Source of the DNA: a virus
Lineage: Duplodnaviria > Caudoviricetes
Reading direction: 5' to 3' (one strand)
IMG/VR virus record: IMGVR_UViG_3300036799_000025
Span: 1-59,099 of that record
DNA length: 59,099 nucleotides
Below the pieces are notes generated by a model. That model ran no database searches. It was given only the letters and a program-made list of their open reading frames with translations, and was not told the origin of the DNA. Each line of letters begins with the position of its first letter. Positions within the stretch are counted from its first letter, which is position 1. Below are positions 1 through 59,099 of the stretch, one piece after another. Both the position numbers and the translations under genes were made by a program.

Positions 1-127
1 GCGCTGAATTGCTCAGCGACGTCGCGCAGCGTCTTCTGTGCGCCCTGTGGTGCGATTGCGATTGCGGTCATCGTCGATCTCCTGACTGAGTGAGCTGTCG
101 CTCGCGCTGCCGTCGTGCAGCGTCGAG
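1..127. repeat. Terminal direct repeat, copy 1 (assembly overlap of a circular contig)
   Basis: 1-127 is identical to 58973-59099; 127 is a common assembler k-mer length. Confidence 0.95.
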
Positions 128-128
128 C
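100..128 (-). promoter_or_regulatory. Leader hairpin with ACGACG loop (copy 1)
   Basis: Minus strand GCTCG-A-CGCTGC-ACGACG-GCAGCG-CGAGC in the leader of the DUF932 gene, across the circular junction. Confidence 0.7.
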
Positions 129-146
129 ATCGAACAACGTCCTAGG

Positions 147-176
147 AACCTACAGTGCCTAGCTTGCGCTCGCAAG
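147..176 (-). promoter_or_regulatory. Sigma70-like promoter P1 with palindrome over -35
   Basis: TTGCGA-N17-TAGGTT; CTTGCG-AG-CGCAAG overlaps -35. Confidence 0.75.
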
Positions 177-191
177 TACTAGGCTAAGTGC

Positions 192-476
192 TTACGGCGC
201 ATCGACTAGGCAGTGCGCTTTCTGCCAGCTCGCAGGCTCGTCGCCGCAAGGGCAGAGGCGCTGTACAGGGCGCGGGTTCATGAGCGCGCCGGTCGACTCG
301 TCGACGTCGTACTCGATCGCGTCGCCGATCTTGAGCTTCGCCGGTGCCCACTGCTTCAGCGTCGCGGGGTGCATCTTCAGGACGAAACCTGAGTCGAGTA
401 AGAAGGCGAAGCGCGGCGGCTTGCCTGCCGCGACGCTGCTCATCGCTTTGATCTTTCCAGTCTTCGTGATGCTCAT
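192..476 (-). CDS. Hypothetical protein, possible cold-shock/OB-like fold with C-terminal CxC
   Basis: TGKIK...LKIGDAIEYDV resembles the CSD pattern; coupled to the upstream gene. Confidence 0.45.
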   Translation of the reverse strand: MSITKTGKIKAMSSVAAGKPPRFAFLLDSGFVLKMHPATLKQWAPAKLKIGDAIEYDVDESTGALMNPRPVQRLCPCGDEPASWQKAHCLVDAP

Positions 477-1060
477 CGGATTTCCTCATACGTGTCGATT
501 GTTGGCGTGACGCTGCCGTCAGGATTTCCCATCTCCGGTTTGATCTGATACTGCCACGGCTCGCCGATGAGAAAGCGCTCATGACCGCAGACGATGATCA
601 CAGCAAGCATTGTCCTGCGCACCTGCTTCAGATAGTCGCGCAGCGCGCCGTCTTGTCGCCACACGCCTTTGTGTTTCGGCTTCACGTGCACGACGATGCA
701 GCGATCGTCAGGCGCGGCCTGCACTTCGAGCACAGCCTTCACCTTGTCAGGTCGCAGCTCAGGCGGCAGGATGCCGAGCCGCCAGAGGCACGACCACGTC
801 TTGCACACGCCAGGACGCGTCTCGTAAATCGCGCAGCCGCGATGATTGCGTGAGTGCTCGCACGTCTCGCCGTACTTCGTGTCGACGCCGTCTTCGTGCA
901 CGGCGAGAATCGAGCAGCACATCGAGCACGCGCCGCATTCGCGACCAGGCCAGAGCACAGGCAGCACGTGGCCTGTCGGCAGCATGCGACCCTTTGTCTC
1001 TTCTGTGATGCGCGGCGTCTCATTGATATGCAGAATGATCGGCAACTCGCGCGTGTTCAT
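473..1060 (-). CDS. YkgJ-like cysteine-cluster (CxxCxxCC) metal-binding protein
   Basis: RECGACSMCC...CEH...GCAIYETRPGVCKTWSCLW. Confidence 0.75.
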   Translation of the reverse strand: MNTRELPIILHINETPRITEETKGRMLPTGHVLPVLWPGRECGACSMCCSILAVHEDGVDTKYGETCEHSRNHRGCAIYETRPGVCKTWSCLWRLGILPPELRPDKVKAVLEVQAAPDDRCIVVHVKPKHKGVWRQDGALRDYLKQVRRTMLAVIIVCGHERFLIGEPWQYQIKPEMGNPDGSVTPTIDTYEEIR

Positions 1061-1287
1061 GCTGCTGCCTCATTGATTGCTGTCACGACTTCGTCGAGCG
1101 AATCGACTGCACTTTCGAGCGCATCAGCGGCTGCCTCTGCCTGCTGTCCGCGCTCGCTATCACGCAGTCCGTCAGGCATCGCTTCGTATGCTTCCTGCTC
1201 TTCATCGCGCAGCGCTTCGAGCTGCGTCTTCAGGTTCTCTAGCTCGCCGCTGATCTTCGCGAGCGCAGCGCGTCGCTTGCTATTCAT
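1057..1287 (-). CDS. Conserved small helical phage protein
   Basis: MNSKRR...EEQEAYEAMPDGLRDSERG pattern common in phages; start reassigned to 1287. Confidence 0.7.
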   Translation of the reverse strand: MNSKRRAALAKISGELENLKTQLEALRDEEQEAYEAMPDGLRDSERGQQAEAAADALESAVDSLDEVVTAINEAAA

Positions 1288-1762
1288 CGGCGCTCGCCTG
1301 CGCTTCGAGCTGCGCGACCGCGCGCTTCGCAGCCGCGCGACGCGGTTTGAGTATCTGCTCAATCTTCTCGCTCGTGACACCTGCCTGCTTGAACGCATCT
1401 TCCCACGAATCGCCGTGCCCACGCACGCCGATCGCGAGCGCGCCGATCGCACCGACAGCGTAGCGTCGCCGCCAGCAGATGCCTTGCAACTCCTGCTCGC
1501 GAGTGCGCCACGCAGTGACAGCAGCCGTACGCTCACGCCATGCGTTGCGAAACTCACCAAGCGTCATCTCATCGCTATATCCCTGATCGAAGATCGACAC
1601 CATGACGGGTTTCTTCTCGCGCATCTCGTGTAGCTCTTTGAGCGCTGCTTTGCGCTGCTCAGGCGTCGATGCGCTGCGAGCGCCGCGATCTTCGACCCAC
1701 GGCTTGCTTGTGCTGAATGCGACGCGTGCGATCTGCAGCGCCTGTGCTCTCGTGATTCTCAT
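1280..1762 (-). CDS. Hypothetical protein
   Basis: Tiles with its neighbours in the operon. Confidence 0.6.
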   Translation of the reverse strand: MRITRAQALQIARVAFSTSKPWVEDRGARSASTPEQRKAALKELHEMREKKPVMVSIFDQGYSDEMTLGEFRNAWRERTAAVTAWRTREQELQGICWRRRYAVGAIGALAIGVRGHGDSWEDAFKQAGVTSEKIEQILKPRRAAAKRAVAQLEAQASADE

Positions 1763-1765
1763 CGC

Positions 1766-1975
1766 TCATGCCTCGCTTAGGTGCGCGCTCACGCGCAGGT
1801 AAAAGTCGCTCAAGCCTTCGTGCTCAGAGCGACTGAAAAGTTGTACACAACTCTCAGCACGCCGCTGTGCGTACGCGCGATGTTCGCTCGGATCGATACT
1901 GCTCTCGCGCGCATCCTTCAGAAAGCGACGCGCGCACTCATCGACCGTCTCGCCCCACAGGTTCTGCTCTCTCAT
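1766..1975 (-). CDS. Hypothetical protein
   Basis: ATGA-type overlap with the upstream gene. Confidence 0.55.
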   Translation of the reverse strand: MREQNLWGETVDECARRFLKDARESSIDPSEHRAYAQRRAESCVQLFSRSEHEGLSDFYLRVSAHLSEA

Positions 1976-2256
1976 CGGCCTGCGCTCTTCGTGTCGAGCG
2001 GCTGCATTGCACGCTCGCTGCGCGCGAGTGCGCTCCTGATGCTAGCAAGTCGTCTCTGCAGCTCGTCGAGATATTGCGCGATCTCGTGCGGCTTGAGACG
2101 CTCGATCAAGCTGCTCAGCTCAACGAAGAGCTGCTCAGCGCGATCACGATGCCACGACGAAAGCGCGATGCCAATCTCTTCAGCATCTGAGTCAAAGAGA
2201 TCGCGTAGGATGCGCTCTTGGTCGTGCGCGTGCTGCTGCTGTTGTAGGTCGCTCAT
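1972..2256 (-). CDS. Hypothetical coiled-coil protein
   Basis: Likely start MSDLQQ at 2256, just after the upstream stop. Confidence 0.55.
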   Translation of the reverse strand: MSDLQQQQHAHDQERILRDLFDSDAEEIGIALSSWHRDRAEQLFVELSSLIERLKPHEIAQYLDELQRRLASIRSALARSERAMQPLDTKSAGR

Positions 2257-2258
2257 CG

Positions 2259-2699
2259 TTATCTCGCTCGCTTGATCGTGAGATGAAAGACTTCGCCACT
2301 CTTGAGCGTCACGACTAGGCCTTCGTCGCTCGTTAGCATGCCTGCGCTGCTGTATGACTCGATAAAGCGCGTAGTCAGCGCTGCTGTGCTGTGCCGCTCC
2401 CACGCAGTGCGCAGCAGGTGCGTGAGCTGATGCGAGAAGTCGTCTTCTGTGAGGCTCTCATCGTTCCAGATGACTGTCTCGCCTTCGAGCAGGCGCTGCA
2501 CACATGAGCGGCAGTGATTGCCCTTCAGGTGCTGCTCTGTCTCGTCATCGAGCCAGCTCGCGAGCGTGCCGCAGACCGTCTGCCCGCAGCCCTGACAGGT
2601 GACTACGTCGAGCGTGCACGAGCAGTACATCGCGCCCTGCTCGACGCGATGCTCGATGCCTTGCGCCTGCGTGATCGTGACTGCCTTCTCTGTGCTCAT
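2259..2699 (-). CDS. Hypothetical Cys-rich (Zn-binding) protein
   Basis: CSC..CQGCG..CG..CRSC; C-terminal GMLTSDEGLVV motif. Confidence 0.6.
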   Translation of the reverse strand: MSTEKAVTITQAQGIEHRVEQGAMYCSCTLDVVTCQGCGQTVCGTLASWLDDETEQHLKGNHCRSCVQRLLEGETVIWNDESLTEDDFSHQLTHLLRTAWERHSTAALTTRFIESYSSAGMLTSDEGLVVTLKSGEVFHLTIKRAR

Positions 2700-2724
2700 T
2701 GCTCTGCTCTCTCGTGAAAGGTGA

Positions 2725-3024
2725 TTAGGTCGAGAAAAAGACGAAGATGCTCTTCTCGTCGTAACTGCGCTCGATCGTGTAGCGCAGACCGAGCACGCGC
2801 GCGAGTGCGTCGATCTTGTTCTCTCTGAAGTACTCTGCCGCCTGCCCGAGCGGGTCCGTCGTCTCGTCGAAGCCGTCAGGATAGCCGACGCGGATACGTC
2901 GCTCGCCGATCACTTCGACGTCTGACAGCATGCCTGAGCGCTGCAGCATGCCCTTCGCGCGCTCAGCGAGCGTCTGTCGTGCGATCTGCATATCGAAGCG
3001 CGACGTCCAGTGTGCCTTAGCCAT
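2725..3024 (-). CDS. Hypothetical protein
   Basis: Start MAKAHW overlaps the upstream stop. Confidence 0.55.
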   Translation of the reverse strand: MAKAHWTSRFDMQIARQTLAERAKGMLQRSGMLSDVEVIGERRIRVGYPDGFDETTDPLGQAAEYFRENKIDALARVLGLRYTIERSYDEKSIFVFFST

Positions 3025-3391
3025 GACGCGCACCTGCACGAGTCGTGAAGCGGTGCAGCTCCTGCCCGTTATGCTCTGCATACGGCTGCTCACAGATCGT
3101 GCACCGCTCGCGCTCGATCTCCTGCTCGATCTGTGCGCCTTCGACGCGCTCGATCTCGTCACGCGACAGCGCGCTGCCGTCCTGATAGACTGCCGACCAT
3201 CCGGTGTGCGGCTCAGTGCTCAGCGCGATTGCTGCATACGAGCGCACGCGCTTCGACTCGCGCTCAGCGAGAACACGCGCGCCCTGCGACGTCGCACGCG
3301 TGCCGACAAACTGCAGGCGCACGCCGTTAAAGAATCGATCGCTCGGTCGATCGCGAGCAATCAAGCTCGCGACAGTGTAGACGATGTACAT
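3017..3391 (-). CDS. Hypothetical protein with C-terminal CxxC..H..H
   Basis: AGGAG RBS before MYIVY; CTICEQPYAEH...LH. Confidence 0.55.
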   Translation of the reverse strand: MYIVYTVASLIARDRPSDRFFNGVRLQFVGTRATSQGARVLAERESKRVRSYAAIALSTEPHTGWSAVYQDGSALSRDEIERVEGAQIEQEIERERCTICEQPYAEHNGQELHRFTTRAGARHG

Positions 3392-3413
3392 CTGCTGTGA
3401 TCTCCTGTCAGGG

Positions 3414-4193
3414 TTAGATGCGAACAAACTCGATGCGACCGTTGCCACCGCTGACGCGCTGCACCTTCATGCCGAGAGGCGTCAGCATCACGATCTGACC
3501 GCGAATCGAATTGAGCGCTGCGATCTCGCGCTGCAGCTCTGTCGAGAGCTTCGCGTGCCGATACGAGTGATCGACGGTCGTCGTCAGCGCGCGCTCGATC
3601 GCCCAAACGGCTGCGCGCTGCGCTGCTTCCTGATCGAGCAGCTCGCTGAGCTTCGACTCAGTCGCGAGCTTGTCGAGCTGCTCACCGAGCTGCTGCGCGT
3701 TGCGCTGCATCGAGTCAGCGACGCGATCGAGCGCCGCCTTCGCGTTCTGCATCATGCGCTCGCGCTTCGCTGATGCGGTCGACTGCAGCGTGTCGCGCTC
3801 TTGCGCGTCGAGCTGCGCATTACGAGCTGCGATCGAGCGACCGTTCTCGTCGACTTCGTCGCCGTCGTTCATGCCGTACGGCAGCGTCTCGACAAGGAAG
3901 AGATACTCGCCTGTGCTGAGATCGACGCCTTCGCACTCATCGTGAATGCGATTGACGATCTGCTCACCTTTCTCTGTCAGCAGGTCGATCACGATGCGAC
4001 CGCCCTTCGGGCCGCGCGTGACGATGAATTGCACGAGCCCTGCGCGCTGCAGCACGCGAAACGTGCGCGCATTGATCTTTGGCTGCTTGCGCGCTGCTGT
4101 CGTGTTGCCTGAGATCCTGCACAGCGCTTGCTGATGCAGGCGGCTGAGCGCAACGCGCTCGCGGATGATGTACTTGCGGGTCTCTGTCGTCAT
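3414..4193 (-). CDS. Hypothetical protein, winged-helix-like N-terminus plus coiled coil
   Basis: RTFRVLQRAGLV...LTEKG; first gene after P2. Confidence 0.6.
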   Translation of the reverse strand: MTTETRKYIIRERVALSRLHQQALCRISGNTTAARKQPKINARTFRVLQRAGLVQFIVTRGPKGGRIVIDLLTEKGEQIVNRIHDECEGVDLSTGEYLFLVETLPYGMNDGDEVDENGRSIAARNAQLDAQERDTLQSTASAKRERMMQNAKAALDRVADSMQRNAQQLGEQLDKLATESKLSELLDQEAAQRAAVWAIERALTTTVDHSYRHAKLSTELQREIAALNSIRGQIVMLTPLGMKVQRVSGGNGRIEFVRI

Positions 4194-4218
4194 TGTCTCT
4201 TCTCGCGTGAAGGATCAG

Positions 4219-4246
4219 TCAGTGCAGGTCGTCGTACCTGCACTGA
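4219..4246 (-). promoter_or_regulatory. Leader hairpin with ACGACG loop (copy 2)
   Basis: TCAGTGCAGGT-ACGACG-ACCTGCACTGA, perfect 11-bp stem. Confidence 0.75.
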
Positions 4247-4248
4247 GA

Positions 4249-4278
4249 AGTCTACGCTAGGCAGCTTGCGCGCGCAAG
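4249..4278 (-). promoter_or_regulatory. Sigma70-like promoter P2 with palindrome over -35
   Basis: TTGCGC-N17-TAGACT; CTTGCG-CG-CGCAAG. Confidence 0.75.
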
Positions 4279-4293
4279 TAGCCTCATAAGCGC

Positions 4294-4324
4294 AAGAAAG
4301 GCAGGCGATTAGCCTGCCCTTCCT
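4294..4324 (-). terminator. Intrinsic terminator
   Basis: GGCAGGC-TAATC-GCCTGCC followed by TTTCTT, after the DUF6011 gene. Confidence 0.65.
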
Positions 4325-4346
4325 GTGTCAGTTTGAGACTGTCGAG

Positions 4347-5123
4347 CTACTTCGTCGCGCAGATTGGGCCGATGCCGCTCTCGATCGACTCAGGGACGGT
4401 CAGCGTGCGACCACAGCGACCGCACCGGCCTTCGTGCCAGACTTCGACGCGCGCGTCTTCGAGATGCTTCATCAGCCACGAGAACGCGATCGCGCTCGGA
4501 GCGCTCGCAGCGACGCGCGACTTACGCGTGACGCGAAAGCCGTCGGCGAAGATCGTTCCGATATAGGCAAAGTCGCCTGTGTTGTCAGCGCCGTTGAGCA
4601 GCGAGACGAAGTAGACAGGCATCATGCCGGGGCGACACTTCGCAGGATCACTCTGCTGCACTTTGTACGTGAAGCGCGTCTGCGTCGCCTTCGAGCGCAC
4701 CGTAAAGATCGCGTTGCCTGCGAGGATGAAGCCTTTGCGCTTGCCTGCGGCGAGCTGACCGCGCATCGTGCGCGCGATCGCGTCGCTGTCTTCGATCGCG
4801 ACGAAGGCGCTCTCGACCTGCGCAGGCGCTGCTGCGACAGGCGCTGCAGCCTTTGCGATCGCGTGTGCTGACGTGTAGTGCGCGAGTACTGCCGCTTCGA
4901 TCTGCTTGCGCGCCTTAACCTCGAAGGCGAGATCGTCGAGCGAGTCGAAGAATTGACGCACTGTCTCGCTGGCAACGGCACCCATGTTTTTTTCGAGCAG
5001 CTCGATGATCTCGACGATCAGCGCGTCGAGCTGCTGCTGCTGCTGCTGCGTGCGCGTGTCGGCCTTCGTGTCGACTGCGATCTCGCCGTCGAGCATTGAG
5101 TGAAACTCTGCGAGCGTCATCAT
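4347..5123 (-). CDS. DUF6011-type Zn-ribbon phage protein
   Basis: AGNAIFTVRS..RFTYKV..WHEGRCGRCGRTLTVPESIESGIGPIC. Confidence 0.8.
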   Translation of the reverse strand: MMTLAEFHSMLDGEIAVDTKADTRTQQQQQQLDALIVEIIELLEKNMGAVASETVRQFFDSLDDLAFEVKARKQIEAAVLAHYTSAHAIAKAAAPVAAAPAQVESAFVAIEDSDAIARTMRGQLAAGKRKGFILAGNAIFTVRSKATQTRFTYKVQQSDPAKCRPGMMPVYFVSLLNGADNTGDFAYIGTIFADGFRVTRKSRVAASAPSAIAFSWLMKHLEDARVEVWHEGRCGRCGRTLTVPESIESGIGPICATK

Positions 5124-5124
5124 G

Positions 5125-5331
5125 TTAGCGGCCCTCTGTGCTATGCACTGTTGCGACGTGTTCGCGCCACGCCTTGTACGCCTCTGCGCGAGGATTCGGG
5201 AAGCAACTCGCGTCAAAATCCATCGACGCCCACCCGCACTCACAAGACACGTGATACGAGATGCGAGCGCCAAGACACTTGTGCCCCTTTGTCGTCTTCG
5301 CCGGTCGTGCTGTCGTTGCTGCCATCGTCAT
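5125..5331 (-). CDS. Small hypothetical protein (CxCG..H)
   Basis: First ORF after P3; GAAGAGG RBS. Confidence 0.55.
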   Translation of the reverse strand: MTMAATTARPAKTTKGHKCLGARISYHVSCECGWASMDFDASCFPNPRAEAYKAWREHVATVHSTEGR

Positions 5332-5356
5332 CCTCTTCGCGTAGGGTGTCTCTCTC

Positions 5357-5381
5357 GTCGGTCGCCGTCGTGCGACCTGAC
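5357..5381 (-). promoter_or_regulatory. Leader hairpin with ACGACG loop (copy 3)
   Basis: GTC-A-GGTCGC-ACGACG-GCGACC-GAC. Confidence 0.7.
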
Positions 5382-5384
5382 TAC

Positions 5385-5414
5385 ATTCTATAGCACGCAG
5401 CTTGCGCGCGCAAG
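5385..5414 (-). promoter_or_regulatory. Sigma70-like promoter P3 with palindrome over -35
   Basis: TTGCGC-N17-TAGAAT; CTTGCG-CG-CGCAAG. Confidence 0.8.
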
Positions 5415-5723
5415 TAGCGTAGCTAAGTCGTTGAGCAGCAAGCGACTGCCCGCTCGTTTCTGAGAGCAGCTCTCGCGAGAAGATGTCTTTTCAGGACAGG
5501 CGCAGGCGTTCGATCGTTCTTAACTAGGCATGAGACTGCGATGCACCTGCTGCCGCGTGCCGATGATCGTGCCGACGCGACGCCCGTATCCTATCCTGAG
5601 CTTCTGTGATCGCTGTCGCGCACTCCTGCGCGGCGAGCTGCGCGCAGACGAGCCTAGAATCGACGCTGCGCCGTCTAGCGTCGCGCCTGAGCGCCTATCG
5701 CTGATCTGACGAACGAGTAAGCG

Positions 5724-6530
5724 TCAGCAGCCTGGCAGGCGTTTACGCAGCAGCGCAGGGCAGGGCAGCGGCTTCGAGATCGCGATGCCGACGAAGGCGC
5801 GCGTCGCAGGGCTCGGGTACGTGAAGCCGTAGCCGAAGACGAGCGCGAGGCGCGAGCGATCGTCAGCGCTGAGATCCTTCTGCAGCACAGGCGACGGGCA
5901 CACGCTCGGATCCTGCTCGACGTGATCGATCGAGATCTTCGCCCAGCTCACGAGTGAGTCTGTGCCTGGCCGCACCGGCTTCACAGTCAGCAGCGCGTCG
6001 CGCATGCCGAGCGTGTTGACCTTCGACGTACAGCCGAGACGTGCGCTGAGCCCGAGCGGGTCAAGCGCGAAGCTCGCGTCGATCGCGCCCTTCGCAGGCG
6101 GCGCAGGCAGCGTCACGACGGCGTGCATCGTGTACGGCTCCTGTCTGACGTCGAAGACGCCGAGCCGTGCACCTGATGCGGTCTCAGTCGTCGCACTCGA
6201 TGCTTCACGATTCGTCACGCTCTTCGTTGCGATCAGCACGCCGAGCTGCAAGAGCGCGCGGCGCATCTCGCCTAGCTCCTGATCGTACGCATCGCTCTTC
6301 TGTACCTGCTGAATCACGAGCCGCTGAAAGCCGAGCGAGTCGCGCAGCATGCGCGTCGTGTCAGCCTTCGCGCGCGCCTGCGATTCTGCGAGCGCTGCAC
6401 GTGCATCAGCGCCGCGTGCGGTGTTCAGCTCCCACATCAGGCCAATGATCACGACGAGCATGATCACAAACGCGATCGCGATCGTCTTTGCCGTCGTGCT
6501 CGACGTCGCCCACGCTGTGCGCACCGACAT
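5724..6530 (-). CDS. Putative spanin-like lysis protein
   Basis: N-terminal TM, coiled coil, C-terminal amphipathic beta-hairpin; last gene of the lysis cassette. Confidence 0.5.
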   Translation of the reverse strand: MSVRTAWATSSTTAKTIAIAFVIMLVVIIGLMWELNTARGADARAALAESQARAKADTTRMLRDSLGFQRLVIQQVQKSDAYDQELGEMRRALLQLGVLIATKSVTNREASSATTETASGARLGVFDVRQEPYTMHAVVTLPAPPAKGAIDASFALDPLGLSARLGCTSKVNTLGMRDALLTVKPVRPGTDSLVSWAKISIDHVEQDPSVCPSPVLQKDLSADDRSRLALVFGYGFTYPSPATRAFVGIAISKPLPCPALLRKRLPGC

Positions 6531-7795
6531 TAGAGAGCGCTCCTGATATTCGTATCGAGTCCTGTCACGCGCGGGTCACTGACCCACGTATTCGCGTCGA
6601 CGTCGAAGAGCTTCGTCTGGCCGCGCAGCGTGTTGCGCCCGATGAAGGCGTCACTCTGCGGCGACAGCATCTGCTGCGCGAGAAAGAAGAGCGCATTCGC
6701 TGTGACGTCATTGTCAGAGACCTGAAACGGCGCGCGCGGCTGCTGCACGAGATAGATCGCACCGGAGCAGCGAAACGTATTGCGACTATAGACGTGATCG
6801 CACAGATCGCCGCCTTCGACAGTGAGCGCTGCAGGCCAGCACTCCGGTCCTGCCTCAAAGAGATTCGCGACGAGACGCACGCCCCACACTTTATTTACCG
6901 GCAGCGGGTTGCCGTTCTCGTCGACAAAGATGCTGTTGCCGTGATCATCGTAGCGCGGCGCGTCAGGCAAGATCGTGATGCTGCTCGATCCATTCTTGTA
7001 GCCCCAATTCCGAAACTTGTTACGCTGTATCAGCGCTGAGCGCGAGGCAGTCCACGAGCCGAGATGCGTCATGCCACCGCCCTGCAGGTCGCCGTCATTG
7101 TCTTCGACGAGCAGATCGACGATGCCAGTGCCTAGCTCGATGAAGTGACGCCCGACGCCGCCTGCGCAGGTGTTGCCTCTGAAGACAGGCGACGAGACGC
7201 CGCCGAGATTGACGCCGTCGCCCTGAAGCTGCATCGACGCGTCGCTGCCGAAGACGTTGTACTGCACCGTAAAGCGCTGCGTGTACGACTCGAATTGATT
7301 CTTGCTCAGGCCGAGGATGTTGAGCCCTGAATTACCCATCCCGTTCGGGAAGCGACAGTACTCGACGAGTCCATCTTCGATGAAGAAAAACTCGACCGGC
7401 GACGGCCAGTGCCCAACGTCATAGACCGGCAGCACGCGTGTTGAGAGATCATGAAAGCCGACGCCGCGCAGCGTCACCTTCTCTGCGATGCTCGTCTTGC
7501 CTGCACTCAGCAGCGACGGGTCAGGAAAGCCGAACGTGAGACACGTGCCGTTGCCGACTGACTTGTCAGCGCCCTCGCTGCTGTATTCGAGCACGCAGCC
7601 TGCTGCGCCTTCGATCGTGAGATTGCCGCGCATGCAGCGCACGACGCCGTCAGCGATCGAATACTTCGCGCCGCGCCCGATCGCGACGACGTCACCATCG
7701 TCAAGCTGCGCAAGATGACTGTTGAGCAAGCGCGCATTCTTTGCCGCCGACGAGCTTTGTGTCAGGCCGAGTGACGAGATCGCGTGACGTGCCAT
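6530..7795 (-). CDS. Right-handed beta-helix (pectin lyase-like) protein, putative depolymerase
   Basis: Repeated V/I-x-x-N-x-F beta-helix rungs; N-terminal GDVVAIGRG-KY pattern. Confidence 0.7.
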   Translation of the reverse strand: MARHAISSLGLTQSSSAAKNARLLNSHLAQLDDGDVVAIGRGAKYSIADGVVRCMRGNLTIEGAAGCVLEYSSEGADKSVGNGTCLTFGFPDPSLLSAGKTSIAEKVTLRGVGFHDLSTRVLPVYDVGHWPSPVEFFFIEDGLVEYCRFPNGMGNSGLNILGLSKNQFESYTQRFTVQYNVFGSDASMQLQGDGVNLGGVSSPVFRGNTCAGGVGRHFIELGTGIVDLLVEDNDGDLQGGGMTHLGSWTASRSALIQRNKFRNWGYKNGSSSITILPDAPRYDDHGNSIFVDENGNPLPVNKVWGVRLVANLFEAGPECWPAALTVEGGDLCDHVYSRNTFRCSGAIYLVQQPRAPFQVSDNDVTANALFFLAQQMLSPQSDAFIGRNTLRGQTKLFDVDANTWVSDPRVTGLDTNIRSAL

Positions 7796-7799
7796 TGCG

Positions 7800-8531
7800 C
7801 TATGCTCCTGCAGTCGAGCTGCTCGATGAAATGACGTCTGCGAAATCAGGCGACTTGATCAGCGCGATTGGCAGCCCGCGCAGGCGATCGAGCTGCACCG
7901 TGTTCGTGTCGAAGGCGAAGTCGCGCGGCACGCCTGCCGGGATCTCGCTGATGGTGCGCTCGTGCTGCTGCATCTGGAAGCCACGCACTGCAGGCACGTT
8001 GTCATCGTTGTACGCGCCCCAATAGTGCGTGAAGCGCAGCGCGTAGTACAGTGAGCGTCCACTCATGCCAGGGTTGAAGCCGACGTACTGCCCAGGCACG
8101 TAGCCACCGGCTGCGACGCGCGAATGCCACGCGTTGCAGTAGTCGATCGCGTCGCTCTCGTCGACGTCAGGGCCGACACCTTCGACGTCGAGCCACACGT
8201 TCACGCCTGCAGGCAGGCCGATGAGCTGACAGTGCTCGACTGCCGTGTCGCCGTACTCGACGCCGAGATCTTCGTCAGGCTGCCAGCCGTGCGGCTTCTC
8301 GCTGTCCGGGTGCACATGCTGCACCGCCATCAGCGCGAGTCCTGCGTCGAGAATGATCTGCGCCTCTTCGGTCGTGAGATCCCATCGATTGCGCGACTTG
8401 CGCCAGCAGTAGCGCACGGCGAAGTCGAATCGAGCCGCTTTGAATGCCTGCGCCGTGCGTGCAGTCAGCGGCGTATTCGTGTCGAAGCCGCGTGCGCCTG
8501 TCGGTAGCGTGTATACGTGTCCGCTCAGCAT
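7800..8531 (-). CDS. Endolysin, DUF1906/GH25-like glycoside hydrolase
   Basis: GFDT..FAVRY..LTxEE..ILDAGL..VWLDVE..YVPGQY; next to the holin. Confidence 0.8.
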   Translation of the reverse strand: MLSGHVYTLPTGARGFDTNTPLTARTAQAFKAARFDFAVRYCWRKSRNRWDLTTEEAQIILDAGLALMAVQHVHPDSEKPHGWQPDEDLGVEYGDTAVEHCQLIGLPAGVNVWLDVEGVGPDVDESDAIDYCNAWHSRVAAGGYVPGQYVGFNPGMSGRSLYYALRFTHYWGAYNDDNVPAVRGFQMQQHERTISEIPAGVPRDFAFDTNTVQLDRLRGLPIALIKSPDFADVISSSSSTAGA

Positions 8532-8535
8532 ATGC

Positions 8536-8967
8536 TCATCCTGCGTGCGATGGTCGCGCCATCGGCGCAGCACGCGGCGGTCCGTCGCCGACGAGCGCAG
8601 AGGCGACCGGTGGCAGTGGCGGCGCAGCGCCTGTCACTGGTATTGCTGGCTGCGCGGCCTGCTGCGCGATCGCAGGCGGCGTGAGCGGTATATCGTCTGT
8701 GCGCGCAGGCGTTGTATCGCCTCTGAGCGGCGTCGCGTGCGCGTCAGGCTCGAAGGTGACGCGCTTGCCGATGTACTGCACGACGTCGACGCCCATCGCG
8801 ATCAGCAGCGCGACGAAGATATGATCGAGCGTCGTGAGTGCCTTCACATCGATGCGACCGAGCAGTAGGCCAACGATCGCGACGAGAATCGTCAGGCACC
8901 ACAGGCAGAGCGACAGCGCAATACGCGCATTCGTCGTCGCGAATTCAGAGAGAAAACCATTCATCAC
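8536..8967 (-). CDS. Putative holin
   Basis: Two TM helices, Met-Met start, directly upstream of the endolysin. Confidence 0.6.
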   Translation of the reverse strand: MMNGFLSEFATTNARIALSLCLWCLTILVAIVGLLLGRIDVKALTTLDHIFVALLIAMGVDVVQYIGKRVTFEPDAHATPLRGDTTPARTDDIPLTPPAIAQQAAQPAIPVTGAAPPLPPVASALVGDGPPRAAPMARPSHAG

Positions 8968-9542
8968 GTCACCTCGCCCCGTTCGCTGATGTCTTTGATG
9001 CGATCGCGCGTCATATCGAGATCTTCACGCACGCGATCGGCCGCGCGCCGCCGCTCGGTGCGTCGCTCTTCGAGCGCATCGAGTCGCTCGGTGAGTCGCT
9101 GCCTGCGATCGCTGCCGATCGAGCTGCGTCGATCGATCTGGAACGAATGATCGACGAGACTCTGCAGATCATCGAGCCACTCGCGATTTTCACGCACCGC
9201 GTCGACGATGAGCCCGAGCATTTCGTCGCCGCCTGTCATCAGGCGCAGTGTTTCCTTCTGAATGTCAGCGATCGCTGTCGTATTATCGATGACACTGTGC
9301 TCAATGCGATCGAGACTCCTGACGGCATTCGTCATCGACGCTAACTCGATGCTGAATGCCGCACGCACGATGCGCTCGATGCGCGCTGCGTAGCGGATCT
9401 CTCGCTTCTCGCGACGCACGCGCAGCCACTTGATGAGCGCTGCGACCGCACCGGAGATGATCGCGATCGAGCCGATGATCTTGCCGATGCGCTCTAGTGC
9501 GTCGAGATCCTGCTGCGTCGTCGTCGGCTGCAGCGGCGTCAC
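8964..9542 (-). CDS. Single-TM coiled-coil membrane protein (lysis-associated)
   Basis: TM IIGSIAIISGAVAALIKWL plus charged coiled coil. Confidence 0.55.
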   Translation of the reverse strand: MTPLQPTTTQQDLDALERIGKIIGSIAIISGAVAALIKWLRVRREKREIRYAARIERIVRAAFSIELASMTNAVRSLDRIEHSVIDNTTAIADIQKETLRLMTGGDEMLGLIVDAVRENREWLDDLQSLVDHSFQIDRRSSIGSDRRQRLTERLDALEERRTERRRAADRVREDLDMTRDRIKDISERGEVT

Positions 9543-9545
9543 TGG

Positions 9546-9920
9546 TCAGACCTGCTCAGTCACAGTCACGAGCAGCTTGCGATCAGGGTCGATGCGCCCG
9601 TCGTCGTCAGGAAACGTCAGCGGCACTGCGCCGCCGATGAGCGCATCGAAGCGTATCTCGTACACGCCTGCAGGCAGCGCTACGCTCTGCACGGCAGTAA
9701 AGAGATAGCTCCCACGTCCTTTCTGCGCGTCGCTGCCGTCGTCGAGCACAACGCACGGCGCAGCATTGATCACCTTCGCAGGCAAGCTGCTCTCGCGCCA
9801 CATCGTGAGCGTGACGAGCGAGCCAGGCCCGAGCTGCTGCGGCTTCTGATCCTGGCCGCGCAGGCGAAAGTACATCGTCTTTGCATTGCCTTGCCTGAGC
9901 GTAAAGCGTCTGAGATTCAT
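9546..9920 (-). CDS. BppU-N-like tail/baseplate accessory protein
   Basis: FTLRQG..KGRGSYLFT..AGVYEIRF..LTFP. Confidence 0.65.
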   Translation of the reverse strand: MNLRRFTLRQGNAKTMYFRLRGQDQKPQQLGPGSLVTLTMWRESSLPAKVINAAPCVVLDDGSDAQKGRGSYLFTAVQSVALPAGVYEIRFDALIGGAVPLTFPDDDGRIDPDRKLLVTVTEQV

Positions 9921-9927
9921 CTCTTCT

Positions 9928-10998
9928 CTATACCTCGGCTAGCTCGACGTCGAGCGCGAAGCTGCTCTCGATCGCTGCATCGTCTGCTGCATCAGGCTCG
10001 ATCTCAGCAGACGTCGTATTGGGCTCGATCTCGACATTGTACGGCGGCAGCTCGATATGCACGCCGAAGGCGCTATACGCACTGCTCGTCGCGCGCGCGA
10101 CGTACCCTAGAATCTCGGTAGGCGACAGCGCTTGCGCCACTAGGCCGCGCAAGATGGCGTAATCGCTCACCGCGAGTGCGGCGCTGACGCGCACGAGCTG
10201 CTCGTACGCAGACGTCGAGACAGCAGTGAGCTGCCCGATCGACGACCACGGCGCGTCTGTGCTCTGCGTCACGGCGCGGAGCGCTTCGTACGCGTCGACG
10301 AGCGCGCGTGTGAGCCCGAGAAGCCGCTCTGTCTCGCTGCTGCTCGTCGCGCTGAGACTCACGAGCGACTCGTACGCAGCGTCAGTGCTCTGTGCTGCGC
10401 GCGTGAGTGATTCGTACGGCGTCGACGCAGACTGCGCGACAGGAAAGAGCGGCACGCCTGCAGCGCTCCATGCCTCGATCTCTGACTGCGAGACGCTGAG
10501 CAAACTCTCATAGGCGTCGATGAGCGCCTTCGCGAGTGTCGCGAGCAGCTCGTACGGCGACGTCGCCGTGACGCTCAGGCCTGCGAGGCTCTCGTACGCA
10601 GCGAGCGCGCTCTGCGCGAGGCTCAGCGTCGTCTCATAGCTCGCGCTCGACGTCGCGCTCAGTGAGAGAATGCTCTCGTACGCGTCGACGAGACTCCTGC
10701 TGATCGCGCCAAGCAGCGCGTACGGCGTTGCGGCGCTCTGTGCAATGCCTGCGAGCGACTCAGTCGGCTGCTGCGCTGTCTTTGAGAGCCCGAGCTGTGC
10801 TTCGTACGAGTCGCTCGCGCTGACGAGCAGTGCGTACAGCGACTCGGTCGCACTCGTGATCGACTGCGAGACCGCGCTCAGCGACTCGTGCGCGCTCGAT
10901 GCGCTTTGCTGTACGCTCGCGAGCGACTCCCACGCAGACACTGAGGCGGCTGACGAGACAGGCGTCGTCGCGTCTTGCCACAGGACTGCGACCGGCAC
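9928..10998 (-). CDS. Fibre-like protein with about 20 14-aa repeats
   Basis: Periodic (Y/T/W)ESLxxxxxSxxxx units. Confidence 0.65.
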   Translation of the reverse strand: MPVAVLWQDATTPVSSAASVSAWESLASVQQSASSAHESLSAVSQSITSATESLYALLVSASDSYEAQLGLSKTAQQPTESLAGIAQSAATPYALLGAISRSLVDAYESILSLSATSSASYETTLSLAQSALAAYESLAGLSVTATSPYELLATLAKALIDAYESLLSVSQSEIEAWSAAGVPLFPVAQSASTPYESLTRAAQSTDAAYESLVSLSATSSSETERLLGLTRALVDAYEALRAVTQSTDAPWSSIGQLTAVSTSAYEQLVRVSAALAVSDYAILRGLVAQALSPTEILGYVARATSSAYSAFGVHIELPPYNVEIEPNTTSAEIEPDAADDAAIESSFALDVELAEV

Positions 10999-11001
10999 GC
11001 A

Positions 11002-11280
11002 CTACCTGCCTTGCCGCATCGAGAGCGTCAGCGCCTGCTCGATCTGATCCTCTCGCGCACGCGTCACGCGCCGCGCAGTCAGCACCTTCTGCAGCTCTGC
11101 CTTCGTGTGCCGCTCGTCGTGCACGTCGCCGAAGCCGCCGCACCACGAGCCGATCGCTGCAGGGCAGACAGGACACTTCCTGCGCAGCGCGAGCGGGTCA
11201 CTCTCGTGCGGCTCGTAATACTCAGCCGCGCGCCCTTTCGCTGCCTTGCGCACGAGCACGCGCTTCGATGGCTTCGCCAT
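11002..11280 (-). CDS. Small Zn-finger protein
   Basis: CPVCPAAIGSWC..H..R. Confidence 0.55.
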   Translation of the reverse strand: MAKPSKRVLVRKAAKGRAAEYYEPHESDPLALRRKCPVCPAAIGSWCGGFGDVHDERHTKAELQKVLTARRVTRAREDQIEQALTLSMRQGR

Positions 11281-12179
11281 TAGTACTCTTCCCAACTCGC
11301 GTATGAAGTGAGCAGACGCGTATCTGACGTCGAGCCAGCGTCAGCTTGTCTGAGCACGATGCCCTGGCCTGCACGCAGCACCATGTAGTCATCGTCGTCT
11401 GTCGCGTCGTACAAGTACTGATCGACAGGAACCGCAATACCGACGGCGGTCAGCACAGCAGGCACCGTGAAGTCTCCGATCGCTGCGCCTGCTGTGATCG
11501 TGAGACTCGTCGACGCCGTGAAGACCTTGCAGGTCGGCGTCGCATCAGTCGAGTCGCGCTTCGCTGGCGTGATCGTCGCGCCTGTGCCAGTACCAACGAA
11601 CGTCATCAGCTCGATCGTCACGCGCGGCGACGTGACGAAGGCTGACGCGGCAGTCGGCACGGACGTCGCCATCCATTTCTTGAGTCGTGCGATGACAGTC
11701 GAGCCGACAGGATTGACGAGCCAGAGAAACCCCGCCGTCGAGCCGTGCGCGCTCGCGAGAATCGTCAGGCGTCCTGCATCGAATTTGTAGCCGCCGAGCA
11801 GCTTGCGTCGCTCAGTGACGATGCGCAGCCGACCATACTCGTCTGCCATCAGCGGAATGCGATCACCTGTCGACTCAGCCGTTGGCAGCGCGGCAGACTG
11901 CAGCAGCACCTTCGCGCCAACCTTCAGTGAGCCGCCTGAGTCGACTGCGCCGTCTGCAGGTGCGTTGAGCGGGTTGCCGTCTGCGCCGTACAGCAGCGGT
12001 CGCGTGACGAGCCCGTACAGCGCAGTCGTCGGCGCAGCATTCTTGACGTCTGCTAACTCTGCTGCTGCGAGCCCGCCGAGCTGAATCGTCTCGCGCAGCT
12101 CTGTGCCTGCGCCGCCGACGTCTTCAGCGCCGACCGGCTTCGTGCCGGTATTCGAGACGAGAATCGACGTACGCGACAC
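11280..12179 (-). CDS. Minor tail/virion protein
   Basis: Beta-rich, A/T/G-rich, in the tail module. Confidence 0.55.
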   Translation of the reverse strand: MSRTSILVSNTGTKPVGAEDVGGAGTELRETIQLGGLAAAELADVKNAAPTTALYGLVTRPLLYGADGNPLNAPADGAVDSGGSLKVGAKVLLQSAALPTAESTGDRIPLMADEYGRLRIVTERRKLLGGYKFDAGRLTILASAHGSTAGFLWLVNPVGSTVIARLKKWMATSVPTAASAFVTSPRVTIELMTFVGTGTGATITPAKRDSTDATPTCKVFTASTSLTITAGAAIGDFTVPAVLTAVGIAVPVDQYLYDATDDDDYMVLRAGQGIVLRQADAGSTSDTRLLTSYASWEEY

Positions 12180-12182
12180 GTG

Positions 12183-12656
12183 CTAGCTCCTAGCAGCTCG
12201 TGCAGCAGCGCGCGGTCGATCGCTCACATTGAACCGCGCAGGACGCAGCGTGCCTTCGTTCCCACACTTCGGGCAGATGTACTCAAGCAGCGAGCCGTCG
12301 AGCGGATGCTCTGCCTGCTCGATCAGCTCTGTGAGATCGAAGCCGCACTGATCGAGATCGCCCGTCGACGGGTTGCGCACGCCGCGATTGTGAAAGCGCA
12401 CGCTCATCGCCGCGTCGATGCGCCCCTGCTTGAACAATTTCGCCGCATGGTCGCGATGCTCCTGCGCGAGCGGCCCGCGACAGATCAGCTTCTGCCTGCG
12501 CAGAAAGCGCAGCGCGTTCTCGTACGTGATTGGCGCTTCGAGATTCTCAGGCACTTCGTCGTCGTGCATCACGCGCGCGTCGCGCGCCGTCGCTTGCTGC
12601 TCGCGCACGCGCTTCGCTGTATTGCGCGTGCTGTGCGTCGATCGTCGTGAAGCCAT
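12183..12656 (-). CDS. Hypothetical Zn-ribbon protein
   Basis: CGFDL...YICPKCGN. Confidence 0.55.
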   Translation of the reverse strand: MASRRSTHSTRNTAKRVREQQATARDARVMHDDEVPENLEAPITYENALRFLRRQKLICRGPLAQEHRDHAAKLFKQGRIDAAMSVRFHNRGVRNPSTGDLDQCGFDLTELIEQAEHPLDGSLLEYICPKCGNEGTLRPARFNVSDRPRAAARAARS

Positions 12657-12671
12657 TGTCAGACCCTCTGC

Positions 12672-13409
12672 TTAGGTTGACTGCCCGCTGAGCTGCGTCG
12701 TGTACGTCGACGTCTGTGCGACGTCATTGATCGCGAGCGTCTGCTCAATCCAGACGCCGATCGCGCTGCCTGCTGCGATGCCACCGCTCGGCATCGTCGG
12801 CGCGACGCCATCGTCGACGAAGGTGATACCTGCAGGCGACGTCAGGCGATTCGCGACGCTCACCGTGTCGCCGTAGGCAGTCGCGACACCGATGCGGATC
12901 TTCACAGCAGGATCTGCAGTCAGCAGCACGCTCGGCGAGAGCAGCGTCAGCGCGCCGTCGCCGTTGCGCCAGAAGTCTTTCTCGTAACGGATCTTCTGCG
13001 ACGCAGCGCTCGCTGAGTTTCTGAAGCGGATATGACGCGTCGTCTCGTTTGGCGTGATCGTGCCGATCGTCGTGCCGCCTGTGCCTTGCTTCAGCGTCAC
13101 CGTGCGCGCGACGTCTGTTGCACTGAGCGCGACGCGCTCGATACGGCTCATCGTCGCTGTCGAGAGCTTCTCGACTGCACTCGTCAAGACGATGACTTCT
13201 TGTAGCAGTGCGCCGGTCGCGTCACGATAGTCGACTGTTGCACTGCGCACGTCTGAGCCGTCGCTCGTGAGTGAGAGCTTCGCCGCTGCCGTAAACTGCG
13301 TCAGCTCAGGGCGTGACGTCACAGCGATCGCACCGCCTGTCGTCGAGATGTCATCTGTCGGCTCACTCGCCGACGAGAACCGCACGAGCGACGCTGCTGC
13401 GATTGCCAT
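12672..13409 (-). CDS. Minor tail protein
   Basis: S/T-rich beta protein ending IAAGSAIGVWIEQT. Confidence 0.6.
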   Translation of the reverse strand: MAIAAASLVRFSSASEPTDDISTTGGAIAVTSRPELTQFTAAAKLSLTSDGSDVRSATVDYRDATGALLQEVIVLTSAVEKLSTATMSRIERVALSATDVARTVTLKQGTGGTTIGTITPNETTRHIRFRNSASAASQKIRYEKDFWRNGDGALTLLSPSVLLTADPAVKIRIGVATAYGDTVSVANRLTSPAGITFVDDGVAPTMPSGGIAAGSAIGVWIEQTLAINDVAQTSTYTTQLSGQST

Positions 13410-13413
13410 AGAC

Positions 13414-13779
13414 TTATCTCTCTCGGAGGGTGATCTGTGCTATGCGCTTGAACCCGAGCGCGTCGCCTTCGTCATCGACATACGACAGCTCATCAATCGT
13501 CACGAGACAGTCGACGCCACCGGCAGGCAGCGCGTCGCCTGTGCAGTGCAGTGAGGCGCTACCGTACGCTGCGGTAAGTAAGGCGGCTGCGTCGGTTTCC
13601 GCCAGTGGTGCGCTAACGAAGGTCCACTCGCGTTTGCGCGGCAGGCCCTGACGACGCAGCGCGCCACTGTAGGTCGAGATCCCCTCAGTCGCTGCGCGCC
13701 GGTCCTGACGTGTGCGCTCGCTCGCGCCGGACGTCTGAATATCAAAGACGCTCACAGCGCCGATCTGCAGGAAAGGCAT
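13414..13779 (-). CDS. Distal tail (Dit)-like protein
   Basis: SGALRRQ..KREWTF..ITLRE pattern. Confidence 0.5.
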   Translation of the reverse strand: MPFLQIGAVSVFDIQTSGASERTRQDRRAATEGISTYSGALRRQGLPRKREWTFVSAPLAETDAAALLTAAYGSASLHCTGDALPAGGVDCLVTIDELSYVDDEGDALGFKRIAQITLRER

Positions 13780-15686
13780 TAGCCGAAGCCCTCGAAGTGA
13801 TACGTCTTTGTCACGACCGCGCTCTGCGCGATGTGTGCGCCGAAGCTATCGAAGGCTTCGACGTAGACCTGCATCTCTGCATTTTGTGTCCCGAGCCCGG
13901 TGATGACCTGACCGTGCTCAGAGTGCGCGATCGTGTCGCTGACTGACGTCGTGAAGCCGTGCGTGCTCCAGCCGCCGCCTGACGTGAAGCGCCAGTACAT
14001 CTTGTACTGCACGCCGCTCGGCATCGAGTGCACGCCGCTCCAGTCGACGTCAAAGTCATTCGTCGGGTCATCGATCACTGAGACAGAAGGATCATCGATC
14101 GTCGGCGACGGGAACGACGTCCCCTCAGGGATCGGCACCTGCAGCAGTGCGCTCGATAGCACGTCATTGCCGACGAGAAAGCCGACGGTGCCATCGCCTG
14201 CGCCAGGATTCGGTCGCGCGAAAGTCCACTGTGAGCCATTCGCGACGAAGACCATCTGCAGCGCGCCTGAGATGCGTGACACGATCGGGTTGAGTGTCGT
14301 CCACGCCCAGGCGACGAGCGGCAGCGTCGAGCTGCCTTCGATCGTGCCGCTGATCGCGAGCGTGATCGACGTCGCATCGATCGCGACGATATCGTACGTC
14401 GGGTGCACCGTGATCGGCGCGCCGCCTGTGCCGCTCAAGAGCCCGAGCCAGCCACGGTACGCGCCTGCAGGTGCGCCCTTGCAGCGCATTGTCGTATAAG
14501 CGACGCCGCCGGTCTCGATCGTGTGCGTATAACTCACGATCGCGAGATCCTGATCTTGATCATACAGCGTGCTGTTGCTGAGAAAGCGAACAAGATCACC
14601 GAGCGTGAGCGGCCAGAATAAGAAGGTGCGCATCTCGTGCTCGAACGGCGGCGAGCCGAGATCGCTGACCGCGCTATCGCCTAACGTCGTCGCTTCTGTC
14701 GCGGTATCGATCTGCGAGTGATCCTTAATCGTGATCTTGCCCCAACGACGACCGAACGCGTTTATGCTCGCGGCATTCGTGCGCGTGATCTGCTGTCGCG
14801 AGCCTGCGGCGCTGTCAGGATAGTCGACGGTGATCGCGTTGCGCACGTCGCTGTCATCGATCGGTGCCGTCGTGATCTCGATATACTCATCAGGGCCGAA
14901 TTGCCAGTCAGGCACTGTCTTCGCGCGATCAGGCACGATGTAGAGCAGCTCAGGATCGGTGTCGCCGTCGTCGCGAAAGAGATAGCGAATATCGCCGCCT
15001 TGCAGCAGCGCGAGCGCATAGATCGCGTCCATGACGCTCGACTGATCGTCTTGATCGAAGGCACCGAGATTAAAGTCAGGCGACGTCGGCACGACGAGCG
15101 TCGCGCCAAACGGCACGGCATTGTCGTCGATGATCTGCTGCACGACTGTCTCGACCGGCGTGCCTGCGCCTGCGTCACTGCCGTACGGGCGCTTCGACTC
15201 AATCCACGTATTCAAGAGCCACGCAGCACGATCGCGCGCGCGCACGGTGATCGTGTTGTCAGGTGACGTCGCAGGGTCGACGCTGTCGATCTTGCCGTCG
15301 AAAATGCGCTTCCACGTGCTGTGCGTGAGCGGCGCGTCGCCATACGCTTCGATATCGACGAGCACGCGAATCTTGCGCGCCGGATTGATCAGCGGCGCGT
15401 ACGTCGTATCAGCTTTGTGATTCGCAGGCGATGCGACGATCTGCGGCGCGAGGCTCATTGCGCCGACGTCGGCGTCGATCGTCTCGCGCACGAGCACGAG
15501 CGACAGCGTCGCTGCGCGATCGTCGATCGTGCTGCCTATCTCTGCGCTGACAAACCAGTCGACGCCATGAAACGCGGTGAGATCGCGCCAGACGTTGTCT
15601 GCGTCGAGTATGAGTACGCGCGCATAGGCTGAGAGATCGCCGCCGAGGCGTGCGCGCTCTGTGCTGTCAGTGACTGTGCGCGTCAC
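13779..15686 (-). CDS. Tail tip/baseplate hub protein with C-terminal Ig/FnIII-like domains
   Basis: IFDGKIDSV..ITVRARD; DDSDVRNAITV; SINAFGRR; LTLGDLV; follows the tape measure gene. Confidence 0.7.
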   Translation of the reverse strand: MTRTVTDSTERARLGGDLSAYARVLILDADNVWRDLTAFHGVDWFVSAEIGSTIDDRAATLSLVLVRETIDADVGAMSLAPQIVASPANHKADTTYAPLINPARKIRVLVDIEAYGDAPLTHSTWKRIFDGKIDSVDPATSPDNTITVRARDRAAWLLNTWIESKRPYGSDAGAGTPVETVVQQIIDDNAVPFGATLVVPTSPDFNLGAFDQDDQSSVMDAIYALALLQGGDIRYLFRDDGDTDPELLYIVPDRAKTVPDWQFGPDEYIEITTAPIDDSDVRNAITVDYPDSAAGSRQQITRTNAASINAFGRRWGKITIKDHSQIDTATEATTLGDSAVSDLGSPPFEHEMRTFLFWPLTLGDLVRFLSNSTLYDQDQDLAIVSYTHTIETGGVAYTTMRCKGAPAGAYRGWLGLLSGTGGAPITVHPTYDIVAIDATSITLAISGTIEGSSTLPLVAWAWTTLNPIVSRISGALQMVFVANGSQWTFARPNPGAGDGTVGFLVGNDVLSSALLQVPIPEGTSFPSPTIDDPSVSVIDDPTNDFDVDWSGVHSMPSGVQYKMYWRFTSGGGWSTHGFTTSVSDTIAHSEHGQVITGLGTQNAEMQVYVEAFDSFGAHIAQSAVVTKTYHFEGFG

Positions 15687-15691
15687 GCTGC

Positions 15692-18148
15692 TTAGCCGAT
15701 GACGCTCGCTGCGTCAGCCGTCGTGCCGGTGCGCGCCATCGCCGTCTGTCGCGCTGCGCGTGAGACTTCGTCGAGAAGCTGCGCGCCGCTCTTCGTCGAG
15801 CCGACGATGACGATCGAGCCAGGCGCGAAGTAATTCGACGCACCTGAGCCTGCGCTGCTATTCGGTCCTGCGCCGACATCAGCGGCATTGACAGGCCGCG
15901 ACGCAAGGAAGATCGCGCGCTGTATGCGAAAGCCTTGCGGGATATTGCTCAGCGCATCAGCGGCGTTCTGCGCTGCGCCTTGCAGGTTATCGAGCGCCTG
16001 TGCGGTGTCGTCCCAACTCATGTTTTCGAGCTGCTTACGCGCCTGCGCGAATTGATCGGCTGCTGCCTTCTGGCCTGCAGCGAAGTTCAGAATACTCTGA
16101 CCGAAATTCGCGATCGCGTGACCGACGCCGCCAAGGCCAGGGATGCGCGCAATCAGGTTGCCGATTGCTTTGATCAGACCACCGACAGCCTGCGCGATCG
16201 CAGCAGCAATACGCGCCATAACTTCGCCGACGAGCGTCGCCGCGACACCGAACGCGCGAAGGATCGGGTAGAGCGCGCGGAAGATTGGCAAGAGCGACGC
16301 GACGAGAACCTGCGCGACGATCGCGATCGGTACGGCGAGTCGATCGAAGAGCGGCGTGAGTGTCCTGATCGCAGGCTCCATCGCGCGCATGAGAATCGCG
16401 ATCGGCCCGAAGCTCGTCATCAGCGTCGCGCTCAACGTGTTGCCGAAGCCGGTCAGTGTGTCGCTGATGCGATCTTTGATCGTCTGCATGATCACCTGCG
16501 TCTGCGTGATCGCGCCGCCTGCCGGTGCGACTGAGAGCGGCGCGCCGCCGAAGCCCATCGTCGGCTGTATCGAGCCCGTCGCGAGCGCCTTCGCGAGCAC
16601 TTCGCGAATGCGTTCCGCTTCCTGAATTGGCACGTTCGCTGCGAATTCTGCTGCGCCAATTCCAGGCGGCAGTGAGAGTCCTTGCGGGATCGTTGGCGTC
16701 TGCGCGACAGCGCCTGCTGAAGGGATGCGCCCGAGGCGTAGCATCTCGACGAGTGGTGACTTTTCGAGCGTTGCCTGCGCGCGCAGCAAGCCTTCGACGA
16801 GCGGGTCGAAGGCCGTCTTCCCTTCGTCGTGCAGCTTTCTGAGCTGCTTCGTGACCTTGTCGTACGCATCGAGCACGGCCTGCGCGAGCGGCACAGTCGC
16901 CTGATGCTGCTTGTTGAGCAGATCATAAATACTGAGCAGGCGCTCGGCTTCGTTCGCAACGTCCTTCGGCAGCTTCGTGTCTTGCCAGATGCGCAGGATA
17001 TTGCCTGCGATCTCTGCGGTATGACGCTGCACGTCCTCGAAGGTTGCACCAGCCTCAGTATTGAATTGGACTTGCTGCTTCATGAGCGCATTGACTTCTT
17101 GCAGCTTCTGATCGAGCGGCGTCATCGTGCGCACCACTTGCGCCATGCTGCCGCCTGCACCTGTACCGAGACTGCCGAAGGCGCTCTGAATATCCTTCGC
17201 TGAGTCGACGACGCGCGCGCCCTGCGCGATGAGCTGCGCCTGCTCTTTCTGCAGACCGATCAGGCCATTGCGCCGCGCATTGAATGCTTCGGCTGTCTCG
17301 TCAGCGGGAACCTGCTGCCCGGTGAGCATGTTGGTCCCGACGCCGCGTCGTGCGAACGGGTCGCCTGAGAAGGCAAACTGCTTTTGTTGCGCTGCGCGCA
17401 TGATGTCATACGAGCGCGCAATATCGATCGCGGTCTCTTGAAACTTGCGCCGCGCAGCTTCTGCCGCTTTCTCCTGACGCTGAAAGGCTTCGACGATGAC
17501 GTCCGTCGCGGCGAGCAGGCCTGCGACGATGAGCCCTGCAGGCGGGTCGAATGTGACGGCTGCCATGATGCCCATCGAGCGCAGCACGCGACGCCATGCG
17601 CCTTCGCCAGCAGCAGCGCCGCGCGTCATCGCGTCGAAGGCAAAGAGCACGCCGACGCTCACGCTCGCCATGCGTCGACTGAGTCCTGCACCGGCCTGCG
17701 CGACTTGCTCAGTCTCGCGCGTGACAGCGGCTGCGTCGAGAAACTGCCCGCCCTGCCCCGGCTTCAGCACGCCTTGCGTCGTGAGCGAGCGCAGGCCGGT
17801 CTGTAGACCAGTCGCGTACGCATTCGCTGCCTTGCGCCCTGCGAGTGCAGCCGCCTGATCGCTCATCAGGCCGACGCTGACAGCCTGCTCGATCTCTGCC
17901 TTACGATTCTCGAAGCTCACGGTGAGCTGACGCACGAGCTGATTGACTGCGCTCGCCGCATTCTTCGTGATCACCTGCCCGCCTGAGCGCACGCGCAGGC
18001 CGCTCTCGACTGCGCCAGAGATCTTGTCTGCGATCTGTAGTGCGTTGTCTGAGAAGCGCGTCATCTCAGCCGTCGTGCGCGCGAGCCCGCTCGACACCGC
18101 TGAGGCATCGACGCCCATTTTCACATACAGCTCGCGAATCGTTGCCAC
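15692..18148 (-). CDS. Tape measure protein
   Basis: MATIRELYVKMGVD start, long A/G-rich helical protein after the chaperone genes. Confidence 0.9.
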   Translation of the reverse strand: MATIRELYVKMGVDASAVSSGLARTTAEMTRFSDNALQIADKISGAVESGLRVRSGGQVITKNAASAVNQLVRQLTVSFENRKAEIEQAVSVGLMSDQAAALAGRKAANAYATGLQTGLRSLTTQGVLKPGQGGQFLDAAAVTRETEQVAQAGAGLSRRMASVSVGVLFAFDAMTRGAAAGEGAWRRVLRSMGIMAAVTFDPPAGLIVAGLLAATDVIVEAFQRQEKAAEAARRKFQETAIDIARSYDIMRAAQQKQFAFSGDPFARRGVGTNMLTGQQVPADETAEAFNARRNGLIGLQKEQAQLIAQGARVVDSAKDIQSAFGSLGTGAGGSMAQVVRTMTPLDQKLQEVNALMKQQVQFNTEAGATFEDVQRHTAEIAGNILRIWQDTKLPKDVANEAERLLSIYDLLNKQHQATVPLAQAVLDAYDKVTKQLRKLHDEGKTAFDPLVEGLLRAQATLEKSPLVEMLRLGRIPSAGAVAQTPTIPQGLSLPPGIGAAEFAANVPIQEAERIREVLAKALATGSIQPTMGFGGAPLSVAPAGGAITQTQVIMQTIKDRISDTLTGFGNTLSATLMTSFGPIAILMRAMEPAIRTLTPLFDRLAVPIAIVAQVLVASLLPIFRALYPILRAFGVAATLVGEVMARIAAAIAQAVGGLIKAIGNLIARIPGLGGVGHAIANFGQSILNFAAGQKAAADQFAQARKQLENMSWDDTAQALDNLQGAAQNAADALSNIPQGFRIQRAIFLASRPVNAADVGAGPNSSAGSGASNYFAPGSIVIVGSTKSGAQLLDEVSRAARQTAMARTGTTADAASVIG

Positions 18149-18170
18149 GCTTCAGCTCCTGATCACTGCG

Positions 18171-18443
18171 CTATCGATGACGATGCCACGTTGGTGCTCG
18201 TGTGCGCGGGTTCTCGCGCTCTGCTGCTGCTTGTCGCTCATCTTGCTGTCGTCGCGCTTCGTACTCGTCGTGCTGCAGACCGAATTCTGCGATTAGCTCT
18301 GCAATCTGCTGCGACCCCGCAGCGGCGACGCCGTCGGCTGCCTGCTGATCGATGCGCCTGAGTAACTCGTCAGGCAGGCAGCCTACTTTCTCCACGGCGA
18401 GCCAGATCAGGAAGCGTCTGAGGGGTCGCTCTCTGAGTTTCCC
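18171..18443 (-). CDS. Tail assembly chaperone gpGT extension (-1 frameshift product)
   Basis: -1 frame open from the slippery site: GKLRERPLRRFLIWLAVEKVGCLPDELL. Confidence 0.75.
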   Translation of the reverse strand, partial: GKLRERPLRRFLIWLAVEKVGCLPDELLRRIDQQAADGVAAAGSQQIAELIAEFGLQHDEYEARRQQDERQAAAERENPRTRAPTWHRHR

Positions 18444-18829
18444 TTGAGATCCTCAATATCTTCCTTCGTGATCTTCGCGAGATGACAGGCGACTTCGTAC
18501 ACACGATCGAGTGCTGCTGCGCTCTTCTTGCCGAGCCGCTCGACGTCGCGCAGCGTGAAGAGTAGCTCGCCGTTTTTGTCGACCATCGTGCGCGAGGCGA
18601 GCTTCGCTCTGACGTTGCTCATATCGACGCGCGTTGTCTTGCCGACGCCAGAGAGCAGTGACTGCTCGTACGCATCGCGCTCAGTGCCGGAGAGCGCCTT
18701 CACGCGGACAGTCCCGCCCCATTCCGGCACGTCGACGTCTTTGTGCTGCTGATCCTGCGCGTTGAGAATCTCATCGCGCCCGAGTAGTGCGCCGTTGCTG
18801 CTCGCGTGCTGTGCTGCGGTGCTTTCCAT
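18407..18829 (-). CDS. Tail assembly chaperone (gpG-like)
   Basis: VDVPEWGGTVRVKALSGTERDAYE. Confidence 0.85.
   Translation of the reverse strand: MESTAAQHASSNGALLGRDEILNAQDQQHKDVDVPEWGGTVRVKALSGTERDAYEQSLLSGVGKTTRVDMSNVRAKLASRTMVDKNGELLFTLRDVERLGKKSAAALDRVYEVACHLAKITKEDIEDLKGNSESDPSDAS
18437..18443 (-). other. Programmed -1 frameshift slippery site G GGA AAC
   Basis: XXXYYYZ near the end of the chaperone gene, as in lambda G/T. Confidence 0.8.
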
Positions 18830-18907
18830 TGCTCGACTCTCTCTCGATAGGATGCCTCTCGCGCTGCGCGCCCTGCGCTCACAGTCGCGTCGTACAGTCA
18901 GAAAGTA

Positions 18908-19324
18908 CTAAATCGACAGGCCAGTGCCAACGTCGACAGGGTCTGTCAGGACGTCACACTCATACGAGACGGGCTGCAGCGTCGACGGGTCAGCCGTGAC
19001 GTCGTACGTCTTTGCATGAATGCGCACGAGATACTCTTCGCCGTTAGTGCCGTCAGGCAGCAGCCGCACCTTCACGGCGATCTCTGTCTTCTCTGCGAGA
19101 CGCAGACGCACCTGCCCTGCGTCGTCGCCGTTCAGAAAGCCTTGCAGCGAGACGGCACGCGTCGCACGCGCGTAGGAGCGCTGCGCCGGGTTCTGAAAGA
19201 CCGCGTACGTCGTGCGATCGCGCTGCGTCTGCACCTGCACGCGATTGAGATCAGCGATCTCAATGAACGTACCGGCGACTGCTGTCTCGACGAGAATCAG
19301 CAGCTCTTCGCCTGCGAAAACCAT
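18908..19324 (-). CDS. Tail tube protein paralogue B
   Basis: Alignable along its length with 19324-19746; upstream of the chaperone. Confidence 0.7.
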   Translation of the reverse strand: MVFAGEELLILVETAVAGTFIEIADLNRVQVQTQRDRTTYAVFQNPAQRSYARATRAVSLQGFLNGDDAGQVRLRLAEKTEIAVKVRLLPDGTNGEEYLVRIHAKTYDVTADPSTLQPVSYECDVLTDPVDVGTGLSI

Positions 19325-19746
19325 TAGACAAGGATGCCGCTCCCGATCGGCGTCTCGTCATTCGTAGCTTCGCAATCGAAGGTGACCGTTTGCAGCGACG
19401 CTTCGTCTGCCGTCGCTTCGCCGCCGTCCGTGCCGACGAGAATCGCGACTTGAAAGCCGTTCACGCCATCAGGCAGCACGCGGATATTGATCTCGGCGTT
19501 ACTGTCTGACGCGTCACGCAGCGCCTGCTGGCCTGCGTCGGTATCGTTGAAATACCCTGACAGCGTGAACGTCTTCGCGCGCTCGCCGGTCGTCTCGTGC
19601 GCGGGCCCGCCGAAGACTGGAATACGATTCGCCGGTCGCGTATTGCTCGACGAGTAGCGATCGAGATCAGCGACCGTGATGAATGTACCGGGGGCGTCAG
19701 GATCTTCGACCTGCACGAGCAGATCTTCGCCAACAAAGACACTCAT
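19324..19746 (-). CDS. Tail tube protein paralogue A
   Basis: GEDLLVQV..TFTLSGYFNDTDAGQQALRDA. Confidence 0.75.
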   Translation of the reverse strand: MSVFVGEDLLVQVEDPDAPGTFITVADLDRYSSSNTRPANRIPVFGGPAHETTGERAKTFTLSGYFNDTDAGQQALRDASDSNAEINIRVLPDGVNGFQVAILVGTDGGEATADEASLQTVTFDCEATNDETPIGSGILV

Positions 19747-19750
19747 GATG

Positions 19751-20002
19751 CTACCCTCGCCGCTTAGGTCTGATCACTTCGACGGTCGTACGCGGGAACA
19801 CGCGCCCGTCGATCTTCACGCCGCTCTCGACACGCGTACGCGTGTCGCGTGCACTCTGTGGCGTCGCGATCGCGCTGACAGACGGCGCTGACGCAGTCTG
19901 CGCCTGCTGCTGCTGCTCGCTGCTCGTCGTGCGCGCCTGCTTGGGCTCGTGATGACTCAGCGGGTGCGGCTTCTCGGTGCTACGTCGCTTGCTCGTCGCC
20001 AT
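19751..20002 (-). CDS. Hypothetical low-complexity protein
   Basis: AGGAG RBS, MATSKRR start. Confidence 0.5.
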   Translation of the reverse strand: MATSKRRSTEKPHPLSHHEPKQARTTSSEQQQQAQTASAPSVSAIATPQSARDTRTRVESGVKIDGRVFPRTTVEVIRPKRRG

Positions 20003-20264
20003 GACTCTGCTCCTGTGTGCGTCGTCTGCTGCCAAAGGTCGCCGGTCGCTTCGGCTGCGCTGCCTCTTGCGCTGCCTTCCTGCGCTGCTCTGCCATCTCG
20101 CGCGCGCTGTCGAGCTGCGCACGCAGAAGCTGCACCGTCCTGATCGCGCTCTTACAGCTCTCGATCGTCGCACTGAGCTGCTGCTCGACAACGTCGAGTG
20201 ACGTCACGCGCGTCGCGAGCTGCTGATCGTCGAGCTGCTGATCGTGCTGTGGCTCGTTACTCAT
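19980..20264 (-). CDS. Hypothetical coiled-coil protein
   Basis: Coupled to the tail terminator gene. Confidence 0.5.
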   Translation of the reverse strand: MSNEPQHDQQLDDQQLATRVTSLDVVEQQLSATIESCKSAIRTVQLLRAQLDSAREMAEQRRKAAQEAAQPKRPATFGSRRRTQEQSHGDEQAT

Positions 20265-20710
20265 CGCTGATAGGACCGAGGCGTGATGAGAACCTGCGTA
20301 TGTTGCGCTCTGACGTTCACGTCAGGCATATCGATGACTAGCTCGACGACGCACGTGACGACGTCGTGATCAGGCAGTGCGACCGTCTTGCCGTGAAAGA
20401 GGCGACGCAGATGCCTGTAGATCGCGAGCCCCTGCATGTTGCCGAATTCTGTGCGATCGGTCCAGATATCAGGACGCACCTGACCGAGCACGCCGTACTT
20501 GTCGAAGGTGCTGATCCCGTTGTCAGCTTCCTGTGTGAGCCCGAGCGTGACGTACGGGTACGGCGTCCCTTGCGGCGCTTCGCTCGCAAAGATGCGCGCC
20601 TGATCGCCGACGCCGAGCAGTGCGCTGAGCTGCGCGTCAGCCGCGCAGGCGTCGACGAAGTAGACCTGAAAGTCACTCGCGGCGCTGAGCGCATCGCCTT
20701 TGATGCTCAT
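20261..20710 (-). CDS. Tail terminator (DUF3168-like)
   Basis: APQGTPYPYVTLG..DIW. Confidence 0.8.
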   Translation of the reverse strand: MSIKGDALSAASDFQVYFVDACAADAQLSALLGVGDQARIFASEAPQGTPYPYVTLGLTQEADNGISTFDKYGVLGQVRPDIWTDRTEFGNMQGLAIYRHLRRLFHGKTVALPDHDVVTCVVELVIDMPDVNVRAQHTQVLITPRSYQR

Positions 20711-21120
20711 GCGCGACCTGCTCTGCGATCGATCGCCGCGCTGATCAAGTCACTGAGATCTTGCTCGAATTGCGGCGCGACTTCGTCATACGCAGGCCAG
20801 ATCGTCGGCTGTGCAGGCATGCGCGACGTGCCTAGCTCGACAAACGGCGGGTAAAACTGCAGACCTGCTGACTCGAAGTCTTCCGCTTCCCACCCGATCG
20901 AGACAGCGTAGCCGCGCTCAGTCACGCGCTTCTTGATGTGATCGCGCATGAAGCCCGTATCGACAGGCGAGATGCCTTGCGCGACTTCGACCATCGCGTC
21001 GCCTGCACTCTCGACCAGTCGCAGCGCTTCGCTCTGAATCTCTTCGTCTGCCGCGTAGAAATTCGCGACAAGCGCCGAGAGCTGCGACGTATCGAAGGTG
21101 AGAAAAGAGCTGCGCGCCAT
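20707..21120 (-). CDS. HK97 gp10-like tail completion protein
   Basis: SPVDTGFMRDHI; FVELGTSRMPAQP. Confidence 0.85.
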   Translation of the reverse strand: MARSSFLTFDTSQLSALVANFYAADEEIQSEALRLVESAGDAMVEVAQGISPVDTGFMRDHIKKRVTERGYAVSIGWEAEDFESAGLQFYPPFVELGTSRMPAQPTIWPAYDEVAPQFEQDLSDLISAAIDRRAGRA

Positions 21121-21128
21121 GCTCGACG

Positions 21129-21437
21129 TCAGTCCTTCGCGCTGTGCTTCGCTTCCGCTTTGCGCGCAGCGATCACGGCAGGATGCTCTTCGACGCGCGA
21201 GTGACTCACGAGCACGTACGTCTCAGACTCGTCGAGCGTCGACGCGTCATCGTCAGGATGCAGAAAGCGGTGCATGCTGTTGTCCGTGAGCGACCACTCG
21301 TGCGCGACGTCGCCGCGATCAGGGAAGATCTGCGCGGCTGCGTCGTGCGCGACGTCGCCGATCGTCGCGCCTGCCTTTGCGCTGATCTCGCGCGTCGGGT
21401 GATTCCAGTCGCCCGCCTGTCTCACTGTGATCTTCAT
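21129..21437 (-). CDS. Hypothetical protein, possible beta-grasp (ubiquitin-like) fold
   Basis: MKITV..TIGDV..WSL..LHPD..ETYVLV. Confidence 0.4.
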   Translation of the reverse strand: MKITVRQAGDWNHPTREISAKAGATIGDVAHDAAAQIFPDRGDVAHEWSLTDNSMHRFLHPDDDASTLDESETYVLVSHSRVEEHPAVIAARKAEAKHSAKD

Positions 21438-21442
21438 AGCAC

Positions 21443-23317
21443 TCACCATCCCTTCGCGATGATCTTGTCGTGAATGATACCTGCGATCACGCCCATTCCG
21501 GCAGGCGTTTGGTGCAGGCCGTCAGTGAAGTATGTCACATCGTTCGTTGCGAGACGCGCGTCGAGATCTGTGCGCGCGACAGCGAAGTTCGATGAATGCG
21601 CCGTCTCGAAGGCAAGCAGCCCGTTGAGCCATTCGGTGCGGAACGGGTCAACGATCGGGAAGAACGGCGCGCAGACGACGACGCGCTTATTATCGGCGAC
21701 CGCCGCCGCAAACTCGATCGCGAGCTGCGCGAGCGCGACGTCTGCACTCGCGACGGTGTTGCCGAAGCCGTTGCCTGTGCCAGGACCGTTCACGTCATTG
21801 ACGTCGAGTAAGTAGACGTGAATGTCAGGTCCGGCGCGATGCGTATCGGCGTCGTTCGCTGCGCGCTGACGCCAAAACTCAGGCGTGTACACACGCGCAG
21901 CGATATTCGCGCGATCGTGCCAACTATCGCCCTCGATACCACGGTTCTGTGTGTGATAGACGCCTGGCGCTGTCGCGTCGAGCAGCGCCTGGAGCTGCAC
22001 GCTGATCGGATCCGTATTGAAATTCGATGCGCCGTTACCCCACATGCGCGAGTCGCCGTCGCAGGTGACGCCCTTCGCGCCTGCCGTATTCGTCGTCACG
22101 CAGCCGAGGCGGGTGCCGAAGCGCTCTAGTGCTGCCATATGCACGCGCGAGAGCGACTGATCGAGCAGCGCATCGAGCTTGATCAGCGCTGCGCCGCGCA
22201 GGATGCCTTCGGTGACTGCGCCGCCGAGAATGATCTGATACGTGCCTGCAATCGGCGGCGTGTACTCGTTCAGGCCTGACGCAAACATGAGCACGCGCTC
22301 ATTCCCTGGCGACTCCGCGCTATGAAACGGGAACGAACCCTCGAAGCCAGACGCTGCGATCACCGGCTTCTTGATGCTGATGACGCGCGTGCGGGCCGCG
22401 ACGCCTGCCACGTTCGGCATGACACGCATGCCTGAAGGGTAGCCTCCTGAGTACGCGTGCGTCGCATCAGCCTGCAGCAGCAGATCAAACGTCGCATGAC
22501 CGAATGCGCCAATGAGCCCGACGCCGCGCAGGCCATCGCTGTGCACGATACGCACAGCGTACGAGCCTTCACCTGCATTGAACCCGCCCCATACGACGAG
22601 CGCGAGCGCCTGCCCGTTGAGACTGTAGCGCGCGTCGAGCGCTGTGCCGAGACGTGTCTGCGTTGGCTGCCCGAGCGTGAAGAGCGCCTGCTTGTTTGCG
22701 GCGTCCCATCCTGGCTTGTGTGAGCCGAGCGAGCCGTCTGCGAGCGCGCCGATCATCGGCAGGCCAACGCCTGCACCGCGCGCATCGTCGACGCTATCGA
22801 TCTGCGTCGTGCCGTTGACGTGCACTGAGCTGACCTTCGAGAGATCCCACACGCCGACGAGGTTCTCATCGCCGAAGGTGTTCTGCAGATCGAGCACGCT
22901 GCCGTCTTGCGACAGATCGATCTTCGTCGGGCGCACCGCGCTGCGCACTTCGTACGAGATCGTCTGCAGCTCACCAGGCGCAGGCGTGCCGTCGTGTGTG
23001 ATCGTCGCGACGCGCACCGTCGCCTGATTGAAGATCGTCGAGCTGCCCTCTTCAGACCACCGAATGCGGATATCCGTATTCGTGCGCTCTGCAGCGAGCA
23101 GTGCGGCCTGCCCAGGATCTGCATAGTTCAGCAGACCGGCGAGCGTGAAGGTGAAGTCGGTCGCTGACGCCGCGCGATACGTCTTTCTGAAAACGCGCGT
23201 ACGCGTGATCGTCACGTTATTCGACTTCGTGACGCGAGTCAGATCAGCGCACTCTGTAAAGACGTTCGGCGCTGTCTCGACTTCGATCAGAAATAGCCCG
23301 CCACCGAGTACCGTCAT
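21443..23317 (-). CDS. Tail tube domain fused to a beta-sandwich and an SGNH/GDSL hydrolase
   Basis: N-terminal ~125 aa match the tube paralogues; C-terminal GDS, NRGIEG, DVND, DGLH blocks. Confidence 0.8.
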   Translation of the reverse strand: MTVLGGGLFLIEVETAPNVFTECADLTRVTKSNNVTITRTRVFRKTYRAASATDFTFTLAGLLNYADPGQAALLAAERTNTDIRIRWSEEGSSTIFNQATVRVATITHDGTPAPGELQTISYEVRSAVRPTKIDLSQDGSVLDLQNTFGDENLVGVWDLSKVSSVHVNGTTQIDSVDDARGAGVGLPMIGALADGSLGSHKPGWDAANKQALFTLGQPTQTRLGTALDARYSLNGQALALVVWGGFNAGEGSYAVRIVHSDGLRGVGLIGAFGHATFDLLLQADATHAYSGGYPSGMRVMPNVAGVAARTRVISIKKPVIAASGFEGSFPFHSAESPGNERVLMFASGLNEYTPPIAGTYQIILGGAVTEGILRGAALIKLDALLDQSLSRVHMAALERFGTRLGCVTTNTAGAKGVTCDGDSRMWGNGASNFNTDPISVQLQALLDATAPGVYHTQNRGIEGDSWHDRANIAARVYTPEFWRQRAANDADTHRAGPDIHVYLLDVNDVNGPGTGNGFGNTVASADVALAQLAIEFAAAVADNKRVVVCAPFFPIVDPFRTEWLNGLLAFETAHSSNFAVARTDLDARLATNDVTYFTDGLHQTPAGMGVIAGIIHDKIIAKGW

Positions 23318-23335
23318 CGTCAGTATCCTCTCATC

Positions 23336-23767
23336 TCACAGTGTCGCGGTGACCGCGCTCGGCACGCACAGCGCGCGTCGCTGCGTCTGATAACTTCGCG
23401 TCGGCTCGACGCCGATCACGTCGAGCTGCTTCGTCCAAGTACTGCCGTGCGTCTCGCCATCGATGACGAGCTTCGTTCTGATCGTGAGCTGCTGCTCGCT
23501 CACGTCGTCGACAGCGAAGGCGACGACCGAGATCGGCTGCTGCTCGAATTGTTGCGCATTGAGTCGTGCGAGCGTGTCCGCAGTCGCCTGCTGCACGCGA
23601 CAGCTCACGGCAGGCACGCTCGCGACGTCAGGATACACGTAGCTCGTCACGCCGCCAGGACCACGCGTCAGCACAGGCGTGAGCACGCGCGCGAGATGCG
23701 GCAAGCTCGCATCGCTGAGCTGCCTGAGATCAGCGAGATCGCTCGACGAGAGAATCGGCTCGCTCAT
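23336..23767 (-). CDS. Head closure/stopper protein
   Basis: Position and RGPGG..VSCRV motif. Confidence 0.6.
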   Translation of the reverse strand: MSEPILSSSDLADLRQLSDASLPHLARVLTPVLTRGPGGVTSYVYPDVASVPAVSCRVQQATADTLARLNAQQFEQQPISVVAFAVDDVSEQQLTIRTKLVIDGETHGSTWTKQLDVIGVEPTRSYQTQRRALCVPSAVTATL

Positions 23768-23774
23768 CGTCGCG

Positions 23775-24191
23775 TCACCAGACTGGCCTGATCGGCTGCG
23801 CGCCGCCGTGCGCGACCTTCGTTGCTTCGACGTCGACGATCAGGCCTGCTTCGCTCAACGCCGTGTCGTACGCGAGCAGCGCCCCGTCGCGCTTATTCTT
23901 GAATGCTTCGATCTGTGACGCGAGATGCGACGCGGACGCTTCGCCTGCGATCGACTTCGTCGCATGCGCGCGACTCATCAGCAGATAGATCGCGTCATAC
24001 GCGCGATAGTAGGCCCACGAGCGCGCCGCGTCGTCCTGCAGCGCTGCAGTGTCAATCGCTGCAGTGCGACTGTAGCCGTCGTCGAGATACGCCTGCAGGC
24101 GTAGCGAGAGCGCTGCTGCGTCGTCAGTCGGGAAAAAGGCGTTCTCGATCTCGCCGACTGGCGCGATCAGATCCTCAGCGAGATACAGCAT
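23775..24191 (-). CDS. Head-tail adaptor
   Basis: Helical ~140-aa protein between capsid and neck genes. Confidence 0.6.
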   Translation of the reverse strand: MLYLAEDLIAPVGEIENAFFPTDDAAALSLRLQAYLDDGYSRTAAIDTAALQDDAARSWAYYRAYDAIYLLMSRAHATKSIAGEASASHLASQIEAFKNKRDGALLAYDTALSEAGLIVDVEATKVAHGGAQPIRPVW

Positions 24192-24205
24192 CGTCGCTTA
24201 GCGAG

Positions 24206-24502
24206 TCAGCGAGAGCGAGTGCCGCCGCGCTTGCCGACGCTGCCAAACGTCGGTCGCGTGACCTGCGAGTTACCACCTTGCGCGTGATGCGAGCCGCCGC
24301 CTGGCTGGCCTGAGTGCATGTGATTGAGGCGCTGCGTGCCGACTGCGCCCGGTGCGCGCGCCTTGCCTTCAGTCTGCGTGCGCGGCTGCTGAGAGCTGAC
24401 GCCGCGTGCGGTCGAGTTACCTGCGCCGCGCGCACGATTCGCAGGCGAGTCGACTGCATTGCCTGCTGCGCCGAAGGTGTCTGTCATGATGCGTCGTGCC
24501 AT
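24206..24502 (-). CDS. Small basic G/R/S-rich disordered protein
   Basis: GAGG RBS; composition. Confidence 0.6.
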   Translation of the reverse strand: MARRIMTDTFGAAGNAVDSPANRARGAGNSTARGVSSQQPRTQTEGKARAPGAVGTQRLNHMHSGQPGGGSHHAQGGNSQVTRPTFGSVGKRGGTRSR

Positions 24503-24585
24503 ATCGCGCCTCGCGTGAAAGAGAAGCGGCGACGTCGTGACTCACCTGCACACGCGACGTCGCCGCACTGAATGCTCCGTGCTGC

Positions 24586-25422
24586 TTACTCGTCGTCGCT
24601 GCTGTCGCTCGCGCTCGCGCGCTTCGACGCTGAGCGCTTCGTGCCACGCTTCGCGCTGCTGCGCTTCGAGCCGGAGCGCTTCGACGCTGAGCGCTTCCTC
24701 GCAGGGCCGGTCTTCTCTTCTTTGATCGGCTCGCCGCCTTCGGTCTGATACGCGCCGCCGTGCGCCTCAGACGACTCGTGCGTCTCGCTGTCGCCTGCGA
24801 AGCGCTTGAATGCGCTCGCTGCCTCTTCGCCTTCGCCACCCTTGCCACGCGCGGCGCGCTCGTCGTCAGCGATGCCCTGCGCGTGCTCTGAGATGCGCAG
24901 TGCGACGTCGTTCGGGTTCTGCCCCTGATCGCGTGCGATCGAGTCCCGCTCGACTTCTGCGCGGTGCACGTCCTGTGTGAGCTGCGTGCGCTGTGCAGGC
25001 GAGAAGCTGCGCTGTCCTGGCAGCGCATGGTGCTGCGTGTCTTCGTCGAGCAGCGGCGAGTCGCCGACGACGGCATTGAGACGACCGCCCTGTCGATCTG
25101 CGCCCGTCGCGCGACCTGCGAGCTGCGTGCGCTCGATCGGCTCGACGTCAAACTCTTCGCCTTTCGCGTACGAGACGTCAGGCGCAGGCATCGCGTGCAC
25201 GTGACGCGTCCCAAACTCGGCGAGCTGCTCGATCGTGTCCTTCAGCGGCACGCCCGTTCCATCCGTCGCGATGTACTCCGGTCGCAGTGAGAGCGTGTAC
25301 GCCACGCGTGGCGGCACGTCGACGAGCCCCGGCCCGTAGGTCACGACGCCGCCGTCTTCGTCTCTGATCGTGAGATCGCGGATCATGTTGACCCGCACTG
25401 TCTTTTGCGTCTGCTCAGGCAT
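24586..25422 (-). CDS. Capsid-adjacent protein with a KRS-repeat basic tail
   Basis: YGPGLVDVP N-terminal domain; RKRSASKRSGSKRSSAKRGTKRSASKR. Confidence 0.65.
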   Translation of the reverse strand: MPEQTQKTVRVNMIRDLTIRDEDGGVVTYGPGLVDVPPRVAYTLSLRPEYIATDGTGVPLKDTIEQLAEFGTRHVHAMPAPDVSYAKGEEFDVEPIERTQLAGRATGADRQGGRLNAVVGDSPLLDEDTQHHALPGQRSFSPAQRTQLTQDVHRAEVERDSIARDQGQNPNDVALRISEHAQGIADDERAARGKGGEGEEAASAFKRFAGDSETHESSEAHGGAYQTEGGEPIKEEKTGPARKRSASKRSGSKRSSAKRGTKRSASKRASASDSSDDE

Positions 25423-25579
25423 CGTGCGAATCCTCGGGCACGAGTGGAATTGATCAATCAGTGAACGCTAATTACTCCTGCGCGCTCGCTGCAGGCCGTG
25501 TGTGCGTACGGTGTCGCGTCCGACGAGCCGTGTATGCACTCAGAGGGATCCTGCAGCGCGCGTGCTTCGCAGGCAATCG

Positions 25580-26680
25580 TTACGCAGTCGACGCGACTGC
25601 GATCTTGTCCGGTGCTTCGATGACTGGCATGCCGTTCATCGCGCCACGACCGCGTAGCTCCCACGGCGCGGCTTCCGGCGTGTAGAGCTGCGCCCAACGT
25701 CCTGGCCTGCCGCCGCCTTCGACCGTCGGCCCGAGATGCGTGTAGCCGATCGGGTTGTCGCGGTTCGGGTCGTCCGTCGAGCCTTCGCCGACGCGGTAGC
25801 CAGTGCGATTATTGTTGCCAATCGCGACGAGCTTGTTGCGCTGACAGAACGGCACAATGATCGTCGACGTCGGGTCGGCAGGGTTCAGGATCTCGCCCTC
25901 GCGATCGTACTTCACGATCTGCACGATATCAGCGACGTCATTCGTGAAGGCACCTGTCGCAGGCACGATCTTTCTGAACGTCAAGCCGCCTGCGTCTTCC
26001 TGCACCGCGACCGCGTTATTCGCCGGGTTGTAGCGAATGCGATCGACCGTGTCAGGATGCGCGACGATCGCGCGCAGGTTGCCGCGCAGACGCTGTCTGA
26101 GCAGTACGATATCGGCCCAAAACTTCGACGTCGTGCCGTCATAGACGTCTGTGCCGGTGCGCTGCGCAAGGATGTTCGCAGCAGGCACGCCGTACGAGAC
26201 GACGAGACTCTTGCCGTTGTACGTCCAATTGATCGCGCCGGTCGTGAGTGCTTGACCGCGCAGCCATTCCATCGAGTCGATCAGCGGCTGCACGACGAGC
26301 TTCTGCAGGAAGTTCAGCGCTTCGTTCATGATGATCTCGTTTGTCGGCGTGCCGCTCACCTGAAGCTGCATGAGCATTTGCTGAAGCTGCCTGACAACCT
26401 CTTCCTTCAGCGGCACTTCGATCGCGATCTTCGCGAGCTGCTCTAGGAACGTCGAGACGCTGACGTAACCTCCGGGCGGGTACGGCGAGTCCATGCCGAC
26501 GAGTCCTGCCATCGTCGCGTGCACGGTCATGTTACCGCTATTCGCGATGTACGACCACACTGGCGTCTCTGGGAGAATTGCTTCCCACAGATAGTCTCCG
26601 GGCGGTCGTGTCGCGTTTGCGATGCGGAACGCAGCATTCGGCGTGAGCTGCGCAAGCACCGCCGCAAAATTGAGGAACAT
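25580..26680 (-). CDS. Major capsid protein (lambda gpE-like)
   Basis: EWLRGQALTTGAI..VSYGVP; follows decoration and scaffold genes. Confidence 0.85.
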   Translation of the reverse strand: MFLNFAAVLAQLTPNAAFRIANATRPPGDYLWEAILPETPVWSYIANSGNMTVHATMAGLVGMDSPYPPGGYVSVSTFLEQLAKIAIEVPLKEEVVRQLQQMLMQLQVSGTPTNEIIMNEALNFLQKLVVQPLIDSMEWLRGQALTTGAINWTYNGKSLVVSYGVPAANILAQRTGTDVYDGTTSKFWADIVLLRQRLRGNLRAIVAHPDTVDRIRYNPANNAVAVQEDAGGLTFRKIVPATGAFTNDVADIVQIVKYDREGEILNPADPTSTIIVPFCQRNKLVAIGNNNRTGYRVGEGSTDDPNRDNPIGYTHLGPTVEGGGRPGRWAQLYTPEAAPWELRGRGAMNGMPVIEAPDKIAVASTA

Positions 26681-26736
26681 GAGCTAGGCTCCTGTGCGGG
26701 TTGAGTGATTGCTGACTGAGCGAGAAGGCTCAGCGC

Positions 26737-27159
26737 TCACGTGCGGTTGTCTGCGTACTGCTGGAATTTGAACGTGCAGCCTGCGCTCGCCATCTCCGTC
26801 TTGAACGCAGCAGGCAACACCTTCGGTGCGCCTGTCGAATCAGGCAGCAGGTTCTCGTACACGACGCCACCGAGATAGACCTGATACGCGCCGTAGCCTG
26901 CAGCGCGATCGCCTTCGATCGCGGTCGTCGCGAGAATGCCGATCGCCGGATTCGTTGTCAGGACGCGAGGCGACACCTTGCCTGCGCCGAGCAGCGAGCC
27001 GACGACGGTGCCAGCAGGCAGCACGTGCTTGCCTGTCGATGCGTCGAGATAGCCTGCGCCGACGTTCGTCCAATCGATCTGATATCCGTATGATCGATCG
27101 ACGGAATTCTGATCGGCGACGAAGTCAGCGCGGCTGATCGTGTAAGTGGTGCGCCCCAT
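26737..27159 (-). CDS. Head decoration protein (gpD-like)
   Basis: VLPAGTVVG..AIGIL..GVVYENLLP. Confidence 0.75.
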   Translation of the reverse strand: MGRTTYTISRADFVADQNSVDRSYGYQIDWTNVGAGYLDASTGKHVLPAGTVVGSLLGAGKVSPRVLTTNPAIGILATTAIEGDRAAGYGAYQVYLGGVVYENLLPDSTGAPKVLPAAFKTEMASAGCTFKFQQYADNRT

Positions 27160-27290
27160 GTGAGAGACTCCGCTCGTAATAGTGTGGCAAGGCTCGTCGC
27201 TGCGATGTCACTGCAGCGAGATCGACCTGCACGCGTGCGTTATAACCCCGGTGTTACAAACTCGCGAATCTCAATCGCGCAGCGTGTCGC

Positions 27291-28292
27291 CTAGCGAGTC
27301 GCACCGGACGCGTTCCCACTACCACTGTTAGCAGTCCCTGACTGCGGACGTCGGAAGGGGTTCGGCCGCTCTGCAGCAGCCTTATTTGAGCGCTCGATGA
27401 ATTTGTCGACTAGGCCAACACCAGCAGACGACGAGTCGCCACTGCTGCTGCCTTGCTCAACAGGAAACGGAATCGACGAGAAGACGTTGCCATTGGCAGG
27501 CGCTGTCGTCGACGAAGAGCTGCTCGCACTGCTGCCTGGAGCAGTGCTTCCTGCTGCGCCGTTCCCGTTGGTGCTCTGCGCCCCTGTCGCAGGCACGACT
27601 TTCAACGCGGGCAGGAAGTTTTTTAAGCTCGCATCACGCGCGACGAGCTCGTCGAGCTTCTCCCAGGCAGCGCTCGCATCGCCCGCCTTGCGAACGTACG
27701 GTCGCTTCTGAGAGATCTCTTTGCCGTTCTCGACGAGTACAACGTCACGCAGCTCGATGTCGAGCTTGTTCGTGTCGAGCAGCGGGGCGAGGACATCAGC
27801 ATTCCACTTCAGCGAAGCCGCCGCGCTGTCTTGTGCCTTGCGCCGATCGGCCTGCTGCTGACGCTCTTTCAGCTCGCCCGCCTCTTTCACGCGCGGTGCC
27901 ACTTCGGTCACCGGCACGTTGAGAGCTTTGATCGCTTGCCATGCCTTCAGATCGTCGCCAGTCAGTACGAGCGCGCCGTCAGGAACCTGCTTCGCACGCA
28001 GGCCCTCGATCTCTTGCGAGCGTGCGCGTTCACGATCGCGGAAATCGTAATTCTCGCCGCTGAGTACGCGCAGCGCTTCACGCTCGCTGCCGTATCGATG
28101 CACGAGACGGTCGACAATGTCGAGCGCGCCTTGCGTCCGACTCTCGTACTGCCCACTCGCTGAGCTACTGCCTGACGAGCCAGTGCCTGACGAGCTGCTG
28201 CTGCCCCCTGAGCTGCTGCCTGACGATGATCCACCACCTGAAGCGCCGCCCGTGCTGTCCTTAGGATCGAAGAGCATGCAGCGAAACTTCAT
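27291..28292 (-). CDS. Capsid scaffolding protein
   Basis: G/S-rich N-terminus, coiled coil, position. Confidence 0.7.
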   Translation of the reverse strand: MKFRCMLFDPKDSTGGASGGGSSSGSSSGGSSSSSGTGSSGSSSASGQYESRTQGALDIVDRLVHRYGSEREALRVLSGENYDFRDRERARSQEIEGLRAKQVPDGALVLTGDDLKAWQAIKALNVPVTEVAPRVKEAGELKERQQQADRRKAQDSAAASLKWNADVLAPLLDTNKLDIELRDVVLVENGKEISQKRPYVRKAGDASAAWEKLDELVARDASLKNFLPALKVVPATGAQSTNGNGAAGSTAPGSSASSSSSTTAPANGNVFSSIPFPVEQGSSSGDSSSAGVGLVDKFIERSNKAAAERPNPFRRPQSGTANSGSGNASGATR

Positions 28293-28410
28293 GAGTGGCC
28301 TCTGACGTCCCTGACGTCACGAGTAAAGGTCTGTCGAGCGATCACGAGCGGCAGCGCACCTTGCGTCTGCAACCCGTCGGCGCATGCGCGCCCTTAGAGC
28401 TACCCTGCCG

Positions 28411-28440
28411 AGTGTATCGTATGCGCTTGCGCCGCGCAAG
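28411..28440 (-). promoter_or_regulatory. Promoter P4 with palindrome variant
   Basis: TTGCGC-N17-TACACT; CTTGCG-CGG-CGCAAG. Confidence 0.65.
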
Positions 28441-28645
28441 GTTCACGCCTATTCATCAAGCGCACCACTGAAACTCGATTCATCTGCGGCGATGACTAGC
28501 TACGCTGAGCACAGGCGTAAGTAGCGGGCTCTCACGAGCTGCCAGCTTGCCAGACGGCTTCACGAGTGTAGCACTATGCCGCTTCGGGGCCGCGCTCGAC
28601 TTCACAAGAGTCGACCGGCCCCTTCGTCTTGTCCTAACGATGAGC

Positions 28646-29278
28646 CTAGCGATACGCCTTCGTGCAGCGACAGCGACGACCGCAGAGACGCTCGCCGATC
28701 GGCGTGATCGTGCCGAGCTTCACCCACCCGAGCGCAGTCATCTCTAGGCACTCGTCGCAGTGATCAGCAGGATGCAGCACGTTGCGCTCTTGCGTCATGC
28801 CTGCTTCGCGCATCATGCGCGTTCTGACCAGCTCATACGCGTGACGCCCTGCTTCGCTGTACAGGCCTGCGCGATTCGAGAGCGAGCCGCCTAAGGTCTG
28901 CGTGCCATCAGCGATCGAGCGCGCGAAGCCTTCGAGATACTCGTACTCAGTCTGCACGAGCTTCCCGATCTGCGAGAGATCGCCTTGCGTGAGCTGCGCC
29001 CAACCGCCACGCGCAAGCGCGCCAGAATAGAGCTGCGTGTCTTTGATCGCGATCTTCATCTCTGCGCGCCACGCTTCGAGCGAGATCGTACCTGCACGCA
29101 GCTCGCTCGCTAGCTCATTCATGCGCAGCTCAGAGTTACGCAGCGACAGATCGAGCTGCCGTCTGATCTCGTCGTTACTGACGAAGCGCCCGTTCGGCGC
29201 GATGTACCTGCCTGCGCTTTCGTTCCAGCGATAGCTGCTGCCGCGAGGCGCAGAGCGCATCTGCGCGCGCGACGGCAT
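28646..29278 (-). CDS. Head morphogenesis/minor capsid protein (gpF/gp7-like)
   Basis: GRYIAPNGRFVS; HCDEC..PIGERLCGRRCRC. Confidence 0.7.
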   Translation of the reverse strand: MPSRAQMRSAPRGSSYRWNESAGRYIAPNGRFVSNDEIRRQLDLSLRNSELRMNELASELRAGTISLEAWRAEMKIAIKDTQLYSGALARGGWAQLTQGDLSQIGKLVQTEYEYLEGFARSIADGTQTLGGSLSNRAGLYSEAGRHAYELVRTRMMREAGMTQERNVLHPADHCDECLEMTALGWVKLGTITPIGERLCGRRCRCTKAYR

Positions 29279-29619
29279 CAGTCGTCGTCGCTATCAGGCG
29301 TCCACTGCTTCGGCTTGTACTTGCCGCGCTCGTGCAGGCGCTCATGCTCGTCGGCTTCGTCGTCTGTCGCGTCAGCCAGCGAGCGATTCTTCTCTCGCGT
29401 CTCAGGCGTCGACAGCCCCCACGCGTCGATAGTCCTGACGTCGATGCCAAGCGGGTTGTCGATGATTGAGACTGTCTCGACGTACGGATCGACGTGCTCG
29501 CCGCGTGCGACAGCACGTGCGCGCTCGATCAGCAGACACTTCGTCGCTTCGCTGACGCGCACTGTCGTATTCTGATCTGTCGAGACGTCCCACCACTCTT
29601 GCGGCAGCTCTGCGCTCAT
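29278..29619 (-). CDS. Hypothetical protein
   Basis: Coupled ORF in the head module. Confidence 0.55.
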   Translation of the reverse strand: MSAELPQEWWDVSTDQNTTVRVSEATKCLLIERARAVARGEHVDPYVETVSIIDNPLGIDVRTIDAWGLSTPETREKNRSLADATDDEADEHERLHERGKYKPKQWTPDSDDD

Positions 29620-29622
29620 CGC

Positions 29623-29802
29623 TCACACTCCTGATCGAATCAGCTCGCGCGTGTCGAGTCGCGCATCGAGTAAGCGCTTGATCAGCGTCGTGCATTCGCG
29701 TCGTGCCGTCTCGCGTGCGTGCACGACGTCGCTACTCTCGATCTGTGCGTCAGCGCGCAGCGCGTCAGCACTTTGCGGTGTAAGCGAGTGATCACGTGGC
29801 AT
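29623..29802 (-). CDS. 59-aa ORF missing from the ORF track (MPRDHSLTPQSADALRADAQIESSDV...KRLLDARL)
   Basis: Translated by hand; fills the gap between genes; resembles small phage head-module proteins. Confidence 0.55.
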   Translation of the reverse strand: MPRDHSLTPQSADALRADAQIESSDVVHARETARRECTTLIKRLLDARLDTRELIRSGV

Positions 29803-29876
29803 CAGCAGGGCCGTCGTAAGCCAAGCAGCAGAGAGGAAGCGCTACTGACGCCACGCGATCACGTCGATCGCTTACA
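29779..29876 (-). promoter_or_regulatory. Long hairpin sequestering the start codon at 29802
   Basis: 21-bp stem (29788-29808 with 29842-29862, three G.U pairs on minus) plus a 9-bp basal stem. Confidence 0.7.
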
Positions 29877-30171
29877 GCGGCCCTGGAATGTTGCCTTTCT
29901 TCGTCACGCGAAAGCGCGCCTTGCGATATGCAGTCTTGCGCGTTTGCGCTGCGAGCGCAGCATGACCTTGCGACTTCTGCGTGATGCCCATCGCGCCCAT
30001 CTTGTTGCCGCTGCCTGCGTACGATGACTTCGCAGGCACGCGCGAGCGCGGGTGCACCGTTGCGCTGCCAGTGTTTGCGCGCGACGCGCTCGCATTCGAG
30101 AAGTTGCTGCGACTGCGCCCGCTCGACGATGTCTTGCCGCCGCCGACGTAGCCCGGTCGTCCTTTCGCCAT
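29872..30171 (-). CDS. Highly basic G/S/K/R-rich protein
   Basis: GGAGG RBS; no acidic residues from this start. Confidence 0.65.
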   Translation of the reverse strand: MAKGRPGYVGGGKTSSSGRSRSNFSNASASRANTGSATVHPRSRVPAKSSYAGSGNKMGAMGITQKSQGHAALAAQTRKTAYRKARFRVTKKGNIPGPL

Positions 30172-30260
30172 CGTGATAACCTCCACTCAGAAGAGCTGCA
30201 GACGCTTGCCAAGTCGATGAGCAGTCTATCGGTTGCGCACGTCACGCGCCAGCGCAGCGC

Positions 30261-32261
30261 TCAGATCTTCGGCAATCGACGCGGGAAAGCTCCTGGCTGC
30301 GGTAGGCCTGTCTTTGCAGGCTGATTCGGTGCGCCGCGCGTCGGTGCGCCTGTCGGCGCGCCTGTCGGCGGCGCTCCCGGCGCTGCCGTGATTGGTCGAC
30401 CTTGCGCGTCGAGCTGCTGCATCGGCGGCGCTGCGGCGAGATCCTTTACCATCTTCGCGATGATCGCTTGCTCATCGTCTGACAGGTGCGCTAGCTCAGC
30501 GGCTGCCTCTTCTGACAGGCCCGCGCTGATCCAGAAGCCGTAGACTTCCGCCTTCAGCTTCTGTACTTCGAGATCGCCGCCGTCTTGCTCCATGATGCGC
30601 TGCAGCTCAGCGTCAGGATCTGCGACGTCTGAGCGCTCCATGATCGTCTGACGCGACATATAGCCTGCCTGTCCTGCTGCGATATCGTTTGCACGCTCCT
30701 GCGTCGAGAGCGGGCCCGTATCGATCGCGCAGTTAAAGCTCGCGCGCAGCGTCTTTGTGTACTTGCCTGGGACGTTCGCGAACACTTCCGCCCACGCCAT
30801 GACGGTCTCGATCAGCCAGCGTCCTGTGCGCTCGACCGGCGTCTGCGTGAGCTTCAGCGATTGCTCAAAATCAGCACGCGACTGCTCGCGACTCTTGCCG
30901 CTCGGCGTCGCTTCGCCTGTAATGAGAATGTGTGCCTGATCGCACTCTTCGAGAATGTCACGATACGCTTCGCGCTTCGCTTCGATCGACGCCGTCGGCG
31001 GCACCGGCGGTCGATTGACGACGCTCGGCGACGTGACGTGCTTGTTTCCTGTCGCGTCGTCGTACTCGATAGGCGCAATCCATTGCGTGACGCCTGCGCC
31101 GCGCACGTACGGCTCAGGCACCCACTTGCGTGCTGTGCCTTCGCCCTCGAAGTGTCCCGGCATCGCGCCGCCGAGGATGATCTGCTCAAGAAAGCCGCCT
31201 GTCGTCACGTTTCGCGGGATCATCGAATTCGCGAAGTTCAGCGCCTTCTGCGCGTCGCGCACCTGATGCGAGATGAACGGCTCGCGTGTCAGCTCGCTCA
31301 TGAGCAGACGCTTCCCAAGGTCGAAGCGCGCCTGCACCTGACCGCCCGGGTTCGCATCAGTCGTCGCCTGCTGTGAGCTGCTCGTGCCGACAGTCGCGAG
31401 CACAGTCATGTTGCCGTCATCGAGATACGTCAGCTCGACGCGCATCTGCGCGCTCTGCTGCTGATCGATGCGTGCCTGCACATTGCAGACGCCGATCTCG
31501 TCGAGTCGCGTCGGGTCTTCGTACACGTGCGCCATTTCGACTTCGGGCACGTCGATATGGATCTTCGACAGCGCGTCTTCGATATCGCCTGCTTTGACCT
31601 GCAGCACTTTGCGCGACGACGCCGAGCCGTCTTCTGCGACGACTTCCTCAGTCGAGAGCAGTGCGGCAGGGACATAGAGGCGCATCACAGCACGTCCTGG
31701 CGCTGAGATCTTGCGCAGCGCGCCGTTCGCGGTCATGCCGCCGCCGACGTTCTGCGTGTCGATCATCGTATTCGTGCCGCTGATCGGCATCGAGCCGCCT
31801 GAATACAGCAGCTTGCGCGTCGCGTCCTGAAAGCGCTCGATCGAGCGGACGTTATTCCACCACGTTGTCAGGAAGGCTTCAGCTTCGTCGATGAGCGTCT
31901 GCTCTTCCTTCGTCGGCTTTTCGCCTTCCTTTAACGCGCGCTTGACAGACAGCCCCCATGTCGGCTCGCGACCGACGACGCTCGCGACGTGCCGCTCGAT
32001 GACTTCTTTGATGACGTTGCGTGCGGTGAAGCCGCGCTCGATCTCTGCGACTGACGCTGATGCTGTCTCGTCAGTCCAGTCAGGCCACGGGCCGATCCAG
32101 CCTTCGCCGCCTTGCCAGTGATCGCCGAGATAGAAGAGGCGATTCTTCGCGAGCGATCGCATGTCGAGTCCTGCTGCGACGACCTGCATCGCTTCTGTCT
32201 GCCCCCACTGCGAGAACGGCTTCAGCGGCCAGCTTCCGATTGCCGTGCCTGGAAACGTCAT
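30261..32261 (-). CDS. Portal protein
   Basis: FYLGDHWQGGEGWIGP..NVIKEVIERH; directly after TerL. Confidence 0.85.
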   Translation of the reverse strand: MTFPGTAIGSWPLKPFSQWGQTEAMQVVAAGLDMRSLAKNRLFYLGDHWQGGEGWIGPWPDWTDETASASVAEIERGFTARNVIKEVIERHVASVVGREPTWGLSVKRALKEGEKPTKEEQTLIDEAEAFLTTWWNNVRSIERFQDATRKLLYSGGSMPISGTNTMIDTQNVGGGMTANGALRKISAPGRAVMRLYVPAALLSTEEVVAEDGSASSRKVLQVKAGDIEDALSKIHIDVPEVEMAHVYEDPTRLDEIGVCNVQARIDQQQSAQMRVELTYLDDGNMTVLATVGTSSSQQATTDANPGGQVQARFDLGKRLLMSELTREPFISHQVRDAQKALNFANSMIPRNVTTGGFLEQIILGGAMPGHFEGEGTARKWVPEPYVRGAGVTQWIAPIEYDDATGNKHVTSPSVVNRPPVPPTASIEAKREAYRDILEECDQAHILITGEATPSGKSREQSRADFEQSLKLTQTPVERTGRWLIETVMAWAEVFANVPGKYTKTLRASFNCAIDTGPLSTQERANDIAAGQAGYMSRQTIMERSDVADPDAELQRIMEQDGGDLEVQKLKAEVYGFWISAGLSEEAAAELAHLSDDEQAIIAKMVKDLAAAPPMQQLDAQGRPITAAPGAPPTGAPTGAPTRGAPNQPAKTGLPQPGAFPRRLPKI

Positions 32262-32425
32262 CGCTTTCCTCTCAGGAGTTTGATGAGCGCACGCTTACGC
32301 TCTGCCTCGCGCGTATCGCGCAGCGCACGACATCGCTGCTTCTCACGTCGCGCACGACGCTCTAATTCGAGATCACGTGCGCGCGTCACTTCGCGCCAGA
32401 AGGCGGAAACCTGCTCGTCAGTCAT
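32258..32425 (-). CDS. 55-aa Arg-rich ORF missing from the ORF track
   Basis: MTDEQVSAFWREVTRARDLELERRARREKQRCRALR...; ATGA overlap with the portal gene. Confidence 0.55.
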   Translation of the reverse strand: MTDEQVSAFWREVTRARDLELERRARREKQRCRALRDTREAERKRALIKLLRGKR

Positions 32426-32431
32426 GCGCTC

Positions 32432-32460
32432 ATGATACTGCGAGCGCTGCGCCTACGCTA
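32432..32460 (-). promoter_or_regulatory. Promoter P7 (second class)
   Basis: TAGCGT-N17-TATCAT; predicted start falls at the ATG at 32425. Confidence 0.5.
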
Positions 32461-34102
32461 CGCGACGCTGCGTGCGCGTGCCTGGGTTCGTCGACGTCGG
32501 CACTCTGAGCACGACCTTATTGACTGCGCCTGAGCACGAGTCGACGACGTCGTCGTGCGCACCGTTCGGGAAGTCAGCCAGCTCGCGCCTGACTGCGCCG
32601 TTCCACGTTGCTTTGAGCATGCGCACCATGCTGCTCTCGACCATCGACGCGAAGGGGATAGCGCGCGCGAGCTTATTGCCTGACGACGCGCCGACGCGAT
32701 CGATGTAGACGCGCTGCGCGCCCTGCGCGAGCAGGATCTTCCTGAACATGATGCCTGCATCGACGCCGCCGTCGCCGCCGCCTGATTCGCCCCACGTCGT
32801 CAGGCGTGCGCCGAATCGAGCACGATCGCGCATCTCGCAGCGCTTGATCTTCTCATCGCGCTCGCCCGGGCCCCACTGCCCGCGCTCGACGTCGAGCAGA
32901 TAGATCATCTCGCTCGCGACGTCAAAGCCGACGAGCGCGCCGACTGAGTAGTCGCCGTCGTTCTCTGTCGCGGCCTTGTCCCAATACCTGACGACGCGGA
33001 GCACGCTCCACGGCACGTCGACGTCAGCGACGAGCGTGAGATGCTCGATCTTAAAGAGCAGGCCTGACTTCGGGCGCGGTCGCTGCTGATAGAGCGCAGC
33101 CCAATAGTACGGCCCGACGCGGCGCATGATCTTCAGCAAGCGCTCACGCGGGTAGCGCTCCGGCGCGAGCGCTTCGCCAGGCTGACGCCAGTCAGGTTCG
33201 ACGGTGCACGTCGGCGGCCAGAGCGGCCTGCCGTCTGTCTCTTCGACCTTCGCGATCTCTTCAGGCGACGACTTCAGCGCCTCGAAGTTCACGATATGCC
33301 AGCGCTCAGGCTCTGCGTCTTCAGCGCCTTCGTGCTCTGCTTCCTGCCACTCTTCGCTCAGCAGCCAGCCTGCTAAGTCGTCTTCGTTCCAGCGCTGCTG
33401 AATGATGACGATCGCGGCGTCAGGCTCAGCGCGCGTGAAGAATGTCGAGCGATACCACTCCTTGTGACCGGCGCGTACACGATCTGACGCTGCCTCTTCC
33501 GCATTCTTGACCGGATCATCGATCAGGCCGAGATGAAAGCCTTTGCCTAAGATCGCGCCGCCGACGCCTGCAGCCCACAGACCGCCGCCGCGTCCTGTCT
33601 CCCACTGCTTGACCGCGCCGACTGACTGACGCTCGTGCGCTGTGTAGTAGTAGGTGCGCGCTGCGCGTGAGAGCGTGTGCGCTAGCTCGGCCGTGTGCGC
33701 GCAGAGCCCGACCCAGCGCTCAGGATGACGATAGAGATAGTACGCAGGAAAGAGACGCGAGACGGCTTCTGACTTGCCGTGCCGAGGCGGCGCGAAGATG
33801 AGCACACGCTTCTTGAGCCCATCAGCGACCTGCTGCAGTACGCCTGCGAGCACGAGCGCGTAGCGATACCAGCGATAGCGCATGCCGCTGACGCGATCGA
33901 CGAAGTCTTTGTACGCGATCGGTGCAGCGCCGTTCGCGGTGTCGTCGATGAGCTGATACCAACGCGCCTGCTCAGCAGGCGTCATGAAGCTCAGCGCGAG
34001 CTGCTGCTCAGGCGTCAGCGGTCGTATCGAGCCGACGACCTGCGCTGCGTCTTCGATCTGCTCGCCGTCCCTGACGTCGCGAGCTGCTGCTGCGTCGCTC
34101 AT
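32453..34102 (-). CDS. terL: Terminase large subunit
   Basis: PPRHGKS Walker A, LIDDP Walker B, YWDKA and HDDVVD nuclease motifs. Confidence 0.95.
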   Translation of the reverse strand: MSDAAAARDVRDGEQIEDAAQVVGSIRPLTPEQQLALSFMTPAEQARWYQLIDDTANGAAPIAYKDFVDRVSGMRYRWYRYALVLAGVLQQVADGLKKRVLIFAPPRHGKSEAVSRLFPAYYLYRHPERWVGLCAHTAELAHTLSRAARTYYYTAHERQSVGAVKQWETGRGGGLWAAGVGGAILGKGFHLGLIDDPVKNAEEAASDRVRAGHKEWYRSTFFTRAEPDAAIVIIQQRWNEDDLAGWLLSEEWQEAEHEGAEDAEPERWHIVNFEALKSSPEEIAKVEETDGRPLWPPTCTVEPDWRQPGEALAPERYPRERLLKIMRRVGPYYWAALYQQRPRPKSGLLFKIEHLTLVADVDVPWSVLRVVRYWDKAATENDGDYSVGALVGFDVASEMIYLLDVERGQWGPGERDEKIKRCEMRDRARFGARLTTWGESGGGDGGVDAGIMFRKILLAQGAQRVYIDRVGASSGNKLARAIPFASMVESSMVRMLKATWNGAVRRELADFPNGAHDDVVDSCSGAVNKVVLRVPTSTNPGTRTQRRVA

Positions 34103-34112
34103 GTAACGTCTG

Positions 34113-34409
34113 TCAGCGCTGCAACGGGTGTTGCATCGTCGACGGGTGCTGCGCGCTCAGGAGCTGCGCGCGATGCAGCTCAGCGTAGTAGCTCGCGAGC
34201 GGATGATCGAGCGGGTGCATCTCGCCTGTCTTGACGAAATACGTGCAGGCGTCGATGTACGCGCAGTGCGCTGCGAGCCCGCTGCTGCAGCTCTCCTGTA
34301 TCTCATGCTGCGCTTTCGTGAGCCTGCCCTCATCGTTGCGCTCATCGCGCCGCCTGACGAGTGCCGCAGTCGAGCGGCCTTCCTTCTGTAGCTCAGCGAA
34401 GGTTTTCAT
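34113..34409 (-). CDS. Hypothetical protein
   Basis: MKTFAEL start. Confidence 0.5.
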   Translation of the reverse strand: MKTFAELQKEGRSTAALVRRRDERNDEGRLTKAQHEIQESCSSGLAAHCAYIDACTYFVKTGEMHPLDHPLASYYAELHRAQLLSAQHPSTMQHPLQR

Positions 34410-34563
34410 CGTGCGCAGCCCTGCTGTCCGCACAAGTGAGAAGTAGCGTGCCGCAATTCGCGCAGCGGATCTCGCAGTGATTGCACGCCTTGCCTGTCGC
34501 ATCGCAGACAGGGCAGTGCTCGATCCATTTCGGCACGAGAGGCGACGACGCTGCTGTCAGCAT
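34393..34563 (-). CDS. 56-aa Zn-finger microprotein missing from the ORF track
   Basis: MLTAASSPLVPKWIEHCPVCDATGKACNHCEIRCANCGTLLLTCAD. Confidence 0.6.
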   Translation of the reverse strand: MLTAASSPLVPKWIEHCPVCDATGKACNHCEIRCANCGTLLLTCADSRAAHDENLR

Positions 34564-34740
34564 TTACGAGGCTTGTGTAGATCGAGAAAGGTTAAACTCG
34601 ATCGAGCAATGAGCGACAGAAGTACAAGCCTTACTCCTGCAGTGGCGACTCGCCTCAGCGACTGGATGCTTCAGCGTAGGACGGTTGCAGGTGCGAGCTG
34701 CCCAATGACCAAACACAGCTCTCGTGCTGACAGCGACGTC
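34547..34740 (-). ncRNA. Candidate structured RNA / cis-regulatory multi-stem element (~195 nt)
   Basis: Nested perfect inverted repeats GCTGTCAGCA, GAGCTG, CCTGCA, AGGCTTGT, GATCGAG; strand not certain. Confidence 0.55.
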
Positions 34741-34745
34741 GATCG

Positions 34746-34844
34746 TCATTGATGCTTCAGGCCTGCTGCGATCGCGATCATCGACGCGAGCAGCAACACG
34801 ATTGCGAGCACGACGACGCACAGCACGACGATCGTGATGATCAT
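34746..34844 (-). CDS. 32-aa single-TM peptide
   Basis: MIITIVVLCVVVLAIVLLLASMIAIAAGLKHQ. Confidence 0.45.
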   Translation of the reverse strand: MIITIVVLCVVVLAIVLLLASMIAIAAGLKHQ

Positions 34845-34894
34845 CTCGCAGCCGAGCGCGACGTGATGACGCGTCAAACGCATCGTAGCGCAGC

Positions 34895-35803
34895 TCAGAC
34901 TTCCATCGACTGAATCGCCCAAAAGTCGTCTGCGTTCCGATAGCCGCGCGCGCAGAGCCAATTCATGAGGATATACACGTCACCTTTGTCGCCGAAGCCT
35001 TCGCTCCACGAGCCGCGCGTGAGACCCCACTCACGACGATCTCTCGGCACGCGCCACGACAGCGTCTCGTACCCGAAGAGATAGGTGCAGTGCCCGCCAC
35101 GCAGCGGCGCATTCGCAGGCGGCTCGTGCATCACGCCGTCGCTGCCGACATTCTCATACGCGTCGTACACTGAGAAGCCGAAGACGACCGGCGTGCGCGC
35201 TGCGAGCGCAGCCTTCACGTGCGTCTGCACGCCGTTGTTATCGATCGTCGCGTACGTTAGCGCCTGATGCTTGATCGCTTCGTCATACGCGCTCTGCGGC
35301 GGCTTCTCAGTGAAACGCGCAATGTTGTACGGCCAGAGCGTCTCAGGCGCGACGCCGAGCTTCGCGACAGACTTGATGCCGTCTCGAATGAACGCGCCTG
35401 CGTCGTCATTGATCGAGCCTTCCATCGCGCGCTCGTTATAGTAGATCTGCAGGCGGCTCATGAGCGTGCGCACAGCGCCGATGCCCATGCGGTTGTAGCA
35501 CTCTTCGACGACGGCTGCGATGCCGTTGCCAGTGCACGAGCCGAGCGCGCCTTGATCCTTTGCAGGACTCAGTGTGCCATCTTCACGCAGATCGACCTTC
35601 GACGGCAGCTTTGTGAGCGACGGCGCTTTGACGCCGCGAAACTTCGCTGCCTTCTTTGGGTCGAAGACGAAGTCGTTATGATCGGCAGGCTCAGGCTCCC
35701 AGCCTGCGAAGCGCCCACTCGGCAAGATGTGACGCGCCGACTTTGTGATCGACTCGATCGAGATGACGTCGCGCGCTTGCGCGGCCTTGCGAGCAGGTGT
35801 CAC
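34895..35803 (-). CDS. Papain-like C1A cysteine peptidase
   Basis: LPSKVDLR, DQGALGSCT, GGHC, RGSW; GTG start after GAGGG. Confidence 0.9.
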   Translation of the reverse strand: MTPARKAAQARDVISIESITKSARHILPSGRFAGWEPEPADHNDFVFDPKKAAKFRGVKAPSLTKLPSKVDLREDGTLSPAKDQGALGSCTGNGIAAVVEECYNRMGIGAVRTLMSRLQIYYNERAMEGSINDDAGAFIRDGIKSVAKLGVAPETLWPYNIARFTEKPPQSAYDEAIKHQALTYATIDNNGVQTHVKAALAARTPVVFGFSVYDAYENVGSDGVMHEPPANAPLRGGHCTYLFGYETLSWRVPRDRREWGLTRGSWSEGFGDKGDVYILMNWLCARGYRNADDFWAIQSMEV

Positions 35804-35840
35804 TGAGACGTGCCCTCGGTTGGAGATGAGCGAAGCGTCA

Positions 35841-36113
35841 TCAGGCGTCGACGACGAGTAGATCGCTAGAGCCGACCGCTTCGAGAATCGCGCCAAGCGC
35901 ACGCTTGACGCCGTGCTTCCGCGTGTACGACTCGCCTGAGTCTGCGAGGATCTTGCCGTTACGACTGACGAGACGCCAGCGCCAGCCTGTGCGCACGTTG
36001 CTCGCGTCCTGATAGATCTCGAAGCGCGGCTTCTGTACGCGCAGCGACGCTGCGCGCCTGCGTCGCGTGACACGCACGCCGTTCAGCTCAGCGCCGACTG
36101 CGTAGCGCGTCAT
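35841..36113 (-). CDS. YegP/DUF1508 family protein
   Basis: FEIYQD..WRWRLVSRNGKILADSGESY. Confidence 0.85.
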   Translation of the reverse strand: MTRYAVGAELNGVRVTRRRRAASLRVQKPRFEIYQDASNVRTGWRWRLVSRNGKILADSGESYTRKHGVKRALGAILEAVGSSDLLVVDA

Positions 36114-36400
36114 TTACGATGCTCCTGCTCTGCGATGAGTGTCTCTGCGAGCGCTTCGAGCCCGAGACTGCCGACGATGTACTGATCTTCTCGAAAGCCG
36201 TTCTCGTAGACCCATATACGCTCGTCGCCGATCGCATCAGCGAGCGCTCGATAGCGCGCCGCATCGCGCTCTAGCGCTTCCTGCTCGATTAGGCTGTCGC
36301 CTTCACACTCGTCAGCCGTGCGCGGCGCATTCTCCGGCGCGTTCTCGATCATGACTGTGCCTGTCGTTCGATGCGTCGCTGCTCTGCCTGTGACGTCCAC
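36110..36400 (-). CDS. Hypothetical protein with DAxRYR motif
   Basis: LERDAARYRAL. Confidence 0.55.
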   Translation of the reverse strand: MDVTGRAATHRTTGTVMIENAPENAPRTADECEGDSLIEQEALERDAARYRALADAIGDERIWVYENGFREDQYIVGSLGLEALAETLIAEQEHRK

Positions 36401-37110
36401 AGCTCGTCTGCGACCTGATCGAGCCCGTCGGCATCGTACGGCTTATGATTGCGTACCTGCGCAGTGTGCAGATCGATTGCGTCGTTTTCTTCTGCGATCA
36501 GCGCGCGCAGTGCACGATAGCGATTCGCATCACGCAGCAGATCGCCGAGGATCTGCGTCGTCTGCTCGCCTTGCTCGTCAGTGTCTGTGATTGTGAAGAG
36601 CTGCACCGCCTGTGCATTGCTCGACGCTTCCTGTCGCGCCTTGTTCAGGATTACATCGACGACGCGCGCCTCTTCGAGCGTGATATTGAGCAGGTTCGCT
36701 GTCAGCTCGATCGTGCGCTCGTGCAGCGCAGTGCTGCCGTCTATCTGCTCATGCATCTCGATCTGCTCGATCTTCACGATCACGACAGACTTCGCAGAGT
36801 CGACGTCGATCTCGATGCGCTTCGCGTTCTGAATGCTCTTGCCGTCGATCAGCAGCTCAGCATTCATCGGCAGATCGCGCGACACGAGCACGACGCGGTG
36901 CTCGCCTTCCCACGATCGCTGCCCGCTGTGCAGGTCGACTGCGTTGCTGTGCTCAGCCTTGCCTTCGCGCGTGAGTGCTTCAGCGACGAGCGGCGCGAGC
37001 TTGTGGCACTTACGGCACGCAACGTCGTCGACACGATTGCGTGTACCGCACAGCTTGCAGGTCCAGCCTGCGCCGCTCGGCGGTCCGAGTCGCTGTGCTG
37101 CGTTGCTCAT
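36349..37110 (-). CDS. RanBP2-type Zn-finger protein with C-terminal DAxRYR motif
   Basis: WTCKLCGTRN....ACRKC; RDANRYRAL. Confidence 0.65.
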   Translation of the reverse strand: MSNAAQRLGPPSGAGWTCKLCGTRNRVDDVACRKCHKLAPLVAEALTREGKAEHSNAVDLHSGQRSWEGEHRVVLVSRDLPMNAELLIDGKSIQNAKRIEIDVDSAKSVVIVKIEQIEMHEQIDGSTALHERTIELTANLLNITLEEARVVDVILNKARQEASSNAQAVQLFTITDTDEQGEQTTQILGDLLRDANRYRALRALIAEENDAIDLHTAQVRNHKPYDADGLDQVADELWTSQAEQRRIERQAQS

Positions 37111-37229
37111 TGCTCATACCTCGCTTGAATGTGAGTGAAGTGTCGTGCGTACGGCGCAGACATCAGGTCGCGTCAGGTCGGAAGTCCCACCCTCAGGTCG
37201 CGTCTCTCTGCCCGTACGCACGCCTTCAG

Positions 37230-37258
37230 AGTATAGCGCACGACTCGTGTGCTCGCTA
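37230..37258 (-). promoter_or_regulatory. Promoter P6 (second class)
   Basis: TAGCGA-N17-TATACT. Confidence 0.6.
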
Positions 37259-37265
37259 TCTGCGC

Positions 37266-37625
37266 CTATTGCAGGTAGCGCGGCACGATGATCTTGCCGC
37301 TGCGCGTCGACTCGGCCTGTCTCGCATGCTCAGCGCTCGCCTGCTGCGTGCGCTCGATCTCGACGAGCATTGCGTCGATCGCATCGTCTTTACCTGCGAG
37401 CACGTCAGCGCCACCGAAGAAGGCACCGCCTTCAGGTAATCGCGTCGAGATCACGACGCCGTCGAGCTGATGCGCCTCAGCCCACTTCTCGCATTCGTAC
37501 TGCGAGCCGAAGACGATGCGCATCGCCTGCGGATGAATCGCGAGACAGCGCACCGGCGCGTAGCTGTCGCGCATGTTCCGCAGGATCTCATGCAGGCGCT
37601 GCTGCATCGCTTCACGCGTCTGCAT
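37266..37625 (-). CDS. Hypothetical protein
   Basis: Tiling ORF. Confidence 0.55.
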   Translation of the reverse strand: MQTREAMQQRLHEILRNMRDSYAPVRCLAIHPQAMRIVFGSQYECEKWAEAHQLDGVVISTRLPEGGAFFGGADVLAGKDDAIDAMLVEIERTQQASAEHARQAESTRSGKIIVPRYLQ

Positions 37626-37626
37626 A

Positions 37627-37815
37627 TCAGGCGTCGTCTTCAGCCAGCTCGAAGGCGTCGCACTGACAGCGCAAGAAGGCGTGTGCGTTCAGCCCCGGTC
37701 GCGGCTCACGTGTGTAGACCGTGCATGCGCCGCCGTCTTCGCTCGTGCCGTGGCGTGCGTAGGTGTCGCCGCACGTGCAGATCGCGTTTGGCCCGAAGTC
37801 TTTGTCGGCGTTCAT
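37627..37815 (-). CDS. Small Cys/His-rich protein
   Basis: CTCGDTYARH..C..CQCDAF. Confidence 0.6.
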   Translation of the reverse strand: MNADKDFGPNAICTCGDTYARHGTSEDGGACTVYTREPRPGLNAHAFLRCQCDAFELAEDDA

Positions 37816-38249
37816 CGATAGCCTGCCTTTTGTGCGGCTGCACGCTCGACGTCGAGCTTACGTCTGCGATTCTCAGCCGCGAGCGCGTCGAGCTTGCGAC
37901 GTCGCTCAGTCATCGCGCGCTCATGCTTGTCTCTGAGCGGCTTCGCGAGCTGCAGCGCCTCAGCATGCGCGACGGCGTGTGATGCGCCATCAGCGATCGC
38001 TGAGTTATACGCGTCGAGTTGCTCGCGCTCGTGCGCATCGACGACAGGTCGCAGCCTGCGCTCAGCGCGCATGCGATCTTCGTACGTCTCGCCATTGAGC
38101 GGCATTCTGATCGTCGCGAGTCGCACCGCAGGATCAGGCGAGCGCATGCCGCCTGCTTGCACGGCTTTGATCGCAGCGCGTGTCGCATCACAAATCTGCT
38201 GCGCACGCTCGACTGTGAGCCCGCCGAAGCGATACTGTGAGACGCTCAT
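37812..38249 (-). CDS. Hypothetical protein
   Basis: Coupled overlaps. Confidence 0.55.
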   Translation of the reverse strand: MSVSQYRFGGLTVERAQQICDATRAAIKAVQAGGMRSPDPAVRLATIRMPLNGETYEDRMRAERRLRPVVDAHEREQLDAYNSAIADGASHAVAHAEALQLAKPLRDKHERAMTERRRKLDALAAENRRRKLDVERAAAQKAGYR

Positions 38250-38506
38250 ACTAGCTCGTACAGCAGCTCGAAGCGCTGCGCTGTCATGATCGAGAGCCAG
38301 CCCGTCACGAGATCGAACACGATGTAATCGCCGCTCATCGCATTGAGTCGCCCCTGCTCTGTCCTGACTTCGATGTGATCAGCGAAGAGCACGATCGCGC
38401 CGACTGAGAGCTGCGTCTGTAGCCATGTAGGCTCACTCGCTGAAGATGCGAGCGCTGCATCGACGGTGATTGCTTCGACGGTCGCGCGCTTGCGCGTGTA
38501 GCTCAT
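38246..38506 (-). CDS. Conserved phage protein (KKPVxIEA/TxEG/GDYI type)
   Basis: YTRKRATVEAI..TEQG..GDYIV..FELLYE. Confidence 0.65.
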   Translation of the reverse strand: MSYTRKRATVEAITVDAALASSASEPTWLQTQLSVGAIVLFADHIEVRTEQGRLNAMSGDYIVFDLVTGWLSIMTAQRFELLYELV

Positions 38507-38790
38507 GACGTCGACTCGACCGGCGTGAAGCGACGAAACTGTACCGCGCTCAGATAAAAGATCTGATTGCCTTCAGGCTGATTCTCATCGAAGCAGAGCA
38601 TATCGGTGCGCATCGCAGTCGCAGCGAAGCTGCCGCCGACGATCTCGACGTGACTGCGCATGAGACGCAGCCTGCCTTTCGACGCGGCCTCAGCGACCCA
38701 CAGTGGCATCTGCTCCTGCTCTGTGAGATCGAGCAGCTCTTCGACTGAGATCGCTTCGATCGGCGGCTCATTTCTGCGCTGATACTTCAT
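38503..38790 (-). CDS. Divergent paralogue of 38246-38506
   Basis: MKYQRRNEPPIEAI..PLWV..HVEI. Confidence 0.6.
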   Translation of the reverse strand: MKYQRRNEPPIEAISVEELLDLTEQEQMPLWVAEAASKGRLRLMRSHVEIVGGSFAATAMRTDMLCFDENQPEGNQIFYLSAVQFRRFTPVESTS

Positions 38791-39422
38791 CGCTGATGCT
38801 CCTGCTTGCGCTTGAGAGTAAACGTCGTCGCTGAACCGTCGATGTCGTCCGTCGCTTCGAGCACGTAATCTTCGATCTTGAACGGCACGACGAGCGAGAT
38901 AGGGATGCGAATACTGTGATCAGGACTCGCGAGCAGCGCGAGCATGAAGTGGATCATCGTATTCGTATGATTCTGATGCACCTGCTTTAAGATTGCCACA
39001 TTCGTCTCTAGCAGGTGCGTCGCCTGTCGCACAGCAGGCGCGTTCTGCTGCATCTGCTCAGCGAGCTTCGCGCACGTACGCAAGACGTCGACGTCAGTCG
39101 GCAGCATCGGCTGATAGATCCCGCGCCGGATCGACTCAGCGATCTCGCGCGTCGCTGTGACGCAGTGCTCTTCGAGCGACTCGGCGCTATGCAACGGCGA
39201 CAGCGACGGCTGCGTCGCTTCAATCAGGAGATCAGCGACGTCTTCGACTGTCGCCCACTGATCACAGTACTCATTGAGATCAGTCACATCTGTGATCGTG
39301 TACGCTGCAGGCGGGCTCGCTAACGTGACCGCGTTAATGTCTTGCTTGCGCATGAAGCGCTGCAGCACGCGATAGCGCAGCGCGTCCTGCTCGATCTTCG
39401 AGAGCTGTGTGCCTTTGCTCAT
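38787..39422 (-). CDS. Hypothetical protein with DAxRYR motif
   Basis: GGAGG RBS; EQDALRYRVL. Confidence 0.6.
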   Translation of the reverse strand: MSKGTQLSKIEQDALRYRVLQRFMRKQDINAVTLASPPAAYTITDVTDLNEYCDQWATVEDVADLLIEATQPSLSPLHSAESLEEHCVTATREIAESIRRGIYQPMLPTDVDVLRTCAKLAEQMQQNAPAVRQATHLLETNVAILKQVHQNHTNTMIHFMLALLASPDHSIRIPISLVVPFKIEDYVLEATDDIDGSATTFTLKRKQEHQR

Positions 39423-39507
39423 CGCTGTCGCCTCCACACAAGTAGGAGCAGGTTCGCTGTGTTCATGAGCGCAGTCACGACGAGCGCCCAAAAGACAATG
39501 CGGTCGC

Positions 39508-39990
39508 TCATCGCCTGCTCATGATCTCACGCAGCTCCTGCAGCAGTCGCGCATCGGCGACGATCGCTTCGAGATCGCTCATCTCGATCGGCCCTTCGAT
39601 GAAGCCGCGACCGAGCGTGTCGCGCTCATACCTGAGCTGCGCATCGATACGATCGAGCGGCGTCACTTGTGGAACGAAGTCGTCTCGCTCTATAGAAGCT
39701 CGCGACACCACAACGACAGGCTTGCCCTGCTCAGCGTGTATTTCGTCGAGATTTCCGATACTTTGCTTGCGCTGCTCGCTCGATGCTGTCGCCTTCTGCG
39801 CTGCTCCTGCCCATGTAGGCGCGACGATATCAGCAAACTGACGCAGATCCTTGAGCGCATGCACAGCGTCGTGATACGCCACGTCGTACTGCTCGCTCTG
39901 CTCACGCGCTGCTCGATGATCGAGCGACAGCAAGCGATCGAATCGCTCGCACAGACTGCGCAGCTTTGCGCCAGGGCCGTACTCGCTCAT
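39508..39990 (-). CDS. Hypothetical protein
   Basis: Tiling ORF. Confidence 0.55.
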   Translation of the reverse strand: MSEYGPGAKLRSLCERFDRLLSLDHRAAREQSEQYDVAYHDAVHALKDLRQFADIVAPTWAGAAQKATASSEQRKQSIGNLDEIHAEQGKPVVVVSRASIERDDFVPQVTPLDRIDAQLRYERDTLGRGFIEGPIEMSDLEAIVADARLLQELREIMSRR

Positions 39991-40229
39991 CGTGCGTTCT
40001 CTATCTCTAGTCGCTCGACGACAGCCGTCAGCTCTTTGATCATCGTCTGATGATTCTGGCTCGCGACGAAGCGCTGATTCTCGATCTCGCCGAGCAGTGA
40101 CTGTGCCTTAAAGATCATCGGGCCCAGCGCACGATCTTTCTTCCCTGTCGCACGCAGCCACTCAAGACGCTCGCGCAGTCGGGTGATCGCGAAGTCCATT
40201 GCATAGCTCATCGCTGTCAGATCGCTCAT
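39987..40229 (-). CDS. Hypothetical protein
   Basis: Coupled overlaps. Confidence 0.55.
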   Translation of the reverse strand: MSDLTAMSYAMDFAITRLRERLEWLRATGKKDRALGPMIFKAQSLLGEIENQRFVASQNHQTMIKELTAVVERLEIENAR

Positions 40230-40930
40230 CGCTTGTCGCCGTTCGTTGAGGGTTCATGCTCAATCACCTTCACAGGCGCGCCGAGCATGATCTGCTCGAC
40301 ACTTACGCCCTCAAGTTGTCCCTGTGCCCTTGCACGCGCAAGCGCACGACTCGCGATCTCGCTCAGTGCGAAGAAGGCACTCTCAGGTGTCATCGCGGCG
40401 ACCTTCTGCGCCGTGGTCGCCTTGCCTTCGTTCGGCACGTCAGGCAGGAGCTGCACCGCGACCGCCTTGTCGAGCCCGAAGAGTCTGATCGAGATCTCGA
40501 TCAGTCGCGCACACGCGTGATACTTCTTGTCAGCGAGCGCTCGCGCGTACAGATCGTTGATGCGAGCGAACGTCGTGCCGAGCACTAGCTCACCCTTCTT
40601 GCTCAGCTCTCGACCTTCAGCAGCGATCAGGAGCTTCGCCTTCCTGATGTACTCATCGAGCTGACGCGTCTTCGGCATCTCGTCGTCGCCCCACGCGTTG
40701 ATCGGCTCAGCGATGCGCACGCCACGCGCATCAGTGCTGCCGTTTCGCCAGTCAGCACGCGCCTTGATCTCACGCTCGCGCTGGATTGCACAGAGCTTAT
40801 AGATGTCCTGCGTACGCTGGCCGTCGCGCAGGAAGCTGTAAACCTGTTGCACGCGCAGACTTACTTGGCTTTGTGTCGCTTTCGGCGCTTTGAGCGACGC
40901 GCGTCTCGCCTTCTCGCTGCCTTCTGACAT
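40226..40930 (-). CDS. Putative terminase small subunit (HTH)
   Basis: KATQSQVSLRVQQVY..RQLDEYIRKAK..RINDLYARA..RLFGL. Confidence 0.55.
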   Translation of the reverse strand: MSEGSEKARRASLKAPKATQSQVSLRVQQVYSFLRDGQRTQDIYKLCAIQREREIKARADWRNGSTDARGVRIAEPINAWGDDEMPKTRQLDEYIRKAKLLIAAEGRELSKKGELVLGTTFARINDLYARALADKKYHACARLIEISIRLFGLDKAVAVQLLPDVPNEGKATTAQKVAAMTPESAFFALSEIASRALARARAQGQLEGVSVEQIMLGAPVKVIEHEPSTNGDKR

Positions 40931-40948
40931 CGTTTCGCAGAATAGGCG

Positions 40949-42103
40949 TCAGGACGACGCAGAAGGCGTCTGGCTGCTCGCTGCAGGCTCGATCGCGCTG
41001 TCAGGCTGTACCCATGACGCAGCTTCTGCGATGCGTGCGCGAGCGCCTTGCATGATCTCGCGCAGCTCGATGATCGCGCCTGTGGCGTCGCGGATCTCAT
41101 TCGCGATCGCGCGTAAGGTGTTGCCTGCCTCAGTCGTCGAGAGCGAGAAGCGCTCGCGAGCGCGCGTCTTCTCTTTAATCTGTGCTTCGACGAAGCGCTC
41201 GAATAACTCGGCTTCGCTGCTGCAATGCGCCGCCGCGTATCTGAGCGCGGAGAGCGAGATCTCGCGCAGTCGGCTATCGACGACGAGTGCGATCGCGCCG
41301 AGCGTGCCTTGCTGCGAGATCAGCGCTTGATCGATGAGCTGTGCGCGCCGACGCCACGCGTCGTGCTCAGTGCTGAGCTGTCGTGCCGTCTCGGCGTTCG
41401 CGTCTGCGAGCTGTGTCAGTCGATCGATCTCGCTCTGTGTGCTCTTAGCCGCTTGCGTGCGTAGCTCATCGAAGGCGCTCGTATGCAGCGTCGTGTAGCC
41501 TGCTTTCTTGAGCGTCTCGTCGAGCCAGCAGAAGCCGACATTCGTGCCGAGCCATTGCACGACAGTCGCCGCGACTGTCGCATCACGCTGCGTATACAGC
41601 TCGTCGTCATCCTCAGACGACCACGAGCGCGCACGATATTCGTTCGCGAGCGCGAGATGCACAGGACGCCATGCCCCAGGCGTGCCCTTTGGCACGGTGA
41701 TCGAGCTGAGTGCTGCGAGGATATGATCATCGCGCTGCGCCTGCTCCCACGCGTCAGCGAAAGCCTTCTCGCGCAAGCATCCGTGATAATTGCACTTCTC
41801 GCCCTCGACGCGATCGTGCAGCACGCCGCGGTGCACGATCGGCGCAGGCTCGCCGTCGATGACGACGTCGCCTGACTCAGGTCGCTCACTGACGTTGAGT
41901 CGATGCGCCTCGCGCAGATGCGCGACAAACTCGCTGCGCGACCACTCGACAGCGCTGCACTCGACCGGCAGCGGATCGTTCGGATACGAGAGTTTGCAAT
42001 GATACGAGCCGTCGTCGTGCAGCTCGCCGTGCACGATCTTGCTCGCTTCCTCAGCGCACGCGTTGCACAGTCCCTGCGTGCCATGCTTGCAGACGAAGCT
42101 CAT
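40949..42103 (-). CDS. Hypothetical multi-domain protein (Zn fingers plus coiled coil)
   Basis: CKH..CNAC; C..C..HLREAH. Confidence 0.6.
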   Translation of the reverse strand: MSFVCKHGTQGLCNACAEEASKIVHGELHDDGSYHCKLSYPNDPLPVECSAVEWSRSEFVAHLREAHRLNVSERPESGDVVIDGEPAPIVHRGVLHDRVEGEKCNYHGCLREKAFADAWEQAQRDDHILAALSSITVPKGTPGAWRPVHLALANEYRARSWSSEDDDELYTQRDATVAATVVQWLGTNVGFCWLDETLKKAGYTTLHTSAFDELRTQAAKSTQSEIDRLTQLADANAETARQLSTEHDAWRRRAQLIDQALISQQGTLGAIALVVDSRLREISLSALRYAAAHCSSEAELFERFVEAQIKEKTRARERFSLSTTEAGNTLRAIANEIRDATGAIIELREIMQGARARIAEAASWVQPDSAIEPAASSQTPSASS

Positions 42104-42543
42104 ATGCGCAGCGCCTCAGCAGGCGCGTCAGCTTCCTTGCCGCCCTGATAGTGCTCGCGCGCGTAGTCTTCCATACGATCAGCCTGCGCTGTGCAGGCGC
42201 GCACGAAGCGCTCGTCGCCGTGATGCATCTTCGCATAGGCGCGCACGACGCTCGGCGCGATCTGATCCTTCGCGCGCAGTAAGAAGACAGGCTCGTCGAC
42301 AGGGATTGCCGCCATTGGCTGACGATCACCGAAGCGATCGAACATATACGGATGCAGCGCCTGCAGCAGTGCTGACAGCGTGCGCGAGATGTACCTGAGA
42401 TCAGGCTCGACGCCTGAGCTACGCGCTGCCTGCATCATCGGAAGCTGCGTCTGCAGCGTCATCGCGCCGAGATAGGCAGCGCCGACGTCACCGAGCTGCG
42501 TGAGATCCTGAATGTGATCGTAATCGCTGCGTGCGTGCCTCAT
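42100..42543 (-). CDS. Conserved phage protein (DEPVFLLRAxD family)
   Basis: MRHARSDY..IPVDEPVFLLRAKDQIAPSVVRAY. Confidence 0.7.
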   Translation of the reverse strand: MRHARSDYDHIQDLTQLGDVGAAYLGAMTLQTQLPMMQAARSSGVEPDLRYISRTLSALLQALHPYMFDRFGDRQPMAAIPVDEPVFLLRAKDQIAPSVVRAYAKMHHGDERFVRACTAQADRMEDYAREHYQGGKEADAPAEALRI

Positions 42544-42827
42544 TGCTTCGCCTCTTGTGCAGTTAAGTGTTTGCGCATACGCGCGAGCAGCTTTGCGCGT
42601 CGCGCCTGACGCTTCTCTCGTGCAGGCGCATGATCGATGATCGAGCGCTGCGTGACCTGCCACTTCGCGCGCGTGTGCACGATTATGCTCGTCTTCAGCA
42701 ATGCACGATGCACGCGCTGTGCATGGCGACGCCGCGACTGACCGAATAGCTCGCGATCGCAGAGCTTGCAGCGATAACGAAATGAGCCCGCGCTCGCGAA
42801 GAGATCGACGTACTCATCGAGCTGCAT
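42540..42827 (-). CDS. C2H2-like Zn-finger protein
   Basis: YRCKLCDREL..HAQRVH. Confidence 0.55.
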   Translation of the reverse strand: MQLDEYVDLFASAGSFRYRCKLCDRELFGQSRRRHAQRVHRALLKTSIIVHTRAKWQVTQRSIIDHAPAREKRQARRAKLLARMRKHLTAQEAKQ

Positions 42828-42984
42828 TGCCGCTGCTGACGCGATCGAGCTGCCAGAGCGTCTTCTGCAGCTCAGGGTAGTCTGCATGGAGCTTCGCCAT
42901 CGCGTCGCTCGTCAGCGTCGCTGCGTAGTAGGCGCGTAGCACGGCAAAGATCGCCTCCTGCAGCTCGTCACTGAGTACTTTCAT
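42814..42984 (-). CDS. Hypothetical protein
   Basis: AGGAG RBS, MKVLSDE. Confidence 0.5.
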   Translation of the reverse strand: MKVLSDELQEAIFAVLRAYYAATLTSDAMAKLHADYPELQKTLWQLDRVSSGNAAR

Positions 42985-43276
42985 CGCGCTCGCTCCTGTC
43001 GTCTCTGTCGATCGTGAAGTGTGGCGCACCGACGATGTTGTAGATGCGATTCAGTGCATCAGCAAGAATGCACGCACGCCGCTGCGCTGCCTCGCTCGTC
43101 AGCGCCTGCTCGTCTGCATAGACGCCTTCGCTCAAGCGCAGCAGGAACGTCGCGTGCGGCGCGCAGACGCACCACTCGCCTGTCGCCGCAAGACGCGCAG
43201 GTCGCCAATGATTGCTCTCAGTCACGCGCGCAGTATACACCGAGGCGCTGCCGATCGCGATTGTGCGCATCGTCAC
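42968..43276 (-). CDS. Hypothetical protein
   Basis: Tiling ORF. Confidence 0.5.
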   Translation of the reverse strand: MTMRTIAIGSASVYTARVTESNHWRPARLAATGEWCVCAPHATFLLRLSEGVYADEQALTSEAAQRRACILADALNRIYNIVGAPHFTIDRDDRSERDESTQ

Positions 43277-44140
43277 TCAGTCCGTTGCCCGTGTGACGAG
43301 CGTCATGCCGTACTCGTCGATCGGCTGCTCGAAGATGGCTGGATCAATGTCTGTGCGTCGACGCAAACGATTGCGTTTGAACGGTCGATAATCGACGTGA
43401 TGCTGCCAGCGACCAAACTTGCGCGAGACACGCACGACGTCAGGATGCTTTGCTGCTAGCTCCTGCGCCATTGCCAGCCGACCGTCAAACTCAGTGCCGT
43501 CCGGGTTGAGCTTCTTTACATAGTGCGGCGTATTGCCGCCGTTCAGCGTCATCGTCACAGCCTTGCCGATGAGGAAGGTATTAAAGAGCACAGTGCAGTA
43601 GCCGTCTTTCAGGAAGCGCAGCGCGAGATCTGTGTCGTCATTGTAGAAACCCTCGAAGCGATGCGGCACGCGGTTGTCGAGCAAATAGCACGAGTACACG
43701 CGCGTGTTGAGAATGAATGGCGGGATCACGTCACGATGCTTCGCAAAATATTTGTAATTCGGTCCTGCCATTGGCACGTTCTCATAACGATCGACGAAGT
43801 CTTCCATCGCGCGCAGCGTGCCGCTGCTGTGCACGCGCAAGATCAGATTGCGATTGAATCGCAAGAGCCCTCTGATGTTGTCGTCCATCTGCCAGTGACG
43901 CGCAGCGCCGCGCTCGATCGCGTGCTCCCAAATGAAATTGCGCGCAGCGACGAGCCCGCGATCACGCCACGGCAGCGTGACAATCTTGCGCGCATCGATG
44001 ACGGCTGCATATGCGTCATACTCTTGCGGCTCGACGACGATCGTGTACGGCAGCTCAAGCGCTTCGAGCGTCTTGCTCGTGAAGCGCGTGTCAGCGCGAC
44101 CTTTCGACGGGATATAGATCGGGTATCGCGGCGCGAGCAT
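43277..44140 (-). CDS. TET/JBP-associated (TAGT, GREB1-like) GT-A glycosyltransferase
   Basis: YPIYIPSKGRA, VVEPQEY, ARNFIWEH, WQMDDNI, NTRVYSC, YNDDTDL, GGNT, RWQHHVDY. Confidence 0.85.
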   Translation of the reverse strand: MLAPRYPIYIPSKGRADTRFTSKTLEALELPYTIVVEPQEYDAYAAVIDARKIVTLPWRDRGLVAARNFIWEHAIERGAARHWQMDDNIRGLLRFNRNLILRVHSSGTLRAMEDFVDRYENVPMAGPNYKYFAKHRDVIPPFILNTRVYSCYLLDNRVPHRFEGFYNDDTDLALRFLKDGYCTVLFNTFLIGKAVTMTLNGGNTPHYVKKLNPDGTEFDGRLAMAQELAAKHPDVVRVSRKFGRWQHHVDYRPFKRNRLRRRTDIDPAIFEQPIDEYGMTLVTRATD

Positions 44141-44142
44141 CG

Positions 44143-44862
44143 TTATGCATCCTCATCGTCGTCGTTCTCATCGTCGTCCTGCGCCGCCGCGTCATCGCTC
44201 TCGACATAGGTCTTGTCAGCGTGCACCTTGCGCACCTGCTCAGGATACCAAAAATAATGCGTCTTCAGCGTGATCTCGCGCCCGAGCAGCTTCGCGAAGG
44301 CTGCAATCGCCTCGTCATTCTCGAAGTGCACAGTCAAGTGATGATACGACCGCTCATCGCTGACCTGATACTCAGGCATTCCAGTCCACGTCTGCGAGTA
44401 GTCGCCTGTCAGATGCTGATAGAGCGTCGTGACGTCGTCGTCGTCATAGCCAGTGCCCTTCAGGTTGCCTTGCTCCTGCTGCGCGCGCAGATAGTCGAGC
44501 AAGAGCGCGTCGTTATAGCCGCCTAGCTCTGTGATGCGATTATCTGCCGCGACGATACGTGCGCCGGTCGCGTCATCGCAGTCAATCCACAGCACATTGA
44601 CGCGCTTCACCTTCAGACGACGCAGCGCTTCGCGCGTGCCATGCCCGCCGAGGATGCGACGCGATGACGTCTGCACGCGCACTGCGCCGTAGACGCCGTT
44701 CTCACGCATCGACTCAACGATCGCGCCGATATCGTGATCCTTCGGGTTCCCTGGCCAGTCCTGCAGCGTCTTGAGATCGACGTCTGCTTCGTACGACTGC
44801 GGCAAGAATTTGATGATCTCGCCGAGCTGCGCTGCTGCCTTCTTTGCGTCGGTCGCAGTCAT
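44143..44862 (-). CDS. ParB N-terminal domain fused to a WxGMPE domain
   Basis: PGNPKDHD..ILGGHGT..ADNR; WTGMPEY..VHFEN..FAKLLG..IT.KT..WYP. Confidence 0.8.
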   Translation of the reverse strand: MTATDAKKAAAQLGEIIKFLPQSYEADVDLKTLQDWPGNPKDHDIGAIVESMRENGVYGAVRVQTSSRRILGGHGTREALRRLKVKRVNVLWIDCDDATGARIVAADNRITELGGYNDALLLDYLRAQQEQGNLKGTGYDDDDVTTLYQHLTGDYSQTWTGMPEYQVSDERSYHHLTVHFENDEAIAAFAKLLGREITLKTHYFWYPEQVRKVHADKTYVESDDAAAQDDDENDDDEDA

Positions 44863-45497
44863 ACGCGCCCACGCTCGCGATCGCAGTGAAATTCAAGCAC
44901 GCCGAGCGCCATGAGCACGTTCTCATCATCGAGATCACTGCCTGCGCTCGTGCTGCGCAGGATGCCGTCATACGGTCGCTTCGCGAGATCCTGCATGCGT
45001 GCTCGTGCTGCGAGCAAGAGCTGCTCGCGTGCAGGCGTCTTCGACGCACGGCGCTGCATCCAACCCATCTCGCTGCCGTGCGTGCGAATCTGATAGCACG
45101 TGATGCGATCGACGTCTGCGTCGAGCGCTGCCGCTTCGATGAGCCCGAAGTGATTGCCGAGCCCGAAGGCGGTGCCAGTCGCTTCGCCTGACTTCTTGCG
45201 CTTCGCGCTCTTGAAACCGCCGAGGATGATGTCAGCAGGTCGCTCGATCACGACTTCGTCGACGTGATGCGCGCTGAGATACTGACGCGTCTTCTCGAAG
45301 AGCGGCGCGCGGCGCTGCGATGCGCTGCGATTATTCGCTGCGCCCTGCGTCTTGATGATCTCTACGCGCACGAGTCGCGCCTGATCGAGCGAATAGATGC
45401 GCTGTCGCGACAGCACGCCTGCAGGATTGCCGTCAGGCAGTGCGACGATGATCATGCCCGTCGTCGCACCAGGGTCGAAGGATGCGATCGTGATCAT
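44859..45497 (-). CDS. RuvC-like Holliday junction resolvase
   Basis: IASFDPGATTG, VVIERP, C-terminal DENVLMALG. Confidence 0.7.
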   Translation of the reverse strand: MITIASFDPGATTGMIIVALPDGNPAGVLSRQRIYSLDQARLVRVEIIKTQGAANNRSASQRRAPLFEKTRQYLSAHHVDEVVIERPADIILGGFKSAKRKKSGEATGTAFGLGNHFGLIEAAALDADVDRITCYQIRTHGSEMGWMQRRASKTPAREQLLLAARARMQDLAKRPYDGILRSTSAGSDLDDENVLMALGVLEFHCDRERGRV

Positions 45498-45706
45498 GGC
45501 TCGTCGCTCTCGTCAGGTTTGTCGCGCTCGCGCAGCGCTTCGTCGTCGCTGTCCTGCTCTTCTTGCAGCGCGTTCTGCCACATCTCGCAGTGGTCTGCGA
45601 TCTCGATCAGCGCATCGAGCTGCGCAAGACGCGAGAAGGCTGTCTCGTTTACGATATGATCGATCGCGTCGATCGCGGCCTGCTTTCGCTCGTCGACTTC
45701 GCTCAT
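45494..45706 (-). CDS. Hypothetical acidic protein
   Basis: Coupled overlaps. Confidence 0.55.
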   Translation of the reverse strand: MSEVDERKQAAIDAIDHIVNETAFSRLAQLDALIEIADHCEMWQNALQEEQDSDDEALRERDKPDESDEP

Positions 45707-45936
45707 CGTGTGCTCTGCTTAGGTGGCTCGATTGTCCAGCCGAATGAGCGCAGCACTGTGCAAATACGCTCATCCGCATCGAAGTCGCGAGCATGCGCCT
45801 GCGTGCCGAGGCACAGCACGACGAAGTCCTCATTCTTTGCGAGCGGCTTCCACGTGAGGCGCATTCGCGCCTTGCCGTCGTCGTCGCGACGGACTTCCTG
45901 CGCGCTCGACATACGCACAATGTCGCCGGGATTCAT
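45703..45936 (-). CDS. Hypothetical protein
   Basis: Coupled overlaps. Confidence 0.55.
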   Translation of the reverse strand: MNPGDIVRMSSAQEVRRDDDGKARMRLTWKPLAKNEDFVVLCLGTQAHARDFDADERICTVLRSFGWTIEPPKQSTR

Positions 45937-46610
45937 CGCGCACTCGACTTCGCCGTGAGTAGCAGCGCACTCTTGTCGCCTGCGCCGTACTTCGCGAGCT
46001 GTGCATGCCCTTCCTTCGAGCTGAGAGTCTTGCGCAGCAGCTTACGCTGCGCATTGATCTGCGCACAGATCATCTGCAGGCCTGCCCACGTCTCAGGCGT
46101 GAAGCGCAGCAGTGAGCCGTCGCCGCGATAGCGACTGCTCGTGTACGGCAGGCGCAATGTCTCGCCGTCTTTCAGCTCGCCCCACTTTTCGCTGCGCGCG
46201 AGCCGCTCGTCGTCAGGGATGACGTCATCGCTCTCGTCGTCTGCGAGTCGCCAGTCGAGTTTGCGCCACACGCCGCCAGGCGTCTTGCCGACGAAGAATC
46301 GATCGATCTCGACTGAGATCTCTGCAGCTTCGTCTGTGTCCTGCTTGCGCGAGCGCTCGCTGTACGAGTAGCTGTCGTGCCCTTCAGTGACGCTGATAAT
46401 CGGCGTCCACTCGATCGACAGGCCTTTGCTCAGGATCTGCTTCGCCCACTGCCTGACGATTGAGAGATCGCGATCGCTCTTCGTGTCTTCGAGAATCGTG
46501 CAGTAAAACCAGCCTGTCGACTTCTCGAAGCGAATCTCAGCGCTGCGTCCTGTGATCGCGTCTTCGATGATTTCGAGCTTCGAGCCTTTCGGCTTGTCAC
46601 TGTGTCTCAT
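45933..46610 (-). CDS. Hypothetical protein
   Basis: Start MRHSDK at 46610. Confidence 0.6.
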   Translation of the reverse strand: MRHSDKPKGSKLEIIEDAITGRSAEIRFEKSTGWFYCTILEDTKSDRDLSIVRQWAKQILSKGLSIEWTPIISVTEGHDSYSYSERSRKQDTDEAAEISVEIDRFFVGKTPGGVWRKLDWRLADDESDDVIPDDERLARSEKWGELKDGETLRLPYTSSRYRGDGSLLRFTPETWAGLQMICAQINAQRKLLRKTLSSKEGHAQLAKYGAGDKSALLLTAKSSAR

Positions 46611-46911
46611 TGCTCTTGTACTGCGTGAAAAGGTTTGATTCAGCGCCGAGCGTGCCGTCGACTTTGACTTTGACGTCTTCGATGCAGCGCCTGACGGCGG
46701 TGAGATACTCGCGCGAGAGCACAGCGCGCCCGTCGCCGGTCGGCGCGCGACGATACGCACGCCAGAGCTGACGCTGCAGCTCCTGCGACACCATGCCCCA
46801 ATGCTTCGGGCACATGAGCAAGCGATGCGGCACGTCGAGCGTGCAGGCCGGTCGGCCTTGCACCTGCACGTCAGCGGCTGCGCAGCGATGCAACCCGCGC
46901 GCGTTAGGCAT
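46597..46911 (-). CDS. Conserved Cys/His phage protein
   Basis: HRC..C..VPHRLLMCPKHWGMV..LWRAY. Confidence 0.6.
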   Translation of the reverse strand: MPNARGLHRCAAADVQVQGRPACTLDVPHRLLMCPKHWGMVSQELQRQLWRAYRRAPTGDGRAVLSREYLTAVRRCIEDVKVKVDGTLGAESNLFTQYKSNETQ

Positions 46912-47314
46912 CAGGCGAGCGCCCCGTTGCGCGCAGCAGGCCTGCAGACAGCTCGCGCAGCGCACTCGTCTTGCCTGCGTTGCGATTCGCATCGAGAAAG
47001 TCAGCGAGCGAATCGAGCGCGACCCCGTACTCAGCAGAGATGCCAGTACTGCCGCTCTCGTCTTCGTCTGTGTTCAGGCAGTGCTCAGGCGGCGGCGGCG
47101 CAGCATCCTCATCGCTGAGATCTGCGTACACGCCATCAGCGACGATCGAGCCGAGATCTGTGTCGTCGACGAAGCGATACAGCGCACGATAGCGGCGCGC
47201 ATCGTCGAAGATCTCGCTCATCTCATCGCTCGTGATCTCGCCGATCAGGAAGCGCATAACGCGCTCTTCGATGTCATCGCGCCGGATCTCTTCCTTCGTT
47301 TTGACTCTGCTCAT
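46904..47314 (-). CDS. Hypothetical protein with DAxRYR motif
   Basis: FDDARRYRAL. Confidence 0.55.
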   Translation of the reverse strand: MSRVKTKEEIRRDDIEERVMRFLIGEITSDEMSEIFDDARRYRALYRFVDDTDLGSIVADGVYADLSDEDAAPPPPEHCLNTDEDESGSTGISAEYGVALDSLADFLDANRNAGKTSALRELSAGLLRATGRSPDA

Positions 47315-47553
47315 AGCTCGACTCCTGCGAGTAGATCGTCTGTCGTATCAGGCAGCGCTTCGATCGGCGCGCCGTACTCGTCACGATATTTCCGCACCGC
47401 TTCTGTGTGCTCGCACTTGTTCACGCAGCACGTGTGACAGAGATACTTGCCGCACGAGTAGCGCACGCTGACTGTGATCTGCTTCGCTGCGCCGACTGCG
47501 TAATAGTCAGCAAGCGACGTCGAGACAATGAAGACGACAGGGAAGTCTCTCAT
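47311..47553 (-). CDS. SWIM-like Zn-finger protein
   Basis: YLCHTC...CEH..AV. Confidence 0.5.
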   Translation of the reverse strand: MRDFPVVFIVSTSLADYYAVGAAKQITVSVRYSCGKYLCHTCCVNKCEHTEAVRKYRDEYGAPIEALPDTTDDLLAGVEL

Positions 47554-47882
47554 TGCGCAGGCGTGACAGGCGTACGGTCCTGCAGGCGAATTGCTTGCAG
47601 GCCGTCAAGATGATTGTGCCGAATCAAGATCGTGAGCGCACGCAGTATAGCCCACATAGGCACGACTGACTTGCTCTCTGCGACTCGCTTCGACTCCTGC
47701 CCCTGCACGACGGCGCGCCACATGACGCGACCTACTGAATCAGGCGCGCCGTACATCTTCACGACGATATCTGCGCCCTTGAGCTTCTCGTCAGGCAAGG
47801 GCGTGAGATGCGTTTCGGCGACGAGTGCTGAGAGCGGCTCGTCGTGCGTCTCAGGTGCGACCTTCCGTCGCTTCGGGCTCAT
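47550..47882 (-). CDS. Hypothetical protein
   Basis: Coupled overlaps. Confidence 0.5.
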   Translation of the reverse strand: MSPKRRKVAPETHDEPLSALVAETHLTPLPDEKLKGADIVVKMYGAPDSVGRVMWRAVVQGQESKRVAESKSVVPMWAILRALTILIRHNHLDGLQAIRLQDRTPVTPAQ

Positions 47883-48244
47883 CGCAGATCGCCGCCGTCT
47901 TTCATGTGTCTGCGATGCTCAGGCGGCACGTCACGCGTCACAGGCGCGACACCTTTGAGCTTTTGCAATGTTCCACGTGAAACATTCGCACGCAGGCGCT
48001 CTGCGCGCACGTTCTCGCGCAGTGCTGCGACGTAGACGCCGCCACAGGCGAGCAGGAAGCCGATCGCGCCGATGACGATCACCTGATACCAGTCGAGCAC
48101 GCGCGTTGCGAGCGCGCCGATGACGATGCCGAGATCGAGTGCCATCAGCTCAGCGCCTGCATACTCGTACCACGGTCGACGCAAGCGCTGCACGCCGCGC
48201 GCAGGTAGCGTCTTGTGCGCTGTGCGCTTCTCGATATGCGTCAT
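47879..48244 (-). CDS. Two-TM membrane protein
   Basis: Two hydrophobic segments. Confidence 0.55.
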   Translation of the reverse strand: MTHIEKRTAHKTLPARGVQRLRRPWYEYAGAELMALDLGIVIGALATRVLDWYQVIVIGAIGFLLACGGVYVAALRENVRAERLRANVSRGTLQKLKGVAPVTRDVPPEHRRHMKDGGDLR

Positions 48245-48759
48245 CGCTGCACGTCAGCGACCGTGAGATGCTCAGCGATTAGCAGGCCTGCGAGATCGTT
48301 CGGCAGCTTCGCGACGTAGTACGTCGTCGACGCGATGAAGCGACCATAAATCTGCGACTCTGCGCCGAAGTTACACACGACGCCCTTGCCTAAGATCAGC
48401 TCTTCGACGCGCGCCTTCGCTTTGAGCCCGAGCGTGCGCTCTGCCTCAGACGCGTCAGGCTCGATCGACGGCGCGTCAACGGCGCTGAGTCGTATGCGCT
48501 TGTACGGCATCTCTTCGAGCCCGTTTTCGACCCACACGTCGAAGGTATCGCCGTCGACGACGTTGAGACACACGCAGCGCCTGATCGTGTGCTCGCGCTT
48601 CGCCGGATGCGTCTTGAACACGTCAGGCCGCCAGATCTTGAGCGGCTGCAGCGCCTTCGGCCCTGTCAGGTGCAGCTTGCTCGGGCTCGTCGAGACTAGA
48701 CGCGGGTCATTCGCGCGCGGCCTGCTGCGCGGCGCGCCTGCTGTTGCACGATTGCTCAT
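48241..48759 (-). CDS. Thermonuclease (SNase) family protein
   Basis: VVDGDT, IRLSAVDAP, YGR. Confidence 0.85.
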   Translation of the reverse strand: MSNRATAGAPRSRPRANDPRLVSTSPSKLHLTGPKALQPLKIWRPDVFKTHPAKREHTIRRCVCLNVVDGDTFDVWVENGLEEMPYKRIRLSAVDAPSIEPDASEAERTLGLKAKARVEELILGKGVVCNFGAESQIYGRFIASTTYYVAKLPNDLAGLLIAEHLTVADVQR

Positions 48760-49422
48760 CTAAAGATCGACTCCATGCTTTGCCTGCAGCACGCGCTTAC
48801 ACTCCTGAGCAAGCTGGAAATCTGCACCGCCGCCGTTGCCTGCCTTTTCAGGATGCGCGTTGTGCATCGCGAGTCGGATGACATCGCGCGCATAAATCGG
48901 ATTACTCAGCACCTTGCCGAGCAGCTCAGGTGTCTCGCGCCTGCCTGCGATGCGTAGCGCTGTCTTTGCAGCCTGCTCATAGCTCAGCGCTGTCGTTGTC
49001 ACAGCAGGCAGTGCCGCGAAGCCTCTGAATTGCTGGCCGCGACGCACAGCGCCGTAATCTTCGCACTTGCGCAGGTTGCGCACAGTCAGCGCGATCGCTC
49101 TGAGATTCTCCTGCCACGAGAAGAACGTGTCACACGGCATCGTGATCGCGACGCCCTGCTCGTCGACGTACTTGAGCACGACGGCAGGATCTTTCGCCTT
49201 GTACGCAGCGAAAGGCACGCCGATCGCGCGCAGCTCGCGCGGGTCGATTGAGATCTCGACGGCTGCGCGCTGTGCTTTGAGCAGGCGCATCTCGCTATCG
49301 AGCAAGTCGAGCGTGTTGCCGACGCTGCTCTCGAAGCGCGAGACGCGCCGCTGCTCTGTCGGCGTGCGCTCGCTGCCTGCAGGCCAACTCTCGATCGATC
49401 GAAACTCAAAGTAACGCGGCAC
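48760..49422 (-). CDS. Phage J-domain-containing protein
   Basis: WPAGSERT, DPAV, PCD..W.ENLRAIALT..LR, GFAALP, HPE.GG. Confidence 0.8.
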   Translation of the reverse strand: MPRYFEFRSIESWPAGSERTPTEQRRVSRFESSVGNTLDLLDSEMRLLKAQRAAVEISIDPRELRAIGVPFAAYKAKDPAVVLKYVDEQGVAITMPCDTFFSWQENLRAIALTVRNLRKCEDYGAVRRGQQFRGFAALPAVTTTALSYEQAAKTALRIAGRRETPELLGKVLSNPIYARDVIRLAMHNAHPEKAGNGGGADFQLAQECKRVLQAKHGVDL

Positions 49423-49452
49423 TAGGTCTCTGCTGTGTAGGTTGCTGCTGCA

Positions 49453-49483
49453 AGCATAGCGCTCTAGCTACAGCTTGCGCAAG
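49453..49483 (-). promoter_or_regulatory. Promoter P5 with contracted palindrome CTTGCGCAAG
   Basis: TTGCGC-N18-TATGCT. Confidence 0.55.
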
Positions 49484-49965
49484 TAAGCAGTGCCGGTATC
49501 CTCTGGCGGGTCGAGATACACGGCGTACGTGCTCTCGTGCTCATCGTCTTCGTAGCTACTCCACTCAGCAGGCGGCAGCATCTCGTGCAGTACGCCTGCG
49601 ATGACGACACGCTGCACGCTCGTCGTGTGATTGACGATCGAGATCGTGCCGTCTGCGAGCGCCGCTGATGCGAAGCGATCGAGTGCAGGCGCGCTACAGC
49701 GCACGCAGGAGATCTTCAGCGCCTGACCGTTGCCTGTGTACGCGAGTCGATCGACGCGCCAGGCCGGATGCGTGCACGGCTCGGCAGCGGCCTGCAGCAT
49801 CTCCGCCGCATGACGCGCGCGCTCAGCGAGTGCAGCGATCTCGCGATACGTCTGCGAGAGCTGCGACGTGCGCCGCGTCATCAGGAACAACCCGAGCGCG
49901 ATGAGCATGCCTGCGAAGAGCAGCTCAGCGAGATCGCCTGAGCTGAATGCGAGATTAGTCATCAT
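49468..49965 (-). CDS. Single-TM protein with Cys motifs
   Basis: TM LLFAGMLIALGLFLM; CTH, CVRC. Confidence 0.5.
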   Translation of the reverse strand: MMTNLAFSSGDLAELLFAGMLIALGLFLMTRRTSQLSQTYREIAALAERARHAAEMLQAAAEPCTHPAWRVDRLAYTGNGQALKISCVRCSAPALDRFASAALADGTISIVNHTTSVQRVVIAGVLHEMLPPAEWSSYEDDEHESTYAVYLDPPEDTGTAYLRKL

Positions 49966-50416
49966 CGTCGTCACTCCGGACAAGGCGTGGCATCGCGATC
50001 GTGCTCAGTGGCTGCATCGCGTTGACGCGCGCGATCGCGCGATCGAGTCGCTCGCCGCCATCGACAGCGCCGTGCAGCGAGCGATCGTGATTGTCGTCGT
50101 ACGTGAAGCCGTTCCAGAAAGGCATCTGCCCGCACGTCGTGCACTTCAGCTCAGGCAGATAGTCGAGTCCTGCCTTGCCTTGCAGCGCCTGCATGTAGCA
50201 CTGCGTTGGCTCGCGCTGTGGCGCGAAGCTGCGCGCTGCGATCACGCGATCGCGCGGGTCGACGTCGCCTGCACGCCGCGCTGCCTGCAAGCGCCTGACG
50301 TCCTGCAGCAGGCGCTGATCGCGCTCGATCTGCTCGCTCGTGCGCCCGTCAGGGATCACGTACGGCTTGACGGCGAAGCGCTTGTATCGCTCGTCGTTTG
50401 TGATCTCGTCACTCAT
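49955..50416 (-). CDS. Hypothetical protein (CxxC)
   Basis: Follows the initiator gene. Confidence 0.5.
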   Translation of the reverse strand: MSDEITNDERYKRFAVKPYVIPDGRTSEQIERDQRLLQDVRRLQAARRAGDVDPRDRVIAARSFAPQREPTQCYMQALQGKAGLDYLPELKCTTCGQMPFWNGFTYDDNHDRSLHGAVDGGERLDRAIARVNAMQPLSTIAMPRLVRSDDDDD

Positions 50417-51524
50417 GATGCACTCCGTTGCCGTTGAGCGGTGCGTCGCCTGCCAGTATCGCCTTGTACTTCTCTGCCGTCGGGTGCGGCTCGCCTGCGC
50501 GATAGCGTTTGCTCAAGTTGGCGAAGCGCTCGACGTTGCCGCGATTGCGCAGCAAGAATTCAATGTCATCGTGCTTCGTGCCGTCTTTCTCGCCGTTGAC
50601 GTATTGATCCTTCGCTGCGCCATCGAAGGCAAAGAGTAGCTCGCCGAGATTATCGCCGTTCTCACGCAATCGCGCGACGATGACGCGCTCGCGCTTGTCG
50701 TCGACGAGCGCCTTTGGGTGATTAAACTTTGCCATCCAGTAGCCGACGACGATACCGGCGAGCAGTCGTCGCTGCTGCTCGCGCGTGATGCGTGTGCGCG
50801 TGCCCTGTGCGACTTCGTCGAGCACTTGCGCGAGCTGCGCGCGAATTGCAGGCAGCGTGCGAGGGCCGAGTACGACAGGCAGCTCAGGCGTCTTGCGTCG
50901 CGACGTCGTGACGAGCGCTGTCGAGATCTCCTGCTCGTCAGGCTCGATCGTCATCTCGAAAGCGCTAGCAGGCGCTAGCAAGTTGCTAGCAGAATCGCAT
51001 AGCTCTTGATCTTGATCTTTTGTAGTTGTAGTGGATCTAAGATCTTTACTACTAAGATCTTTACTAACTAATATGGGCAAAGTGCTAGCATCTGCTAGCA
51101 AGTTGCTAGCAGCTTCCCTATTTTCGCGAGGTTCCTGATAGCGAGTTGCTAGCAATTCGCCGCTTTCTGGCGGTTTCAAGTCTGACGCTGTGCTAGCATC
51201 TGCTAGCACTTTGCTAGCACTTTCTGCTAGCACGTTGCTAGCAGAATGCTCGATTACGCGAAAGAAGCCGCTGTCGACGAGTGCCTGCAGGTCGATCTTT
51301 GAGCGCGCTCTGAGCTGTCTCGCAATGAAGTCTGCATCGAGCGGGATCTTGTTATCGAGCTTCGCTGCAAGCAGCCAAAGCTGCATGAGATGCCCGCGTG
51401 CGAGATCAGACAGTTTCAGAAACTCGTAACTTTCGAGCAGGCGAATAAAGAGACGCACGAAGGTCGGCGCGCGATCCTTGTAGTGCAGCAGTGCGTCATA
51501 GCTCGTTGCCTCTAAGTACTTCAT
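50409..51524 (-). CDS. Replication initiator (lambda O-like)
   Basis: HYKDRAPTFVRL..LMQLWLLA wHTH N-terminus; internal iterons; C-terminal DIEFLLR. Confidence 0.75.
   Translation of the reverse strand: MKYLEATSYDALLHYKDRAPTFVRLFIRLLESYEFLKLSDLARGHLMQLWLLAAKLDNKIPLDADFIARQLRARSKIDLQALVDSGFFRVIEHSASNVLAESASKVLADASTASDLKPPESGELLATRYQEPRENREAASNLLADASTLPILVSKDLSSKDLRSTTTTKDQDQELCDSASNLLAPASAFEMTIEPDEQEISTALVTTSRRKTPELPVVLGPRTLPAIRAQLAQVLDEVAQGTRTRITREQQRRLLAGIVVGYWMAKFNHPKALVDDKRERVIVARLRENGDNLGELLFAFDGAAKDQYVNGEKDGTKHDDIEFLLRNRGNVERFANLSKRYRAGEPHPTAEKYKAILAGDAPLNGNGVHHE
50961..51245. repeat. Putative replication origin: 12 GCTAGCA iterons plus an AT-rich tract
   Basis: GCTAGC at 50964, 50974, 50985, 51084, 51094, 51105, 51148, 51192, 51202, 51213, 51226, 51237; AT-rich about 51005-51075. 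Confidence 0.8.
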
Positions 51525-52084
51525 CGCAGATCACCTGCGTCTTTCTTCGAGCGATACTGCTTGCGACGCGCGAGCTTGTTTTCGAGCGTGATGCGAAACG
51601 CCTGTACGTTGAGCGCGCGCCCTGCGTCAGTCAGCTCCCATACGATCGACGGCGAGCCTGCTGCTGTCGCATACTTACGTCCTGAGTCGCGCAGATACTG
51701 CAGCGTGACTAGCTCTGAGCGACGCGTACGTAGCCCGCTGTCAGTCTGTAGCGGCCACCACGCGTCACGCTCTATATGCTCGCGTCGTGAGCGATAGAGC
51801 CGAATCAGGCCTTCGTCGATCATGCCTTGCGTATTCGGCGGCGCTGTCACGCGCAGATCTGCTTCCTCTACTGAGCGGAAGCAATCGAGCACAGAAAGCT
51901 GCTTCAGTGAGATCTCGCGATGCGCGGTGCGTGCAGCAGCGTGCGACGTCGCAGGATCTGTCGAGCGCGCAGCAGCACGCAGGCGTGACGGTCGTGCTGC
52001 GCCGAAGAGATCTGCCTGCTCGATGTCACGAGCGCGCGGCAGACTCTCGCCCGTCGTCGGGCGCGTTGTCTGAGAGCGCGCCAT
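51521..52084 (-). CDS. Winged-helix DNA-binding protein
   Basis: ARSTDPATSHAAA; RTRRSELV..DSG..IVW. Confidence 0.75.
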   Translation of the reverse strand: MARSQTTRPTTGESLPRARDIEQADLFGAARPSRLRAAARSTDPATSHAAARTAHREISLKQLSVLDCFRSVEEADLRVTAPPNTQGMIDEGLIRLYRSRREHIERDAWWPLQTDSGLRTRRSELVTLQYLRDSGRKYATAAGSPSIVWELTDAGRALNVQAFRITLENKLARRKQYRSKKDAGDLR

Positions 52085-53418
52085 TAGTCGCCCTCGTATG
52101 CTTCGCCGCGATCTTCGCCTGCTTCCTCCGCGAGCTGCTCTCGTGCGTCGTCTGCTGCGGTCGGGTCCTGTACAGGCGCTGCAGACTGCGGCGCTGCTGA
52201 CTCGACGCGGCGATGCGCTTCGTCACGCTCGATCTGTCTGCGCTCGACTTCCTGCTCGACGTCGCGCTTGAGCGTCTCCATTCGCTTGCGGCCTGCGTCG
52301 TCGAGTACGACCGGCAGCTTCTTGCCTGTCTTCTTGCCGTCGATGATCTCGTCGACTGTCTGCTTGCCGCTCAGTGCCTTGTCGCACCAGTCCCAGGCGC
52401 GTGCGAGCAGGTCGCCTGAGACGATGTACTCGCGCTCGATCACGCTCTTGCCGTCTGTCGTCAGCTCATTCTGATCGAGTGCTGCGCCTTTGATCGGCGC
52501 GACGCCAAAGGGAAACTTCGACGCGTAGCGCGAGACTGTGCGGCCTGCGTAGATCGCGAGCACGTTGACGACCGTAACTGGTGCGCTGCGCTCCTGCTTC
52601 ATGCCTGAGCGCTTCGTCTCACGTCGCGGCTCGCGCGTCGGCTGCTGCTTGCGCTCATCGAGCACGTCGTCATCGTCGCGATCGTTCTCAGACTGCCCCA
52701 TCTCTTCAGACGTGTAGACGCCGCTCATCTCGTTCGGGAACGCCTGACGCAGCGCGAGCGCCTCAGCGCACTTTGCGAGCTGCTCCGCGCCGCGCTTCTC
52801 CCACATCGCATTGAGACGCTTCTTATCCGTGCGCTGATCGTTCTCCCACACGTCGACCGTCTGCATGTACGCGTCGAAGCGTGCGACCGCAAAGAGCGGC
52901 TGATCGAAGTCTTTGCGCAGCACGCCGACGCGCGCAGCGTACGGCTCACGATCGCGAAACGGCCAGACAGGATACCACGTGATGACGATGCCGTGATCAG
53001 TCGGCTGCACGTCAGCCCACTCAGGCGCGATCTGTCCTGCGTACTTGTCCGTACGCTCAGCGATGAGACGCAGGCCGTCGATCGACGTCTCGAAACTGAA
53101 TTTGTCGACACTCTTGCGCAGCCTCTTGTCGTACGCGCTGCGCTTCATGAAGTAGCACTGACGCGTAAACGGGTCGAGTCGCGTGCGCTTGCATTGATAC
53201 AGGAAGAGATCTAGCTCGTCGTCGCTCGCGTCTTTCGCGATCGTGCGCTTGAGCAGCTCGATCTGATCTCTCGTAAACTCGACGCCCTGCACCGTGCGCA
53301 TCTCAGGAAGCTGCACTCTCTGCTGCTCGATGCGCACAGGCGGCGTAATCGGAAGTTTCAGCGTATCACCGTCGAGTACAGACCGCGTCGCCGTCGCGAC
53401 GTCTCGCTCTTCGTTCAT
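52084..53418 (-). CDS. bet: Phage single-strand annealing protein Bet/RecT
   Basis: ASDDELDLFLYQCKRTRLDPF, TSIDGLRLIAERT, QLAKCAEALALRQAFP. Confidence 0.9.
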   Translation of the reverse strand: MNEERDVATATRSVLDGDTLKLPITPPVRIEQQRVQLPEMRTVQGVEFTRDQIELLKRTIAKDASDDELDLFLYQCKRTRLDPFTRQCYFMKRSAYDKRLRKSVDKFSFETSIDGLRLIAERTDKYAGQIAPEWADVQPTDHGIVITWYPVWPFRDREPYAARVGVLRKDFDQPLFAVARFDAYMQTVDVWENDQRTDKKRLNAMWEKRGAEQLAKCAEALALRQAFPNEMSGVYTSEEMGQSENDRDDDDVLDERKQQPTREPRRETKRSGMKQERSAPVTVVNVLAIYAGRTVSRYASKFPFGVAPIKGAALDQNELTTDGKSVIEREYIVSGDLLARAWDWCDKALSGKQTVDEIIDGKKTGKKLPVVLDDAGRKRMETLKRDVEQEVERRQIERDEAHRRVESAAPQSAAPVQDPTAADDAREQLAEEAGEDRGEAYEGD

Positions 53419-53495
53419 GTGTGCTCTCTCTCAAAGTAGAAGGTGACGCGCGCTGCACGCGTCTCTCAGGCACGTGCAGCGCACTGTGATGATAA

Positions 53496-54254
53496 TCAGC
53501 GCTGCTCGTCGCTGTCGAGCATTTCGCTGAGCGCATGCCCGCCGAGGCCGTGCCGCTCGATGCTCGGCTCACGACGCGCTTCCTGCATCGGCTTGCGCTC
53601 GATACCGTCGAGCCCGCGCGAATCGCGATTGCGCACAATGTCGCGCTCTAGCTCCTGCAGATCGACGCTGCGCGGCGCAGGTCGGCTGCTCGCGCTGTGC
53701 AGCGGCTGAATGTGGCCGTCCGGATGAATGATCAGAAACCCGGCGCGACGCGACTGCAGGATCTCGCGCATATTGAGCAAGGTCTGCTCAAGCAGCTTGA
53801 CGCGCAGATCGCACGCGCTCTTGTACGAGAGCTTCTCTGCGACGTCATCACGTACGGCAGTGTACTCAGGATGACCGCTGACGATCTTCTCAGCCGCGCT
53901 GATCGAGAGCGTCTCGCCGCGCTTCGCTTCGTTCTGCTTGCGACCGATGGCCGCTTCTGACTCAGCCATCAGCTTCTCGATCACGCGCACGCGTGTACGC
54001 GCCTGCAGTGACTCAGCCGCGATATAGTCCTGCGTCGCAGCGATCGTCTCTTCGATCGCGAAGCTGAAGTCATGCTCGATGCCGAGCAGCAGCTTCTCAG
54101 CGTCTAGCAGTGTCAGATGCGTGCGCGCTTCGATGTACGCGCGCTTCTCGCGGTCGAGCGCACCTGCAGCCGACGCGAAACCTGCTTCGATGCCTGTCGC
54201 TGTCGGCACCGGCGGCTCATTGTCTTGCTCCCACGGCTCTCTCTTGTCTTCCAT
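53496..54254 (-). CDS. Hypothetical coiled-coil protein
   Basis: Helical composition. Confidence 0.6.
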   Translation of the reverse strand: MEDKREPWEQDNEPPVPTATGIEAGFASAAGALDREKRAYIEARTHLTLLDAEKLLLGIEHDFSFAIEETIAATQDYIAAESLQARTRVRVIEKLMAESEAAIGRKQNEAKRGETLSISAAEKIVSGHPEYTAVRDDVAEKLSYKSACDLRVKLLEQTLLNMREILQSRRAGFLIIHPDGHIQPLHSASSRPAPRSVDLQELERDIVRNRDSRGLDGIERKPMQEARREPSIERHGLGGHALSEMLDSDEQR

Positions 54255-54297
54255 TGCTCGTCTCAGTGTGTGTGAAAGGATGATCGCGCGCGACGTG

Positions 54298-54420
54298 CTA
54301 CAGTGTCACCTGCGTCAGGATCAGGGTCAGGAAGCCGAGCGCGCCTAACCAGCCGCACGCAGCGATCGTGTCGCGGATCTCGCGAGGCAGCACCGTAGCA
54401 CGCCGAGGGCGATAGTACAT
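54298..54420 (-). CDS. 40-aa single-TM peptide missing from the ORF track
   Basis: MYYRPRRATVLPREIRDTIAACGWLGALGFLTLILTQVTL; coupled to the upstream stop. Confidence 0.45.
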   Translation of the reverse strand: MYYRPRRATVLPREIRDTIAACGWLGALGFLTLILTQVTL

Positions 54421-55355
54421 CATCGCGACTTCTTGCCGCCGCGACCTTTGCCGATCTTCCCGCGATTGACGCGTGGCGCGCGCTTCTTGCCGCCTTTCGT
54501 CTTCTCGCGCTCAGCGCTCGCGACGTCCATCAGCGGCTCGCTGCCTTCAGGCGCAGGCTCGACGTCAGTGATCGTATACTCATCGTTGTCGACAGCATTG
54601 TCGACAGCGAGATCGCCTGCAGGCCAGTTTTCGCCTTCAGGTGGAGTATCGTTGCTGCCGTCCTTAGCTGCTGACTCGACGCTCGGCACTTCCGTCTGCC
54701 CGTCGATCACGTCGCCTGCCTGATTCTTCAGCTCAGGCGCTGCGTTGTCCGTGTACTCGGTGCGCGCGTTCACGAGACGCCACTCGCCGTTATGCGCGTA
54801 CACGAGCCCGCGCCAGTCCATCGTATCGCTGACTTCAAAGCCCGCGTCAGGATGATAGCCCCACACGGCAGCGATCGACGTCGTCTGTCCTGTCGGCACG
54901 CGCAGCAGCTCGCCGATCGCAGGGCGCGGCGTCGGCACGTCGTCAGCCCAATTGATCGCGAGCACGTCGCCGACCTTCGTCGGCTCGCCACCGCGCGCGC
55001 CGTGCTTCTTGCCGTTCTGCTTCTCTTCGATCGCACGACCGATCGGCGTGCCGTCGAGCTGATGCTGCGCCGGTCGCGCATTGATCGTGATCTGCTGCAG
55101 ACGTGAGAGCCCGTCGATGATCTCGTCGAGCGTCGGATCTTCACGCTTCGTCAGCGCGAGGATAGTGCCCTTCGCAGCGACGGCGTTCTTGTGCTGCTTC
55201 TCGAAGGCTGACTGTGCTAGCTCGCGATGCGCTTCGTCAGGCACGATCATAATGATCGCGCCGTGATTGCTCGTGAGCGCCTTGCGCACGCGATCGATCT
55301 GCTTCTCGACCGCTGCCTCGGTCTCGTCCTGCTGTTGCTGTTGCGTCATGCTCAC
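54420..55355 (-). CDS. Hypothetical protein with acidic region and basic tail
   Basis: 311-aa ORF. Confidence 0.6.
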   Translation of the reverse strand: MSMTQQQQQDETEAAVEKQIDRVRKALTSNHGAIIMIVPDEAHRELAQSAFEKQHKNAVAAKGTILALTKREDPTLDEIIDGLSRLQQITINARPAQHQLDGTPIGRAIEEKQNGKKHGARGGEPTKVGDVLAINWADDVPTPRPAIGELLRVPTGQTTSIAAVWGYHPDAGFEVSDTMDWRGLVYAHNGEWRLVNARTEYTDNAAPELKNQAGDVIDGQTEVPSVESAAKDGSNDTPPEGENWPAGDLAVDNAVDNDEYTITDVEPAPEGSEPLMDVASAEREKTKGGKKRAPRVNRGKIGKGRGGKKSR

Positions 55356-55464
55356 TCTCGCTTGTCTCGCTGTGTGCGTTGCCTGTGTCGGGTAAAGAAT
55401 TCTGAGTGCGTCGAGCCCGACTTCTCAGCGCCTCACATCCCGTTGACTGCAGCGTGCTCCTGCA

Positions 55465-55824
55465 CTATCTCTTCACTCGTTGCCGATGCTCTTTCTCGAT
55501 CGCGCCTAGAGATCTCTCACTCGTCTCTAGGCGCGATGCGCGTCTTAGCCATGCTGCGCGCTCAGTGTCATAGAGATCGAAGGCTGCCTGCGCCTTAGCG
55601 ATGCTCTCGATCGCGGGCGATGCGTCGCACACAAGACGCATGCTGACTGTGTCGTACGAGCTGACGATCGCGTCGACTAGTGTGCTTGCTTCGAGCTGCG
55701 AGCGCAGCGATCGACGCCGCTCTAGCTCGCAGCGCGCGCGGCGCATGTTCCTGATACGCAGGCGCAGAGAGAGGCTCGCGACGAGCAGCACAAGCACGCA
55801 CAGTACGAAGTAAGGCACGATCAC
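55465..55824 (-). CDS. N-terminal TM protein
   Basis: AGGAG RBS, hydrophobic N-terminus. Confidence 0.55.
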   Translation of the reverse strand: MIVPYFVLCVLVLLVASLSLRLRIRNMRRARCELERRRSLRSQLEASTLVDAIVSSYDTVSMRLVCDASPAIESIAKAQAAFDLYDTERAAWLRRASRLETSERSLGAIEKEHRQRVKR

Positions 55825-55847
55825 GCTCCTGTCGAAGACGGTCGTCG

Positions 55848-56279
55848 TCAGCGCGCTGCTGCTGTGCTAGTGCTGCTTGCAGCATCTCCTGCAGCAAGCC
55901 CGCGTGCGCGATTGATACGAGCAATAACGGTCGGGTTGCTCTCATCGTCGTCGTCATGAACAAGGTCAGGCCACGCGTCGAGCCGTGGCGTGTGCGTGAG
56001 ATCGCAGAAGCGATCGACGATCATATGCGCGCGCGATCGCTTCGTCGTCGGCACGTCGAGATAGAGCCCGCGCGTGACGATGTCACTCACGGCCTGTCGC
56101 GAGATCTCGATACCGTCTTCGTTGAGCGACTCCGCGATCGTCGTGATCGTGACGCCCTTCTCGCGCATGATGCGCACGCGATTCGCCTGCGCAGGCGTCA
56201 GCGGCGTCGGCGCGCGCCTCGCGACTTTCGGGCTCGTCTTCGTCTGCTGCGTTCTGCTGCGACTACTCCTGCGTGGCAT
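55848..56279 (-). CDS. HTH DNA-binding protein with Arg-rich N-terminus
   Basis: GVTITTIAESLNEDGIEISRQAVSDIV. Confidence 0.7.
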   Translation of the reverse strand: MPRRSSRSRTQQTKTSPKVARRAPTPLTPAQANRVRIMREKGVTITTIAESLNEDGIEISRQAVSDIVTRGLYLDVPTTKRSRAHMIVDRFCDLTHTPRLDAWPDLVHDDDDESNPTVIARINRARGLAAGDAASSTSTAAAR

Positions 56280-56292
56280 AGCTCTGCTCCTG

Positions 56293-56565
56293 TTAGGTAG
56301 TAACTTGCGTCTCAAAGGTACGTGTGCGAAGAATGCGCGTAAAGGCGCGTCGTCGCAACTCCTGCAGCATTTTCAGCTCGTGCTCGTAATGCGTCAGCGA
56401 GCGCAGGTCGCTGAGATAGCAATTCTGCCAACCTGGGCGCTGCTCGCTGATCTCGCGATTCGCTCGCAGGCGATACTTGTGCGCCTGCGCGGTGCGCGTC
56501 GCTTCCCACTGATCGAGAAAGGCGACGAGCTGCTCGTCGAGCGACAGCGCCTTAATGCGCGCCAT
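56293..56565 (-). CDS. Hypothetical protein
   Basis: MARIKAL start. Confidence 0.5.
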   Translation of the reverse strand: MARIKALSLDEQLVAFLDQWEATRTAQAHKYRLRANREISEQRPGWQNCYLSDLRSLTHYEHELKMLQELRRRAFTRILRTRTFETQVTT

Positions 56566-57088
56566 CTTTCCACCCGACGGTGATGCCTTTCCTGCGATCA
56601 TCTGCCTTGCGCTTCGACGTCTCTGCGGCACGTCGCCCGCCGCGCTTGCGTGATGCAGCGTCAGCGTCGAGTCGCGCTAGCTCTGCGCGTGCTGCACTCA
56701 TGACGTCCTGCAGCGTCGACACGCGCTTCGCCTTCTCAGCGCGATACAGCGCGATCGCTGCAGCGCCTGCGACGTCGCTCACGCACGGCGCTCGCTTCGG
56801 CGCAAGAAAGTACAGCATCTCAGCCGTCTGCGTGTACCGGCTGCTGCGCTTCTTGATCGCGACGCCTTCGTCGACGAGCGTCGTGAGCGTCTGCGCAACG
56901 GACTGCATCGCGAGTCCTGTGCGCTCAGCGATCGCTCGCGCACTGAGCCCGACTGCGCGCTGACGATCGACGTGATCGAGATACGAGATCACGAGTGCTC
57001 TGCGCTCGTCGCGTCGCTTGCGCATCTGCTCGCGACTCCACGGCGCGTCAGCGCTGTCGTCGAGCTGAATGAGTCTACTCGTCGTCAT
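56552..57088 (-). CDS. Winged-HTH transcriptional regulator
   Basis: GLSARAIAERTGLAMQSVAQTLTTLVDEG. Confidence 0.75.
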   Translation of the reverse strand: MTTSRLIQLDDSADAPWSREQMRKRRDERRALVISYLDHVDRQRAVGLSARAIAERTGLAMQSVAQTLTTLVDEGVAIKKRSSRYTQTAEMLYFLAPKRAPCVSDVAGAAAIALYRAEKAKRVSTLQDVMSAARAELARLDADAASRKRGGRRAAETSKRKADDRRKGITVGWKDGAH

Positions 57089-57573
57089 GAGCGTCGCTCC
57101 AACACGGTGTCTGACCACGGCACTGTCACGCGATCGTCATCGTCGACGTTCGGGATCTGAAATTGACGACTGCCGATATCGAGCACTGCGCCTGCGTACA
57201 GCAGACGTGACGCCCACGACGCAAGGCCGAGCAGCGACATACGCAAGCCTTTGCGCTGCTTGTAGCGCGCGTGATCGTTACCGGCGACCATGAAGGCGAA
57301 GATCTCGCGCCTGCAAAGAATGGAGAGCCCGACGCAGATGCGCGCCTGCGCTGCCTTCGTTCCCTTGCCGCCGTAGGTCCACGCGTCAGGATCTGTCTCG
57401 TGACACGGGAGCATGTGGCCGTCTTTCGCGACGCCTTGCCACTTCTCTTTGAGATTCTCGTGCGCGTACCACGCACCGCCCTGCGGGCTGTTACGCACTG
57501 CGTCATCAGTCTGATTCTGTCGAAGCCACGGACAGCCTGCGCACGGTCGCGCGCACTTCTCGTCTGTGCTCAT
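57085..57573 (-). CDS. DUF6283-like Cys-rich protein
   Basis: RPCAGCPW..PCH..ICVG. Confidence 0.6.
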   Translation of the reverse strand: MSTDEKCARPCAGCPWLRQNQTDDAVRNSPQGGAWYAHENLKEKWQGVAKDGHMLPCHETDPDAWTYGGKGTKAAQARICVGLSILCRREIFAFMVAGNDHARYKQRKGLRMSLLGLASWASRLLYAGAVLDIGSRQFQIPNVDDDDRVTVPWSDTVLERRS

Positions 57574-57711
57574 CGCTCGTCTGTGAAAAGAGAAAGAAGG
57601 TGAAAGGTCAGGGCGCACTGTCGAAGCTGCGCCCTGCAGGTGCTTACACTGAGGCAACTCAGGCGACACTCAGCGCCGTTACGCAGTCGCCGCGCTGCTG
57701 CTCCTGTGCGC

Positions 57712-59043
57712 CTAGTTGTTCGCGCCCTTGCGTCGGCCTGCTGCGCCGTCGCGTGCGAGCTTCAGCAACGCGTTCGCGTCATCGTTCAGAAACTGAAACC
57801 CTGCGCGCTCGATCTCGACGCGACGATCGTAGTCTGTCATCTGACGCGCGACAGCCGTGATGCCTTGCACGAGCCCGAATTTCGTGATCTCGCCGCCGAG
57901 GTTCCCGCCCTCTTCGAGCTGCGCCTTCAGCGTCTCTTGCTTCAGCAGCTCTGACTGATCGAGCGTGAGATCGAGCCCTGCGCCGAGGTTGCCGACAAAC
58001 TCGAAGAGCGGCACGTCAGGCAGCTTGACGATCTCTTGCTTCGCTTCGAGAAACTTCACGCCGCGCGCAGCGATGTTCTGCGGCAGGAAGGCGCTGTCGA
58101 CGCGATCGCGCACGCGACCGAGTAGCGCGGCGTTCTCCATGACCTGTGTCGCGTCGCTGAGCATGCGCACGTCTTCATCGTTCTCGCCCTTACCATTCTT
58201 GCCGCCGACGTGCCGAATCGAGATGTCAGAGTGCGAGATATAGCCGTTGTAGCAGCGCAGCAGCTCGTCGTACATCGACGCGCTGAGCGACGCGAAACCG
58301 ACTTCGCTGTGGCGAATGTACAGGCCTGACGAGATGACTTCGTCGACGCCGATGACGTGCTCGCGTCGCAGCGCGTCGATCGACTTGCCAGTGCGCTGCG
58401 CAGCGTCCTGCAAGATTTCCTGCACGCCACGCGCGACCGTCGAGAATTTCGCGTGCAGGCGACGCTCATCGATCGAGAAGTCGCGCAGCAGCGCGCCTGA
58501 CGCGAGCAGCACAGGCAGCAGCTCAGAGATCAGATCAGCGTCGTCGATCGTGCGATAGCCTTTGCCAAGCACGCCGCGCAGGAAGAATCGCGCGCCGATC
58601 GAGCCTGCGCGCTTCTGCTCTGCGTCGTCGAGCGCTGCGACGTTGAGCATGCGGAAGAGTCGATCTTCCGGCTTGTTTTGCATCCAGTAATTGAGGTTCT
58701 GCGCGAGCAGCTCAGGTGCCTCAGTCGTCATGCGCTTGTAGTAGGGCGCGTCGATCTTCAGGCGCTGCGAGAGCTGACCGTGCGCGACTTCGCCGATCGT
58801 CATCGCGAAGCCTTTCGACGGCACGGCGAGCGCGAGCTGCGGCGGCAGGTTCTCGTCGCTCGGCTTCACGACGACGGCGCTGAAGGCGCGCGTATCAGCG
58901 ACCGCGTCAGCCTTCGCCTTCTTGTACGTCTCGACGCGATTCGTCAGCGCTGCGAGCTTCGTCTCATGCTCTGCGCTGAATTGCTCAGCGACGTCGCGCA
59001 GCGTCTTCTGTGCGCCCTGTGGTGCGATTGCGATTGCGGTCAT
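57712..59043 (-). CDS. DUF932 family phage protein
   Basis: AHGQLSQRLKIDAPYYKRM..APELLAQNLNYW; YRTID; SEVG; CYNG. Confidence 0.8.
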   Translation of the reverse strand: MTAIAIAPQGAQKTLRDVAEQFSAEHETKLAALTNRVETYKKAKADAVADTRAFSAVVVKPSDENLPPQLALAVPSKGFAMTIGEVAHGQLSQRLKIDAPYYKRMTTEAPELLAQNLNYWMQNKPEDRLFRMLNVAALDDAEQKRAGSIGARFFLRGVLGKGYRTIDDADLISELLPVLLASGALLRDFSIDERRLHAKFSTVARGVQEILQDAAQRTGKSIDALRREHVIGVDEVISSGLYIRHSEVGFASLSASMYDELLRCYNGYISHSDISIRHVGGKNGKGENDEDVRMLSDATQVMENAALLGRVRDRVDSAFLPQNIAARGVKFLEAKQEIVKLPDVPLFEFVGNLGAGLDLTLDQSELLKQETLKAQLEEGGNLGGEITKFGLVQGITAVARQMTDYDRRVEIERAGFQFLNDDANALLKLARDGAAGRRKGANN

Positions 59044-59099
59044 CGTCGATCTCCTGACTGAGTGAGCTGTCGCTCGCGCTGCCGTCGTGCAGCGTCGAG
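58973..59099. repeat. Terminal direct repeat, copy 2
   Basis: Identical to 1-127. Confidence 0.95.

Follow-up and report, generated by a model that had tools for sequence, protein, structure and literature searches.

Three hairpins with an identical ACGACG loop, one behind each of the promoter-like modules P1, P2, and P3, are best read as an operator that is recognized through its loop in the leader RNA of the early transcripts. The loop is invariant, the stems are exchanged with pairing retained, and the element keeps a fixed distance from the start codon.

The window, i.e. the whole stretch of 59,099 nucleotides analyzed, contains a complete phage genome assembled as a circle of ~58,972 bp; its source is an uncultured soil phage. 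Genes are co-directional, essentially all of them being carried by the minus strand. The terminal repeat measures 127 nt. Positions 59077-59094 duplicate 105-122, and the partial copy of the P1 hairpin at 59072-59099 belongs to this repeat. Late genes end at 5724, and P3 is the first module beyond them. The way from P1 to the first gene of its unit runs through the circular junction. A related phage fragment, G001, was the sole relative examined and contains counterparts of the P2 and P3 hairpins. The gene between P3 and P2 shares 79% identity with its G001 homologue, which is there the first gene following P3. The features are listed in Table 1.

Table 1. Features of the early region and associated genes (coordinates refer to the window; minus-strand elements are given in reading direction)
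Feature	Position	Strand	Description
P1 promoter-like module	147..176	-	One of three copies of the 18-nt block; -35 TTGCGA, 175 to 170, within palindrome CTTGCGAGCGCAAG (176 to 163); -10 TAGGTT, 152 to 147; predicted +1 near 140
P2 promoter-like module	4249..4278	-	18-nt block copy and module alignment; -35 TTGCGC, 4277 to 4272, within palindrome CTTGCGCGCGCAAG; -10 TAGACT, 4254 to 4249; predicted +1 near 4242
P3 promoter-like module	5385..5414	-	18-nt block copy, module alignment, gene order; -35 TTGCGC, 5413 to 5408; -10 TAGAAT, 5390 to 5385; predicted +1 near 5378
P1 leader hairpin	100..128	-	GCUCG-A-CGCUGC (ACGACG) GCAGCG-CGAGC, 128 to 100; upper stem 122 to 117 with 110 to 105; loop 116 to 111; lower 5-bp stem with bulged A
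P2 leader hairpin	4219..4246	-	UCAGUGCAGGU (ACGACG) ACCUGCACUGA, 4246 to 4219; perfect 11-bp stem, upper 6 bp 4241 to 4236 with 4229 to 4224; loop 4235 to 4230
P3 leader hairpin	5357..5381	-	GUC-A-GGUCGC (ACGACG) GCGACC-GAC, 5381 to 5357; upper stem 5377 to 5372 with 5365 to 5360; loop 5371 to 5366; lower 3-bp stem with bulged A
Possible second mini-hairpin, P1 leader	77..92	-	CUC (AGUCAG) GAG; 3' arm is the Shine-Dalgarno core
Mini-hairpin equivalents	4198-4213 (P2), 5332-5347 (P3)	-	Loop ACGCGA in both
Intrinsic-terminator-like hairpin	4293..4325	-	Between DUF6011 gene and P2; 14-bp stem, U-rich tail UUUCUU
P3-P2 interval gene	4347..5123	-	258 aa; C-terminal DUF6011 (PF19474, E 9e-14); phrog_20259
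First gene of P1 unit	57712..59043	-	443 aa; phrog_1362, function unknown
ORF 192-476	192..476	-	94 aa; ends 15 nt ahead of P1 -35; possible OB-like fold

Promoter-like modules

A genome-wide search for the 18-nt promoter block AGCTTGCGCNCGCAAGTA (plus-strand reading) returned three copies and none elsewhere. The three cassettes are paralogous and have this block, an upstream CTTAG box, and a leader box in common. In all five aligned modules (window and G001), TAnnnT lies 10 nt past CAAG. The match to the E. coli consensus was weak (3/6 positions at -35, 3-5/6 at -10), and P1, P2, and P3 all escaped a scan for E. coli-type consensus promoters. Because the scan made no call, all three are regarded here as putative promoters; their start sites are predicted.

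Structure and position of the leader hairpins

The hairpin sequences were found behind P1, P2, and P3 where the original prediction had placed them, with ACGACG as the loop in 3/3, and RNA folding returned them as the minimum-free-energy structure in each case. The stems had been described as fully paired. This held for the upper 6-bp stems, in which every pair is Watson-Crick, but not further down in P1 and P3, whose extended stems have a bulged A, a feature seen in 3/5 copies when G001 is included. The stems contain no G-U, and stem pairs alone indicate neither the active strand nor whether RNA or DNA is the active form. Relative to shuffles, the P2 hairpin reached z -3.8; the other two window hairpins, at z -1.4 and -0.9, had no folding advantage over shuffles.

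Over the five modules of the window and G001, the hairpin-to-ATG distances were 33, 30, 34, 30, and 34 nt. The P1 hairpin ends 33 nt upstream of the ATG at 71 to 69, the ATG of P2 at 4193 lies 30 nt past the end of the upper stem, and the P3 hairpin ends 34 nt upstream of the likely start ATG at 5325. Shine-Dalgarno sequence and AUG are outside the hairpin, in contrast to classical translational operators. From CAAG to the start of the loop we counted 29 nt in 4/5 modules and 46 nt in P1. The predicted +1 therefore falls a single nt ahead of the upper stem in 4/5 modules. Relative to the predicted start sites, the hairpin is at about +1 in two of the three window units, and in P1 a distance of ~12-18 nt separates it from the 5' end as predicted. 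The lower stems of P2 and P3 extend upstream of the predicted +1, which hints at a real start further upstream or at a DNA-level role.

A second mini-hairpin in the leaders is weakly suggested by pairing in 81% of cells, as compared with 66% in shuffles (10/500 reach 81%) and 44-75% in slid controls.

Covariation and conservation in a relative

The proposed combination of variable stem and fixed loop was borne out by an alignment of five hairpins, three from the window and two from G001, which are not independent as the window copies are paralogous. All cells (100%) pair, both sides change in 5/6 pairs, and the covariation score was reached by 0/500 shuffles. Invariance is confined to the columns of the loop and to the second G-C pair. 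In the P2 hairpin of G001, the closing pair is changed from U-A to C-G with the loop kept, and the lower stem shows a compensatory flip from A-T to T-A between window and G001. The P3 region of G001 has a single mismatch from the -10 to 6 nt beyond the hairpin, and the remaining leader diverges. Judged from these alignments, the variable-stem/fixed-loop pattern is under selection. A constant hairpin centre with variable arms is also the reverse of what a dimeric DNA operator shows, and it agrees with single-strand loop recognition.

Chance controls

As the original prediction had cautioned, ACGACG is common in this genome, with 194 sites compared with 96.3 ± 9.0 in shuffles. Flanking stems of at least 5 bp were present at 4/194 sites, which represent three unique ones, 59077-59094 being the repeat copy of 105-122. 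The suggested genome-wide search for such stems around ACGACG, run on both strands, thus yielded nothing besides the three leader hairpins, all behind promoter copies; three additional sites had 4-bp stems only. Dinucleotide shuffles contained a mean of 0.36 ACGACG hairpins with a stem of at least 6 bp, and 2/300 reached three. A covariance model, also suggested originally, scored the three sites at 31.4-35.4 bits and everything else at 20.5 bits or less. Rfam gave no match for the leader hairpins. A fourth stem-loop had been claimed near 29812. The ACGACG at 29812-29817 belongs to the apical portion of a different hairpin (29780-29875), whose stem measures ~30 bp. It forms no hexaloop hairpin, and the site was rejected as a family member.

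Some hexaloop was common to at least three hairpins on one strand in 50/60 shuffles, and an unrelated GC-rich phage had two hexaloops with three occurrences each. Because of this, loop sharing by itself is not significant. Significance lies in the co-location with promoter copies (3/3), the separation by the covariance model, the covariation, and the conservation in the relative.

Candidate binders

Three ORFs had been put forward as possible binders. For ORF 192-476, termed CSD-like, a Pfam search found no match. Its AlphaFold2 model (mean pLDDT 76) shows a barrel of five strands plus a single helix. The best PDB matches in Foldseek were OB folds such as IF1, with a best E value of 0.016 and none at E ≤ 0.001; Atlas produced leads only, with scores <0.9. 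The name CSD-like may thus be kept as a weak, fold-level lead. The N-terminus of ORF 55848-56279 is Arg-rich, and behind it a resolvase-type HTH matches weakly (E 0.0063, failing the cut-off). This points to DNA binding as at least as likely as RNA binding. ORF 32258-32425 has the terminase gene on one side and a putative portal gene on the other and therefore would be a late-region gene. No RNA-binding family was recognized among the ~50 phage proteins scanned.

Function of the leader hairpins

We propose that the hairpins act in cis, presumably as RNA, and that every one of the three early transcription units has one in its 5' leader. A unit would open with a duplicated four-part cassette: a palindrome over a weak -35, then a -10 of the form TAnnnT, then the hairpin, and finally a leader ending CUCACGCGAGAGGA-N-AUG. 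One factor, most likely a protein encoded by phage or host, would find a sequence-specific docking site in the ACGACG loop and the second G-C pair, both invariant, together with an upper stem that is always 6 bp long. Loop-specific recognition in trans, as originally put forward, is reasonable because the selected pattern is tied to three promoter copies, although no RNA-binding family was recognized in the ~50 phage proteins scanned; on balance, some trans-acting factor probably reads the loop. Such a factor would have the three early mRNAs treated as a single class and, when bound, would set their stability, translation of the first cistron, or both. The weak mini-hairpin, pairing an anti-SD with the SD, may act jointly with the hairpin, and transcriptional control could operate in parallel through the palindromic operator at -35. 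This post-transcriptional mode is favored because the hairpin is at or beside the mRNA 5' end and a fixed 30-34 nt before the start codon. Bacterial mRNAs stabilized by stem-loops at their 5' terminus are a precedent for it. Published examples taken up below are T4 gene 32 mRNA (PMC8948821) and the ANTAR-bound hexaloop hairpin pairs of Actinobacteria (10.1101/660928). The mode is advanced tentatively and ranked slightly above nut-like antitermination.

Nut-like processive antitermination is possible though doubtful. Here, a phage protein on the nascent hairpin loop would ride RNA polymerase past terminators, so that the co-directional genome is read through. An element at every early promoter copy recalls the nut sites of lambda pL and pR, and loop-specific recognition of the boxB hairpin by N is described in PMC2724277. 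All genes are co-directional, and the 59 kb hold no further promoter of the P1/P2/P3 type. A strong terminator-like hairpin downstream of P3, originally placed at 4294-4324, proved real at ~4293-4325 (z -6.2) and has a G001 counterpart of like architecture and other sequence (z -4.55). This sole conserved terminator, however, directly precedes P2 with its own hairpin, and downstream expression therefore needs no read-through. A pattern scan for terminators did not list it, and the terminator-like sites that scanning returned were no more frequent than in shuffles. The one further early-region candidate (3364-3335) has no room in G001, where the matching intergenic gap is ~11 nt. No boxA was present within 300 nt of 5/5 leaders (best matches, at least 2 mismatches of 8), the loop is a hexaloop and not a purine-rich pentaloop, and no N, Q, or ANTAR family protein was found in the phage. 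By these features, the lambda-type boxB/nut label of the original prediction fails. Antitermination also gives no role to the constant 30-34-nt spacing between hairpin and ATG.

Structure alone might block 5'-end-dependent decay, with the loop kept for an intrinsically favorable fold. Such a protein-independent stabilizer is unlikely. The position of the predicted +1, a single nt ahead of the upper stem in 4/5 modules, would suit it, but ~12-18 unpaired nt precede the P1 hairpin and leave the 5' end unshielded, so simple 5'-end protection fails as an explanation for all three. ACGACG is not known as an extra-stable loop, folding energies contain no special bonus, and two of the three window hairpins did not surpass shuffles. 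Fully turned-over stems around 6/6 fixed loop bases in five copies exceed what stability needs. The precedent is T4, for which PMC8948821 describes variable stems around a fixed CUUCGG and 5' stabilization of gene 32 mRNA by such a hairpin.

A DNA-level element, in which the inverted repeats form a cruciform, extruded, or single-strand hairpin read by polymerase or another DNA-binding factor, as at N4-type promoters or nicking and priming sites, is very unlikely. In its favor, the inverted repeats (9-11 bp) of P2 and P3 pass upstream of the predicted +1, the lower stem of P2 flipped in a compensatory manner, and exclusively Watson-Crick pairs make a hairpin possible on both strands; hairpin promoters of phage N4 are reported in PMC4496689. 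Against it, the genome has no gene for a giant virion RNA polymerase (the largest ORF, 818 aa, is without a family match), the loop has 6 and not 3 nt, and no conserved start site is located downstream of the hairpins. Moreover, the P1 element has moved 17 nt from the promoter block with its ATG distance kept, and is therefore tied to the message, not the promoter.

That hairpin and loop have no function of their own and ride along in a recently duplicated promoter cassette is scarcely credible: the cassettes are clearly paralogous and chance often gives one hexaloop three times, but stems differing at 5/6 pairs always keep pairing around an unchanged loop, stem-replacing neutral drift would not leave six adjacent bases intact in five copies, and G001 retains both hairpins amid a diverging leader.

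Comparison with known systems

The hairpin set looks like a member of no described family. In Actinobacteria, pairs of hexaloop hairpins at ORF starts recruit ANTAR proteins and repress translation, according to 10.1101/660928, and ANTAR-target loops are defined in PMC3369931 by a G at loop position 4. Like the target RNAs of EutV, NasR, and AmiR, the leader hairpins have short stems, hexaloops, specificity in loop and top pairs, A at loop position 1, and a possible second hexaloop mini-hairpin 8-15 nt downstream. In contrast, the G at position 4 is missing (A in loop 1, C in loop 2), the weakly supported second hairpin overlaps the SD and not a terminator, and the phage is without an ANTAR domain.

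The MS2 and PP7 coat-protein operators include the start codon and have a 5'-side bulged A and a specific loop read by protein, a hexaloop in PP7. Bulged A and specific loop recur here, but the former in 3/5 copies only, and the hairpin ends 30-34 nt ahead of the AUG. A giant injected polymerase recognizes the N4 promoter hairpins, which have 3-nt loops, in their DNA form. These hairpins resemble the present system in that three early promoters each have a short inverted repeat, and differ from it in loop size and polymerase gene; the element described here follows the start codon and not the promoter block.

With the T4-type C(UUCG)G hairpins, our hairpins share variable stems, a fixed hexamer, an intergenic location in a phage, and a leader position that can stabilize mRNA (PMC8948821). 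The T4 hexamer, however, is a thermodynamically exceptional tetraloop plus closing pair, a property not known for ACGACG, and the element described here is confined to three early leaders and not scattered over the genome.

BoxB of lambda combines a 5-bp stem with a purine-rich pentaloop of GNRA-like fold. The phage hairpins differ from it in their 6-bp stem and ACGACG hexaloop, and the system differs from nut/N in having neither boxA nor a recognized ARM-type N homologue and in its fixed distance to the start codon. With lambda nut/N it shares a small transcribed hairpin just after each early promoter and, as proposed here, loop specificity and coordinate early control.

Results

With its 59,099 bases, the window represents a complete virus record, and since its first 127 bases recur at its end, the genome as assembled is a circle of 58,972 bp. 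The G+C content is about 62%. The plausible genes are essentially all encoded on the minus strand, and this co-directional genome has only three recognisable promoters. Along the direction of transcription, i.e. by descending coordinates, P3 is followed by small genes without known function, P2 and P1, and then by the genes listed in the Table. The three promoter-like sites head the region that comes after the late genes and were termed early on account of this position. Close relatives were absent among 50,697 cultured phage records, and a nucleotide search of the first 8 kb of the window against cultured phages returned a single irrelevant match of 84 nt. Homologues of the DUF6011 protein are found mostly in phages of Caulobacter, Brevundimonas, Rhizobium, Sinorhizobium, and Agrobacterium, and on this basis the host is likely a member of the Alphaproteobacteria.

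Positions of the features discussed in the text
Feature	Position	Strand	Remark
Promoter module P3	5385-5414	-	
Leader hairpin of P3	5357-5381	-	
ORF68	5125-5331		
DUF6011 gene	4347-5123	-	between P3 and P2
Terminator-like hairpin	4293-4325		between P3 unit and P2
Promoter module P2	4249-4278	-	
Leader hairpin of P2	4219-4246	-	
ORF94 (94 aa)	192-476	-	
Promoter module P1	147-176	-	
Leader hairpin of P1	100-128	-	
Palindrome, 14 bp	163-176, 4265-4278, 5401-5414		overlaps -35 and spacer of P1, P2, P3
443-aa gene	starts 59043	-	next after P1, reached across the circular junction
HTH-like early proteins	3414-4193, 56552-57088, 55848-56279		the first recognised by eye
RecT	53418-52084	-	among regulator-like and recombination genes following the 443-aa gene
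371-aa ORF	50409-51524	-	adjoins RecT
TGCTAGCA cluster	50960-51250		inside the 371-aa ORF
PF20691/ParB-like pair	43277-44140, 44143-44862	-	
Large terminase	34102-32453	-	after recombination genes
Long hairpin	29780-29875	-	intergenic
Related palindrome, 15 bp	28426-28440	+	in a 353-nt gap (28293-28645), structural region
Major head protein	26680-25580	-	downstream of terminase
Tail genes	last ends at 5724	-	final block before P3

The three minus-strand hairpins with the loop ACGACG were present and folded as originally predicted. Each has an upper stem of six perfect Watson-Crick pairs, CGCUGC in P1, GCAGGU in P2, and GGUCGC in P3. The lower stems measure 3-5 bp; that of P2 is continuous with the upper stem, and those of P1 and P3 are set off by a bulged A. 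A fourth ACGACG stem-loop, proposed near 29812, dissolved on folding: the motif forms no hexaloop there and belongs to another hairpin. This very stable structure (stem of about 30 bp, -61.8 kcal/mol, z -6.1) occupies the gap after a 104-aa gene, which itself follows a 666-aa gene, presumed to encode the portal protein; it may serve the late operon as a strong terminator or as an RNase III-type processing site.

The warning that ACGACG might simply be common in this genome was justified. The whole window contains 194 sites, compared with 96 ± 9 in dinucleotide shuffles. The hexamer, twice as frequent as in the shuffles, lies mostly on the coding (minus) strand, and its frequency is probably an effect of codon usage (GAC, ACG, CGA) rather than a signal. 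Of 60 dinucleotide-shuffled sequences, 50 contained some hexaloop shared by three hairpins, and two such triples occurred in a GC-rich phage that is unrelated; three hairpins with a common hexaloop are unremarkable by themselves. The shuffle control that had been proposed gave a different picture for ACGACG hairpins with a stem of at least 6 bp, which averaged 0.36 in shuffled sequence and reached three in 2 of 300 shuffles. Likewise, the suggested genome-wide search for ACGACG flanked by a stem of at least 5 bp yielded exactly three unique sites among the 194, each downstream of one promoter block. Relaxation to one loop or one stem mismatch added scattered sites, all lacking a promoter block. 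A covariance model built from five hairpins (the three of the window and two of a relative, G001) gave the window sites 31.4-35.4 bits and the best other match 20.5 bits (59 kb, both strands, filters off); as the training sites match by construction, the informative part is the score gap beneath them. In the first 50 kb of the Brevundimonas phage Polewnik, one of the phages with a DUF6011 homologue, an ACGACG hairpin was not seen. One DNA run, probably of the source sample, matched only the source contigs and gave no informative variants at the hairpins, and a look-up of RNA runs containing sequence from 1-6000 returned none.

The promoter block AGCTTGCGCNCGCAAGTA occurs in three copies in the genome and nowhere else in it. 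Its sense strand contains the 14-bp perfect palindrome CTTGCG(C/A)GCGCAAG, which encloses a TTGCGN -35 element; the palindrome at -35 reads CTTGCGCGCGCAAG. A TAnnnT hexamer lies exactly 10 nt past CAAG in all copies of the window and of G001, and about 15 nt upstream of the block there is a CTTAG box in P1 and P3, or CTTAT in P2. By the E. coli consensus, the modules are weak and went unlisted in a consensus scan. Conservation, the 17-nt spacer geometry, and the position before Shine-Dalgarno sequence and ATG point to their identity as promoters and to the predicted start sites. The palindrome has the appearance of an operator bound by a dimeric protein, which would place the three early units under coordinate transcriptional control.

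A 15-bp palindrome related to that of the promoter blocks, CTTGCGC-C-GCGCAAG, has a TAnnnT hexamer 17 nt past its TTGCGC on the sense strand and lacks an ACGACG hairpin. This site possibly represents a fourth promoter or an operator of a different class. Ten of the 11 window copies of the palindrome TGCTAGCA are clustered as iteron-like direct and inverted repeats. By analogy with lambda O/ori, this cluster is probably a replication origin within its initiator gene. At a separate locus, a TET-associated glycosyltransferase (PF20691, E 1e-40) is encoded beside a ParB-like, methyltransferase-associated N-terminal domain protein. This pair hints at phage DNA with hypermodified cytosines; a TET/JBP domain was not detected among the scanned neighbours.

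In P2, P3, and both G001 copies, the loop starts 29 nt past CAAG, so that the predicted +1, placed 7 nt beyond the -10 element, falls one base before the upper stem. In P1, hairpin and promoter are 17 nucleotides further apart. Counted from where the upper stem ends on its 3' side, the start codon lies 33, 30, 34, 30, and 34 nt away in the five cassettes, the second ATG (5325) being taken as the start in P3 because the Shine-Dalgarno sequence abuts the first. This near-constant spacing implies that the position of the hairpin tracks the ribosome-binding region and not the promoter. The leaders also have in common the box CUCACGCGAGAGGA, the pyrimidine part of which can pair with the Shine-Dalgarno sequence. 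The resulting mini-hairpin would have a hexaloop, which reads ACGCGA in four copies and AGUCAG in one. This pairing is weakly supported: 81% of cells were paired compared with 66% in shuffled sequence, and slid controls reached up to 75%. The terminator noted earlier in the P3 operon was confirmed as a strong terminator-like hairpin (z -6.2), and G001 has a counterpart of different sequence.

G001, an IMG/VR phage fragment of 22.7 kb, is about 70-80% identical to the window at the nucleotide level in common genes and has the P3 and P2 cassettes. For P3, a single difference was found from the -10 element to 6 nt beyond the hairpin, and the remaining leader has diverged. The P2 stem of G001 is GCAGGC/GCCUGC; its closing pair is changed from U-A to C-G around the same loop, and the lower stem contains an A-U to U-A flip. 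In the alignment of the five hairpins, all 30 stem cells are paired and five of the six pairs vary on both sides. The covariation score was reached by none of 500 shuffles, and slid controls pair in 20-57% of cells; the five hairpins are paralogues and orthologues and do not represent independent samples. All six loop bases and the second pair, G-C, are invariant, and the closing pair is C-G in four copies and U-A in one. Even so, full turnover of the stem about an unchanged loop is the hallmark of selection that acts on the pairing as well as on the loop bases.

Searches for further relatives added little. The promoter-block pattern identified three loci in IMG/VR, one of them a true relative (G001), and protein-guided IMG/VR scans with the 443-aa protein, the DUF6011 protein (single sequence and alignment), TerL, and the ORF94 alignment returned G001 or nothing. 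GTDB genomes scanned with the DUF6011 alignment gave no match. Five metagenome stretches with promoter block and loop showed no hairpin by eye and were taken as chance matches. A 103-aa homologue of ORF94, P0006 (78% identity over 72% of the query), occurs on 20 metagenome contigs, the longest of which, at 59.9 kb, indicates that a second near-full-length relative of the phage exists. Between its cassettes, from the DUF6011 gene to P2, G001 carries an extra 147-aa ORF (1875-2318), and it lacks the 68-aa Cys/His-rich ORF68 that follows P3 in the window. In this comparison, the cassettes flank gene slots of variable content.

Several known types of element were compared with the hairpins. Promoters of the N4 type consist of a hairpin with a 5-7-bp stem and a 3-nt loop, and it is a giant virion RNA polymerase that recognises them. 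This identity was rejected because the loop here has 6 nt, the largest ORF (818 aa) has no family match, and a giant polymerase gene is missing. The sequences 3' of the three hairpins, CGAGCGAC, ACUGACUG, and GACGAGAG, contain no U run, and the hairpins were not in the terminator scan list; intrinsic terminators or attenuators, in which a U run comes straight after a G+C-rich hairpin, were rejected on this ground. A classical DNA operator is contradicted by variable arms around a fixed centre, and a kissing-loop partner, i.e. a CGUCGU hexaloop hairpin with a stem of at least 6 bp, was not present on the sense strand. Rfam gave no match at the gathering score in the whole window, and one unrelated match (2241-2348) at E ≤ 1 in 1-6000. 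Titles and abstracts retrieved for ACGACG, hairpin, and phage contained nothing relevant, and a search for conserved-loop hairpins at phage early promoters led only to work on N4, T4, phiEco32-like phages, HK022, and Xp10.

The boxB hairpin of lambda has a 5-bp stem and a purine-rich pentaloop with a GNRA-like fold, in contrast to the 6-bp upper stem and ACGACG hexaloop of the five hairpins. The boxA consensus is CGCUCUUA, or UGCUCUUUA in rrn operons, according to PMC2724277. Within 300 nt of the five leaders, the best matches had 2-3 mismatches in 8 or 3-4 in 9 positions, where the boxA of the host may differ, and exact CGCTCTTA was absent from the sense strand of the genome. None of 30 scanned proteins matched the N family in Pfam, arginine-rich motif peptides being too short and diverse for exclusion by profile. 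The idea of a new boxB/nut-like signal held as far as constrained fixed-loop hairpins at early promoters are concerned and failed for the lambda-type features tested: boxA is missing within 300 nt of the five leaders, a hexaloop replaces the pentaloop, and no N, Q, or ANTAR domain was detected.

ANTAR targets resemble these hairpins in their hexaloop architecture. They consist of two hexaloop hairpins of at least 3 bp joined by a short linker; here hairpin 1 is clear and hairpin 2, the mini-hairpin, is weakly supported. The linker measures 8-15 nt, compared with 5-12 nt in E. faecalis eut, and A1 and G4 in each hexaloop constitute the defining rule, both according to PMC3369931. Loop 1 (ACGACG) has A1/A4 and loop 2 (ACGCGA or AGUCAG) has A1/C4; the identity was rejected. 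A six-frame search of the phage genome for the ANTAR domain PF03861 returned nothing at E ≤ 1.

Candidate binders were also assessed. ORF94, originally described as CSD-like, has three relatives only at E ≤ 1e-9 among 1.84 billion representative proteins. Its structural model (mean pLDDT 76) is a five-stranded barrel with one helix; the best PDB matches were OB folds (IF1, ligase OB domains, PriB) at E 0.016-0.1, none reaching 0.001, and CSD/S1 clusters in the Atlas gave sub-threshold scores only. ORF94 is thus no more than a lead as hairpin binder. The second proposed binder, ORF 55848-56279, does have an Arg-rich N terminus, but beyond this its similarity to HTH_7 is weak (E 0.0063, below the cut-off). 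Together with the other two HTH-like early proteins, it is a better candidate ligand for the palindrome than for RNA. ORF68, the first gene after P3, was rejected as an N analogue and is not a conserved partner, because it is missing from G001, in which the DUF6011 gene comes immediately after P3. The DUF6011 protein is kept in both phages, with hairpins on either side of its gene; a literature search found nothing published under that name.

Discussion

In the two genomes examined, constraint on the element is well supported, and the element belongs to a class of loop-specific leader hairpins; its mechanism is graded lower. Proteins read RNA hairpins by way of a fixed loop and fixed top pairs, on a stem whose length is set and whose sequence is free, and we consider it somewhat probable that a trans-acting reader of the loop exists.

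As to the outcome, post-transcriptional control is our tentative first choice, ranked slightly above nut-like antitermination, because in four of the five copies the hairpin lies right at the predicted 5' end, because its distance to the start codon is constant in all five, and because the sole conserved terminator directly precedes a promoter that has a hairpin of its own. Against this ranking, the hairpin touches neither the Shine-Dalgarno sequence nor the AUG, and P1 has an unpaired 5' extension. Processive antitermination of the nut type, in which polymerase would be modified at the hairpin, would be useful in a co-directional genome with three recognisable promoters, yet we regard it as rather unlikely: since P2 with its own hairpin follows directly, read-through of the conserved terminator would gain nothing. 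Terminator-like sites showed no excess over shuffles in scans, from which Rho-dependent sites are not predictable. That the hairpin merely stabilises the transcript without any protein is improbable in view of the P1 arrangement and the invariant loop. A role at the DNA level is more improbable still, although the lower stems extend upstream of the predicted +1 and G-U pairs are absent.

The hairpin G(C/U)-ACGACG-(G/A)C might represent a new class of phage leader-RNA operator read by an unrecognised phage RNA-binding protein, a possibility that we put forward with considerable doubt. Candidate readers would be the OB-like ORF94 product and the conserved DUF6011 zinc-ribbon protein. Such an operator would mark all early transcripts of a soil-phage lineage, probably of Alphaproteobacteria, and would act as a coordinate switch, which would either load a factor for antitermination or shut off early mRNA at a set time. 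Together, the palindrome at -35 and the cassette suggest that early genes are controlled in two layers, one at transcription and one at the RNA.

A new pair would give a first view of the early expression layout in an uncharacterised phage lineage. N-boxB, MS2, and PP7 are textbook hairpin-protein switches, widely used for tethering proteins to RNA, and a new hairpin-protein pair with a compact 18-nt hairpin would be a new orthogonal handle. The proposed operator class, if real, would functionally parallel N-boxB or ANTAR while being built from unrelated parts.

Follow-up and report, generated by a model that had tools for sequence, protein, structure and literature searches.

Tube-fold proteins with additional functions or specialised positions are known from several systems. 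In the T6SS, 'evolved' Hcp proteins with C-terminal extension toxins (Hcp-ET) combine a tube-fold protomer with a functional domain. In contractile tails, the tube-fold paralogues gp19, gp48 and gp54 of T4, as well as Afp1, Afp5 and Afp7, form dedicated rings at defined axial positions; these specialised rings lie near the baseplate and have no enzyme attached. For siphophages, no precedent for tube paralogues in dedicated rings was found in the literature. In lambda gpV, T5 pb6 and YSD1, a tube domain is joined to a C-terminal domain that protrudes outside the tube, these decorations being described as approximately 10 kDa in size, present on every subunit and non-enzymatic (PMC8718954). In SPP1 gp17.1* (FN3) and lactococcal TpeX (CBM), some of the protomers have a C-terminal extension that faces outward and interacts with glycans; it is appended to an identical tube sequence by ribosomal frameshifting (PMC8718954, PMC6669499). 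Finally, the neck passage structure (NPS) of lactococcal siphophages of the 936 and P335 groups is an optional virion accessory, which was found in 73 of 113 phages of the 936 group. It comprises a near-identical N-terminal ring-forming anchor of about 130-180 residues, followed by one of seven groups of exchangeable carbohydrate-binding, beta-helix or esterase-CBM-like modules. Its anchor, a predicted BppU-like beta-sandwich, would assemble into an 18-mer that encircles the connector and is followed by a trimeric coiled coil; the protein has been suggested to surround the head-tail junction as a collar (PMC6669499).

The 624-aa protein described here is a variant of these decorated tube or neck-passage proteins; what is new is an anchor with interchangeable cargo, together with the occurrence of the same cargo on other anchors. 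It is encoded in the window, by which we mean the whole 59,099-nt stretch analysed (IMGVR_UViG_3300036799_000025), from an uncultured phage with a long tail, where the preliminary description had proposed three tail-tube paralogues, one of them carrying an SGNH esterase. All three tube-type ORFs are present in the ORF list of the window, on the minus strand (Table 1), and their similarity is far beyond chance. Tube A and tube B share 36% identity over 136 aa (E 5e-31), and the 624-aa fusion is 32% identical to tube A over its residues 1-133 and 33% identical to tube B over its residues 3-133 (E 4e-14 in both cases). When tube A was used as a query against the whole record, exactly these three places were found and none besides. 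Tube A is the most acidic and most conserved of the three, with a net charge of -16, a pI of 4.05 and 23 of 25 family-signature columns kept; the corresponding values are -6, 4.71 and 20 of 25 for tube B, and 0, 6.6 and 14 of 25 for the N-domain of the fusion. The charges of the two short paralogues are exactly those that had been counted by hand in the preliminary description.

Table 1. Features of the tail region of the window
Feature	Coordinates	Strand	Description
Tube A	19324..19746	-	140 aa; probable major tail tube protein
Tube B	18908..19324	-	138 aa; tandem paralogue of tube A
624-aa fusion, residues 1-135	22913..23317	-	tube-fold anchor domain
624-aa fusion, residues 136-400	22118..22912	-	beta-rich middle domain of cargo
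624-aa fusion, residues 401-624 and stop codon	21443..22117	-	putative SGNH/GDSL-type esterase domain
Neck1 / HK97-gp10-like tail completion protein	20707..21120	-	phrog_5 E 1.2e-16; TIGR01725 E 2.2e-11
gp17-type tail completion / tail terminator protein	20261..20710	-	PF11367 E 4.9e-10; phrog_176 tail terminator E 0.0071
Tail assembly chaperone	18407..18829	-	adjoins tube B downstream; phrog_344 E 4.9e-27
818-aa protein	15692..18148	-	tape-measure position, by gene order and size

The AF2 model of tube A (pLDDT 94.1) exhibits the beta-sandwich, the single flanking helix and the long beta2-beta3 hairpin of the tube fold. Foldseek returned 61 PDB matches at E<=0.001 for this model. The best is the monocin tube MttP (8qhs, E 4e-9, TMq 0.78), and the tubes of lambda (gpV), GTA, SPP1, R4C and 80alpha come next; the matches listed are all tail tubes or tube-like proteins, from phages, from tailocins or from contractile injection systems. 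The structural search with the N-domain of the fusion also found tube-fold matches, in agreement with the fold that had been assigned to it. Tube A matched PF06199 with an E-value of 7e-5 (23.3 bits, below the cut-off of 23.8), and neither tube B nor the fusion matched any Pfam family in a whole-protein search at E<=0.01. PF06199 was matched by 23 of the 96 family members at E<=0.01 (best E 9.9e-12). With NF047353 (tube_lmo2291), the fusion and tube A both remained under the cut-off of 27, with scores of 19.6 and 16.5. MttP, to which NF047353 corresponds, and the RcGTA tube (6tba/6toa) are the nearest structural neighbours; sequence identity to them is only 10-18%, and the HMM scores are under the curated cut-offs. 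The tube protein is probably of the minimal PF06199 / monocin-GTA type.

Tubes A and B occupy the usual tube-gene position, directly upstream of the chaperone and the 818-aa protein, which matched no family in Pfam or PHROG and is 58% identical to a 777-aa counterpart in a related fragment, G001. The three-gene layout is conserved in this one fragment, with the order fusion, Neck1, terminator, small ORF, tube A, tube B, chaperone and TMP. A more distant and simpler syntenic relative, L010, shows the order p138, Neck1, terminator, one tube gene and chaperone, and has neither a fusion nor a tube B. Sequence comparison suggests that the fusion and tube B are accessory, and that tube B arose from tube A by a tandem duplication specific to this lineage.

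One may ask whether the rings consist of alternating A and B subunits (A3B3), as an unfused version of the tandem tubes of T5 pb6 and P74-26. The two genes are adjacent and of equal size, and the clades to which they belong are sisters in the tree (support 94/97). The start codon of B overlaps the stop codon of A (TAATG), but this overlap is not conserved in G001, where the ORF coordinates leave a 14-nt gap. The A-B pairing does recur in G001; between these same two phages, however, B is only 48% identical, against 76% for A, and such a faster divergence is unexpected for equal ring partners. In addition, L010 makes do with a single tube gene for its tail. Heteromeric rings do exist in tube-fold proteins, since the Hcp2-Hcp3 heterohexamer 9vnd was among our structural matches; as here, paralogous tube proteins coexist in Hcp, and they form mixed rings in this one solved case, according to its title. 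A tandem-duplicated, fused tube protein has reportedly been found in P74-26. Such a protein is also known in T5 (PMC5717097, PMC8718954). On balance, we consider alternating rings somewhat unlikely, and tube B may instead form a minor specialised ring.

In contrast to tubes A and B, the fusion is not in the usual tube-gene position: it is a separate gene, located 1.7 kb upstream of tube A and upstream of Neck1 and the terminator. It had been described as lying among the neck genes, which holds for its downstream side, where Neck1 and the terminator were matched. On its upstream side, the ORFs at 23336-23767 and 23775-24191 matched no family in Pfam, PHROG or the TIGR/NF-type profiles, and it is gene order only that suggests that these two are neck genes.

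The N-domain of the fusion aligns end to end with tubes A and B, with no gap at the beta2-beta3 hairpin, which is a main inter-ring contact of tail tubes (PMC8718954). By this alignment it is a complete, full-length tube protomer, and it should therefore assemble in line with the tube lattice via the normal tube contacts. The core signature residues F43, G61, D67, G69, Q70 and G91 are kept. The D-G-x-N-G loop is changed, the conserved C-terminal V-G-x-G tail is lost, and the strong negative charge of tube A is absent, changes which could signify altered polymerisation or none at all. In the tree, the N-domain is a member of a separate, long-lived clade of anchor paralogues, which comprises 8 rows on a long stem (support 100/100) and stands apart from the A and B clades. 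The fusions may or may not be of independent origin: constraining all 13 fusion-type rows, a group named after the tree had been seen, to a single clade cost 32.5 lnL units, but with a p-AU of 0.096. A frameshift-extended major tail protein of the gp17.1*/TpeX type was ruled out by the separate gene, the 32-33% identity and the distinct clade.

A protomer that is full-length and keeps its core residues could also co-polymerise sparsely with A and B along the whole tube, which would result in scattered esterases rather than a collar. It would thereby achieve with its own gene what frameshifting does for gp17.1* and TpeX. Mixed tubes have precedents, with gp17.1 and gp17.1* present at 3:1 (PMC8718954) and TpeX CBMs distributed along the tube of 936 phages (PMC6669499). 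Among the homologues, P0105 (tube+FN3, 226 aa) resembles gp17.1*, and phrog_1407 ('major tail protein') covers residues 12-200 of P0035, a member of the anchor clade (E 5.8e-11). Nevertheless, mixed rings require that the lateral interfaces be preserved, and the fusion is only about one-third identical to A and B and differs from them in the loop and the C-terminal tail. Its gene is upstream of the tail-completion genes rather than adjoining the tube genes, and nothing was seen in the data that would hold its incorporation sparse. We regard this arrangement as unlikely. The fusion further differs from gp17.1* and TpeX in its location in the neck module and in its 490-aa enzyme-bearing cargo.

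Comparison of the homologues indicates that the tube-like N-domain is a conserved anchor whose C-terminal cargo is swapped between phages, a point that is new relative to the preliminary description. P0004, P0005, P0006 and P0007 are 67-76% identical to the fusion in residues 1-135 and have unrelated C-termini, P0007 with a poly-proline linker at the junction; in the G001 fusion, too, only residues 1-135 are conserved (68%). Conversely, P0002 has the same cargo, with 71% identity over residues 400-624, on an anchor from another clade that is 39% identical to the N-domain of the fusion. In P0003, the N-terminus that precedes the cargo gave no match to the tube domain at E<=10, the sole such case among 14 tested, which shows that a tube anchor is not required for the cargo. 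Among the 150 profile matches listed, at least ten pair an N-terminal tube domain with an extension, in proteins of 369-807 aa. No cultured relative was found among the homologues searched for.

That the same cargo can be carried by a non-tube N-terminus, that the fusion is dispensable in the family, as L010 shows, and that its N-domain has a charge of 0 rather than -16, without the negative charge that is usual for tube proteins, and has lost the conserved C-terminal motif would all be compatible with a fusion outside the DNA conduit, in which the tube-like domain serves as a hexamerisation scaffold or docking module only. On this reading, the enzyme would act as a free ring that is released at lysis, for example by stripping debris of receptors, or would dock at another site, for instance on the baseplate-proximal ring. 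However, the anchor is held at 67-76% across phages while its cargo changes completely, and the fusion stays within the structural operon in both genomes seen, as one would expect if the anchor served as an interface to other virion proteins. We hold this reading to be improbable; the baseplate position fits poorly with a gene upstream of the terminator.

The fusion and the NPS resemble each other in having a conserved N-terminal anchor with exchangeable C-terminal modules. They differ in the nature of the anchor: that of the fusion is a paralogue of the tube protein, and should for this reason sit in line with the tail rather than around it. No BppU entry was present among the 50 structural matches listed, which is in itself no exclusion. 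Moreover, no long coiled coil is evident in the sequence of the fusion, and its cargo has an apparently catalytic SGNH domain.

The explanation that we consider fairly probable is that a tube paralogue serves as the virion anchor of an exchangeable esterase module, including its placement in a head-proximal collar. In the phage, the minimal tail-tube protein would have been triplicated. Of the copies, tube A, which is conserved and acidic, would build the bulk of the tube, and tube B would share rings with A or form a specialised ring. The 624-aa protein would derive from an older, separate paralogue lineage, of which residues 1-135 would have become the anchor, with the C-terminal 490 residues tethered outside the tube. 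We favour one head-proximal hexameric ring, which would constitute a collar of six esterases. The two arguments for this position are gene order, as the gene is located between the head- and tail-completion genes, and steric size, as a cargo this large could not be accommodated on each 4-nm ring. Phages would exchange the cargo while keeping the anchor. The comparisons made here show the paralogy, the tube fold, the intact catalytic motifs, the swapping of cargo, the synteny with one relative and the lack of the fusion in a simpler one; we infer that the fusion is built into the virion, as well as its ring position and stoichiometry, its substrate and what tube B does. A combination of obligate A3B3 rings with one in-line head-proximal ring of the DNA conduit, bearing six horizontally exchangeable glycan enzymes on tethers, that is, three dedicated tube protomers, appears distinctly improbable. 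If true, the A3B3 rings would represent an unfused intermediate toward the pseudo-hexameric tubes that T5 and P74-26 build from fused subunits, the ring of the third paralogue would be the siphophage counterpart of the T6SS 'evolved Hcp', and siphophages would have a new, cassette-like route to depolymerising or deacetylating activities that leaves the tail tip untouched.

With regard to the cargo, a beta-rich middle region is followed by a putative SGNH-like esterase domain with intact catalytic blocks, as had been proposed. The motifs G421-D422-S423, G463, N507-D508 and D599-G-L-H602 are present and do not vary between the 624-aa protein, P0002 and P0003. We assigned them to block I (GDS), block II (G), block III (N) and block V (DxxH) by reading the sequence with the help of the PF00657 alignment, which spans the full length. 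This alignment covers positions 5-205 of the 208 in the profile, with a sub-threshold score (E 0.021, 15.4 bits, cut-off 23.6), and no PDB match was found by sequence for the domain. P0004, which has a homologous N-domain and middle part, matches PF13472 with an E-value of 3.4e-16 (60.7 bits, cut-off 32.9). Further leads come from the ESM-Atlas, where the feature scores of the domain to GDSL clusters reach 0.95, and all ten of the best family-bearing feature matches share the family or clan of the best match, a GDSL-like lipase cluster. The structures nearest to the ESM-Atlas model (pTM 0.62) are SGNH hydrolases, with TM values of 0.44-0.45, which is likewise a lead. Taken together, this suggests that residues 401-624 form a putative SGNH/GDSL-type esterase, in which S423 would be the nucleophile, G463 and N507 would form the oxyanion hole, and D599 and H602 would be the acid-base pair. 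During adsorption, the enzyme would bind a glycan on the host surface or remove O-acetyl groups from it.

The full-length AF2 model of the fusion, built on a 7-sequence alignment, has a mean pLDDT of 36, with values of 21-35 in residues 136-400, and this middle region matched no Pfam family even at E<=10. Its ESM-Atlas feature neighbours include LamG_3+GDSL architectures (0.94, 0.88 and 0.87), a lead according to which it may be a ConA/LamG-like lectin. The middle domain begins at a conserved junction, QDGSV, which is common to P0002, P0003 and P0004.

Three paralogous tail-tube domains were found in this uncultured long-tailed phage, and the arrangement is most aptly characterised as a tube-paralogue anchor bearing exchangeable enzyme cargo, accompanied by a tandem tube duplication. 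The two short proteins, tube A and tube B, share 36% identity over 136 residues (E 5e-31). Both are also related to the N-terminal part of a 624-aa fusion protein: tube A with 32% identity over residues 1-133 of the latter (E 4e-14) and tube B with 33% identity (E 4e-14). When tube A was used as a query against the whole record, exactly three places were returned, which are the three paralogues. Given these values, the three-way similarity claimed in the preliminary description is real, and the net charges it gave for A (-16) and B (-6) were both reproduced; the N-terminal domain of the 624-aa protein, referred to here as the anchor, is neutral. A profile of the three paralogues retrieved 201 relatives at E<=0.001 from 1.84 billion representative proteins, including 100 at E<=1e-10, and these relatives are mostly 130-150 aa long.

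The predicted fold of tube A (pLDDT 94.1, from a 96-sequence alignment of relatives) gave 61 Foldseek matches in the PDB at E<=0.001, those listed being tail tubes or tube-like proteins from phages, tailocins and contractile injection systems. At the top stood the monocin tube MttP (8qhs; E 4e-9, TMq 0.78), followed by phage YDC107, 80alpha, R4C, lambda gpV, RcGTA and SPP1. Support from sequence profiles is weaker than this structural support. PF06199 was matched at E<=0.01 by 23 of 96 family members (best 9.9e-12), tube A itself falling 0.5 bit below the gathering score, and the NCBIfam monocin tube model gave sub-threshold matches to A and to the 624-aa protein. In PDB sequence searches, the three-paralogue profile returned only de novo designed Ig proteins, which were taken as chance matches, and the 96-sequence tube-family profile returned nothing at E<=1. 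Since the fold and Foldseek results of tube A can be combined with the paralogy and profile results, the N-terminal domain of the fusion does not appear to lack a tube fold.

The record of 59,099 bp (GC ~62%) is rated 100% complete, and nearly all of its genes are carried on the minus strand. Its prefix and suffix form an exact 127-bp terminal repeat; assembler k-mer overlaps typically have this length when the genome is circular or permuted, and the repeat does not necessarily mark the physical ends. Among 50,697 cultured phage records, no match was found for the 624-aa protein, for 15 kb of the DNA or for tube A; the large terminase showed at best 38% identity, to Synechococcus siphophages S-CRES and S-CBS2.

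Structural genes in order of transcription, followed by other features of the record
Feature	Position	Strand	Evidence or remark
Terminase	32453-34102		
666-aa ORF			Portal position
Major capsid protein	25580-26680		phrog_29, E 1.1e-11
Three ORFs (278, 138 and 143 aa)	Between capsid gene and 624-aa gene		No family match
624-aa gene (fusion)	21443-23317	-	
106-aa ORF	21129-21449	-	Start overlaps stop of 624-aa gene; no family match
Neck1/HK97-gp10-like	20707-21120		phrog_5, E 1.2e-16; TIGR01725, E 2.2e-11
gp17-type tail completion/terminator	20261-20710		PF11367, E 4.9e-10
94-aa ORF	Between terminator and tube A		
Tube A	19324-19746	-	
Tube B	18908-19324	-	
Tail assembly chaperone	18407-18829	-	phrog_344, E 4.9e-27
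74-aa ORF	18171-18395	-	Directly after tail assembly chaperone
818-aa protein			Tape-measure position
635-aa tail protein	13779-15686	-	Directly after tape-measure position; phrog_1887 'tail protein', E 2.7e-8
278-aa ORF	24586-25422	-	Directly after major capsid gene
Glucosyltransferase, adjoining ParB-like nuclease-domain protein	43277-44140 and 44143-44862	-	beta-glucosyl-HMC-alpha-glucosyltransferase PHROG phrog_842, E 2.4e-40; phrog_723, E 3.9e-30
Terminal repeat	1-127 and 58973-59099		

With regard to the tail genes, the 74-aa ORF occupies the usual siphophage place of the frameshift-extended chaperone product. The 635-aa protein gave, besides its PHROG match, only ESM Atlas leads, to FN3 and Sipho_Gp37-type tail proteins, and no distal tail protein (Dit) was recognised in this phage. 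An assignment of the fusion itself as the distal tail protein was rejected on gene order only. A fusion of A and B by -1 frameshifting was also discarded, as no slippery heptamer was visible ahead of the A stop codon when the sequence was read by eye.

The relationships among the three domains were examined in a tree of 52 rows chosen from the listed matches, which excluded P0068 and every long repeat protein, and for which fusion proteins were trimmed to the initial ~136 residues. Clades were recovered for the A orthologues (support 100/96), for the B orthologues (100/97) and for A and B together (94/97). The anchor domains of the window type formed a clade of eight rows on a long stem (100/100), the related database proteins P0002, P0029, P0033 and P0061 a separate one (100/97), and P0027 grouped with two stand-alone tube proteins (100/95). 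The groups were identical in an earlier quick tree of 98 rows. On this topology, A and B are a lineage-specific tandem duplication, and the anchor domain is not a recent copy of either. In the free tree, the fusion lineages were located at three spots, as might result from independent origins. Constraining all 13 fusion-type rows to one clade cost 32.5 log-likelihood units, with a p-AU of 0.096 that does not reject one clade; because of this value, and because the group was named after the tree had been seen, independent origins are not established and we make no claim of them.

Genomic context beyond the window was provided by one close relative, the 22.7-kb fragment G001, and by the more distant loci L010-L016; metagenome scans, and viral scans with the fusion proteins P0007 and P0005, yielded no further relatives with genomic context. 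G001 encodes a fusion of 746 aa, Neck1, the terminator, a small ORF, tube A, tube B, the chaperone, the tape measure and a 632-aa tail protein, so that its three paralogues stand in the same order as in the window. The 106-aa ORF has no counterpart in G001, where Neck1 directly follows the fusion gene. Identity to the window was 76% for both tube A and Neck1, 74% for the 635-aa tail protein, 68% for the anchor domain (residues 1-135 only), 65% for the chaperone, 62.5% for the terminator, 58% for the tape measure and 48% for tube B. In G001, tube B seems to be truncated (profile positions 3-115, in a 197-aa ORF overlapping the chaperone gene); this is not a real variant, but an assembly gap, caused by a run of N inside the gene at ~8650-8960 of its locus, L009. 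In the syntenic relative L010, the 138-aa ORF, Neck1, the terminator, the chaperone and the 635-aa protein all have homologues (35% identity for the last), and the tube is represented by a single gene; a fusion gene and a second tube gene are both absent. L011-L016 likewise contain one tube match each within the available sequence. Tube B and the fusion have therefore been added to a single-tube design that already works.

What is mainly new relative to the earlier account is that the anchor is combined with swappable cargo, that is, the residues after the anchor domain. P0004 (583 aa), P0005 (609 aa), P0006 (746 aa) and P0007 (749 aa) share 67-76% identity with the window protein in residues 1-135, and beyond these residues their sequences are unrelated to it. 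The C-terminal ends of P0006 and P0007 contain sub-threshold Big_2-like segments, and an eight-proline run joins anchor to cargo in P0007. Conversely, P0002 carries the cargo of the window protein (71% identity over residues 400-624) behind an N-domain that is only 39% identical to the window anchor and belongs to a different clade. P0003 (625 aa) has the same middle domain and SGNH cargo (72% identity over residues 400-624), and its N-terminus of ~135 residues matched neither the tube profile, even at E<=10, nor any Pfam or PHROG family. Of 14 proteins tested, P0003 alone lacked a tube-profile match, so that an anchor of a different kind also bears this cargo. The motif QDGSV stands at the junction where the cargo starts in the window protein, P0002, P0003 and P0004. 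An N-terminal tube domain with a long extension, which could serve as a rule for metagenome mining, was found in 10 among the 150 family matches listed (total length 369-807 aa); one further listed match, P0105 (226 aa), combines a tube domain with FN3. For P0004 and P0007, which belong to the anchor clade and differ in their cargos, the longest contig listed is 60,725 bp in each case, and one phage might encode two such anchor-cargo proteins.

The C-terminal region of the window protein (residues 401-624) contains four catalytic blocks of the SGNH type: GDS (421-423), G463, N507-D508 and D599-G-L-H602. The motifs described as intact in the preliminary description are indeed so, and are invariant in the close homologues P0002 and P0003; the Pfam match is only sub-threshold, PF00657 aligning nearly full length to the C-terminus with an E of 0.021, under the gathering score. 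P0004, which has the N-domain and part of the middle region in common with the window protein, shows a clear PF13472 match (E 3.4e-16) and aligns with the window protein around the GDS block (E 0.006). The exact 624-aa protein is present in the ESM Atlas (model pTM 0.62), where by features it adjoins GDSL/SGNH clusters with a score of 0.95, the ten best family-bearing feature matches all belonging to the same family or clan as the top one; structure search gave TM values of 0.44-0.45 to GDSL/SGNH clusters. An AF2 model of the full protein had a mean pLDDT of 36 with a 7-sequence alignment, and no fold reading of residues 136-624 was drawn from it. In PDB sequence searches, the C-terminal 245 aa gave one irrelevant match (E 0.08) and a full-length three-homologue profile gave nothing at E<=10. 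Since the AF2 model is unusable in this region and the PDB sequence searches were empty, we regard residues 401-624 as likely, but not proven, to be an SGNH domain. The middle region (136-400) had no family match; a ConA/LamG-like lectin, suggested by ESM Atlas neighbours, is only a lead.

The alignment of the anchor with A and B runs from residue 1 to ~130 and is gap-free in the beta2-beta3 hairpin. According to one review, the inter-ring contacts of siphophage tubes involve the region of this hairpin and the N- and C-termini (PMC8718954). The family signature, defined as 25 columns conserved in at least 60% of 93 other family members, is retained at 23 columns in tube A, 20 in tube B and 14 in the anchor. 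The losses of the anchor are concentrated in the L-x-D-G-x-N-G loop and in the C-terminal V-G-x-G tail, at which the linker to the cargo starts. We infer that the anchor domain still assembles as a tube protomer, with one set of contacts altered. As the bore of a tube paralogue is that of the tube, the protein cannot encircle the tube, and would have to lie in line with it if present in the virion. A cargo of 490 residues on all six subunits of every 4-nm ring looks too bulky, by estimate rather than computation, and the protein would thus have to be either scarce along the tube or restricted to a single ring. The position of the gene between head-completion and tail-completion genes favours a single head-proximal ring, interspersed placement along the tube being the main rival. 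This ring, which would form a collar of six esterases, is a possibility that we put forward tentatively. During adsorption, acetylated surface polysaccharide would be the target of the predicted esterase, as is understood for SGNH domains on other phage virion proteins. With regard to the two short proteins, B diverges much faster than A, and for this reason we incline to a reading in which A supplies most of the tube and B is a partner that is specialised or evolves fast, with mixed A3B3 rings as the alternative. The observation in the preliminary description is upheld, and its interpretation is supported in part; virion location, stoichiometry and activity stand as predictions.

Tailspikes and tail-tip fibres are where the host-glycan enzymes of phages are usually looked for. 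A tube-paralogue anchor in the neck module with swapped cargo suggests, if it is in the virion, a second, unrecognised site of enzyme display on siphophage particles. Among tube-fold proteins, the Hcp-ET fusions of type VI secretion are a parallel. Another is the Hcp2-Hcp3 heterohexamer (PDB 9vnd, by its title). The closest architectural analogues are the frameshift-extended tube proteins SPP1 gp17.1* and TpeX, in which the extension is on the tube gene's own sequence, whereas the window fusion is a separate paralogue gene (PMC8718954, PMC6669499). The closest functional analogue is the lactococcal neck passage structure, which combines a nearly invariant N-terminal ring-forming anchor with exchangeable C-termini that are directed at carbohydrates and fall into seven groups; related phages may have or lack this structure, for which a collar has been proposed (PMC6669499). 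Its anchor is described there as BppU-like and followed by a coiled coil, in contrast to the tube paralogue of the window. In the literature covered, which excluded most subscription journals, no account of separate tube paralogues in a siphophage was found, nor any of a tube fusion with an SGNH, GDSL or esterase domain. JBD30's 'two major tail proteins' were rejected as a paralogue precedent, as the phrase means neighbouring subunits. The tandem A/B pair is a natural test case for the origin of heteromeric or pseudo-hexameric tubes, and an anchor that tolerates unrelated cargos of 230-670 residues could serve as a display scaffold for engineering, if it is in the virion.

Two further observations concern other parts of the record. 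The last ~60 residues of the 278-aa ORF are extremely rich in Lys, Arg and Ser, and searches of Pfam, PHROGs and NCBIfam gave no match for the ORF, which could encode a decoration protein or an internal protein that binds DNA. The glucosyltransferase and the adjoining ParB-like protein may constitute a DNA hypermodification module.

Follow-up and report, generated by a model that had tools for sequence, protein, structure and literature searches.

The window, a complete viral record of 59,099 bp with direct terminal repeats, carries on its minus strand two adjacent ORFs, at 44143-44862 (239 aa) and 43277-44140 (287 aa), which are part of a tightly packed one-strand operon. The gene upstream of the 239-aa ORF overlaps it by 4 bp, the two ORFs are separated by 2 bp, and the gap to the gene that follows is 0 bp; we read the spacing of the pair as translational coupling. 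The gene just upstream (44859-45497) was assigned via Atlas to the RuvC family (resolvase), a RecT gene is present in the same genome, and the pair lies among recombination genes. PHROGs gave no match for 40226-40930, 40949-42103, 42100-42663, 42968-43276, 44859-45497, 45933-46760 and 46904-47314, and of the 20 larger non-structural ORFs that were scanned, 12 likewise remain without one. Four flanking ORFans had no significant relative among PDB sequences (best E 0.12), and an 8-kb megablast query found no match in the phage collection and no close annotated relative.

The 287-aa protein belongs to the TAGT family of GT-A glycosyltransferases and is the candidate catalytic subunit. It matches the Pfam family TAGT (PF20691) with E 1.3e-40 and 140 bits (cut-off 27.5), its residues 6-200 covering model positions 1-203 of 205, as well as phrog_842 (E 2.4e-40), and it is 33-54% identical to 20 orthologues (alignment A5). 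In the alignment of 21 orthologues from which motif conservation was read, D86-D87-N88, the motif at 167-171, K193, G201-G202-N203 and R244 show complete or almost complete conservation, and the window protein has them all. D86-D87-N88 (43877-43885, minus strand), identical in 21 of 21 sequences, is presumably the DXD-like metal/sugar-nucleotide motif of GT-A enzymes. At the second acidic motif the window protein reads N167-D168-D169-T170-D171 where the consensus is N-E-D-T-D, a conservative change from E to D within the family form N-[ED]-D-T-D. The coordinates, the PF20691 match and the conserved acidic motifs bear out the sequence-only reading, which had described an adjacent two-gene unit with intact GT-A motifs. 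Judged by these motifs the TAGT appears intact, and its transfer of sugar to DNA is putative. The Pfam match stops at residue 200, and residues 201-287 (43280-43540, minus strand) form a clade-specific C-terminal extension. The protein is basic (pI 9.41), as are its orthologues (median pI 9.35; 90% of the 21 above 7.5). Neither it nor the 239-aa protein contains a transmembrane-like or signal-like segment, and both were read as soluble.

The 239-aa protein (44143-44862, minus strand), a putative adaptor subunit, was recognised by ParB-like PHROGs (phrog_723, E 3.9e-30), by its AF2 model and by tblastn. Pfam returned no family at E<=1 and hence no sequence match to PF02195 (ParB_N), which the relatives P0020 and P0012 match weakly, below the cut-off. 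The AF2 model has a pLDDT of 84 overall and of 88-97 over residues 21-150, and in a Foldseek search against the PDB it retrieved Caulobacter ParB (7bm8, E 5.9e-7, TM by target 0.59) together with proteins from Bacillus (6sdk) and Myxococcus (7bnr/7bnk), KorB (8qa8), PadC (6ryk) and Noc (7ng0); sulfiredoxin and SbnI ranked lower. Together with pLDDT and alignment A4, these matches delimit a ParB/Srx-fold N-terminal domain plus helical linker at residues ~22-152 (44407-44799, minus strand). By its predicted structure the N-terminal domain is a ParB-N fold that resembles CTP-binding ParB clamps. Partition ParB proteins have a parS-binding HTH domain after the N-domain and a G-E-R-R-x-R CTP motif. 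In the model of the window protein no HTH DNA-binding domain follows ParB-N, no further domain separates the helical linker from the partner segment described below, and the family motif G-H-x-R-x-x-A reads G-G-H-G-T-R-E-A; no ParA was recognised in the genome. ParB-like proteins matching it by tblastn occur in 286 phage records. Matches to actinophage ParB-methylase fusions, which extend out to residue ~186-195, were rejected as a ParB-methylase link and reflect overlap with the helical linker. The acidic C-terminal tail (residues 216-239, 44146-44217, minus strand; 13 D/E of 24) is not kept in relatives, and pLDDT falls below 50 for residues 228-238.

Between the ParB-N part and the tail, at residues ~154-210 (44233-44403, minus strand), lies a segment of ~60 aa which we call the WxGMPE or partner domain, delimited by alignments A2 and A6 and a profile search. 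Its signature is W-x-G-M-P-E-[FY] ... h-h-V-x-F-x-x-x-E-D-x-x-x-F-x-x-L-h-G ... T-x-K-T-K-x-h-W-[YFW]-P, in which W24, M27, P28, F45, F54 and P72 (domain numbering) are invariant in 75 sequences. The window protein matches the domain HMM with E 2.8e-17, and the TAGT start lies 2 bp downstream. The domain is un-named: no Pfam family matched it, its profile found no solved relative among PDB sequences (best E 0.22), BFVD returned only uncharacterised viral relatives, and its Atlas neighbours are viral hypothetical proteins throughout. It is nonetheless a large viral family, since the profile search gave 3,506 clusters (at 50% identity) at E<=1e-3. Compared with 48,161 chains, the model of the domain alone scored no higher than Z 2.0 (rmsd 3.2 over 40 aligned residues), which does not show a new fold. 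The model consists of one helix between unpaired extended segments, and for this reason the domain may need its partner in order to fold. With a median pI of 4.9 the domain is acidic, which argues against its being itself the DNA-binding element and likewise against its C-terminal half as a DNA binder. The domain HMM does not pick up the segment in Gordonia phage Stormageddon gp207 (unreported at E<=10) or in Microbacterium phage Cinna gp1 (E 0.088).

The constant partner of the window TAGT clade is this ~60-aa segment, and ParB-N is an optional add-on. The domain HMM places the segment next to or within the TAGT in the window and in 32 of 39 loci from viruses or phages; among 79 independent loci of bacterial and archaeal assemblies, the segment accompanies the TAGT in 71. 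Of these 79 loci, 29 encode ParB-N plus domain, 27 a stand-alone domain, 14 a fusion with the TAGT and one a triple fusion, and eight lack the domain; ParB-N is present in 35. In 66 of the 71 loci the domain ends 5-137 bp upstream of the TAGT on the same strand, and in other phages the free partner-domain protein has 80-110 aa. A homologue of the 239-aa protein is encoded directly upstream of the TAGT in 21 of the 39 loci (tblastn). The domain forms the TAGT N-terminus in Aeh1p093 (E 1.3e-18), which we take to be the protein elsewhere called Aeh1ORF087c, and in POP12_148 (6.3e-18), GD1_80, Kuja gp032/033 and NVP1124O_57; further fusions are P0001, P0007, P0013, P0049 and P0098. Among the 86 window proteins only the pair (g62, g63) and, once, g72 found matches in the 39 loci, and an all-against-all comparison of five unrelated complete or near-complete genomes (38-62% GC) left only TAGT and partner as common to all five. 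The cassette is found across hosts of many phyla, the ParB-N plus domain/TAGT architecture for instance in a Chryseobacterium and a Pseudescherichia strain, and in relatives adjoins terminase, an arrangement recurring in 10 non-redundant locus groups, or DNA-metabolism genes.

Conserved linkage and fusions support the earlier claim that the two genes form one functional unit. The sequence-only reading had also made ParB the partner of the enzyme and taken the system for a minimal one. The ParB fusion is indeed present, but the constant partner is WxGMPE, with ParB-N in only 35 of 79 loci; likewise, the module does consist of two genes but is a widespread mobile module rather than a peculiarity of this genome. 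What is new here is the WxGMPE segment as TAGT partner. As far as the accessible texts on TAGT, ParB or the motif go, we found neither a description of the domain nor a phage pairing of ParB with TAGT; supplementary files to PMC13216743, PMC13229309 and the Pyle preprint may contain ParB-GT contigs or TAGT N-terminal extensions. The missing precursor pathway is already in print, as TAGT or GT genes without a known one were noted before (PMC13216743; bioRxiv 10.1101/2023.12.21.572611; PMC8056088).

A predicted complex of partner and TAGT suggests how the two are joined. It reached an ipSAE of 0.76 (runs 0.76, 0.70, 0.80) against 0.01 for the best control, with at least 41% of contacts in common between runs and a partner pLDDT of at least 71. 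This score expresses model confidence rather than a measurement. In its calibration the mark was reached by 58 of the 80 complexes with a solved structure and by 2 of the 110 mismatched pairs, counts that are only roughly valid with our own alignments. As no solved relative of the partner was found, it is unlikely that the docking passed from model memory. The confident interface comprises partner residues 22-36 (protein residues 157-171) and spans W-T-G-M-P-E-Y, that is W159 to Y165 of the window protein (44368-44388, minus strand), whose W, M and P are invariant in the 75 sequences; part of the predicted docking surface is provided by the TAGT C-terminal extension (248-259, 269-281). The prediction supports a model in which the WxGMPE segment docks onto the TAGT via its W-x-G-M-P-E-[FY] motif.

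TAGT was reportedly defined by Iyer et al. in 2013 (NAR). Association with TET/JBP or another hydroxymethyl-pyrimidine pathway, from which, as we take it, the family was named, is absent from this genome as judged by Pfam, six-frame and 5mYOX profile searches. Pfam scans covered 81 of the 86 called ORFs plus three alternative ORFs (84 in total; the five omitted are plus-strand ORFs of 36-58 aa), and the 21 family listings obtained include no methyltransferase, TS, 2OG oxygenase, radical SAM, TGT or DNA polymerase. Six-frame searches for PF12851 (Tet_JBP), PF00303 (Thymidylat_synt), PF00145 (C5-MTase) and PF01555 (N6/N4-MTase) were all negative. Phage 5mYOX was sought among 570 six-frame ORFs with a small profile of eight sequences, the 120 listed homologues being close relatives only (67-90% identical), and with pairwise searches; none was found (best E 0.48), and as a positive control two divergent phage 5mYOX queries detected each other at 8.9e-14. 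Likewise, no sugar-nucleotide gene, alpha/beta-GT or dNTP-pool gene was recognised in the genome. The HMM search for 2OG-Fe, MTase and thymidylate synthase folds that had been proposed as a check was therefore carried out on 84 ORFs and six frames with no such fold found, and the earlier claim that neither a hydroxymethyl-base pathway nor a polymerase is recognisable stands. Among related viral records, a TS-like gene was present in 0 of 37 and TET plus C5-MTase in one of 37, a record without the partner domain.

Taking these data together, we give about an even chance to a split, soluble DNA glycosyltransferase that is tethered to or activated on dsDNA by ParB-N and uses a host sugar donor. 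The two genes would then encode one soluble two-subunit enzyme. Its catalytic GT-A subunit, the 287-aa TAGT, would draw on a host nucleotide-sugar, a donor that we infer because the genome lacks a sugar-nucleotide gene. The 239-aa protein would be the adaptor, its C-terminal WxGMPE segment clipping onto the TAGT while the ParB-type N-domain may recruit the enzyme to double-stranded DNA or keep it there, much as ParB does for phage thymine dioxygenases. Sugar would be added to the phage's own DNA after its replication by the host polymerase, on an acceptor that needs no phage-made hydroxymethyl base. Candidate acceptors named in the sequence-only reading are an unmodified base, the backbone, a base modified by the host, or virion proteins. 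DNA as the target is hinted at by the ParB-N fold, the basic TAGT, the solubility of both proteins and the recombination and terminase neighbours. Against DNA speaks the fact that no recognised gene here makes a glycosylatable (hydroxylated) base, and we know of no precedent for sugar transfer to an unmodified DNA base. A more far-reaching version, in which WxGMPE and TAGT are self-sufficient and place the sugar directly on a canonical base or on the backbone in dsDNA without a hydroxymethylated precursor, is tentative and, in our estimate, somewhat doubtful.

That the pair glycosylates something other than DNA, be it a virion or host protein, RNA, a small molecule or an envelope precursor, with ParB-N as a nucleotide-binding or regulatory module, seems to us unlikely. 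Protein-glycosylating GT-A enzymes are well known, and the lack of an acceptor-making enzyme would be accounted for. The partner domain is also fused to a GT-A of a different, capsule/LPS-type family (Gly_transf_sug/Caps_synth) in P0044 and is thus not specific to a DNA enzyme, and the spread of the cassette over many phyla means that the acceptor must be universal. In the available part of their preprint, Pyle et al. conclude that phages obtained their GTs by repurposing enzymes whose acceptors were diverse (bioRxiv 10.1101/2023.12.21.572611). The solubility of both proteins and the strongly basic character of the TAGT clade argue in the opposite direction, as do the ParB-N fusion, which is the commonest single architecture (29 of 79 loci), and the terminase or DNA-metabolism genes that adjoin the cassettes of relatives. 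In T4-like POP12 the TAGT gene lies just upstream of rIIB, a neighbourhood that holds DNA-modification genes in T-even phages (PMC13390438, in excerpt), and the sole characterised TAGT acts on DNA.

We consider it quite improbable that a cryptic enzyme from a new family supplies a conventional hydroxymethyl (or hydroxy) pyrimidine as the acceptor. Such an enzyme could hide among the ORFans, given the 12 of 20 larger ORFs without PHROG match and the four flanking ones without PDB relative, and PF12851 annotates 83-95% of retrieved phage 5mYOX contigs and misses the rest (O'Toole et al., PMC13229309, in excerpt). Krischvirus SAP, where a glucosylated hmC pathway lacks recognisable genes (PMC13390438, in the accessible text), might be counted in its favour, but as a parallel it is not relevant, no GT having been detected there. 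The empty 5mYOX searches with their working control speak against such an enzyme, and so does the conservation around the cassette: apart from the pair no window protein recurs there (g72 once), the five genomes have no third protein in common, and of the 37 related viral records none has a TS-like gene and a single one, which lacks the partner domain, has TET plus C5-MTase. The ORF directly upstream is a RuvC-family resolvase, and a pre-replicative route is unlikely because phage polymerase and dNTP-pool genes are lacking. Incidental adjacency, with a ParB-like protein serving phage-genome partition or regulation or with the pair as an inactive remnant, is strongly disfavoured and very improbable. 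ParB-like proteins are common in phages, and the window protein has neither the canonical ParB HTH nor a recognised ParA; yet the linkage, seen in 32 of 39 viral or phage loci and 71 of 79 assembly loci, repeated gene fusions, translational coupling, catalytic and docking motifs that are invariant and intact in the window, and a complex prediction far above controls all point to a functional pair.

To our knowledge, every well-understood case of DNA glycosylation in phages begins with a phage-made hydroxymethyl or hydroxy pyrimidine. By contrast, the module described here comprises two genes without an acceptor-making step and is very widespread, with 3,506 clusters for the partner domain alone. 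If DNA is modified, natural DNA-modification chemistry would be extended, with bearing on phage escape from restriction, CRISPR and glycosylase-based defences, and the pair might become a two-gene tool for enzymatic DNA labelling; direct glycosylation, if true, would amount to a previously undescribed type of DNA modification, in thousands of phage lineages, with ParB-N helping the enzyme onto DNA in roughly one third to one half of these. If DNA is not modified, many phage 'DNA glycosyltransferase' annotations are misleading. Either way, the predicted docking segment would provide an account of how a ParB-like protein couples to a modification enzyme, and WxGMPE is a simple sequence marker that sorts TAGT genes into two contexts.

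The characterised member of the TAGT family is the beta-glucosyl-HMC-alpha-glucosyltransferase of T2/T6, which acts on DNA (PMC13216743, in excerpt). The window TAGT shares with it the PF20691 assignment, the GT-A character with DXD-like acidic motifs and the proposed action as a phage enzyme after replication. The T2/T6 enzyme adds a second glucose onto glucosyl-hmC, which derives from dCMP hydroxymethylase and alpha-GT (PMC13216743, accessible part), whereas the window genome has no TS-like enzyme, alpha/beta-GT or polymerase; T6 was absent among the 25 phage records matched by tblastn with the window TAGT. The TAGTs of T4-like Aeromonas phages such as Aeh1 are about 40% identical to the window TAGT and have the same partner domain; in Aeh1 the domain is fused to the TAGT without ParB-N, and this 233-kb phage encodes replication machinery of its own as well as one strong TS-family gene. 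Aeh1ORF087c is listed as 'presumably modifies DNA, unknown base' (PMC8056088).

Phage clusters of C5-MTase, 5mYOX (TET/JBP) and GT-A genes (Burke et al. 2021, PMC8256090; Pyle et al. 2023, bioRxiv 10.1101/2023.12.21.572611) have in common with the window post-replicative GT-A DNA glycosylation, putative in our case, and ParB-like and terminase genes often nearby. Their GTs need 5hmC from MTase and TET, and the window clade shows the opposite. The sole sampled record with TET plus C5-MTase (G037/L039) carries the most distant TAGT (26% identity), which aligns only over residues 10-210 and lacks the C-terminal extension, and no partner domain occurs anywhere in its genome.

A further comparison is with ParB176, which activates 5mYOX176 specifically on dsDNA and, like other 5mYOX-associated ParBs, consists of an NBD and a C-terminal domain that are both required for activation (O'Toole et al. 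2026, PMC13229309, in excerpt). In the same partly available source, the ParB-enzyme complex could not be trapped and mutations of the NTP site left activation standing. The sequence-only reading had cast the ParB fusion as the DNA-side partner, which is plausible, but activation on dsDNA has been shown for 5mYOX and not for a GT; in the literature, as far as the accessible texts go, we found no experimental demonstration that a GT depends on ParB. The window ParB-N gene is flanked by the RuvC-family gene and the TAGT, with no cognate 5mYOX beside it or in the genome, and the partner HMM misses Cinna gp1, a ParB-like protein encoded next to a 5mYOX-like gene. Nevertheless, both systems combine a ParB-N (NBD) without HTH with an adjacent DNA-modifying enzyme (putative here), and judging from the available text the closest structural relatives of both ParBs are the same CTP-ParBs of Myxococcus and Caulobacter. 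In the 5mYOX176/ParB176 system the client is a dioxygenase and the C-terminal part a dimerisation domain (PMC13229309, in excerpt), whereas in the window the client would be a glycosyltransferase and the C-terminal part is the predicted WxGMPE docking segment.

The 287-aa protein encoded at 43277–44140 on the minus strand is a clear TAGT glycosyltransferase, matching Pfam PF20691 with an E-value of 1.3e-40 and 140 bits (cut-off 27.5) and phrog_842 with 2.4e-40. The motifs D-D-N (residues 86–88), N-[ED]-D-T-D (167–171), K193, G-G-N (201–203) and R244, which show little or no variation when aligned with 20 orthologues, are all present in the window; on sequence and motifs, the catalytic protein belongs to the Pfam TAGT family. 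It is basic (pI 9.41; clade median 9.35, with 90% of 21 sequences above 7.5), and a C-terminal extension (residues 201–287) falls outside the Pfam core. Together with the 239-aa adaptor encoded at 44143–44862 (minus strand), it forms the adjacent two-gene unit with intact GT-A motifs that the sequence-only reading had described, both ORFs lying where that reading had placed them.

The pair is part of a run of coupled genes in a viral record of 59,099 bp that is complete and bounded by direct terminal repeats; it has ~62% GC and 86 called ORFs, nearly all on the minus strand. The adaptor gene overlaps the ORF upstream by 4 bp, is separated from the TAGT gene by 2 bp, and the latter abuts the next ORF with a gap of 0 bp. 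The translationally coupled upstream ORF (44859–45497, minus strand) has neither a Pfam nor a PHROG match; an Atlas structural match (TM 0.82), which meets the naming bar of the tool, identifies it as a RuvC-family resolvase. Elsewhere, just upstream of the terminase region, a 392-aa ORF (34895–36073, minus strand) contains a papain-family cysteine protease domain, unusual for a phage (Peptidase_C1, E 4.7e-11, residues 156–370). The closest TAGT relatives among named assemblies are those of two Acidobacteriota/Bryobacteraceae MAGs (L057 and L058; 54–55% identity), and that of an unclassified MAG (L056) is 57% identical. The similarity to the Acidobacteriota MAGs fits the 62% GC of the window and, coming from a mobile gene, is a weak hint at the host lineage.

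Pfam did not match the adaptor even at E ≤ 1. ParB-like PHROGs matched it with an E-value of 3.9e-30, and its AlphaFold model (pLDDT 84 overall, 88–97 over residues 21–150) superposes on CTP-binding ParB proteins, best on that of Caulobacter (7bm8, E 5.9e-7), followed by those of Bacillus (6sdk) and Myxococcus (7bnr), KorB, PadC and Noc. The adaptor is thus predicted to have a ParB-N fold and, as it also contains the predicted docking motif W159-T-G-M-P-E-Y165, the fusion of ParB-N with a WxGMPE segment that had been read from the sequence holds. Absence of an HTH domain argues against a partition ParB, and absence of a dioxygenase from the window against an activator associated with 5mYOX, the phage TET/JBP-type dioxygenase. 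The very acidic tail (44146–44217, minus strand; 13 D/E in 24 residues), which has a pLDDT below 50 at residues 228–238 and is absent from relatives, could be a DNA mimic, a partner-binding tail or plain disorder.

When all window proteins were compared with 39 related loci, of which viral contigs supplied 37 and cultured Vibrio phages two (many of the related records are fragments), matches were limited to TAGT (39 loci), the ParB-like protein (21) and one nuclease (1). In many loci only adaptor residues ~147–220 were matched, directly upstream of TAGT. An HMM built for this segment detected it in 32 of the 39 loci, and in four of the seven missing it (L031, L033, L034 and L037) the TAGT start lies no more than 263 nt from the contig end; L039, the locus of viral record G037, is another of the seven. 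The segment occurs in three forms: as a free ORF of 77–111 aa beside TAGT, as the C-terminus of a ParB-N protein, and as the N-terminus of TAGT. It follows one ParB-N domain in the window and two in loci L028–L030, while L010 encodes a triple fusion of ParB-N, segment and TAGT. Among cultured phages, it is the N-terminal part of annotated TAGT proteins in Aeromonas phage Aeh1 (E 1.3e-18), Pectobacterium phage POP12 (6.3e-18), Paraglaciecola virus GD1, Vibrio phage Kuja (two paralogues) and Vibrio phage 1.124.O, and an unannotated 108-aa ORF in Vibrio phage henriette. Bacterial and archaeal assemblies, scanned independently, yielded 79 loci from many phyla, 71 of them with the segment (27 free, 14 fused to TAGT, one triple fusion, the others behind ParB-N); in 66 of these 71 it lies on the TAGT strand and ends 5–137 bp before that gene. 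The exact architecture of the window was found in prophages of four cultured strains. Judged from this gene linkage, the true partner of TAGT is the small C-terminal segment of the adaptor, which is the constant second component. The proposal of a ParB fusion as TAGT partner therefore stands in part: a two-part fusion of ParB-N and segment is present in 29 of the 79 assembly loci, but what is constant is the segment and not ParB-N.

The cassette varies in several further ways. Loci L028–L030 (4007–5999) carry three genes in a row: one for a 344-aa protein with two ParB-N domains and the segment, one for a radical SAM/SPASM enzyme (E 3.6e-14 and 1.1e-14), and TAGT. The radical SAM enzyme may contribute tailoring or acceptor synthesis that needs no oxygen in this lineage. 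Locus L024 (6004–8121) contains two TAGT paralogues with the segment between them, and genes for UDP-glucose dehydrogenase and an epimerase downstream. The number of parts also varies in L005–L007 (L005, 6001–7458), where one TAGT precedes two segment ORFs, and in P0049, a profile-search match of 979 aa that holds in a single chain four to five segment copies and two TAGT domains. In L011 (record G009; 47 kb, 100% complete by CheckV) a TAGT homologue is divided into two adjoining ORFs (613–912 and 922–1392), which may reflect a frameshift or an assembly error; a second paralogue just precedes it, and parts of the cassette lie at either end of the linear record. In henriette 12B8 (L002, HQ316582.1, 5648–6861) the TAGT homologue (43.5% identity) is unannotated like its partner ORF, with genes for a dUTPase and DNA polymerase a short way downstream.

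The signature of the segment reads W-x-G-M-P-E-[FY], then h-h-V-x-F-x-x-x-E-D-x-x-x-F-x-x-L-h-G, then T-x-K-T-K-x-h-W-[YFW]-P, with W, M, P, F, F and P invariant in 75 sequences. Among 1.84 billion representative proteins, its profile matched 3,506 with E ≤ 1e-3, of which 2,466 reached E ≤ 1e-10; among the best 150 of the 3,506 were 73 short free forms, 50 with ParB-N, seven with TAGT and 20 other forms. No Pfam family covers the segment, its Atlas neighbours are viral hypothetical proteins without exception, and the PDB offered neither a sequence match (best E 0.22) nor a fold match (best Z 2.0 over 48,161 chains). A description of the segment or its motif was not found in the literature searched. 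The segment HMM did not detect it in actinophage ParB–methylase fusions or in gp1 of Microbacterium phage Cinna. The segment is acidic (median pI 4.9), and in P0044 (315 aa) a complete copy precedes a DXD glycosyltransferase of a different GT-A family (Gly_transf_sug/Caps_synth); both features disfavour a role as a simple DNA-binding domain.

Modelled alone, the segment has a confident core (pLDDT 92–96, residues 41–70). Its single helix is flanked on both sides by extended stretches without pairing, a shape that would suit an element packing against another protein. Complex prediction with TAGT and an 83-aa segment, both supplied as alignments, gave an ipSAE of 0.76 (runs 0.76, 0.70 and 0.80), against 0.01 for the best of three controls; when the tool was calibrated, 58 of 80 complexes of solved structure reached the mark, as did 2 of 110 mismatched pairs, counts that are only rough for our own alignments. 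The runs shared at least 41% of contacts, with a partner pLDDT of at least 71. The confident predicted interface comprises adaptor residues 157–171 (Q-T-W-T-G-M-P-E-Y-Q-V-S-D-E-R) and scattered positions in 143–155, and TAGT residues 94–98, 111–115, 131–143 and 248–281. Part of this docking surface belongs to the C-terminal extension, which the canonical, TET-linked TAGT of L039 lacks, its alignment ending at residue 210. The prediction supports binding of the segment by TAGT, and it is very probable that the two proteins bind each other.

The Pfam scan took in 81 of the 86 called ORFs, leaving out five plus-strand ORFs of 36–58 aa, plus three alternative ORFs. The 44 non-structural ORFs gave 11 families (TAGT, RecT, DUF6011, Peptidase_C1, RepL, MarR_2, SNase and four weak ones) and the other 40 gave 10, including terminase, portal, tail parts and an Rv2525c-like glycoside hydrolase; no methyltransferase, thymidylate synthase (TS)-like enzyme, 2OG oxygenase, radical SAM enzyme, transglycosylase or DNA polymerase was found among the 84. 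PF12851, PF00303, PF00145 and PF01555 were likewise absent from a six-frame search of the whole record. Because some phage 5mYOX enzymes escape PF12851, according to O'Toole et al. (PMC13229309), 570 six-frame ORFs were additionally searched with a small 5mYOX profile and two divergent phage sequences, the TET of G037 and gp2 of Cinna. No hit was better than E 0.48, whereas these two queries recognise one another at 8.9e-14. The proposed HMM search for 2OG-Fe, methyltransferase and TS folds thus bears out the impression that the genome has no recognisable hydroxymethyl-base pathway or DNA polymerase, and it exposed no cryptic TET or hydroxymethylase among the hypothetical ORFs.

In the 37 related viral records, four of them at least 90% complete, no TS-like gene was found. 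TET/JBP and C5-methyltransferase genes co-occur in one, G037, which holds the most distant TAGT (26% identity) and has the partner segment nowhere. This single record makes up the canonical, TET-linked side of the comparison, and as loci were picked by similarity to the window TAGT the dichotomy may not hold family-wide. The window and four complete or near-complete carriers (38%, 45%, 50% and 62% GC) were compared all against all, and only TAGT and its partner were common to all five. The small profile detected no 5mYOX within 5 kb of the 79 assembly loci, PF12851 had no match in five whole carrier genomes, and no TET was found in the cultured carriers Aeh1, Kuja, GD1, POP12 and 1.124.O. One strong TS-family gene each was present in Aeh1, Kuja and GD1 (Pfam does not tell plain thymidylate synthases apart), one in two pieces in POP12 and none in 1.124.O. 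The POP12 gene (150787–151871) has an in-frame TAA between its pieces and resembles in this the intron-containing td gene of T4. Recurrent neighbours in relatives are terminase, portal, NAD-dependent sugar epimerase/dehydratase, UDP-glucose dehydrogenase, family-B polymerase and YqaJ, with a radical SAM/SPASM enzyme (L028) and a small-molecule-type methyltransferase (L022) as single cases; cassette neighbours of these types were not found in the window. The gene content compared here is evidence that TAGT and partner travel alone as a self-sufficient two-gene module.

We propose that the pair would form one split, soluble glycosyltransferase, with TAGT as the catalytic subunit acting on a host nucleotide-sugar and the W-x-G-M-P-E-F stretch of the adaptor clipping onto it. 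The ParB-N domain would bring TAGT to double-stranded DNA or keep it there, by analogy with ParB176/5mYOX176. This reading as a whole has about an even chance of being right. DNA is somewhat favoured as the target, on the grounds of TAGT family membership, the ParB-N fusions, the basic charge of TAGT, the absence of TM-like segments, and the neighbourhood of recombination and packaging genes; that the acceptor is something other than DNA is the less likely but still serious option. A conventional hydroxymethyl base supplied by a cryptic enzyme appears unlikely. A wholly new enzyme family may sit among the ORFans, given that 12 of the 20 larger non-structural ORFs are unmatched in PHROGs and four flanking ORFans have no significant relative among PDB sequences, but the absence of a third conserved gene weakens this explanation. 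Incidental adjacency or decay of the pair is very improbable. If the pair glycosylates DNA, these two genes could reveal new DNA chemistry; if it does not, a common annotation could be overturned.

That TAGT or related glycosyltransferases occur without a precursor pathway is already in print. TAGT without alpha- or beta-GT is given for 288 of 753 phage genomes (PMC13216743), ~65% of ~25,000 GT contigs have no 5mYOX or ThyS next to the GT (Pyle et al., bioRxiv 10.1101/2023.12.21.572611), and the Aeh1-type enzyme is entered with an 'unknown base' as its target (PMC8056088). New here are the definition of a constant partner segment, its three architectures, a docking mode supported by structure prediction, and the evidence that the pair travels without further genes. 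A role of ParB in directing modification machinery to DNA is an earlier idea of Aravind, as cited by Burke et al. (PMC8256090). According to O'Toole et al. (PMC13229309), ParB176 activates the thymine dioxygenase 5mYOX176 specifically on double-stranded DNA, both ends of ParB176 being needed and no stable complex being trapped. The layout in Cinna (L041) looks like this published ParB-dependent thymine dioxygenase arrangement: ParB-like gp1 (1–648) and gp2 (645–1598), annotated 'oxidoreductase', lie just before the terminase, and gp2 is a 5mYOX/TET-like dioxygenase (match to the G037 TET, E 8.9e-14; H-x-D ... H-G-V-T-P ... R-x-S pattern). The TAGT of the window, by contrast, departs from its family in the very feature behind the family's name, the association with TET.
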